In this document: positions 1 to 17,611 of the stretch, piece by piece | How positions within the stretch are numbered: the first letter of the stretch is position 1 | How the letters are laid out: every line of letters begins with the position of its first letter | Source: an uncultured archaeon | Lineage (GTDB): Archaea; Asgardarchaeota; Heimdallarchaeia; Heimdallarchaeales; Heimdallarchaeaceae | Reading direction: 5' to 3' | Length of the DNA: 17,611 bases | Assembly: GCA_964534625.1 (NCBI GenBank) | Contig: CAZHRF010000052.1 | Coordinates: 1 to 17,611 of the forward strand | The notes under the pieces: model-generated | Database searches by the model: none | Seen by the model: the letters and a program-made list of their open reading frames with translations, nothing else | Told to the model about the DNA's origin: nothing | Program-made: the position numbers and the translations under genes

Positions 1-635
1 CCACTATTTGGATAGGTCATTATACTCACATCACCCCAATCAGTTACATACCAATCATATGGTTCATATTCTTGGATAGCTATCTCTGTTGTATCCCATG
101 AATCATGGTCCTTTGCGCCAAACAAATGCGATATTTCATGGATAATCACATTATCAATCCATTCAGTCGAGAATGCTGAAGGAGGTACAAGGGTTCTTGA
201 TTTATAGACAATAAAGATGGTACCATATGCTATTCCTATATTCTGACCAATAACGCCAGGATATATCCCGAGCATATCAAAACCATGATTATCTTGTTGT
301 ACCTTTCGATTTTCTTTGGTAGTTTTTACTCCCACAAACCCTGTTGATGGATAGGTTATTCCCAAGTTTTCACCAGCTTTTAATCTCCCCACGTCTCTCC
401 ATTCATCATGAGTATCATAATCGTCTTCTGGTTGCCATTCTTCATCATATACAGAGAAAGTTAAACTAAATTGATTTTTAAATACTGAATTGATGATAGG
501 GAAGAACGCAGAAGGTTGTAAACCATCAAAAGCACTTTTCCATCGAGTGTCATATAAATTATATATGAAACACTGTTTCACCGCACCTTGGACAATAGTT
601 ACTTCTGTTTGATGAAAGGAGTACACCTTAATCAT
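1..635 (-). CDS. Zinc metallopeptidase, metzincin-like (partial, runs off the left window edge; not in the ORF track)
   Basis: Manual translation gives an open frame from ATG at 635 to the edge (>=211 aa): MIKVYSFHQTEV...WIDNVIIHEISHLFGAKDHDSWD...WGDVSIMTYPNS. HExxHxxGxxD/H zinc motif at 105-140 and a Met-turn-like SIMTY at ~12-26. Confidence 0.8.
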   Translation of the reverse strand, partial: MIKVYSFHQTEVTIVQGAVKQCFIYNLYDTRWKSAFDGLQPSAFFPIINSVFKNQFSLTFSVYDEEWQPEDDYDTHDEWRDVGRLKAGENLGITYPSTGFVGVKTTKENRKVQQDNHGFDMLGIYPGVIGQNIGIAYGTIFIVYKSRTLVPPSAFSTEWIDNVIIHEISHLFGAKDHDSWDTTEIAIQEYEPYDWYVTDWGDVSIMTYPNS

Positions 636-1021
636 ACGTATTTGTTGCTAGTATATATACTTAGCTAGTAACATTTGTAATGTCCTATTAAATGCATGCT
701 TTACTCATTCCAATTTCCTTCTTATAAATCCAATGAGACATTCTTTAATATTGGTTTATTTCTCTTTATGTTTGAAGATATGAGAGTTTTTTGGTTGTTT
801 TTCCTTTACAATTATCATCTTTTTAGAATCTTATTAATATAATTTAAATGTTTTAGAGAGAACAGAAAAGGACAATTTGAAACGTATCTTTTACTCCCAA
901 TCACGTTTTTATTAGCATTATTTTATTTTAGATCCAATTAATTCCGTTAAACAATAGTTTTTAAAAGAAATATTAATGAATGAAAACAGTAAAAGAGATT
1001 TATTGAAGATGAGATGATTTA

Positions 1022-2782
1022 ATGGGAGTAGTATCTGAAGAGCTGAAATGGACATGGCAATATCTCTGGAGGTATCCTCTTATGAGCTCAATTACTATTA
1101 TTTTTAGCGTTATTGAAATTGTTCTTTTTAGTATGCCATCTTTATATATTGCAAAAATAGTGGATCTTTTTCTTACTAATTCTCCAACAAGTGAAGTTTT
1201 AATCTGGTTAGGGTATATGCTTGGTACTAGTATATTACAAAGCGGAGTGTTTTATTTGGTAGCTTCTATCAATGAAATTTTGGCTCATAGAGTGACTACA
1301 GATATGACAGCTGACCTGTTTACTTCATTACAAGAACGCCCCTTATATTATCACGACCAAGTCAGAATAGGCGATGTTATGGCAAGGGCAACGGGAGACA
1401 CCAGAACCATTAATATAGGCTTAAGCCCTGCCTTTAGAATCCTGTGGCAAATTTTTGCTGCATTTATTTTTATTGCTAGTGTTTTAATACATATAAACTG
1501 GAAACTCACTATGATTTTAATCATAGCAGCCCCAATCTTTTTATTTACCGTTTATCGTTATGGAATAAGACTTGAACCTTTGAATAAGCAAGTCCAAGAT
1601 CGTTTTGGTGATTTAAGCATTTACACAGCTGAAAGTATAGCTGGAATTAGAGAACTTAAATCGTATACTTCGGAAGATCTGGTTAATGAAAAATTCAGCA
1701 ATGTATCAAAACATCATGCTTCTGCTATTAAAAAAGAAGCTTCATCAGCTGCCATATATATTCCAGGAATTATTATGGCGGTAACCTTAGCTCTAACGAC
1801 CTTATTTGGTGTCTATTTAATTCTTCAAGGCGAATTAACAATTTCAGGATTAGTAGCATTTACTGGGTTATTATCCATGCTTTTATTCATCGCCCGTAGA
1901 ATAGGGTGGGTAGCTCAATTTGCAGCAAGAACCAATGCTGCAGCGAGAAGATTACGAAATATGCTTTTTGTTGACATACAACCAATTGAAGAAGGAACAA
2001 AAATCTTTACTGGGAAAGACACCACTATAGAATTTAATGACGTATGGTTTTCCTACATGAATAATGGCGTATGGGCACTTAAAGGAGTTAATTTAACAAT
2101 TAATCACGGAGAAACAATAGCCATTGTGGGCGGACCAGGAGCAGGGAAAAGCACAATTAATAAAATGATTTTACATCTCTATGAACCTAATAAGGGAGAA
2201 GTAAGAATAGGGGGCGAAGCATTACACAATTATAATAACGATTCAGTAAGAAAGAGAATTTCTTCAATCGAGCAAGATATTTTTCTCTTTTCCGAGTCTA
2301 TTCGCAAAAACATTGCTTTTGGTAATCCATCCATAAGTGATGAAGAAATCACCAAGGCGGCTAAGATTGCAAAAGCTCATGAATTTATAATAGAAACAGA
2401 AAACGGATATGATACACAAATAGGCGAGCGAGGTGTGCGCTTATCAGGAGGTCAAAAACAACGTATAGCTATTGCTCGAGCTCTAATTATGGACCCTGCC
2501 ATTTTAATTATGGATGATGCAAGTAGTGCACTTGATGCTGAAACAGAAATGAAAATTCAAGAAGCGATTAGTGGTGTACTAAAAACACGAACATCTATTA
2601 TAACTACTCATCGCCTTTCTATTATTGCGGAAGCAGATAGAGTGTTACTCCTTGAGAAAGGGAGGGTAATAGCTGATGGACCTCATGAACGATTGATCAA
2701 AACTGAACCCGAATACAGAAAATTGTTTGAAGGGCATTACCATTTACCTCCAATGGAACCAATCCAGAAGGTGAAAAAATGA
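1022..2782 (+). CDS. ABC exporter, fused TMD-NBD half transporter (MdlA/TM287-like subunit)
   Basis: About six hydrophobic helices, then Walker A GGPGAGKST, signature LSGGQKQR, Walker B ILIMDD (catalytic Glu replaced by Asp), D-loop SALD and H-switch THR. Confidence 0.95.
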   Translation: MGVVSEELKWTWQYLWRYPLMSSITIIFSVIEIVLFSMPSLYIAKIVDLFLTNSPTSEVLIWLGYMLGTSILQSGVFYLVASINEILAHRVTTDMTADLFTSLQERPLYYHDQVRIGDVMARATGDTRTINIGLSPAFRILWQIFAAFIFIASVLIHINWKLTMILIIAAPIFLFTVYRYGIRLEPLNKQVQDRFGDLSIYTAESIAGIRELKSYTSEDLVNEKFSNVSKHHASAIKKEASSAAIYIPGIIMAVTLALTTLFGVYLILQGELTISGLVAFTGLLSMLLFIARRIGWVAQFAARTNAAARRLRNMLFVDIQPIEEGTKIFTGKDTTIEFNDVWFSYMNNGVWALKGVNLTINHGETIAIVGGPGAGKSTINKMILHLYEPNKGEVRIGGEALHNYNNDSVRKRISSIEQDIFLFSESIRKNIAFGNPSISDEEITKAAKIAKAHEFIIETENGYDTQIGERGVRLSGGQKQRIAIARALIMDPAILIMDDASSALDAETEMKIQEAISGVLKTRTSIITTHRLSIIAEADRVLLLEKGRVIADGPHERLIKTEPEYRKLFEGHYHLPPMEPIQKVKK

Positions 2783-4584
2783 ACAAAAAAGAAGAAAAGA
2801 TAGCTCTCATGGGTGAAGAAAGATTATGGAACCAATTGTGGCTATGGTTAAAACCTGATCTACCGCTGTTATTGGTTCTTGCTTTTGTAATTATTATTAA
2901 CTTATCCTTGTCAATAACAGGTCCAATTTATCTAAAACAAGCTATAGAGTTGATTGATCAAAATAAAGATAATTTTGGCTCTATTGAAAGACAAGCTCTT
3001 ATCTTTGCCGGGATATTTGCATTGGCCCTGGTTTTATCCTTTTTAACAACAATTATTCAAGATTTGCTTGTAGCAAAGGTTAATCCTAGATTCATTAATC
3101 GCTTACGACAAGATGCCTTTAGAAAGATTATCAATAACAAAATAAGTTTTTTTGACAAAGCTGAAGCTGGGCGTATAACAAGCAGAGTAATAAATGATTC
3201 TAATGAACTCCTTGATTCAGCTCGCCGATTTGCGGATGCGTTTTCTCAACTCATTGTTTTAATTGGTGTTCTTGTTGTAATGTTCATCTACAGTCCCATA
3301 ATAACTTTGGGAGCACTAAGTATCGCTCCTATTTTGTTTATTACAGTTGTTGCCATGCGTAAATGGAGAAGAAGAATAGCCAAAAAATGGCGAAGTAAAA
3401 TCTCTAGTGTAAATTCAAGATTTGCAGAAGTGATGGGGGCAATTGAAATTAGTAAAGCGTTCGGCAGGGAAGATGAAAACTATAATGAATTCCATGAATT
3501 AAACGAAGAAACCTATCAAGCAGCTAAGATTCGTGGTTTAGCTATCTTTTCTGTTTCTCCAATTCAAGATTTCTTGCGTAATTTGGGTATCATTGTCATG
3601 CTATATGTGGCAGCTCTACGTGTTGATGTTATTGGTATTTCAGTAGTCTATCTGTTTATTGTTCTGCAAAGATATTTGTATGACCCTATAACGGCTATAG
3701 CGCGGAGCTATAATAGATTTCAATCTTCGTTTGCTGCTATGGAACGTATTTTGGAGATCATGGCTGATAAAGAAACAAGTGAATTTACCAAAGGAAATAT
3801 AATCGCATCTGATCTTAAAGGTGAAATAGTTTTTGACAATCTCACGTTTGCTTATGAAAATGAAGAGTACGTTCTTAAAGATATTAATTTCAAAACTAAT
3901 CCAGGTGAAGTTACGGCCATTGTAGGTCATACAGGAGCGGGTAAAACTACTGTTGTTGCTCTTCTTAGCCGTTTTTATGATTATCAAGAAGGGAAGGGGA
4001 AAATATACATTGACGGAAAAGAAATTACAGAATATGATTTGAAAAGTTTAAGACGAAGTATTGGCTATGTAGCCCAAGATGTTTTACTATTTAGCGGTAC
4101 AATTCGGGAGAACTTACAGATAGCAAAAAAAGATGCAACAGATGAGGAACTTTGGTCAACTTTAGAACAAGTTCAAGCAAAAGAGTTCATAGAAACTTTA
4201 CCTGAAGGATTAGACACAGAGATTCAAGAAGGCGGGAAGAACCTATCAAAAGGTCAAAAACAGATGTTATCTTTAGCACGAGCCTTACTTTCTGATCCCA
4301 AAATCCTTGTATTAGACGAGTTTACTGCGTCTTTAGATATGTATACAGAGGCTAAAATCCAAGATGCTATTCAAAAACTACTTGAAAAAAGGACAAGTAT
4401 TGTAATTGCCCATAGACTAACAACTATTCTAAAGGCGGATAATATCATAGTGCTAGAAAATGGTAGGTTAATAGAAAAAGGTACGCACTCTGAATTGCTA
4501 TCTAAAGAGGGTAGCTATGCAAAAATCTACAAAAAATACTTTTCTTTCCAATTGGTAGGCTTAACGCCTATTAGTAAAACATGA
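2779..4584 (+). CDS. ABC exporter, fused TMD-NBD half transporter (MdlB/TM288-like subunit)
   Basis: TM domain plus Walker A GHTGAGKTT, variant signature LSKGQKQM, canonical Walker B LVLDE and H-switch AHR. ATGA overlap (2779-2782) with the upstream gene. Confidence 0.95.
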   Translation: MNKKEEKIALMGEERLWNQLWLWLKPDLPLLLVLAFVIIINLSLSITGPIYLKQAIELIDQNKDNFGSIERQALIFAGIFALALVLSFLTTIIQDLLVAKVNPRFINRLRQDAFRKIINNKISFFDKAEAGRITSRVINDSNELLDSARRFADAFSQLIVLIGVLVVMFIYSPIITLGALSIAPILFITVVAMRKWRRRIAKKWRSKISSVNSRFAEVMGAIEISKAFGREDENYNEFHELNEETYQAAKIRGLAIFSVSPIQDFLRNLGIIVMLYVAALRVDVIGISVVYLFIVLQRYLYDPITAIARSYNRFQSSFAAMERILEIMADKETSEFTKGNIIASDLKGEIVFDNLTFAYENEEYVLKDINFKTNPGEVTAIVGHTGAGKTTVVALLSRFYDYQEGKGKIYIDGKEITEYDLKSLRRSIGYVAQDVLLFSGTIRENLQIAKKDATDEELWSTLEQVQAKEFIETLPEGLDTEIQEGGKNLSKGQKQMLSLARALLSDPKILVLDEFTASLDMYTEAKIQDAIQKLLEKRTSIVIAHRLTTILKADNIIVLENGRLIEKGTHSELLSKEGSYAKIYKKYFSFQLVGLTPISKT

Positions 4585-4634
4585 AAGAGGGTAAACTTAC
4601 ATGTTTCCAATAGTGAGGAGGAATTTAGAGATAC

Positions 4635-4982
4635 TCAGCAAGTAAGATGGAAAGCTCCAAAAACTCCTTCTTTTTTTTCTACTAGATCATTATAAGTTTT
4701 AACTGCTTCAGTTGTGTTTTTGACTATTACTTCAATATTTTTTGTACGGAGTTCTTCTATAAGCTGCTCAGGTACTTTCATTCTATTATTTGCCCCTGTA
4801 CCTATAACTAATATTTCAGGATCATGCCTAAAAACAAAATCCAAATCTTCCATGTGAAGTTTGTGGCCCTCTTCACGCCACCAATTGGGCTTAATTTCTG
4901 TTTTGCTTATTATAACATCCTTGGAATAGTGCTGTCCATTTATTTTTATGGTACCAAAAGAATAATCTTCGACAATATACAT
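4635..4982 (-). CDS. Mth938-like domain protein (DUF498/AAMDC family)
   Basis: YSFGTIKINGQHYSKDVII, PEILVIGTG, TTEAVKTYN and C-terminal AFHLTC are family-typical. ATG at 4982 is preferred over TTG at 4994. Confidence 0.88.
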   Translation of the reverse strand: MYIVEDYSFGTIKINGQHYSKDVIISKTEIKPNWWREEGHKLHMEDLDFVFRHDPEILVIGTGANNRMKVPEQLIEELRTKNIEVIVKNTTEAVKTYNDLVEKKEGVFGAFHLTC

Positions 4983-5176
4983 TTTTAATCTCAAGTATAC
5001 AAGCAGCTGTTGTATTCTTAATTTTTGGGATTAATCGCCCTTTAAACCTTGATTTAAACATTTCTTCACTAAATCTATTTCTTCCCTTGAAATTCGTAAT
5101 AGAATTGTATCCATTAACGATTGTTAAATAATATCAGCAGTATAATAACTGATACTTATTCTTGAATTTGACATTC

Positions 5177-6403
5177 TTAGATTGGTCTACTTTTGTCATA
5201 CTTTCTATACTCAAGATTCTCATCTAAATGAATACAAATCTCTCTTACTGAGTCAACACAATTATGAGTAGGAAAAATATCAACTGTGAGTGATCCGAAT
5301 CCTTTGGATATCATAATTCCCCGCTCAAACAATTTTTCGTTTTGAAAACCCACATCCAACATTGAATCGCGAAGAATTCGCCCACATATATCACATTTGT
5401 AACTAATTTCTTTTTCTAATTGAACATGTTCAAATTGCTTTAAACCTTGATTTTGAATGAATCTCACCAAAGAATCTTTTATTTTCATTTTTGCTTCATG
5501 AAGGATGTCTTCTGCTTTGAAAACATTTGAAACTTTAGTGGCTATTTCTTCAAATTGATCATTTTGGATACTTAAATCTCGTTCTTTACCAAATCCAATA
5601 ATGGTCACAAGATTATTACCTATATCTTTCATAAAAGAAATACTGTTATCAAAAACAAAGGCTGCATGATCTAAATTATATGTTGAATCAAATACCTTAC
5701 TCAAATCACTCCTTAATTTATCGTAATTTAAGCCACTTCTTTCAACTGGTTGGCTGTAAAGAATCAAACCTTGAGTTGTTGCAATAGCTAATGTTTTTAA
5801 GTTGTAATTTTGCCATATCTCTTTGATACTAATTTCTTTATCAGTATCTCTTGGATATGCATAAGAGATTACATTTTGTAAGGCATCAAAAAGCGTATCT
5901 TCAAATATTGATGTACCAAAAATTTCTACGTCATCGTGATTATGTGTTTCAAAAATGCCATCTATTGATTCTATAATTTCCTCTCTCTTTGTTATTGGAA
6001 CTGTATCCATTTTATGCACAAAAACGAATATTTTAGCATCATTACTATATTTTCTTACATAATCAATACTTAGATCAAAATAATACTTAGATCGCATTAT
6101 ATTTGAGGCATCAGATACATCAACTACAAAGATAACAGCTTTAGTATTGCTAAAGGTTCTTTCTTGTAATTCAGAAAAAACCTCATTTATATAATTAGAC
6201 TGTCCTCCAATATCATGAATATTAATTGAACTTCCTGCAACTTCAAAGAGTTTTCTGTTTACTCTCACTGTAGCAGGATTGAGTTTGGTTGATTTAGGTG
6301 CTACACCTTCAAAAGCAACTTGTTTAATAGACGTTTTACCAGATTCTGCCAATCCCAAAAATATTATTTTCGCTTGATTAATATCCCTTTTACCACCGAT
6401 CAT
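5177..6403 (-). CDS. Rag/Gtr1-like small GTPase with roadblock-like domain and C-terminal putative Zn-binding domain
   Basis: G1 GLAESGKTS, G2 PATVRV, G3 DIGGQ, G4 HKMD (His-type, as in RagA/Gtr1), G5 region TSIFEDTL. Roadblock-like LAIATTQGLILYS at ~aa 200. C-terminal CDIC...HNC. Confidence 0.85.
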   Translation of the reverse strand: MIGGKRDINQAKIIFLGLAESGKTSIKQVAFEGVAPKSTKLNPATVRVNRKLFEVAGSSINIHDIGGQSNYINEVFSELQERTFSNTKAVIFVVDVSDASNIMRSKYYFDLSIDYVRKYSNDAKIFVFVHKMDTVPITKREEIIESIDGIFETHNHDDVEIFGTSIFEDTLFDALQNVISYAYPRDTDKEISIKEIWQNYNLKTLAIATTQGLILYSQPVERSGLNYDKLRSDLSKVFDSTYNLDHAAFVFDNSISFMKDIGNNLVTIIGFGKERDLSIQNDQFEEIATKVSNVFKAEDILHEAKMKIKDSLVRFIQNQGLKQFEHVQLEKEISYKCDICGRILRDSMLDVGFQNEKLFERGIMISKGFGSLTVDIFPTHNCVDSVREICIHLDENLEYRKYDKSRPI

Positions 6404-6431
6404 TTTCTCACATTTTATTAAAAATATTTTT

Positions 6432-6449
6432 CCTTTAAGACTTTTCTGC
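6432..6449 (-). promoter_or_regulatory. Possible BRE/TATA promoter of the first Rag-like GTPase
   Basis: The minus strand reads GCAGAAAAGTCTTAAAGG, ~30 nt upstream of ATG 6403. The AT-rich background weakens the call. Confidence 0.35.
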
Positions 6450-6535
6450 TGATTATTCTAAGAAAAAAAACCACAAAAAGCGTTTTACACAAAACTATTG
6501 TCAAATTTCAGATGATCTCTAAAAAAATTGTGAAT

Positions 6536-9500
6536 TTACTCCTTATTTCTTATTTCCATTTCCTCTATTTGTGCAGCCAATATAAGTTGAGTGGCCTTCT
6601 GCCGTATCACACTAATTTTACTATTAATTTCAGCTAAAGACTTTTTCTCTTGTAACATCTTACTTAATTCATCTATATCTTGATGCAGATATTTTTCCTT
6701 ACCAATAAGTAAAGTGCCATGTTGTTCTTCTGTAACCACAATAAGAGAAAGATTCTCATAACCTCCCCTAGCAGCCTTATTCCTTAATTGAAGTCCGTGA
6801 ATATATCCGATCATATCTTCATTTGGTAAACGAATAGAGCCAGTTCTACGTTTTTCGTCAAATTCTTCAAAACCTAGACTACTATATGCTTGATCACATA
6901 TCTTCAATAAGAAATTATCAACACCTATAGCCATTCGACGGGCAAATTGATCCGATTCAAAAGAGTAATCACCTAAAAGTGGTGTTGGACCTTTTCTCTG
7001 ATCAAATATCGAGAGAATAACACCAGGAATTAACTGGACAATATTTTGTTTAATATCCTCTTCTGTTATTTCTTCAAGTATTTCTTCAAAAGATTTCGGA
7101 CGAGTAACTTTGTAAACTATAAAAGATATAATAATCATTAACAAAACACTTCCTGCAACGATTATTACAATTATTTCTGGAGGTATTCCTCCTTCGGATG
7201 GAACAGCTAAAACAGGTTCTTCCAATAAGAATGACACTACATCCAAAATATCGTTTCCTTTAAAATCAGCTGTTATTAGTAAATATGCTATTGTGTCGTT
7301 AATATCAAAATCTAATGTGGCTATACCTTGGGCATTAGTTTGTGTAATTCTTTCTAGCATTTCATCAAAACCCTCTGGAGTTGCAGCAACTGCTTGAGTA
7401 TATTCATTAAGATAAATATACAAGTAAAAATGAATATCAACAAAAGGAACAGGATCACCGTTATGATCTGTTAAATTTGCATAAACAACTAATTTATTAC
7501 CATATTCAACCGTAGTATTGGAAACATAAACGGAAAGAAAAACCGGTATAGGCTGGATTTCAACATTCATTGAAGCTATATTTTTTACTTCATCAAAATA
7601 GAATGATGATTCAATATATAGGTTGAGTGTGTAATTCCCTTTCTTTCTTGGGTATCCACTATATCTTATTAGTATAGTATTATTATCACCAAATTCTGTA
7701 TTTTCAATAACTGAAGTGCCATTAACAAATACCGCTGTTATCTCTTGAGAACTTATATTTTCAGTATCATATAATGAAACATTGATGAATATGTCTTCAC
7801 CATAAATTATATGATTTGAAATACTGTTTATATGTGCAATACCTTCTGTTCTATCAACTAAAACATCAATTTGAACAGTTTCTTTATGATCTTCAAATTG
7901 CCAAAACTGAATTTCAATTGGAGTTGGTTCACCATTTGTGATATTTGTAGCTGTAATGATAAATTCATATGTTATACTATCTAATTGTGTTGTATCTATA
8001 TCCAAATTGATTTCTTCATCTATTATATAGGTATATTTCAGACCGGTAATAGCTGTTCCTTCTTCTATGTCAGAAACACTAACAATAAAACTATATTCGT
8101 CACCATATTTCATAGAAATTGATGTGTTCTCAGGATAATTATCGGGAACAGAAATATAGTCAATCTTTAAATCATCAACGATGAAAAAATAAGTAACAGT
8201 ATAAGTGTTTGATGAAGTACTCTCCCCCGTATCATCTTGCAGTTTAATAGAAAGGATTTGTTCACCATCAAGTGATGGAATATCGATATAATTAGAACTA
8301 TTTAATAACTGTAGAATGCCATTATTCCATGAATATTCAAAACTCTCCAAATCATCATTAATACTGTCATTATACCAAAGAACGTAGTACCCTCTAATGT
8401 ATGAACCATTTGTAGCTGGAAAGTATTCGGATGTTTTAGTATCATAGAAATGTAATTCTAAGGTAGGAGCAGACAAATCAACAGTAAAAATATAACTGAA
8501 AATATGAGTATTTCCTACGATATCTTTTGTCGTAAATGATAGAGTTACAGGTCCCTCTTCATTGTAGAAGGCAGACAATTTTATTACTACAAAGCCATTG
8601 TCATCCAATATTGCATCTATGCTACCAGATAGATAACTCCAAGTATATTTAACTGACTCTATTGTTTCTCTTGATAAATCTTCTACTTGAAAATTCAGAT
8701 TAGTATAGTGATTTATCTTAGATTCATTAAATGGAAAAATAATAGATGTTTCAGGAGCTACACTATCGATTATTAAAGAAATATTGTATATTACTTCATT
8801 ACCCAATGTGTCATTGGCTTGAATGCTCAGTATCCCAAATCCATCCTCATAATCCAAAAAAAAACTGCTATTAAATGTTGTGTACTGAGAATTATCCCAT
8901 GAATAAGTACTATTTGCATTAGGATCATTATCAACAATATTAATATCAACTAGTGCACCATTTGGGATATAAAAATCATCATCTAGTTCAACTAAACCGT
9001 CAATAGAATTAATTGAAATTATTGGTGGAAACGTATCGATGGTAAAGTAAATGACTATTAGTCTAACATTACTAGCTTTATCAAATGCATAAAGGGTTAA
9101 ATTGTAATCTCCATCCTCTAGTCCCAAAAGATAAAAATCAAACGGTGATGAAAGAGTTTGATTTGATGAACCATCAATAGAAACGTAAACTAGTAGATCT
9201 GATTCTATAGTTAAATTGTCCGTAATTTGAAAACTGAAAATTTTTGTGTCCAAATGTCGGGAATTATTATATTCTCCACCTGGAATTATGACTGGTATTT
9301 CTTGATCTAAAGTGAATTTGAAAACAAATACATGTTCATTATTAGAAAGGTCTCCAACATAAATATAAAGATAGTGAATACAACTCGGATCTAGTGGAAG
9401 TGCATTGTTATCAGTTAAAACTAAAATGCTATTTGACATTAACGCAAAACCATCTTCAATTTCTCCATTATCCCATTGAAACTTTATTGTACCATTATAT

Positions 9501-11254
9501 CCTGTGATTGTTACATTAACATCATTCCCACCATAATAAAAGGAATCATTTTTCATCGTTGTTAACTCAACCAACAGTTCGCTTTTATCAACAAAGAACC
9601 TAAAAACAGTAATATTTTCTTGCATGAATTCATCAATAGCTTTTACAGTTAGATTATTCCATCCATCAATGTCTGGCGTATATTCAAAATAGGATGAAGT
9701 CCCTTCTTCTGCAGTCCAAGTGCGATAATTTTGATTGTCCCACTTATATTGCACAGAATATATCTCTGCTTCATCAGTAATTTCAACCTCTATAAGTTTA
9801 TTAGCTGAACATGTTGTCCCATTCAAAAGATTAACTAGCTTAATTGATGGAGCTTTCGGATCTAGGAAAAATATATAGAATTGCTCTTCATAAACAAAAG
9901 TATCATCAATATAGATAGTTAAATTACACTCTCCTTCTTCTAATGGTGCATAAATATTATGTTCTGGAACACTAAGTAAATCGAAAATAGTCCCATTATT
10001 ATTCCACTGATAAGTTACATTTGATGCTCCAGTAGAAACAGAAAAATTCAGTATTCCACCGCTTTTTATCATAGAATTATTCAATGGTTCTAGTAATACT
10101 ACGTCACTGTGAGATCCATCATAACCTATCTTATAGATATTTACTCTTCCATTATTAAACTCATCAAATGCTTTTACTTCTAGATAGTGCCAACCATCTG
10201 TCTTAGGTAAGGATGTGGTGGTTTCTGACCCCTCCCATGAGGTAAATTCATTATCATTCCATCTATATGATTGAGAGGTTGAATCTTGTATAGTGATATT
10301 TATATTCTTCTCTTCATAGTAATAAGTTTCATTTTCAGCTCCTGTGATAGAAATAGAAGGATAAGAAAGATCTTTGTATTTGATCTGCATACCAAAAACT
10401 GTACTGTAATAATCAAAATCGTAGGTATTAGTATAACCTTCGTCTGTTATCTGCCATTGATATGGACCTCTATCACTTGAATAGTTTATTTTAAGTTCAA
10501 CACTTGTAGAATCATCAGTAAGTAGAGAAACTTTTCCCATAACAGCTAGTTTCAACCTATAATTTTTAGGAATAATAACTGGATCCGATAGAATTAAAGT
10601 GAATACTTTTTTATTATTGAAAGAAAGATCATCGGGTAAAATTTCTTCAACATAAGCTATCTGAGTGGTATTTTGATCTGATGGATTGAATAATGACAAA
10701 CTAATATTGAGCGTATAAACTTGTTGATCATCTATGTCAGTATTAAAATGTGTTAAAACATGTATTTTTCCGGCTATTTCTGTATCTTCACTAAATACAG
10801 GTGTAAACATTGATGATCTTTTTCGCGTATTAGGTTCTTCAAGATAATAATAAGTATTGGTAGAACTAGGCCAACCAGTCTGCCCACCATCCATTTTATA
10901 TCTTTTATATGTTGAAGAACTTCCTTTATCATACATATCCTCGTAATTGTTAAACTCATAGACGCTTCCATCTTCATCTACATTGACAAAACTGTTATGA
11001 GCGAAAAAACCTTGTAACAAATAATCACCAGGGATAACCGTTTTTTTGATACCAGAAGAGATGAGCGTTTCTTCTTTTGTTTCATTTTTCTTGAGTTTGT
11101 CTTTGTAATTATCTTTGTAATCTATAATTTGCGTTCTATTCCTTTCCAATTTCTCTTCTAACTGATTTTCATACCTATAATCTTGATAAAAAAAATTTCC
11201 AGTAATAAGAATAATAATAATGAAACTGTTAATAATAATTTTACTGTTTTCCAT
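6536..11254 (-). CDS. Large cell-surface membrane protein: Ig-like repeats, transmembrane helix and cytoplasmic folliculin/uDENN-like longin domain
   Basis: N-terminal hydrophobic stretch (IIINSFIIIILITGNFFY), repeated beta-rich units with many N-x-S/T sequons, TM IIVIIVAGSVLLMIIISFIVY followed by basic KVTRPK, then LSIFDQRKGP and LRNKAARGGYENLSLIVV. Start set at ATG 11254 (upstream GGGGAT, avoids overlap with the upstream gene); 11290 and 11338 are alternatives. Confidence 0.85.
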   Translation of the reverse strand: MENSKIIINSFIIIILITGNFFYQDYRYENQLEEKLERNRTQIIDYKDNYKDKLKKNETKEETLISSGIKKTVIPGDYLLQGFFAHNSFVNVDEDGSVYEFNNYEDMYDKGSSSTYKRYKMDGGQTGWPSSTNTYYYLEEPNTRKRSSMFTPVFSEDTEIAGKIHVLTHFNTDIDDQQVYTLNISLSLFNPSDQNTTQIAYVEEILPDDLSFNNKKVFTLILSDPVIIPKNYRLKLAVMGKVSLLTDDSTSVELKINYSSDRGPYQWQITDEGYTNTYDFDYYSTVFGMQIKYKDLSYPSISITGAENETYYYEEKNINITIQDSTSQSYRWNDNEFTSWEGSETTTSLPKTDGWHYLEVKAFDEFNNGRVNIYKIGYDGSHSDVVLLEPLNNSMIKSGGILNFSVSTGASNVTYQWNNNGTIFDLLSVPEHNIYAPLEEGECNLTIYIDDTFVYEEQFYIFFLDPKAPSIKLVNLLNGTTCSANKLIEVEITDEAEIYSVQYKWDNQNYRTWTAEEGTSSYFEYTPDIDGWNNLTVKAIDEFMQENITVFRFFVDKSELLVELTTMKNDSFYYGGNDVNVTITGYNGTIKFQWDNGEIEDGFALMSNSILVLTDNNALPLDPSCIHYLYIYVGDLSNNEHVFVFKFTLDQEIPVIIPGGEYNNSRHLDTKIFSFQITDNLTIESDLLVYVSIDGSSNQTLSSPFDFYLLGLEDGDYNLTLYAFDKASNVRLIVIYFTIDTFPPIISINSIDGLVELDDDFYIPNGALVDINIVDNDPNANSTYSWDNSQYTTFNSSFFLDYEDGFGILSIQANDTLGNEVIYNISLIIDSVAPETSIIFPFNESKINHYTNLNFQVEDLSRETIESVKYTWSYLSGSIDAILDDNGFVVIKLSAFYNEEGPVTLSFTTKDIVGNTHIFSYIFTVDLSAPTLELHFYDTKTSEYFPATNGSYIRGYYVLWYNDSINDDLESFEYSWNNGILQLLNSSNYIDIPSLDGEQILSIKLQDDTGESTSSNTYTVTYFFIVDDLKIDYISVPDNYPENTSISMKYGDEYSFIVSVSDIEEGTAITGLKYTYIIDEEINLDIDTTQLDSITYEFIITATNITNGEPTPIEIQFWQFEDHKETVQIDVLVDRTEGIAHINSISNHIIYGEDIFINVSLYDTENISSQEITAVFVNGTSVIENTEFGDNNTILIRYSGYPRKKGNYTLNLYIESSFYFDEVKNIASMNVEIQPIPVFLSVYVSNTTVEYGNKLVVYANLTDHNGDPVPFVDIHFYLYIYLNEYTQAVAATPEGFDEMLERITQTNAQGIATLDFDINDTIAYLLITADFKGNDILDVVSFLLEEPVLAVPSEGGIPPEIIVIIVAGSVLLMIIISFIVYKVTRPKSFEEILEEITEEDIKQNIVQLIPGVILSIFDQRKGPTPLLGDYSFESDQFARRMAIGVDNFLLKICDQAYSSLGFEEFDEKRRTGSIRLPNEDMIGYIHGLQLRNKAARGGYENLSLIVVTEEQHGTLLIGKEKYLHQDIDELSKMLQEKKSLAEINSKISVIRQKATQLILAAQIEEMEIRNKE
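8170..10365 (-). repeat. About eight degenerate protein-level tandem Ig-like repeats (~85-100 aa each)
   Basis: Recurring pattern D-x-x-(A/P)-P-x-I...Y-x-W-(D/N)...(D/E)-G-x-x-x-L-x-(V/I)-x-A-x-D-x-x-(G/N)-N...F-x-(V/I)-D. Examples: DGWHYLEVKAFDEFNN, DGWNNLTVKAIDEF, DGDYNLTLYAFDKASN, DGFGILSIQANDTLGN, EGPVTLSFTTKDIVGN, DGEQILSIKLQD. Boundaries are approximate. Confidence 0.75.
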
Positions 11255-11279
11255 CTTGATCCCCAATAACCATACTATC

Positions 11280-12044
11280 TTATTTTTCATTTTCTGCCAT
11301 ATATTTGTGTAATTTAAACGATTTGAGAAAAATATCATTTATAGCTTCTTTTAATTCTTGAACTCCGTTTCCCGTTATATTTGATATTTCAACGGTTTTT
11401 ATATCTTCTAAATCAAATCTAAATCCAATCTTATCTTCGATATGATCTTGAACGAAATATCTTGCTTTTTGTATTTGACTAAATTCGACTTCAATAGCTT
11501 CTTCTCGCTCTAGATGAGTGCCTAGAATAATTATACCCGTATATTCTTGTATTAATTCTCGTTCAATAGCTCGATCTAACCAATATTCTAACTCTTGAAA
11601 TGTTTTCATATCTGTTGTATTATAAGTAAGAACAAGTGCCAAAATCGCATCCATTTTCGATACATCAAAAAATAAATCACAAGCATCTTCAAAAGCTAGC
11701 CCCTCGCCTTTCCCACCTTTCCCTTTTTGACCTGGCATGACAAAAATCTGCGAACTAATAACGATTTGATATTTCTCAATATTAGAATGAAAAACAAAAT
11801 AATTAAATTCGATATTAATAGATTTTTTTAATGAAAGGATAGTTTGCCTTGAAAATTTTACTCCTTGAATATGAGTCAGATTAAGTGCTGTATGGGTTTT
11901 ACCAGTTTGCCCATCACCAATAAAAACTACTCCCCCTGTACAAACCACATTTCTTTCTCTAAAAAGCACTAAATGTGAAATTGGCGCTTCAATATTCATT
12001 TTAATGATAGATGATTTGCCATTACCTTCGGGATTATTTTTCAT
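11280..12044 (-). CDS. Atypical Ras-superfamily small GTPase
   Basis: G1 GDGQTGKT, G3-equivalent VMPGQ (no Asp), TFQELEYWL helix, G4-equivalent GTHLE, G5 EISNITGNGVQEL. Confidence 0.8.
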   Translation of the reverse strand: MKNNPEGNGKSSIIKMNIEAPISHLVLFRERNVVCTGGVVFIGDGQTGKTHTALNLTHIQGVKFSRQTILSLKKSINIEFNYFVFHSNIEKYQIVISSQIFVMPGQKGKGGKGEGLAFEDACDLFFDVSKMDAILALVLTYNTTDMKTFQELEYWLDRAIERELIQEYTGIIILGTHLEREEAIEVEFSQIQKARYFVQDHIEDKIGFRFDLEDIKTVEISNITGNGVQELKEAINDIFLKSFKLHKYMAENEK

Positions 12045-12067
12045 ACTAATTTAAAATATGTGTTTAA

Positions 12068-12086
12068 ATGATTATAAGCGTTTAGT
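12068..12086 (-). promoter_or_regulatory. Archaeal BRE/TATA promoter for the atypical GTPase and receptor unit (probably leaderless)
   Basis: The minus strand reads AAACGCTTATAA; the TATA element ends ~28 nt before ATG 12044. Confidence 0.55.
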
Positions 12087-12284
12087 TTGGGAGAAAGAGA
12101 AATACTGAATATTCATCTATTAAAACCCAACAGCCATAAATAGATTTTAAGTATAATTTAGGCCATAACCACTTTCTTCTAGAGTAACGTGATCTTTAAC
12201 TGTGCTTTATACAGACGTTTTTTCACCAGTTTTACTTCCTATGAAAGAAAATAATAAATTTATACAATAAACCATTGCAGTTAT

Positions 12285-12340
12285 GTGAATACCTTTATAT
12301 TTGGACGAGAATTTATAGAAAATACAAAATAAGTGGTGAT
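12285..12340 (+). promoter_or_regulatory. Possible TATA box and Shine-Dalgarno site of the second Rag-like GTPase
   Basis: GTGAATACCTTTATATT at 12285-12301 and GGTGAT at 12335-12340 before ATG 12344. Confidence 0.45.
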
Positions 12341-12343
12341 GTC

Positions 12344-13834
12344 ATGTCTTATTTATATGACGAAATATATGAAAGAGATGGAAATGATAAATCATCAGAA
12401 GGTAAGAATAAAATAATAATCATGGGTTTACAAGCAGCTGGAAAAACAGCCATAAAGGAGCTTATATTTTTAGGTAAATCTCAAGAAGAAGTCGAAAATT
12501 ACATGGCCACCACACATTATACCAGACATTTTTTAGATGAAAGTAAACAAAATGTGATAATAGATTCTGGCGGTCAAGAATCTTATTTTAATGAAGCTGT
12601 AACCTATTACCGTAATCTAATCTTTTCTGATGCTAAATTATTAGTATGGGTTGTTGATATATCAAGTCCAGATTTATTTGAAGAATCAGAGAGACGATTT
12701 AGTTTTACCATTCGTCAGTTTAAGAAAAAGAATCCAGATGGGATAATATATGTATTTTGTCATAAAAGTGACCTTGTTGAAACAGAAAAAATCGCTTCTA
12801 TTGTCCAATATTTGAAAGGTTCATTACATGATCCCAAATTTGAGATTAACTTTAGAATAACATCCATTTATGATAAATTAGAATTAAATGAAACATGTAA
12901 AGAAATGTTAGTAGCTGCCAACATTCGTACAGATAACTTAGAATTAGTAACCAATGTTGAAGGAGATGAGGAAGTTTCACAGGATCAAATAAGTTTCATT
13001 GCAGAAACAGATTCTAATCAAAAAATCCAATTATTGAGTAAATTCATGGCAAAAAAACCCAGATCTCAACTTCCTACCTTTGGTAAACTTGAAGTTGATG
13101 TAGATTTAGAGGGGCGAGATATAATTGAGATTGTATTACTTGACAAAGAAAACTTTTCACCATCTCTTGGAGCTTCATCGCATAGACTAGCGGATAAAGG
13201 TAATTCAATGGATTATCTTTTAGCACTTAACTATTTCAAAAAAACTCTAAAAGAAAAGGGCAAAGATATTCCGGTGTACGAAAGCATTATAGATTCTTAT
13301 AACTCTCAAATTTGGGCATGTATCTACAATATAAAACATTACTATTTACTCATAACTTCTTTCTCTGAAATAACACAAACAAGAGGTAAAGAATTCGAAG
13401 ATTTAATCAAAGGCTTTGCAGAGATTATTAAAAAAAAGGAACAGAAAGTTTCTAAGGAAGATTTTGAGGTTAAAGAAGTAGCTAAACCAATTACAGAACC
13501 AACCAGAGAGATAAGCCAAGGACAAGATGTGAACCAATTTTTAACTCAAGAAAATATACAAGAAACACAATCAAAAGAAGAGAATATAAATGGGGAACAA
13601 TTAAAAGAAATAGAAAGAAACGCAGATGTAGAGGTTCTAAAAGCAAAATATAGAAAGTTATTAGAAGAAAGTAAAAAAAGAGAAGAGCAACAACGAACTC
13701 AATTAAAAGACGAAATACAAAGTGATAAAAAACAAGAAAAAGATTCTTTGATTACTTTCTCTTCAACTGAAATGAAACATTTGGTAAATTTCTTCATAAA
13801 AAATAAAAAGAGAGCAGAAGATGAAGAAAAATAG
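12344..13834 (+). CDS. Second Rag/Gtr-like GTPase with putative roadblock/longin-like domain and charged C-terminal tail
   Basis: G1 GLQAAGKTA, G2 YMATTHY, G3 DSGGQ, G4 HKSD, G5 region TSIYD. Start at ATG 12344, preceded by SD-like GGTGAT (12335-12340), rather than TTG 12275. Confidence 0.82.
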   Translation: MSYLYDEIYERDGNDKSSEGKNKIIIMGLQAAGKTAIKELIFLGKSQEEVENYMATTHYTRHFLDESKQNVIIDSGGQESYFNEAVTYYRNLIFSDAKLLVWVVDISSPDLFEESERRFSFTIRQFKKKNPDGIIYVFCHKSDLVETEKIASIVQYLKGSLHDPKFEINFRITSIYDKLELNETCKEMLVAANIRTDNLELVTNVEGDEEVSQDQISFIAETDSNQKIQLLSKFMAKKPRSQLPTFGKLEVDVDLEGRDIIEIVLLDKENFSPSLGASSHRLADKGNSMDYLLALNYFKKTLKEKGKDIPVYESIIDSYNSQIWACIYNIKHYYLLITSFSEITQTRGKEFEDLIKGFAEIIKKKEQKVSKEDFEVKEVAKPITEPTREISQGQDVNQFLTQENIQETQSKEENINGEQLKEIERNADVEVLKAKYRKLLEESKKREEQQRTQLKDEIQSDKKQEKDSLITFSSTEMKHLVNFFIKNKKRAEDEEK

Positions 13835-14220
13835 AGAAAAATAAATGTTAAACGCAAGATAGGAACTTTTACAAAAATCCATCTCCATTACTATGTAGAA
13901 ACATAGAATGAAGAGAGTATTACTAAAATCCAATAAAGTATCGCTATTCATATTTATTTAGTGTATTCTGTATCTATCATGATCTATAGCTAATTCTTAA
14001 AATGCTGCAAATACAGAACCAATTATAACAATAATAAGATTAGAAACAATATGATTAATTTGTTTAAATTCTAGAACCAGTTTTAAAATGCCCCATTATA
14101 CATTTTTTGGGTTTTCTGCCTTTGAGTTTTTACGACATAATTTGTGCCTTAGATATGGTTTTATAAATATAGTTTTTTGGGTTTAAATAATAGTACAATA
14201 TCTTTACACAATATTTATCA

Positions 14221-14763
14221 ATGAACAAAACCTCTAAAAATTGTATGCCAAAAGAGAAAATTGCTAAAATAATTATAGCGGGGGATGGGGCAGTAGGTAA
14301 GACTTCTATTGTCAATAGCATAATTGACAGCGATATCGAATGTAAAGATGTTAAAATGACACCTGGCATCAATATTGAAACAGCAAGATATGAACTCAAG
14401 AAAGATAAAGAAGTGGTTAACTTAACTTTTTGGGATCTAGGAGGACAAAAACAGTTTCGTTTTTTTCAGGAAGATTTTACAAAACAAACAGATATCGTAC
14501 TTTTGGTATATGACCTGTCACGGTATAAATCCTTTATAAATATTGAAAAAGAATGGGCACAAATGTTCAATTCTGGTAATAATATGCTCACGAAAAGAAT
14601 TTTAGTTGGGAACAAAGATGATCTCAAGAATAGTATAAAAGATCAAGAAATAGAAGAAATGGCTGAAAAGTTAAATGTACCGCATATTAAAGTGTCAGCT
14701 CTCGAGAACAGAAACATAGAGAAACTTTTGGAACTAATAGGATCTTATTTAGAATGTGAATAA
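14221..14763 (+). CDS. Rab/Roc-like single-domain small GTPase
   Basis: G1 GDGAVGKTS, G2 MTPGINI, G3 WDLGGQKQFR, G4 GNKDD, G5 VSA. The start could be 14245. Confidence 0.92.
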   Translation: MNKTSKNCMPKEKIAKIIIAGDGAVGKTSIVNSIIDSDIECKDVKMTPGINIETARYELKKDKEVVNLTFWDLGGQKQFRFFQEDFTKQTDIVLLVYDLSRYKSFINIEKEWAQMFNSGNNMLTKRILVGNKDDLKNSIKDQEIEEMAEKLNVPHIKVSALENRNIEKLLELIGSYLECE

Positions 14764-14901
14764 AGACAAATAATATTGCCCAACTCTATTGTCAATATCA
14801 TAAAGAAAGAAGTAATGCTAGACATACTTTTCTTTATATTTTCTCTATAAAGCACTTTTTTTTCCAATACTTGTTTATTTATAAAGTTTATTATGCCTTG
14901 T

Positions 14902-14918
14902 GCAAAAAAGTTTTAAAT
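14902..14918 (+). promoter_or_regulatory. Archaeal BRE/TATA promoter for the Zn-finger, V4R and GGR unit
   Basis: GCAAAAAAGTTTTAAAT ends ~28 nt before ATG 14946. Confidence 0.5.
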
Positions 14919-14945
14919 TGTGTTATATAATTTTTCTTGAGTTTA

Positions 14946-15407
14946 ATGAACCAGACTAAAAGTGAATATGATTTATTAATAAGCTGTCCAGTATGCAATG
15001 AGGGCGTTATGATATCTGTTGAAGATGTGAGTAGTATACGCGATGCCAAACGATATCCAGTATCGTTAACCAATGTACATGGAGATCCAAAACATGCTAT
15101 CACTTTATTTATTGATCAAGACATGAGAGTTAGAGCTGTTGAACCCTCCGACATAATTTTCGAATTAGAAGAATTAAAAGCAAATAGAACGCTAAGAGAA
15201 CGGTATATTCCTTATCCTATTGAAGGACATGTTGACTTAGGGGGGCTATCACGAGAAGAAGTGGTTATCATTTCGCTTTCTGATGGCAATCGTGATATCA
15301 CAGAGATTTGTAAAGTTCTAACTCTGAGCAAACTGAAAGGTAAGATGTTTGCTGAAAAATTAGTTCGTGACAAGAAATTAGCTAAAGTAGAGAAAAAAAT
15401 AATCTAA
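14946..15407 (+). CDS. Putative zinc-finger (CxxC...H...H) plus winged-HTH protein
   Basis: CPVC...HGDPKH...FIDQDMRVRAVE at the N-terminus. C-terminal LSREEVVIISLSDGNRDITEICKVLTLS...KLVRDKKL matches a 'DGxR' wHTH pattern. ATG 14946 lies ~28 nt after a TATA-like box. Confidence 0.65.
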   Translation: MNQTKSEYDLLISCPVCNEGVMISVEDVSSIRDAKRYPVSLTNVHGDPKHAITLFIDQDMRVRAVEPSDIIFELEELKANRTLRERYIPYPIEGHVDLGGLSREEVVIISLSDGNRDITEICKVLTLSKLKGKMFAEKLVRDKKLAKVEKKII

Positions 15408-15428
15408 AAATTGCAAATGGTGAAATAA

Positions 15429-16094
15429 ATGAATAATAATGAAGAGCCAAAAATGAAAAAAATCAATATATTTAGGCGATTTAAAAATAAGATTATTGTA
15501 ACAGGGGCCAAAGCCAAAAAGAAATGGGCAACCGAAAAAGTTGCTTCTTTCACAGTTACAAAAATGAATGAAACGCTCGTTAAAGAACTCATTCAAGCTG
15601 TTGGAGAAAAAGAAGCAATGGAAAAGATTTTTCGTGCAGCAGCTAATTTGGGGCATGAATACATGTTAGAATTATCTTCATTACTTGAAGGACATATAGA
15701 CACTATGCCTGCTTATGCTCAAGCAGCATGGTTAATGTTTTCGGGACACAAACTAGAGGCAACAAATTATCAAGAGATCCAAATTGGGGAGTATACTTGT
15801 CCAGCATTAAAATTTGTAGATCCATCTTGTCCTTGGTGCAAAAATATTTCTTTTGAGTCGCCATTCTGTACATATCCCGCGGGGGCATATAATGGTGCAG
15901 GACAAACATGGGCAGAATTAACTGATGAACCATATAATTTCTTTGTGAGAGAGCTGAAATGTAAAGCACAGGGAGCCAAACATTGTGAGTTCCTCTTTCT
16001 TGCATGCCCTAAAGACATGTCAATTGATGTGTTAAAACAAGAAAAACCCGAATGGTTTGAGTACATAGACTATGGATTTTTCTCATTTGACTAA
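15429..16094 (+). CDS. V4R (4-vinyl reductase) domain protein
   Basis: CPWC, FCTYPAGAYNG and VRELKCKAQGAKHCEF match the V4R ExxCxAxGxxxCxF signature. The start may be a later ATG. Confidence 0.85.
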   Translation: MNNNEEPKMKKINIFRRFKNKIIVTGAKAKKKWATEKVASFTVTKMNETLVKELIQAVGEKEAMEKIFRAAANLGHEYMLELSSLLEGHIDTMPAYAQAAWLMFSGHKLEATNYQEIQIGEYTCPALKFVDPSCPWCKNISFESPFCTYPAGAYNGAGQTWAELTDEPYNFFVRELKCKAQGAKHCEFLFLACPKDMSIDVLKQEKPEWFEYIDYGFFSFD

Positions 16095-16125
16095 TGCATT
16101 TTTTTCATATAGAGGATGAATAATT

Positions 16126-17400
16126 ATGAATGACAGATTATCTAACGATGTATATGATGTTATAGTGGTCGGCGGTGGACCAGCTGGTTCATCAGGTGCC
16201 TATCATGCTGCCCAAAACGGATTAAAAACAATTTTGATTGAAAAAAAGAAATTGCCTAGAGACAAACCTTGTGGAGGGGCTCTATCAGAACGAGCTCTAG
16301 ATTATCTTGGGAAACAAGCGCTTGATTCGATCAATTGTAAGGTTAAACAATTAGCCTTATTTTCGCCCTCCTTAGATTCGTTTGTGTATCAAGGTGAACC
16401 AGGATATTTTATTGTACGGGAAGTATTTGATACAGCAATGGTTAGGGATGCTGAAGCGCAAGGAGCTGAGGTTGTTGAAGAAGCAAAAGTTGTAGACATA
16501 AGTACAAATGGCTCAAATAGGTACCAAGTTACAATTGAAAAGGGAGAAGAAAAAAAAACAATTGAATCAAAGTATGTATTTTTAGCTACAGGTGTTCAAA
16601 ATAATCCACTCATAAAAAAACTAGGGATCAGAAAGAGATGGCCAGAAGGGCACCTAGCCATGTGTGTAGTGTCAGAAACACCTGTTGAAAGCAATATCTT
16701 GGATTCCCATGAAATATATTCAGACACAACTTTAGCTATTTATTTTGGGATCGTGCCTAAAGGATATGGCTGGTACTTTGTAAAGGACGGATATATCAAC
16801 ATAGGCATAGGTGCAACATGGCTAGATATCAAAGATAAGGGAGCAAAAAATGTTTATAATGAGTTTGTACAACTATTAAAAAAACAGAAACATTTACCAG
16901 AGGATATTAAACTCACCAGATCAAAATCGCACACTCTTGTATTCAAGAAGACAGCAAAAACAATTATCAAAGACAACATCTTACTCTTAGGAGATGCAGC
17001 GGGGTTTGTTTCTCCTGTAAGTGGCGAAGGCATTTATTATAGTGTTAAATCAGGATATTTAGCAGCTAAAACAGTTAAAAAAATCCTTGATAATGGAGGA
17101 AAAATAGAACCTTATGAGAAGGAAATCTATAAAGATTTTGGCAAGGATCTAAATAGAAGCGGATTATTCCTTCAGAAAACGCTATATTCACATCAAAAGA
17201 CAATGGAACTCGCGGTTAAACTAGGTAAACATGACGATAAAATGGCTAAATTAATTACGAGAATGGTATATGGCATAACTAGCTATAGAACATTTGTCTG
17301 GAGAGCACTAATAAGAGCACCCATCTCCTTGATAAAATTACTTTTTAAGAGAGGAGAAAAGAAAAAGGGAAAGGGAAAGGGAAAGGAAAAAAAAGAATAA
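16126..17400 (+). CDS. Geranylgeranyl reductase family FAD-dependent oxidoreductase
   Basis: YDVIVVGGGPAG dinucleotide fold, RDKPCGGAL, REVFD, PKGYGWYF and LLGDAAGFVSPVSGEGIYYS. SD-like GAGGATGA upstream. Confidence 0.9.
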   Translation: MNDRLSNDVYDVIVVGGGPAGSSGAYHAAQNGLKTILIEKKKLPRDKPCGGALSERALDYLGKQALDSINCKVKQLALFSPSLDSFVYQGEPGYFIVREVFDTAMVRDAEAQGAEVVEEAKVVDISTNGSNRYQVTIEKGEEKKTIESKYVFLATGVQNNPLIKKLGIRKRWPEGHLAMCVVSETPVESNILDSHEIYSDTTLAIYFGIVPKGYGWYFVKDGYINIGIGATWLDIKDKGAKNVYNEFVQLLKKQKHLPEDIKLTRSKSHTLVFKKTAKTIIKDNILLLGDAAGFVSPVSGEGIYYSVKSGYLAAKTVKKILDNGGKIEPYEKEIYKDFGKDLNRSGLFLQKTLYSHQKTMELAVKLGKHDDKMAKLITRMVYGITSYRTFVWRALIRAPISLIKLLFKRGEKKKGKGKGKEKKE

Positions 17401-17611
17401 AGTTAAATTTTATACATCAAAAAATCCATGATTTTTTTTCTCCTTTATTTCTTTCACACTATTTCCTCTGTTTTTGGTAGACTGGTCTCAATTTGATTTT
17501 TAATTACATCCTTTGATCATCACACTATTACTATCACTAAACTGTTAACTATTTTTGTGCTCTTTATATAATTTTCAGTAGACTAGGATAATTGAAACAT
17601 ATGACACTATG

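Follow-up and report, generated by a model that had tools for sequence, protein, structure and literature searches.

A Heimdallarchaeia gene cluster that may link a surface protein with a folliculin-type longin tail to Rag-like GTPases

Seven signaling-like genes, g1 to g7, lie side by side on an archaeal contig, which raises the question of whether they belong to one circuit. The window, meaning the whole stretch of 17,611 nucleotides that was analyzed, comes from an uncultured member of the Heimdallarchaeaceae, and the first-pass annotation had read about 11 kb of it as a single signaling island with four small GTPases. All seven open reading frames were found within 5177-16094 in the ORF listing, and the count of GTPases was borne out: g1, g3, g4, and g5 fall within 10 kb and form the densest GTPase cluster of the genome (the runner-up has two), against a background of at most 71 GTPase-like ORFs. 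Most of the domain calls held as well, but the single unit did not, as the genes occupy both strands, with a divergence point between g3 and g4, and make up two neighboring, separately conserved modules rather than a single circuit. Module A (g3, g2, g1, and g4) spans 5177-13834, and module B consists of g5, g6, g7, and a geranylgeranyl-reductase-like gene.

Gene order was backed by one unitig over 744-15587 in each of four sequencing runs. These runs belong to one study and probably to the source sample, so they serve as an assembly check only; on this coverage, misassembly was ruled out for 744-15587. A 31-nt repeat at 15558-15588 inside g7 recurs on contig C48, and the alignment of g7 with an orthologue crosses it gap-free at 56% identity. 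GC content of the locus is 30.4%, compared to 32.3% for the genome (6th percentile), a nonsignificant deviation on which an island defined by composition was rejected. A promoter scan of the locus gave results at chance level, using a bacterial model that is unsuited to archaea.

Across Heimdallarchaeia, the complete order of module A, in which g3, g2, and g4 follow one another and g1 converges on g4, was found on one contig in 14 loci from two families. In 27 loci g4 lies directly after g2; g1 is convergent in 20 of these, and the remaining 7 end at contig edges. Wherever one contig carries both, g3 is directly upstream of g2. The module in the window is reordered relative to the other loci and still contiguous, while locus L048 has g3-g2 without Rag-like genes. 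The most tightly linked neighbor of g2 is g3 and not a Rag-like gene. Full-length g1 orthologues occur in 20 of the family's 30 genomes and, for a family of another order, in 8 of 12; the closed "Candidatus Heimdallarchaeum aukensis" is among the genomes with module A. None of the four genes was found in the closed genome G007, from which the module is lost as a whole, and genome G237 has three of them together, in fragments. As the module A loci are kin, they are not independent observations. In gene trees, sequences of the second family (f6, presumably of the order Gerdarchaeales, as its member JABLTI01 suggests) fall among or beside one genus of the first, and because of this placement the spread of the module in that family may reflect transfer. 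Module A is best read as an accessory unit for GTPase control that is conserved in Heimdallarchaeia.

The switches of this unit comprise two Rag-like GTPases and an atypical one. The last, g3 (11280-12044, minus strand), has a weak Ras match, an intact P-loop (GDGQTGKTH), a G3 motif without aspartate (xMPGQ), a G4 motif of THL[D/E], and best PDB matches that are weak and of Rab type. The G3 aspartate is likewise missing from MglA (xPGQ), and a THxD G4 is Roc-like; in contrast to the bacterial MglA-MglB pair of GTPase and roadblock GAP, however, no MglB gene adjoins g3. The g1 product (5177-6403, minus strand) matches Pfam Gtr1_RagA with 120.5 bits (cut-off 22; E 1e-34), has yeast Gtr1 as its best PDB match (E 5e-24), and carries the motifs GLAESGKTS (G1), DIGGQ (G3), HKMD (G4), and TSIF (G5). 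Its middle domain is putatively roadblock-like, and its C-terminus contains a CxxC...HxC putative zinc domain in which C337, C340, H380, and C382 are invariant in 19 orthologues. The g4 product (12344-13834, plus strand; longest ORF from 12275) reaches 82.7 bits against Gtr1_RagA (cut-off 22; E 3e-23) with the motifs GLQAAGKTA, DSGGQ, HKSD, and TSIY, and has, besides an insert and a long charged tail, a putative domain of roadblock/longin fold. Its model (mean pLDDT 64) aligns across both domains with LokiRagO (8yl2), Gtr2 (8fw5_E), and RagC (6nzd_G), and the C-terminal domain of this model matches MglC (7cy1, Z 8.2) and synbindin (Z about 8). HKxD and TSI[W/F/Y] motifs are conserved among orthologues of g1 and g4. 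With scores above the curated cut-off and these motifs, the G domains of g1 and g4 assign both to the Rag/Gtr GTPases; by sequence matches, both are closest to Gtr1/RagA, and the pair may or may not comprise one RagA-type and one RagC-type protein.

Between these genes lies g2 (6536-11338, minus strand), a single-pass surface protein with an ORF of 1,600 amino acids and a likely start at 11254 that would give 1,572. A signal-like N-terminus is followed by a variable N-terminal domain, an Ig-like stalk with weak bacterial-Ig matches in Pfam, a transmembrane helix (7118-7174, minus strand; residues 1389-1407 of the 1,600-aa ORF; hydropathy peak 3.19), and a cytoplasmic longin tail. The extracellular part contains 41 N-glycosylation sequons (NxS/T). 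Median identity to homologues rises from 28% in the N-terminal domain to 35% in the stalk and 54% in the tail. An Atlas search with the N-terminal domain returned only scores below 0.9, and no ligand-binding family was found for it. Receptors of this type have many paralogues and tandem copies, and in family f5 they number up to 11 paralogues per genome and reach about 10,000 amino acids.

The longin tail (6539-7051, minus strand) has a predicted uDENN-type longin fold (AF2, pLDDT 95.6) that is closest to the Asgard longin 8yqg (Z 13.7). SMCR8-C9orf72, Lst4, folliculin-complex, and GATOR1 chains are among its fold neighbors, including 7o2w, of SMCR8-C9orf72 type (Z 12.5, rmsd 3.4, 157 aligned), 4zy8, Lst4 (Z 12.2, rmsd 2.8, 130 aligned), and 6nzd_H (Z 11.3, rmsd 3.1, 141 aligned); TRAPP and adaptin longins score lower (Z ≤9.4), except AP5 at 10.5. 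A GP motif, G1450-P1451 (6986-6991), stands at the start of strand 2 (G in 95/95 and P in 88/95 homologues), and R1524 (6767-6769), a candidate arginine finger within the A-R-G-G loop that joins strands 4 and 5, is invariant in all 95. In the widened tail alignment, 22/30 members match Pfam Folliculin (best E 5e-6), and R1524 falls within the stretch where these relatives match. The window's own tail had no folliculin match by sequence in Pfam or PDB, and in a PDB search tail profiles retrieved no folliculin, their sole match being the Asgard longin 8yqg (E 8e-5). A single-sequence pattern scan of the genome's contigs with the tail found nothing, an alignment being required. A C-terminal module of DENN type is absent, as g2 ends 171 amino acids after the longin start and the model contains longin only. 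In this genome we found one strong longin copy and no clear noncatalytic longin partner for g2; a second candidate is a weak soluble match that keeps the ARG. Family f5 includes receptor paralogues without GP and Arg. Together, sequence and model suggest that the g2 tail is a folliculin (FLCN)-type longin with catalytic-type GP and Arg motifs, in which R1524 is the putative arginine finger.

Which GTPase such a tail would act on is addressed by three lines of evidence. Proteins from another Asgard class fuse a longin to a Rag G domain, and GP and ARG are kept in 18/18 of those fetched. Four paralogous receptor loci from three genomes adjoin a stand-alone Rag G-domain gene; most receptor paralogues, including those of family f5, have no adjacent Rag gene, and therefore gene proximity does not fix the partner of g2. 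Lastly, complex prediction for a g2 tail dimer with g1 (residues 6-300) and GTP/Mg gave an ipSAE of 0.60, compared to 0.02 for the best control, which passes a mark attained by 58 of 80 solved pairs and by 2 of 110 mismatched ones, with only 7/80 solved pairs, plus both mismatches, attaining it at 0.60 or under. Runs agreed in at least 94% of contacts, with a partner pLDDT of at least 85. The model thus weakly favors binding of the g2 longin to g1, and the pass may be a memory of FLCN-RagC or GATOR1-RagA.

Based on these data, the explanation that we hold to be probable, with considerable reserve, is that g2 is a membrane-anchored, folliculin-type GAP acting on co-encoded Rag-like GTPases, with module B standing apart. 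Specifically, g2 would hold its longin domain against the inner face of the membrane, where the longin, probably as a dimer, would bind a co-encoded Rag-like GTPase, for which g1 is the best candidate, at its G domain. R1524 would then be inserted to speed GTP hydrolysis, in the manner of FLCN R164 on RagC. The glycosylated, fast-evolving ectodomain could set the place or time of this step by sensing contact or a ligand, or by clustering. The roadblock-like domains of g1 and g4 probably mediate a pairing of the two in Rag fashion, and g3 would serve as a dedicated additional switch. In a further-reaching version, which we offer tentatively, a folliculin-type arginine finger would act on a Rag-like heterodimer under the control of a cue from outside the cell, such that the longin-GAP/Rag pairing that underlies nutrient sensing at lysosomes was at work on an archaeal surface before eukaryotes.

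Two other readings we regard as unlikely, each in its own right. The partner of the longin may instead be g3, or the tail may serve not as a GAP but as a platform for scaffolding or exchange, with the Rag-like pair downstream and possibly reading g3 via the g1 zinc domain. Consistent with this, every complete core locus has g3 immediately before g2, a position kept after rearrangement both here and in L048; two g3 paralogues, in G021 and G042, have a stand-alone homologue of the g1 zinc domain as their immediate upstream neighbor; and longins are mostly GEF or scaffold platforms (PMC12290439). The same source, however, gives GP plus Arg as the GAP-type signature, fusions and paralogue neighbors join the longin to G domains of Rag type and not of g3 type, and the tail passed, weakly, with g1. 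Alternatively, and in our estimate no more probably, the flow runs from inside out: g2 would be an adhesin or surface coat whose placement, export, or clustering is steered by the GTPases via the tail, which might be a GAP in the absence of outside sensing. The long glycosylated Ig stalk, the variable tip for which no ligand-binding family was found, and the many paralogues and tandem copies are adhesin-like, yet a GAP-type tail would act on a GTPase, matching a flow from receptor to switch, and the GAP step itself is common to this reading and the membrane-anchored GAP.

A single surface-to-cytoplasm circuit of all seven genes, with g5, g6, and g7 as an extra switch and effectors, fares far worse. 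The three genes lie next to module A here. Rab/Ras-like g5 (14221-14763, plus strand) matches Pfam Ras with 104.9 bits (E 4e-30). An Asgard protein with a CxxC...H N-terminus and a possible winged helix is encoded by g6 (14937-15407, plus strand), which has no Pfam match and an Atlas match of 0.97, with HTH_47 on 16% of its members. V4R-like g7 (15429-16094, plus strand; E 2e-5) had no match in a PDB sequence search, and the annotated link to V4R and TRAPP Bet3 hangs on a Pfam score of 25.1 bits, below the cut-off of 31. Module B ends with a geranylgeranyl-reductase-like FAD oxidoreductase (16126-17400, plus strand; Pfam FAD_binding_3 and GGR_cat), which lies outside the range that the first-pass annotation had considered. 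L170 has a complete module B but no module A, metabolic genes occupying the 9 kb upstream; a g5 orthologue precedes g6-g7-reductase there and in L171, and the L170 reductase orthologue holds the equivalent position at 53% identity. Homologues of g6 and g5 also adjoin in L170 and in genome G002, in which no module A was found. Two relatives of g7 were found, each near a geranylgeranyl-reductase-like gene, and g7 was found in 0/82 other genomes of the class. Orthologues of g5, g6, and g7 were not seen in the 39 loci with a g2-type longin, and about 190 kb separate the closest g5 homologue of H. aukensis from its module A. Although a CxxC...H motif is common to g6 and the g1 C-terminus, the two show no significant similarity (hhalign probability 1%). 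We conclude that module B is a separate operon, next door to module A in this genome, and that its separate conservation largely refutes the seven-gene circuit, which we consider very improbable.

What the first-pass annotation proposed thus survives in part. Its Rag/folliculin idea fits g1 to g4 (by linkage, GP and invariant Arg, an FLCN/SMCR8-like fold, fusions, and the weak complex pass) but not g5 to g7, and its domain calls stand for g1, g4, g5, the weakly Ras-like g3, and the g2 longin fold but only putatively for g6 and g7; synteny of all seven genes in related genomes and a complete circuit with effector were not upheld. That module A is merely a passively co-inherited or mobile block of functionally uncoupled genes has next to no credence with us: its patchy distribution, changing flanks, trees at odds with host orders, and slightly low GC would fit, but linkage outlives reordering, and fusions and independent paralogue pairings join the same two domain types.

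PMC12290439 describes such Asgard longins and asks which GTPases those with a GP motif and arginine finger act on, and genome layout seldom pairs Asgard GTPases with their regulators (PMC10933270). For this question module A offers small soluble parts, namely, the atypical GTPase, the Rag-like pair, and a tail of 171 amino acids. In it, a possible forerunner of the Rag switch becomes open to testing in archaea. If the membrane-anchored GAP is real, the folliculin/GATOR1-Rag link is older than eukaryotes, and the fusion of a GAP with a surface receptor is a design unseen in the eukaryotic complexes. No description of this receptor-Rag cluster was found in the literature searched, whose coverage left out most subscription journals.

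Among known systems, the g2 tail shares its longin fold with folliculin-FNIP (yeast Lst7-Lst4), GATOR1 NPRL2-NPRL3, and SMCR8-C9orf72 (8dhb, 6nzd, 7o2w, and 4zy8; PMC9473554 and PMC12290439), along with GP at the start of strand 2, the conserved Arg of the loop between strands 4 and 5, and an association with Rag-type GTPases, seen here from gene linkage. Unlike in those GAPs, the longin of g2 forms the cytoplasmic end of a single-pass surface glycoprotein that has neither a DENN module nor a clear noncatalytic partner in the genome. PMC12290439 and 10.1101/2020.10.19.343400 report Heimdallarchaeia proteins of the same domain class and motifs, as Asgard GP/arginine-finger longins and NPRL2-like/DENN proteins, respectively; neither source names a GTPase partner for the GP/Arg longins or, in the passages found, a membrane-anchored Ig form. 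The latter source describes a conserved operon of roadblock, Rab-like, and DENN genes, in which the GTPase is non-Rag, and Asgard archaea without TOR kinase. In Rag/Gtr heterodimers, the Rag-like gene pair of MK-D1 (PMC10933270), LokiRagO (8yl2), and LokiRagM (9m28), a roadblock-like domain comes after the G domain of Rag type (HKxD, TSI[FY]), an arrangement that g1 and g4 putatively share, and the MK-D1 pair likewise consists of two paralogues encoded side by side. Other Asgard Rag-like GTPases are monomeric or homotetrameric by their PDB titles (9m28, 8yl2). Compared to these known Rags, g1 adds a putative zinc domain, g4 carries an insert as well as a long tail, and both are nearest to Gtr1/RagA.

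All seven consecutive signalling-like genes that the first-pass annotation had joined into one island were present as open reading frames at 5177-16094, with g1, g2, and g3 on the minus strand and g4 to g7 on the plus strand; likely starts are 11254 for g2 and 12344 for g4. Among the four proposed GTPases, Pfam matched g1 and g4 to Gtr1_RagA far over the cut-off and g5 to Ras, and g3 gave a weak Ras match with its P-loop kept. The other domain assignments held less firmly: Ig matches of g2 were weak, the V4R match of g7 fell below threshold, and g6 had no Pfam match. A single Logan unitig spanned 744-15587 in each of four runs from one microbial-mat study, possibly the source sample of the assembly, which rules out a misjoin as the cause of the gene order. 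The cluster is the densest GTPase grouping in the host genome, a member of the Heimdallarchaeaceae whose genus has no other representative in the genome set. Repeated DNA of raised depth opens the contig (1-773; copies on C101, C82, and C38) upstream of two ABC exporter genes and is possibly a mobile-element remnant. Separately, 31 nt inside g7 (15558-15588) are identical to C48 19295-19325, in unrelated context.

Loci carrying the cytoplasmic g2 tail were fetched from Ca. Heimdallarchaeum aukensis and from Heimdallarchaeota MAGs. All four genes g1 to g4 (module A, 5177-13834) shared one contig in 14 of these 39 loci, and g4 directly followed g2 in 27, with g1 convergent in 20 and contig edges ending the remaining 7. 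Gene order in relatives is g3, g2, and g4 in one direction with g1 opposed; some loci contain a tandem pair of g2 copies, and flanking genes vary from genome to genome. Within the 39 loci, linkage is conserved for g1 to g4, and no orthologues of g5, g6, or g7 were seen there. In the window, module A is reshuffled (g4 diverges from g3, and g1 follows g2) yet contiguous. Full-length g1 orthologues occur in 20/30 genomes of the host family and, with the same gene order, in 8/12 genomes of one family in another order; none of g1 to g4 was found in the closed genome (G007) of the H. aukensis genus, which belongs to the host's family. In gene trees, sequences of the second family fall among or beside those of one first-family genus, and those of the window and H. 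aukensis form long branches. Module A may therefore have moved between lineages. One genome (G237, L109:7206-10858) holds a decaying copy, in which g4 is intact and g1, g2, and g3 are fragments.

Rag-type motifs are intact in both g1 and g4, and Gtr1/RagA was the best match for each. The g4 model, of modest confidence, aligns with Rag structures across both domains, and a conserved CxxC...HxC domain closes the g1 C-terminus. Going by PDB titles, further Rag-like proteins of Asgard archaea are monomeric or homotetrameric. In g3 the G3 aspartate is missing and G4 reads THxD, so this protein probably handles nucleotides in an unusual way. Stand-alone homologues of the putative C-terminal zinc domain of g1 lie directly upstream of two g3-family paralogues in two genomes (L131:4004-6280, L137:4094-6227), a hint that GTPases of the g3 type may be bound by this domain.

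The receptor g2 has a single transmembrane helix (residues 1389-1407) preceded by 41 sequons. Its ectodomain is 28-35% identical to homologues and its tail 54%. The tail was modelled by AF2 as a longin fold (pLDDT 95.6), with the Asgard longin 8yqg as top structural match (Z 13.7), followed by C9orf72-SMCR8 (12.5), Lst4 (12.2), and a folliculin-complex chain (11.3); Foldseek ranked GATOR1 and active-FLCN chains right behind 8yqg. A profile search with the tail recovered 123 relatives; many are large proteins, reaching 5,809 aa, with the longin at their end. GAP-type longins are marked by a strand-2 GP motif and an arginine finger, both of which occur in Asgard longins (PMC12290439). In the tail, GP (G1450-P1451) starts strand 2, and A-R-G-G lies between strands 4 and 5. 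Across 95 aligned sequences, F1445, G1450, P1453, R1524, and R1579 never vary, and 88 of the sequences retain P1451. By position and conservation, we infer that R1524 is equivalent to FLCN R164, the catalytic finger for RagC (PMC9473554). The host also encodes a 409-aa soluble protein (C28:32084-33313, minus strand) with a weak longin-profile match and the ARGG motif kept.

Whether Asgard longins partner Arf-related or Rag GTPases had been left open (PMC12290439). In another class of the phylum, tail-type longins are fused to Rag-like G domains in soluble proteins of 460-500 aa (L122:9451-10860, L123:10113-11555, L150-L167), and GP and the ARG motif are kept in 18/18 fetched fusions, which are possibly self- or trans-acting GAP-GTPases. 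Longin-GTPase fusions as such were known (PMC10933270). Pfam Folliculin was matched by 22/30 members of a widened alignment (best E 5e-6). Stand-alone Rag G-domain genes also adjoin paralogous receptors at four loci of three genomes, and a Rag-like gene lies beside such a receptor in one genome of another class; most receptor paralogues have no Rag gene next to them. A model of two tails with GTP, Mg, and g1(6-300) scored 0.60, against 0.02 for the best control, with contact agreement of at least 94% and partner pLDDT of at least 85. The complex mark was reached by 58/80 solved and 2/110 mismatched pairs, of which 7 solved pairs and both mismatches scored at or below 0.60. The prediction gives weak support to longin-g1 pairing, and resemblance to solved FLCN-Rag complexes may account for the score.

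The most likely reading is that g2 tails would dimerise at the membrane and act as a GAP on a co-encoded Rag-like GTPase, the variable glycosylated ectodomain setting the place or time of action. One rival holds that the true partner is g3 or that the tail is a scaffold; the fusions and the weak g1 model point to a Rag-like partner, and the GP/Arg signature to a GAP. Alternatively, g2 may be an adhesin controlled from inside. That the module A genes lack functional coupling is improbable.

A surface-to-cytoplasm circuit of all seven genes, as originally envisaged, is largely refuted, because no g5 to g7 orthologues were seen in the 39 g2-tail loci and this set occurs at another locus in the same order without the Rag cluster. 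Within the host family, g6 was found in only 1/30 genomes, and a search of 82 other genomes from the class gave no g7. Two g7 relatives exist in the database, and the locus of one (L170:8951-11873) encodes a Rab-like GTPase, a g6 orthologue, a V4R-like protein, and a geranylgeranyl-reductase-like enzyme in an order identical to window 14221-17400; the 9 kb upstream carry metabolic genes and no Rag cluster. By gene content and order, g5 to g7 belong with the reductase gene in an operon of their own (module B), which may link the reduction of membrane lipids to a GTPase and a domain that binds small ligands. The first-pass observation is partly confirmed and its interpretation partly supported: the Rag/folliculin reading is backed for g1 to g4, through linkage, longin motifs, fusions, and the weak model, but not for g5 to g7.

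The single parts were known before: Asgard Rag-like GTPases, including one Rag gene pair (PMC10933270), GP/Arg longins (PMC12290439), and NPRL2-like and DENN proteins (10.1101/2020.10.19.343400). The literature searched, which lacks most subscription journals, yielded no account of a conserved cluster that joins two Rag-like GTPases to a GP/Arg longin anchored in the membrane. The window adds the rearranged but intact order, the two-module split, and the weak complex pass. Unlike folliculin, the tail lacks a DENN module, so its architecture is not that of a folliculin orthologue. In eukaryotes, RagC is contacted by the FLCN and FNIP2 longins alike (PMC9473554). In the receptor-carrying family f5, a tandem GP/Arg receptor pair is followed by a third gene of about 1,000 aa (L073:12619-15651, L074:6225-9176, L111:6376-9399, L112:8747-11728, L113:9374-12451, L114:6718-9606) whose longin retains neither GP nor ARG, both having been lost. 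This protein could be a partner subunit, an arrangement resembling the catalytic/non-catalytic longin pairs FLCN/FNIP and NPRL2/NPRL3 of eukaryotes.

Follow-up and report, generated by a model that had tools for sequence, protein, structure and literature searches.

What does a folliculin-like longin domain do when it is carried on the cytoplasmic end of an archaeal surface protein and encoded among GTPase genes? Longins of the folliculin (FLCN)/SMCR8 type with a GP motif and an arginine finger have already been published as a prediction for Asgard archaea, in a set of 15 Asgard longins (Traffic 2025, PMC12290439), and Asgard longins resembling NPRL2 have been described as well (bioRxiv 10.1101/2020.10.19.343400). 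The former study raises the question of GAP activity in the Asgard GAP-type longins and of the GTPases on which they would act. In the cultured Lokiarchaeon MK-D1, matching a GTPase to its regulator is difficult, because small GTPase genes there rarely lie in operons with candidate regulators (PMC10933270). The 17,611-nucleotide stretch of Heimdall DNA analysed here (the window) places one longin of this kind beside four GTPase genes, and a sequence-only reading had proposed that it is an active GAP domain for one of them.

Architecture of the protein and fold of its tail

The gene lies at 6536..11338 on the minus strand, as do all of its features given below, and its translation from the first ATG in the list of open reading frames is a single-pass membrane protein of 1600 residues. 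With this start the gene overlaps its upstream neighbour; an alternative start at 11254 would have it begin 26 nt past that neighbour. Full-length homologues in Heimdall genomes have ~1450-1640 residues. A hydrophobic N-terminal signal or anchor segment, recognized by sequence inspection (11186..11239, residues 34-51), precedes a β-rich ectodomain of Ig-like repeats (7175..11185), which was assigned from Pfam hits. The Big_13 and Big_7 matches are weak in the window protein itself; among 47 homologues, Big_13 occurs in 26, and Big_3_3 and PKD are recurrent too. Residues 61-1385 contain 40 N-x-S/T sequons. The ectodomain is followed by a transmembrane helix, also found by inspection (7112..7174, residues 1389-1409), which is followed by lysine and arginine residues as in the positive-inside pattern and whose position is conserved among the homologues. 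The Ig-repeat ectodomain is outside the cell, and the last ~165 residues are a longin domain at the inner face of the membrane.

The last 184 residues, which define the domain numbering used below, were modelled by AlphaFold2 (AF2) on an alignment of homologues with a pLDDT of 96.4 and a pTM of 0.91. Juxtamembrane residues 1-20 (7031..7090) form acidic helices (2-7 and 10-20) that are part of the confidently modelled unit, their 10-residue pLDDT blocks averaging 97-98. The cytoplasmic longin domain proper comprises residues 21-184 (6539..7030), as delimited by AF2, Foldseek and VIA-align. The elements of the model are ordered helix-β-β-α-β-β-β-α-α, which is the longin topology, with strands β1 (23-30), β2 (34-42), β3 (83-88), β4 (93-103) and β5 (111-121), and helices α1 (57-72), α2 (122-147) and α3 (152-183). 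The protein stops three residues past this third helix, so that neither a DENN domain C-terminal to the longin nor a SNARE motif after it is present.

The tail had been read from the letters as an FLCN/SMCR8-like longin domain, and a structural search including FLCN, SMCR8, NPRL2 and C9orf72 bears this out. The top VIA-align match is a Lokiarchaeal longin dimer (8yqg, Z 13.6), followed by Lst4 (Z 12.0) and the FLCN chains of 8dhb, 6nzd and 6ulg (Z 11.7-12.0), which superimpose with an rmsd of 2.8-3.7 over 136-144 residues. The C9orf72-SMCR8 entries score 11.6-11.8 and the GATOR1 chains 9.8, whereas the longins of Ykt6, Sec22 and TRAPP are weaker (Z 7.8-9.3) and that of DENND1 gives Z 8-9. Foldseek puts the same set of neighbours at the top. 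Identity as a roadblock or MglB-type protein was rejected: the topology is wrong, as the roadblock order α-β-β-α-β-β-β ends without the two long C-terminal helices present in the model, roadblock proteins reach Z 6.7-7.6 only in VIA-align, and the MglB entry 3t1r appears in the Foldseek list alone (E 1.8e-2).

Motif conservation and relation to folliculin

Two motifs mark the domain. The F-x4-GP motif (FDQRKGP, 6986..7006, residues 1445-1451) occupies the β1-β2 hairpin as F29 and G34-P35, with the GP at the start of β2. The loop between β4 and β5 reads A-A-R-G-G-Y-E-N (6752..6775) and holds the candidate arginine finger, R108 (R1524, codon 6767-6769). The positions that the sequence-only reading gave for both are exact, and the FLCN fragment that it cited agrees in every letter with residues 128-203 of human folliculin, where R164 lies in SLARGF. 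From the known longin strand order (2-1-5-4-3), the GP loop and the Arg loop would be adjacent, and the same order suggests how the Arg could be placed relative to a bound nucleotide.

A search of 1.8 billion proteins gave homologues of the longin segment in 52 clusters (50% identity), all annotated as hypothetical in the databases bar one with a ‘LamG-like’ label. Across the 47 that were aligned, with identity down to 21%, F29, Q31, G34, P37, F74, R108, G109, G110, E112, N113 and R163 are invariant. P35 of the GP is nearly so, being Ala in a few homologues. In published work, the GP motif and the Arg are described as specific to GAP longins and are found in Heimdall longins, and SMCR8 R147 is given as an arginine finger, in agreement with the sequence-only reading (PMC12290439). 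The FLCN loop 10-16 and R164 touch the RagC pocket, and GAP function disappears both in F10D and when R164 is lost (PMC9473554). Among the longin homologues no Arg-less, FNIP/Lst4-like partner came to light: the source genome has one copy of the longin, and every tandem paralogue found elsewhere retains the Arg. Three of the invariant residues, E112, N113 and R163, are without an FLCN counterpart, and the conserved Arg could instead be structural.

Alignment of profiles places these elements on those of FLCN. Once the 70-residue FLCN insert, which had broken the local match, was removed, hhalign aligned the family profile with FLCN over 147 columns, pairing F29 with F10, G34-P35 with G15-P16, and A107-R108-G109 with A163-R164-G165; the -glob mode gave a meaningless alignment. 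Both the F-x4-GP hairpin and the equivalence of the Arg to FLCN R164, as originally proposed, are recovered in this alignment. The score of 20.1 compares with 12.6 ± 2.4 for a shuffled-column null, in which 2 of 200 shuffles reached it (empirical p ~0.01). The hhalign probability is low, at 2.5-3.8%, against an FLCN profile that is shallow and built from near-identical vertebrate sequences only. Neither the tail nor the whole window protein matched a Pfam longin or Folliculin family at E ≤ 10, and searches of PDB sequences with the tail (phmmer) and with the family HMM did not find FLCN, returning chance matches only (a methyltransferase and an antibody CDR with ARGGxENL). Pfam Folliculin (PF11704) does appear in 6 of the 47 homologues, at best with 20.3 bits (E 5.2e-4), and in one further fragment with 20.8 bits (E 3.6e-4), and it is the only recurrent family there that is not of Ig-like or extracellular type. 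These scores lie under the curated gathering threshold of 23.3 bits, so the protein is filed not as a member of Pfam Folliculin but only as a distant relative or a member of the class. Judged by these profile comparisons, the sequence signal linking the tail to FLCN is weak. Orthology to FLCN was rejected, given the missing DENN domain and the sub-threshold Folliculin scores.

The predicted fold, the GP motif and the invariant Arg aligned to FLCN R164 support assigning the tail to the FLCN/SMCR8/NPRL2 ‘GAP-longin’ kind; by structure and motifs it falls into one class with the catalytic longins of FLCN-FNIP, GATOR1 (NPRL2) and C9orf72-SMCR8. With FLCN-FNIP2 and yeast Lst7-Lst4 (PDB 8DHB, 6NZD, 6ULG and 4ZY8), GAPs for RagC/D and Gtr2, it shares the longin fold and, by hhalign, the F-x4-GP hairpin and A-R-G loop at positions equivalent to those of FLCN. 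On genomic grounds, it probably also shares a place at a membrane surface beside Rag-family GTPases. It differs from FLCN in being tied by a transmembrane helix to a ~1350-residue extracellular Ig-repeat domain, in lacking an insert between β2 and α1, in the family-specific E-N after the Arg and R163, and in falling under the Pfam Folliculin threshold. In eukaryotes, longin GAPs form heterodimers with a partner that lacks the Arg, and they have DENN domains except for Lst7, a longin in which none is known. The window longin resembles Lst7 in this respect.

Neighbouring GTPases, gene order and fusions

Directly upstream of the receptor gene lies an atypical small GTPase of 254 residues (11280..12044, minus strand), with the motifs GDGxTGKTH (P-loop), MPGQ and THxD/E. 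Its G3 motif MPGQ, without Asp, resembles that of MglA. The family of this GTPase aligns with the Ras-like neighbour (hhalign probability 78.7%, E 1.7e-5), whereas with Rag-like GTPase 1 only the P-loop was matched. An AF2 model from 18 orthologues reached a pLDDT of 52.9, with the N-terminal half below 50, and was too poor for a fold search. Directly downstream of the receptor gene on the same strand is Rag-like GTPase 1 (408 residues; 5177..6403, minus strand; Pfam Gtr1_RagA E 9.6e-35), whose best PDB sequence matches are Gtr1 (5e-24) and RagA (4e-20). Rag-like GTPase 2 (519 residues; 12275..13834, plus strand; Gtr1_RagA E 3.4e-23) diverges from the atypical GTPase gene and matches Gtr1, RagA and RagC among PDB sequences. 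A Ras/Rab-like small GTPase of 180 residues follows (14221..14763, plus strand; Pfam Ras E 4.2e-30); no match to its gene was found near receptor genes in 37 loci at the thresholds used. All four neighbours were said to keep the switch-II Gln, and all do have Gln after the G3 glycine, in DIGGQ, DSGGQ, DLGGQ and MPGQ.

The arrangement is conserved. A Rag-like gene lies directly downstream of the receptor gene, or of a tandem array of such genes, in 29 of the 35 related Heimdall loci with downstream DNA available, where it is an orthologue of Rag-like GTPase 2 and has another Rag-like gene in convergent orientation to it. In at least 17 related loci, the receptor gene has the atypical GTPase gene as its direct upstream neighbour. 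This gene order is kept across two Heimdall families, despite identities of only ~50% in the tail and ~30% in the ectodomain, and in one further genome (G397) a 2321-residue homologue sits between two Gtr1_RagA GTPase genes. For the homologues of family f5, no GTPase neighbour was detectable in six sampled loci with the window GTPases as queries.

A gene fusion points the same way. Lokiarchaeal longin-Rag GTPase fusion proteins have been described (PMC10933270), and one of this type was located here at L042:9747-11165, in a second Asgard family (f20). In this 472-residue protein, a longin with GP and ARG lies N-terminal to the GTPase, which is of Gtr1_RagA type and is followed by another region at the C-terminus. 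The longin part of the fusion proteins is homologous to the window tail at 24-29% identity and keeps F-D-x-x-G-P-x-P and A-R-G, including the candidate Arg. These fusions are soluble, with the longin in cis to the GTPase, whereas the window longin is separate, anchored in the membrane and encoded alongside the GTPases. On genomic evidence, gene order and gene fusion together link the longin strongly to Rag-family GTPases and support a functional association with them.

The window longin and the published Asgard GAP-type longins (PMC12290439; bioRxiv 10.1101/2020.10.19.343400) come from the same phylum and belong to the same class, have both motifs at matching sites of the fold, and have prompted the same proposal, that they may act as GAPs on Rag/Gtr or ArfR GTPases. 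The main text of PMC12290439 contains no mention of a transmembrane, operon or fused arrangement, and its wording on neighbours is unrelated. Neither the receptor-like fusion nor the cluster of an atypical GTPase, a receptor and two Rag-like genes was found in the literature searched. What is apparently new is the receptor-like fusion of the longin to an Ig-repeat ectodomain and transmembrane helix, together with the conserved gene cluster.

Possible activity of the tail longin

The explanation that we favour, with a probability of about one half, is that the tail is a membrane-anchored FLCN-type longin acting as an arginine-finger GAP on a co-encoded Rag-like GTPase. Kept at the membrane's inner face by the transmembrane helix of an Ig-repeat surface protein, the longin would bind this GTPase, probably as a dimer. 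Docking on the GTPase would be through the F-x4-GP hairpin, as with FLCN on RagC, and the invariant Arg of the β4-β5 loop (R1524) would be inserted beside the γ-phosphate, so that GTP would be hydrolysed faster at the cell membrane. Within this proposal we infer the direct binding, the catalysis by Arg, the choice of target GTPase and any control by the ectodomain.

Several features of the system count against a GAP reading. There is no DENN domain, the genome has a single longin copy and the paralogues all carry the Arg, as against the heterodimers of eukaryotes. Most longin and roadblock platforms are GEFs or scaffolds, the f5 loci are without a detectable GTPase neighbour, and the FLCN signal is faint at the sequence level.

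Rather unlikely, but the most serious of the alternatives, is that the tail is a non-catalytic membrane anchor or platform that holds Rag-like GTPases in the manner of Ragulator or of the FNIP and NPRL3 longins; such a tail might signal the ectodomain's state, with the Arg and GP loops serving in binding or dimerisation. The genomic coupling fits this equally well, dimers of the roadblock and longin kinds serve as general platforms for GTPases (PMC10933270), the top structural match is a dimeric Lokiarchaeal longin without an assigned activity, and three invariant residues (E112, N113 and R163) do not belong to the catalytic features of FLCN. However, the GP motif is absent from FNIP2, from NPRL3 and from further longins that are not GAPs (PMC12290439), whereas here GP and Arg are both invariant and aligned with those parts of FLCN that lie at the RagC pocket. 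The same motif pair, being specific to GAPs, speaks against the tail being a guanine-nucleotide exchange factor, or a platform for exchange, that serves the neighbouring GTPases in the manner of TRAPP, Mon1-Ccz1 or DENND1. Longin proteins are more typically GEFs (PMC12290439, PMC10933270) and the fold also matches the DENND1 and TRAPP longins (Z 8-9), but the GAP-longin group is closer by ~3 Z units and the DENN or TRAPP partner domains are absent, making exchange activity improbable.

The target might also be the atypical upstream GTPase instead of the Rag-like proteins, with the tail as its GAP or MglB-like co-GAP. MglB, the GAP of bacterial MglA, is a roadblock dimer that is not known to contribute an arginine finger; it offers a platform of the same roadblock/longin superfamily with a small GTPase encoded nearby, and one window neighbour has the MglA-like, Asp-less G3. 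MglB differs from the window longin in its roadblock topology and is the weaker match. The atypical gene does abut or overlap the receptor gene and is conserved there, but in the fusions and at the G397 locus it is Gtr1_RagA-type GTPases that accompany this longin type, alignments place the atypical family with Ras/Rab-like and not Rag-like proteins, and its AF2 model is too poor to use; we regard this target as very unlikely. A tail unrelated to GTPases, such as a SNARE-like module for regulation or sorting, or a cytoplasmic cap with a purely structural role, seems scarcely credible. Longins do occur in SNAREs and adaptor subunits, with matches at Z 8-9, but the order with Rag-like genes is conserved across divergent proteins, the longin type is independently fused to a Rag-like GTPase, and the domain is not followed by a SNARE motif.

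The membrane-anchored GAP-type longin is a candidate archaeal forerunner of the FLCN domain that switches off Rag GTPases. More tentatively, and in our view doubtful, the protein could be a Heimdall receptor whose Ig ectodomain directly controls an FLCN-type arginine-finger GAP on the co-encoded Rag-like pair, that is, a pre-eukaryotic version at the cell surface of the FLCN-Rag nutrient switch that later became lysosomal. The locus provides a defined test set of one 184-residue longin tail and three adjacent GTPases, two of them of the Rag family. If GAP activity proves false, the invariant GP/Arg pair needs another explanation, which would bear on the eukaryotic complexes too. If Arg-dependent GAP activity is true, the regulatory logic of FLCN/GATOR and Rag would predate eukaryotes, first as the output of a membrane receptor.

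Fold and conservation of the receptor tail

The source genome spans 3.37 Mb and is ~90% complete; the window, with a GC content of ~0.30, is one entire contig of 17.6 kb. The longin is encoded at the 3' end of the receptor gene, a minus-strand open reading frame of 1600 codons (6536-11338) whose close relatives are all from Heimdallarchaeota MAGs. The encoded protein has an N-terminal hydrophobic anchor (residues 34-51), a β-rich ectodomain of ~1340 residues rich in N-x-S/T sequons, a single transmembrane helix (residues 1389-1409; 7112-7174) with Lys/Arg residues after it, and a 184-residue C-terminal tail (6539-7090). Ig-like matches are weak in the window protein, and the ectodomains of its homologues contain clear Big_13, Big_3_3 and PKD matches. 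Some Heimdall genomes carry the receptor gene in two or three tandem full-length copies (loci L003, L010, L016 and L026; for example, L003:44-10522), every one of which keeps the GP and Arg motifs, raising the possibility of hetero-oligomers.

AlphaFold2 run on the family alignment predicts the tail with a pLDDT of 96.4 and a pTM of 0.91. Two short N-terminal helices precede β1 (tail residues 23-30), β2 (34-42), α1 (57-72), β3 (83-88), β4 (93-103), β5 (111-121), α2 (122-147) and α3 (152-183), an order that corresponds to the longin topology, with G34-P35 opening β2 and R108 (R1524 of the whole protein) within the β4-β5 loop. The known longin strand order, 2-1-5-4-3, would put the β1-β2 and β4-β5 loops side by side at one sheet edge. 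Top-ranked in a Foldseek search of the PDB were a Lokiarchaeal longin dimer (8yqg), GATOR1, FLCN, the SEA complex, Lst4 and C9orf72-SMCR8. When the matches were re-scored by VIA-align, 8yqg gave a Z of 13.6, followed by the Lst4 longin (12.0), the FLCN chains of 8dhb, 6nzd and 6ulg (11.7-12.0), C9orf72-SMCR8 entries (11.6-11.8), GATOR1 chains (9.8), the longins of Ykt6, Sec22, TRAPP and DENND1 (7.8-9.3) and roadblock proteins (about 7). By this ranking and the predicted topology the fold is longin, as the sequence-only reading had claimed, and, judged from the model, the nearest solved group after one Asgard longin is that of the GAP-complex longins, FLCN and C9orf72-SMCR8 included.

All coordinates given in that reading are exact, including 6986-7006 for FDQRKGP and codon 6767-6769 for the AARGG Arg. 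When 1.84 billion cluster representatives were searched exhaustively with HMMER, the tail had 52 relatives, which form two groups at 45-58% and 21-31% identity; nearly all matches sit at the C-terminal end of the matched protein, the full-length ones having ~1300-1600 residues. In an alignment of 47 relatives, F29, Q31, G34, P37, F74, R108, G109, G110, E112, N113 and R163 are invariant. Thus, it is the F-x4-GP hairpin and the loop with the Arg that the family conserves most strongly, a pattern that, on this alignment, is far from a chance likeness in a single sequence. The tail is present in 150 of 400 genomes of the phylum; three matches contain an in-frame stop (G018:C97:109373-109912, TAA; G020:C282:6288-6821, TAA; G082:C74:42614-42934, TGA) and may reflect paralogues in decay or errors of assembly.

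Residue correspondence with folliculin

The sequence likeness of the tail to FLCN is marginal. Pfam gives no match on the tail of the window protein, and PDB sequence and profile searches with the tail returned nothing relevant. The Pfam family Folliculin (PF11704) is matched in 6 of the 47 homologues (best E-value 5.2e-4), all below the 23.3-bit threshold, as is a further fragment (20.8 bits); it is the only recurrent Pfam family among the homologues besides Ig-like and other extracellular-type families. As a lead only, NPR2- and LST7-containing clusters are among the neighbours of the tail in a language-model atlas.

The family profile was compared by hhalign with retrieved FLCN sequences from which the FLCN insert (residues 29-99) had been removed. 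A single alignment of 147 columns pairs F29 with FLCN F10, G34-P35 with G15-P16, and A107-R108-G109 with A163-R164-G165. Its score is 20.1 versus 12.6 ± 2.4 for shuffled columns, with 2 of 200 shuffles reaching 20.1, and 11.4 for the reversed control. On its own this match is weak; it agrees element by element with the secondary-structure order. The human FLCN fragment quoted in the sequence-only reading matches residues 128-203 of folliculin in PDB 6ULG letter for letter, which puts R164 within SLARGF, and the alignment made from it by eye coincides with the weak hhalign pairing. In FLCN, loop 10-16 touches RagC and determines specificity, GAP activity is lost in the F10D mutant, and R164 adjoins BeF3 inside the RagC pocket (PMC9473554). 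Combined with the pairing, these contacts map the archaeal invariant residues onto exactly the two GTPase-touching elements of FLCN.

GTPase genes around the receptor

Four GTPase genes neighbour the receptor: Rag-like 1 (5177-6403, minus strand; Pfam Gtr1_RagA, 9.6e-35), the 254-residue atypical GTPase (11280-12044, minus), Rag-like 2 (12275-13834, plus; Gtr1_RagA, 3.4e-23) and the Ras-like GTPase (14221-14763, plus). The switch-II Gln ascribed to all four is indeed found after the G3 glycine in each. For each of the two Rag-like proteins, yeast Gtr1 and human RagA head the PDB sequence matches, with RagC/D next.

Across 37 related Heimdall loci, whose genomes are kin rather than independent samples, the order is atypical GTPase, receptor (one to three tandem copies), Rag-like 2 and a convergent Rag-like 1. 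Rag-like 2 directly follows the receptor gene in 29 of the 35 loci with downstream DNA, and at least 17 loci have the atypical GTPase gene immediately upstream of it. Tail identity among the receptor proteins of these loci is only about 50-57% and ectodomain identity about 30-36%, which implies that the arrangement is old. The window (5177-13834) differs from L002, L004, L009, L015 and other loci in having Rag-like 1 downstream on the same strand as the receptor and Rag-like 2 divergent, upstream of the atypical GTPase, which suggests that the two Rag-like genes have been rearranged locally.

In genome G397, a 2321-residue tail homologue has Gtr1_RagA genes on both sides. In another Asgard family, f20, a 472-residue protein (L042:9747-11165 and L048:8774-10192) carries the homologous longin as its N-terminal domain, with FD-x-x-GP-x-P and A-R-G in register, followed by a Gtr1_RagA GTPase (residues 167-390) and a further C-terminal region. 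This fusion, an architecture described before (PMC10933270; bioRxiv 10.1101/2020.10.19.343400), independently supports a partnership between longins of this type and Rag-like GTPases. In L042, a 213-residue protein without a Pfam match is encoded 120 nt downstream of the fusion gene.

Other genes adjoin the cluster. An ABC exporter pair (ABC_membrane and ABC_tran; 1022-4584) is also found by the receptor cluster at L022:8972-12384, L023:1168-4694 and L033:7-2669. Downstream of the Ras-like GTPase (14937-16094) are encoded a 156-residue CxxC-motif protein without a Pfam match, and a 221-residue protein with a weak match to V4R, a domain related to TRAPPC3/Bet3 (PMC10933270). The contig begins inside a minus-strand gene (3-635) with weak, below-threshold reprolysin/zincin metallopeptidase matches (E-value 3e-4).

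Proposed function of the tail

We propose, with a probability of about 0.5, that the tail is a folliculin-type longin, anchored to the membrane and probably dimeric. Its presumed target is a Rag-like GTPase encoded alongside, to which it would bind with the F-x4-GP hairpin as docking element and R1524 acting as an arginine finger, and it may be controlled by the ectodomain. The fold, the conserved motifs, the alignment and the genomic coupling are observed; from these, binding, catalysis, the identity of the target and control by the ectodomain are inferred. Several differences count against a simple FLCN analogy: the receptor protein lacks the DENN domain of FLCN, no partner longin lacking the Arg was identified, and the tail occurs as one copy in the genome, FLCN has no counterpart of the invariant E112, N113 and R163, and the sequence signal between the two is sub-threshold. 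It is possible but less likely that the tail is a non-catalytic anchor or platform. That it is instead a GEF seems improbable.

A GAP or co-GAP role towards the atypical upstream GTPase, and not the Rag-like ones, is slightly less probable still; the longin-GTPase fusions contain a Rag-like partner. The atypical family keeps GDGxTGKTH, MPGQ and THxD, and aligns by hhalign with the Ras-like neighbour over the whole G domain (probability 78.7%) and with Rag-like 1 over the P-loop only. It gave no PDB sequence match and a poor AlphaFold2 model (pLDDT 52.9). THxD replaces NKxD and ISN replaces SAK in this family, and a strictly conserved G-L-A-F-E-D-A block stands behind the Gly/Lys-rich insert that follows MPGQ. 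A role unrelated to GTPases is very improbable given the gene order. In the sister family f5, where the tail ends giant proteins (open frames of ~8,800-10,400 codons, up to 8 matches per genome; for example, G070:C10:124912-125298, G075:C193:39709-40155 and G057:C87:16443-16847), queries with the GTPases of the window detected no GTPase neighbour in six sampled loci.

As a domain the tail is unsurprising. A GAP-type longin in Asgard archaea has already been published as a prediction (PMC12290439), and their NPRL2-like longins and FLCN-like proteins were reported earlier (bioRxiv 10.1101/2020.10.19.343400). In the literature searched we found neither a longin fused via one transmembrane helix to a large Ig-repeat ectodomain nor a conserved cluster of two Rag-like and one atypical GTPase with a receptor; database homologues are labelled hypothetical, with one exception, 'LamG-like'. 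The locus is useful as a source of a defined regulator-GTPase set, suited to the experiment that the field has asked for.

Follow-up and report, generated by a model that had tools for sequence, protein, structure and literature searches.

A single-pass surface protein of Heimdallarchaeia with a folliculin-type longin tail encoded among Rag/Gtr-like GTPase genes

Introduction

Rag GTPases and longin GAPs (FLCN-FNIP, GATOR1) form the core of eukaryotic amino-acid sensing. The longin fold of FLCN (with FNIP), NPRL2 (with NPRL3, in GATOR1) and SMCR8 (with C9orf72) is shared by the cytoplasmic tail of the archaeal protein analyzed here, and these proteins were among the top structural matches of that tail. 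The likeness extends to a GP motif, which sits at the b1-b2 hairpin, and, judged by loop position, to an Arg conserved in the A-R-G loop that precedes b5. Rag/Gtr GTPases are the clients of FLCN and GATOR1, and the genomic partners of the tail come from the same family. Unlike the eukaryotic longin GAPs, which are soluble, work on lysosomes as obligate heterodimers and continue into DENN or other C-terminal domains, the tail forms the end of a single-pass surface protein and has no DENN domain.

The published Asgard longins (10.1101/2020.10.19.343400; PMC12290439; PMC10933270) belong to the same subfamily, matching the tail profile with E values of 1e-12 to 1e-16 and keeping both motifs. They are soluble, or joined to a GTPase, DENN or two-component domain, whereas the present one is anchored in the membrane beneath a giant ectodomain and encoded in a Rag-like cluster; in the Asgard longin-Rag fusions, the longin is joined in cis to Gtr1_RagA domains. 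In the same group of papers (10.1101/2020.10.19.343400; PMC12290439; PMC10933270), the GTPase of the FLCN-like operon of Liu et al. was outside the Rag family, and Tran et al. noted that longins generally do not share operons with GTPases; Asgard longin-GTPase pairings were reported not to be readable from genome layout (PMC10933270). A preliminary description of this locus, made from the sequence alone, had called the system undescribed. This appears to hold for the transmembrane (TM) receptor form and the conserved Rag-like GTPase cluster, of which no account was found in the literature covered, the 15 proteins of PMC12290439 lying outside the comparison, but not for the domain itself, since FLCN/NPRL2-like longins of the GAP type, having both the GP motif and the Arg finger, had already been published from Asgard archaea (PMC12290439; 10.1101/2020.10.19.343400).

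Three other systems are close in structure or design. The best structural match of the tail is 8yqg, the longin of a Lokiarchaeota Roadblock-Longin protein (143 residues, rmsd 3.0), which forms a dimer in the crystal but is soluble, paired with a roadblock domain, and only 14-16% identical to the tail. Plexins are single-pass proteins with an Ig-like/IPT ectodomain outside, a GTPase regulator inside and control by dimerisation; the likeness is one of design only, without homology, because plexins regulate Rap through a GAP domain of RasGAP fold, which the tail, a longin, does not have. MglA-MglB combines a prokaryotic small GTPase with a dimer of the roadblock/longin superfamily, and the Asp-less xPGQ G3 of MglA is also found in a 254-aa GTPase beside the present gene; however, MglB, a soluble roadblock, does not provide an Arg finger, and roadblocks fit the tail model less well. 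Our main reading, to which we assign a probability of about 0.55, is that the gene encodes a receptor-like surface protein whose folliculin-type longin tail works with neighbouring Rag/Gtr GTPases, most likely as a membrane GAP.

Results and discussion

Gene structure, ectodomain and membrane topology

The features of the window, that is, the whole 17,611-nucleotide stretch of DNA that was analyzed, are listed in Table 1. The open reading frame of the receptor-like gene (6536..11338, minus strand) comprises 1600 aa counted from the first ATG; residues are numbered in this frame (aa 1-1600), and the 191 residues of the tail (aa 1410-1600) are also numbered 1-191. The start at M29 agrees with the N-termini of 26 homologues in the alignment consensus, and with this start the upstream gene is not overlapped. 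Every database copy of the family is annotated as 'hypothetical protein'.

Table 1 Features of the receptor-like gene and its GTPase neighbours (window coordinates)
Feature	Position	Strand	Remarks
Receptor-like gene	6536..11254	-	1572 aa from M29; open frame up to 11338
Signal peptide or signal anchor (MENSK + hydrophobic stretch)	11189..11254	-	Hydropathy peak aa 32-52, 1600-aa frame
Ectodomain	7175..11188	-	Non-repeat head, then about 12-13 Ig/FN3-like beta-sandwich domains
Single transmembrane helix	7112..7174	-	aa 1389-1409, Kyte-Doolittle peak 3.19
Juxtamembrane acidic helical linker (tail residues 1-27)	7031..7111	-	AF2 helices 8-14, 17-27
Cytoplasmic FLCN/NPRL2-type longin domain + long C-terminal helix (tail residues 28-191)	6539..7030	-	AF2, Foldseek, VIA-align
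FDQRKGP, GP motif at b1-b2 hairpin (tail residues 36-42)	6986..7006	-	Alignment of 47 tails
ARGGYEN, b4-b5 loop with candidate arginine finger	6752..6772	-	Conserved Arg, tail R115 = R1524
Atypical small GTPase, 254 aa	11280..12044	-	GDGxxGKTH; xPGQ without G3 Asp; THxD/E replacing NKxD
Rag/Gtr1-like GTPase, 408 aa	5177..6403	-	Downstream, co-directional; DIGGQ, HKMD; C-terminal extension
Second Rag-like GTPase, about 496 aa from M24	12344..13834	+	DSGGQ, HKSD; long charged C-terminus

A Kyte-Doolittle scan found a single N-terminal hydrophobic stretch, and the N-termini of homologues are alike in having a short basic n-region followed by such a stretch. A lipobox at this position was considered and rejected: the Cys of some homologues is missing here, and the residue at -1 is atypical. 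The second membrane element is flanked by the acidic PSEGGIPPE before and YKVTRPK after it (positive inside). Homologues were compared through an alignment of 46 TM-linked tails from four families (47 aligned tails in all), and in all 46 a TM segment (Kyte-Doolittle >2.2) lies 20-40 aa ahead of the longin domain. The linker between them, SFEEILEEITEEDIKQNI, is helical in the AF2 prediction.

The ectodomain of about 1340 aa consists of all-beta Ig-like repeats. Its N-x-S/T sequons number 40, compared with 18.4 expected from shuffles, while the tail has 1; K+R make up 5.5% of its residues and D+E 15.5%, and a Y-x-W-[DN] motif recurs at a spacing of 85-100 aa. AF2 modelled aa 186-1385 as an all-beta structure with a mean pLDDT of 80.5, and structural comparison relates the model to Ig/FN3-like arrays such as GhpA, Nup210, contactin and DSCAM. 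Weak Big_13/Big_7 matches were the only ones in Pfam, the ectodomain head gave no usable match in the ESM Atlas, and no ligand-binding domain was recognised by Pfam, ESM Atlas or structural comparison. The combination of signal peptide or anchor, extracellular domain, one TM helix and cytoplasmic effector domain is that of a single-pass protein. From hydropathy, the positive-inside rule and the sequon excess, the product is a single-pass, type-I-like surface protein whose longin domain faces the cytoplasm, and it is probably N-glycosylated, i.e. sugar-coated. The architecture (anchor, beta-rich ectodomain, TM helix, linker, longin), the gene start and the inside location of the longin domain given in the preliminary description were thus borne out by hydropathy, sequon counts, AF2 models and the homologue alignment.

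The tail is the better conserved part of the protein, with a mean pairwise identity of 56% vs 35% for the ectodomain. In the test proposed in the preliminary description, TM-longin tails were seen to be carried under very different ectodomains, in open frames of about 870 to 10,431 aa, listed frames below this range being mostly contig-end fragments; Hodarchaeales copies reach 8,800-10,400 aa. These data bear on the explanation that the protein is primarily an adhesin or surface structural protein under inside-out control, whose GTPases position, cluster or traffic it. The resemblance to adhesion and filament proteins (the GhpA grappling hook, contactin, DSCAM), the Hodarchaeales lengths, which are typical for adhesins, the fast evolution of the ectodomain and the lack of a recognised ligand-binding domain all fit this. 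However, it is compatible with a link between tail and GTPases, of which it reverses only the direction of control, and it leaves the catalytic-type motifs of the tail without explanation; we consider it unlikely, though second among the alternatives to the main reading.

Fold and candidate catalytic motifs of the tail

The tail was modelled by AF2 with a pLDDT of 92.3 and a pTM of 0.88. The model shows the longin order b-b-a-b-b-b-a-a (b30-37, b41-49, H64-79, b89-95, b100-110, b118-128, then helices). VIA-align ranked 8yqg first (Z 12.8), followed by Lst4 (11.7), FLCN (11.6), SMCR8/C9orf72 (11.5 and 10.1) and NPRL (10.0); generic longins (TRAPP, Ykt6, AP sigma) scored about 8 and roadblocks 6-7.5, so that GAP-type longins stand above both, by a modest margin. 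Foldseek returned the identical match set (Asgard longin, Lst4, FLCN, SMCR8/C9orf72, NPRL2/3). Membership in the roadblock/MglB family was rejected on the lower structural scores and the C-terminal position of the helices, and a SNARE-like longin on the TM helix lying ahead of the domain and the lack of a SNARE motif. No DENN domain or other C-terminal part of FLCN/SMCR8 follows the longin domain: the protein ends 4 residues past it here, and at most 13 residues past it in 46/46 homologues.

The window's own tail had no match to Pfam PF11704 (Folliculin) or PF06218 (NPR2), and searching it directly against Pfam, NCBIfam and PDB sequences gave nothing useful; the alignment profile A1 found only chance matches among PDB sequences. 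Across the tails of 23 relatives, Pfam Folliculin was the sole recurring family, matching below its cut-off in 13 (best E 3.6e-4, 19.9 bits vs a cut-off of 23.3) and always spanning the ARGG loop, b5 and a2; the soluble relative L055 was the only one above the cut-off (24.0 bits). The nearest ESM Atlas clusters, which serve as a lead only, were short Asgard proteins, all <0.9, one cluster having NPR2 in 19% of its members.

Two motifs stand out in the alignment. The family pattern of the first is FDQxxG[P/A]xP, F36 and G41 being present in 47/47 aligned tails and position 42 being P or A; the second contains R115, and F36, G41 and R115 together occur in all 46 TM-linked tails of the four families. 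R115 is also kept in soluble longin-GTPase fusions. Hodarchaeales have Arg-less paralogues, both TM-linked and soluble, which recall FNIP and NPRL3 in standing beside catalytic-type ones, and degenerate paralogues lack both motifs together. It has been reported that the GP motif with an Arg in the neighbouring hairpin is specific to GAP-type longins and missing from GEF-type ones (PMC12290439). Judging by its predicted fold and its rank among structures, together with the GP motif and the conserved Arg, the tail is a folliculin/NPRL2-type longin domain, in agreement with the GAP-like assignment of the preliminary description. By loop position, motif likeness and the sub-threshold Pfam alignments, R115 is a candidate counterpart of FLCN R164, NPRL2 R78 and SMCR8 R147. 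The ARGG loop resembles a segment of FLCN that we take to be 'LARGF'.

An alternative to a GAP is a docking platform or a GEF: the tail would recruit or activate the Rag-like GTPases at the cell membrane, as the longin/roadblock modules of Ragulator, TRAPP, Mon1-Ccz1 and DENN do, and the Arg would have a structural or binding role. Longin and roadblock dimers are mostly GEFs or scaffolds (PMC10933270), the tail model also matches generic longins and roadblocks at Z 6-8, and the longin of the cis longin-Rag fusions could be a mere dimerisation platform. However, the motif combination is the one reported for GAP-type longins only (PMC12290439), GAP-type longins top the structural ranking, the Arg is invariant across deep divergence, and the degenerate paralogues drop both motifs jointly. 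We rate a docking or GEF role as unlikely, even though it is the foremost of the alternatives.

GTPase neighbours and linkage across genomes

Two GTPase genes flank the receptor gene on the same strand, as the preliminary description had noted. Both Rag-like neighbours have an HKxD G4 motif and exceed the Pfam Gtr1_RagA cut-off of 22 bits. The 408-aa protein (9.6e-35, 120.5 bits) matched Gtr1 (5e-24) and RagA (4e-20) in the PDB, its alignment to Gtr1 ending at residue 233 of 408, and the second Rag-like protein (3.4e-23, 82.7 bits) matched Gtr1 (3e-14) and RagC (5e-10). Rag/Gtr GTPases form heterodimers by way of a roadblock domain at the C-terminus. They are the best and the next best Gtr1_RagA matches in the 3.37-Mb genome. 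The gene of the second is divergently oriented here and lies directly downstream of the receptor in relatives.

The receptor architecture was found in 52 of the 83 genomes of the class, single-contig genomes included, related genomes being non-independent samples. In the following, f1 and f7 are family labels, L0xx are loci and G0xx are genomes of the comparison. The gene order GTPase254 > receptor (x1-2) > Rag~570 > <Rag~410 was found at most f1 loci and in 5/5 f7 genomes. Other Gtr1_RagA genes adjoin the f1 paralogues, the Hodarchaeales copies and the copy of one genome of another class (G105), while no Rag gene was present in the flanks examined of the paralogues L022, L024, L025, L029, L031 and L046-L050. 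The tail is missing from four f1 genomes, including a single-contig one, and in these neither the 408-aa Rag nor the 254-aa GTPase has an orthologue. In addition, among soluble proteins those nearest to the tail are fusions of a longin with Gtr1_RagA, with both motifs kept. Because synteny, co-absence and domain fusion, three independent lines, point the same way, we infer that the tail works with the adjacent Rag/Gtr GTPases. The linkage of TM-longin homologues to GTPase genes proposed in the preliminary description was thus found, specifically with the Rag/Gtr family and as a conserved cluster in two families, variants of which occur in Hodarchaeales and in one other class.

Another candidate client is the atypical 254-aa GTPase, which would form an MglA-MglB-like pair with the tail in place of the Rag-like proteins. 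Its gene is separated here from the start of the receptor by about 25 nt and lies directly upstream and co-directional at most f1 loci and at all five f7 loci reaching upstream; the protein is strongly conserved, including the unusual xPGQ and THxD, and it is lost with the receptor in 3/4 tail-less genomes (G007, G002, G020), G001 having only a 27%-identical paralogue. Against this, the gene is missing at the Hodarchaeales, f1 paralogue and G105 loci, where only Gtr1_RagA genes accompany the tail, and the cis fusions of soluble longin relatives are to Rag- or Ras-type domains. We regard this client as improbable and place it behind both the docking and the adhesin explanations.

An assembly chimera, or a chance joining of a surface protein gene with a longin gene, had to be considered for a MAG of 120 contigs, since repeat-rich genes misassemble easily. 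However, positions 5100-12100 of the window were recovered in one contig in 4 per-run assemblies with zero differences, and 46 loci of four families, closed genomes included, have the same fused frame, in which 20-40 aa lie between the TM helix and the domain. A chimeric assembly, named as a risk in the preliminary description, is thus excluded, and we take its probability to be negligible.

Proposed mechanism and meaning

Under the main reading of a receptor with a Rag-directed longin tail, the 408-aa Rag/Gtr1-like protein and the second Rag-like paralogue would be the partners of the tail, possibly as a Rag-style pair. By analogy with the eukaryotic systems, the membrane-tethered longin, as a homo- or heterodimer, would dock on the GTPase domain, the conserved Arg of the ARGG loop beside the GP hairpin would be inserted as an arginine finger, and the docked tail would act as a membrane-localised GAP. 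The tandem receptor pairs found within f1 (L014, L017 and L019) and the Arg-less TM-linked and soluble paralogues of Hodarchaeales are hints of a heterodimer with a non-catalytic longin partner. The most speculative step is that the ectodomain may decide where or whether docking occurs, via clustering on contact or ligand binding.

Asgard homologues of Rags and of longin GAPs are known, and the receptor family adds matched candidate pairs: a candidate GAP-type longin is tied physically to the membrane and genomically to Rag-like genes, in a host among the archaea closest to eukaryotes. This suggests that the eukaryotic Rag switch may have had a forerunner in archaea that was wired to the membrane, and it makes two questions testable, namely whether Arg-finger longin GAP chemistry existed before eukaryotes and whether the ancestral Rag switch was wired to the cell surface. 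A wider and tentative proposal, which we consider rather unlikely, is that Heimdallarchaeia, including Hodarchaeales, have an outside-in pathway in which engagement or clustering of the giant Ig-repeat receptor switches the folliculin-type longin GAP, and with it the Rag-like pair between its nucleotide states. The FLCN/GATOR1-Rag nutrient switch would then be a younger homologue of this module and would have begun at the cell surface before moving to the lysosome. The family would also be, to our knowledge, the first case in a prokaryote of a receptor-like protein whose cytoplasmic domain is a GTPase regulator of the longin type.

Against the main reading we counted that most longin/roadblock platforms are GEFs or scaffolds, that the window's own tail has no Pfam match and no DENN domain behind it, that several paralogues have no Rag gene in the flanks examined, and that the GTPase immediately upstream in f1 and f7 is an atypical, non-Rag one, which could be the actual client.

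Architecture of the receptor

In the source genome (3.37 Mb in 120 contigs, 89.8% complete, about 31% G+C), the receptor gene lies second in a row of three minus-strand genes, between two co-directional GTPase genes as the preliminary description had stated; the gene before it encodes a 254-aa GTPase and the one after it a 408-aa Rag-family GTPase (table below). By the public names of close homologues, the genome falls in Heimdallarchaeaceae. DNA of the window was present in microbial-mat metagenomes. Hydropathy revealed just two hydrophobic stretches in the protein, an N-terminal one (aa 32-52 of the 1600-aa open frame) and a strong transmembrane (TM) segment (aa 1389-1409) followed by KVTRPK, matching the N-terminal signal/anchor and the TM helix with positive-inside residues proposed earlier. 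The 1335 residues between them contained 40 N-x-S/T sequons, where shuffling at constant composition predicts 18.4, and sequons in the tail (aa 1410-1600, residues numbered 1-191) and in cytoplasmic neighbour proteins were at or below their own expectation. This region was acidic (D+E 15.5% vs K+R 5.5%), with a Y-x-W-[DN] motif recurring every 85-100 residues. Hydropathy and composition are the basis of the predicted topology, with the ectodomain outside, one TM segment and the tail inside. The AF2 model of aa 186-1385, the part after the N-terminal head (aa 51-185), was based on an alignment of 27 homologues and was all beta (mean pLDDT 80.5), and its pTM of 0.37 was as low as expected of a beads-on-a-string chain. 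It matched Ig/FN3-like domain arrays (GhpA, Nup210, contactin, DSCAM), in agreement with the large, beta-rich, sequon-rich Ig-repeat ectodomain that had been claimed. Such a surface protein could alternatively be an adhesin under inside-out control.

Coordinates of features in the window and in related loci
Feature	Location	Strand	Remark
ABC exporter pair	1022-4584	+	half-transporter type, 586 + 601 aa
DUF498-family gene	4635-4994	-	119 aa; Pfam 1e-25
Gtr1/RagA-family GTPase	5177-6403	-	408 aa
Cys/His-rich segment of the 408-aa GTPase	5177-5420	-	about 80 aa (CDICG ... HNC)
Receptor, open frame	6536-11338	-	likely start M29 at 11254
Receptor TM segment	7112-7174	-
Atypical GTPase	11280-12044	-	254 aa
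THLE of the atypical GTPase	11508-11519	-
Second Rag-like gene	12275/12344-13834	+	divergent from the 254-aa GTPase
Ras-family GTPase, 156-aa and 221-aa proteins	14221-16094	+	GTPase canonical, 180 aa
Tails of giant Hodarchaeales frames	G066:C193:39226-40227; G061:C10:124435-125430; G065:C52:42079-43059		frames of 8,857-10,431 aa
Third single-pass protein of arrays	L046:1874-4951; L047:11375-14398	-; +	about 1,010 aa
Soluble longin-like paralogue	L051:8561-9496; L045:10243-11178	+; -	311 aa
Soluble longin fusions, other Asgard classes	L053:479-1906; L055:1538-2947; L054:591-1655; L056; L057	-; +; -
Receptor locus in a different class	L058 (G105:C4:33000-50000)		2321-aa receptor

Distribution of the membrane-linked tail

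The fusion of TM segment and tail is real and general. Window positions 5100-12100 were recovered in one contig, with zero differences, in each of four separately assembled runs; as these may include the source sample, a local chimera is excluded, yet the runs are not independent of the assembly. In a profile search across the class, the tail was found in 52 of 83 genomes: 21/30 in family f1, 20/22 in f5 (Hodarchaeales by the public names of its proteins), 9/12 in f7 and 1/2 in f6. The same search did not find it in families f2, f3 and f4, all of the order of f1. Hodarchaeales genomes carried up to 12 copies, and the longest open frame ending in the tail had 10,431 aa, so one tail type serves very different ectodomains, a pattern that the preliminary description had proposed to search for. 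At the top of this range, the giant Hodarchaeales surface proteins have a receptor of about 1,540 aa as a tandem neighbour.

HMMER against 1.84 billion representative proteins gave only 53 clusters with a tail match at E<1e-3. The match formed the C-terminal end in all of them, and each match long enough to cover the preceding stretch had one TM segment just before it. Across 46 fetched loci, the TM segment lay 20-40 residues before the domain, with at most 13 residues after it. Conservation is higher in the tail than in the ectodomain: among 26 f1 and f7 homologues, mean pairwise identity was 56% vs 35%.

Fold and motifs of the tail

Structure prediction from 23 aligned tails gave a confident model of the tail (pLDDT 92.3, pTM 0.88), in which two short juxtamembrane helices lead into the longin order b-b-a-b-b-b-a-a and a 30-residue helix forms the end. 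Foldseek against the PDB placed first 8yqg, the longin domain of a Lokiarchaeota Roadblock-Longin protein (E 8e-6), followed by FLCN, NPRL2/3 (GATOR1, SEA complex), DENND10, Lst4 and SMCR8/C9orf72. An independent all-against-all structural search gave Z scores of 12.8 for 8yqg, 11.7 for the Lst4 longin, 11.6 for FLCN, 11.5 and 10.1 for SMCR8/C9orf72, 10.0 for NPRL, about 8 for generic longins and 6-7.5 for roadblocks. The longin domain proposed after the TM segment is thus present, and the preliminary description was correct in every testable element.

No Pfam family matched the window's own tail; among all 23 aligned tails, Folliculin (PF11704) was the sole recurring family (13/23, best E 3.6e-4, all below the cut-off), always spanning residues ~103-160, from b4 through the loop after it and b5 to a2. 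The domain is of the same longin subtype as FLCN/SMCR8, but the receptor lies outside the full-length FLCN and SMCR8 families because it lacks their DENN domain and scores under the Pfam cut-off.

An alignment of 47 tails covered four families of the class. All 46 membrane-linked copies in it kept F36 and G41 of FDQxxG[P/A]xP (b1-b2 hairpin) and R115 of [A/S/M]-R-G-[G/K]-x-E-[N/D] (b4-b5 loop). From the topology, the two hairpins would share one edge of the longin sheet. Arg164 of human FLCN presumably lies within L-A-R-G-F before a hydrophobic strand, resembling A-A-R-G-G-Y-E-N-L-S-L of the tail. This arginine is the catalytic finger of FLCN (PMC9473554). A GP motif beside an arginine finger marks FLCN, NPRL2, SMCR8 and C9orf72 and is shared by some soluble Asgard longins; FNIP2, NPRL3 and GEF-type longins lack the GP motif (PMC12290439). 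The tail may, by analogy, be a GAP using R115; a scaffold or a GEF is the alternative.

Hodarchaeales tandem arrays contain a third single-pass protein after two receptors. Both receptors have catalytic-type tails, and that of the third protein is degenerate, without GP motif or Arg (VGGGQG). This protein may act as a non-catalytic partner, by analogy with FNIP/NPRL3 beside FLCN/NPRL2. Both motifs, and any Pfam match, are also missing from a soluble longin-like paralogue of 311 aa. It is flanked by a receptor and a Rag-like gene of 740 aa, and the conserved set to which they belong includes proteins of 1141 and 444 aa.

Association with Rag-family GTPases

The proposed linkage to GTPase genes held, and the likely common partner is the Rag family. 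Three independent lines tie the receptor to GTPases: neighbourhood, co-absence and fusion. Just four frames of the source genome exceeded 60 bits against Gtr1_RagA, and the receptor is flanked by the top two of them (121.6 and 85.4 bits). In most f1 loci and 5/5 f7 genomes, the 254-aa GTPase gene came first, followed by one receptor gene or a tandem of two, a Rag gene (about 570 aa) and, in the opposite orientation, another Rag gene (about 410 aa). The window has these four genes rearranged but still clustered. Paralogues in f1 had another Gtr1_RagA gene, a short one, as immediate neighbour (L020, L021, L023, L030), and Hodarchaeales receptors of ~820-3,700 aa adjoined Rag genes of ~300 aa and/or ~560-745 aa (L038-L045, L051). 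About 9 of the 35 Hodarchaeales tails listed had a Rag gene within ~7 kb against ~2 expected, the loci being non-independent; related genomes share ancestry, and all such counts overstate independence.

Four tail-less f1 genomes, G001 (95% completeness), G007 (one contig), G002 and G020, also lacked orthologues of the 408-aa Rag and the 254-aa GTPase. In G003 these two were confined to fragments at the ends of contigs, a sign of an assembly gap. Outside the class, the best matches of the tail profile were soluble proteins with an N-terminal longin of this type, and FD[DE]xxGPxP and [AK]RG[GN] were kept in all fusions of the table. Their C-terminal parts were a Gtr1_RagA domain (proteins of 476 and 470 aa), a Ras domain or an ArsR/TrmB-like winged helix, and one longin-Gtr1_RagA fusion exceeded the Folliculin cut-off (24.0 vs 23.3 bits). 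Functional coupling of the tail to Rag-family GTPases is therefore strongly indicated.

The 254-aa GTPase is an alternative candidate client. It is highly conserved (GDGxxGKTH, xPGQ without the G3 Asp, THxD), but is missing from Hodarchaeales loci, f1 paralogue loci and G105, so the Rag family was ranked as the common partner. TH-x-D occurs in 14/14 aligned orthologues; here THLE replaces the guanine-specifying Asp by Glu. The Cys/His-rich segment of the 408-aa Rag is an additional C-terminal piece beyond the part aligning to Gtr1.

In the favoured mechanism, a GAP tail acting on Rag-family GTPases would be tethered at the inner membrane face, probably as a dimer, and the ectodomain might, speculatively, control it by clustering. 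FLCN-like and NPRL2-like longins have been described in Asgard archaea, with longin fusions to Rag GTPases and two-component domains, and the GTPase in the FLCN-like operon is not a Rag (Liu et al., 10.1101/2020.10.19.343400). GTPases generally lie outside operons of longin/roadblock genes, and pairings are thus hard to predict (Tran et al., PMC10933270). Both motifs were reported in 15 soluble-looking Asgard longins, in a text where the word 'transmembrane' is absent (PMC12290439). No account of a membrane receptor form turned up in full-text literature searches, and all database copies looked up were named 'hypothetical protein'.

Other observations

The receptor of the different class has a Hodarchaeales-like tail and stands among three Rag-like genes. 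Downstream in the window, the 156-aa protein had no Pfam match and the 221-aa protein a sub-threshold V4R match (TRAPPC3-related superfamily); neither these genes nor the Ras-family GTPase adjoined the receptor in other fetched loci. The DUF498-family gene separates the ABC and Rag genes. The ABC exporter pair recurs in several f1 genomes (L022, L023, L029, L032), no more than a few kb from receptor paralogues, which may be plain shared synteny.
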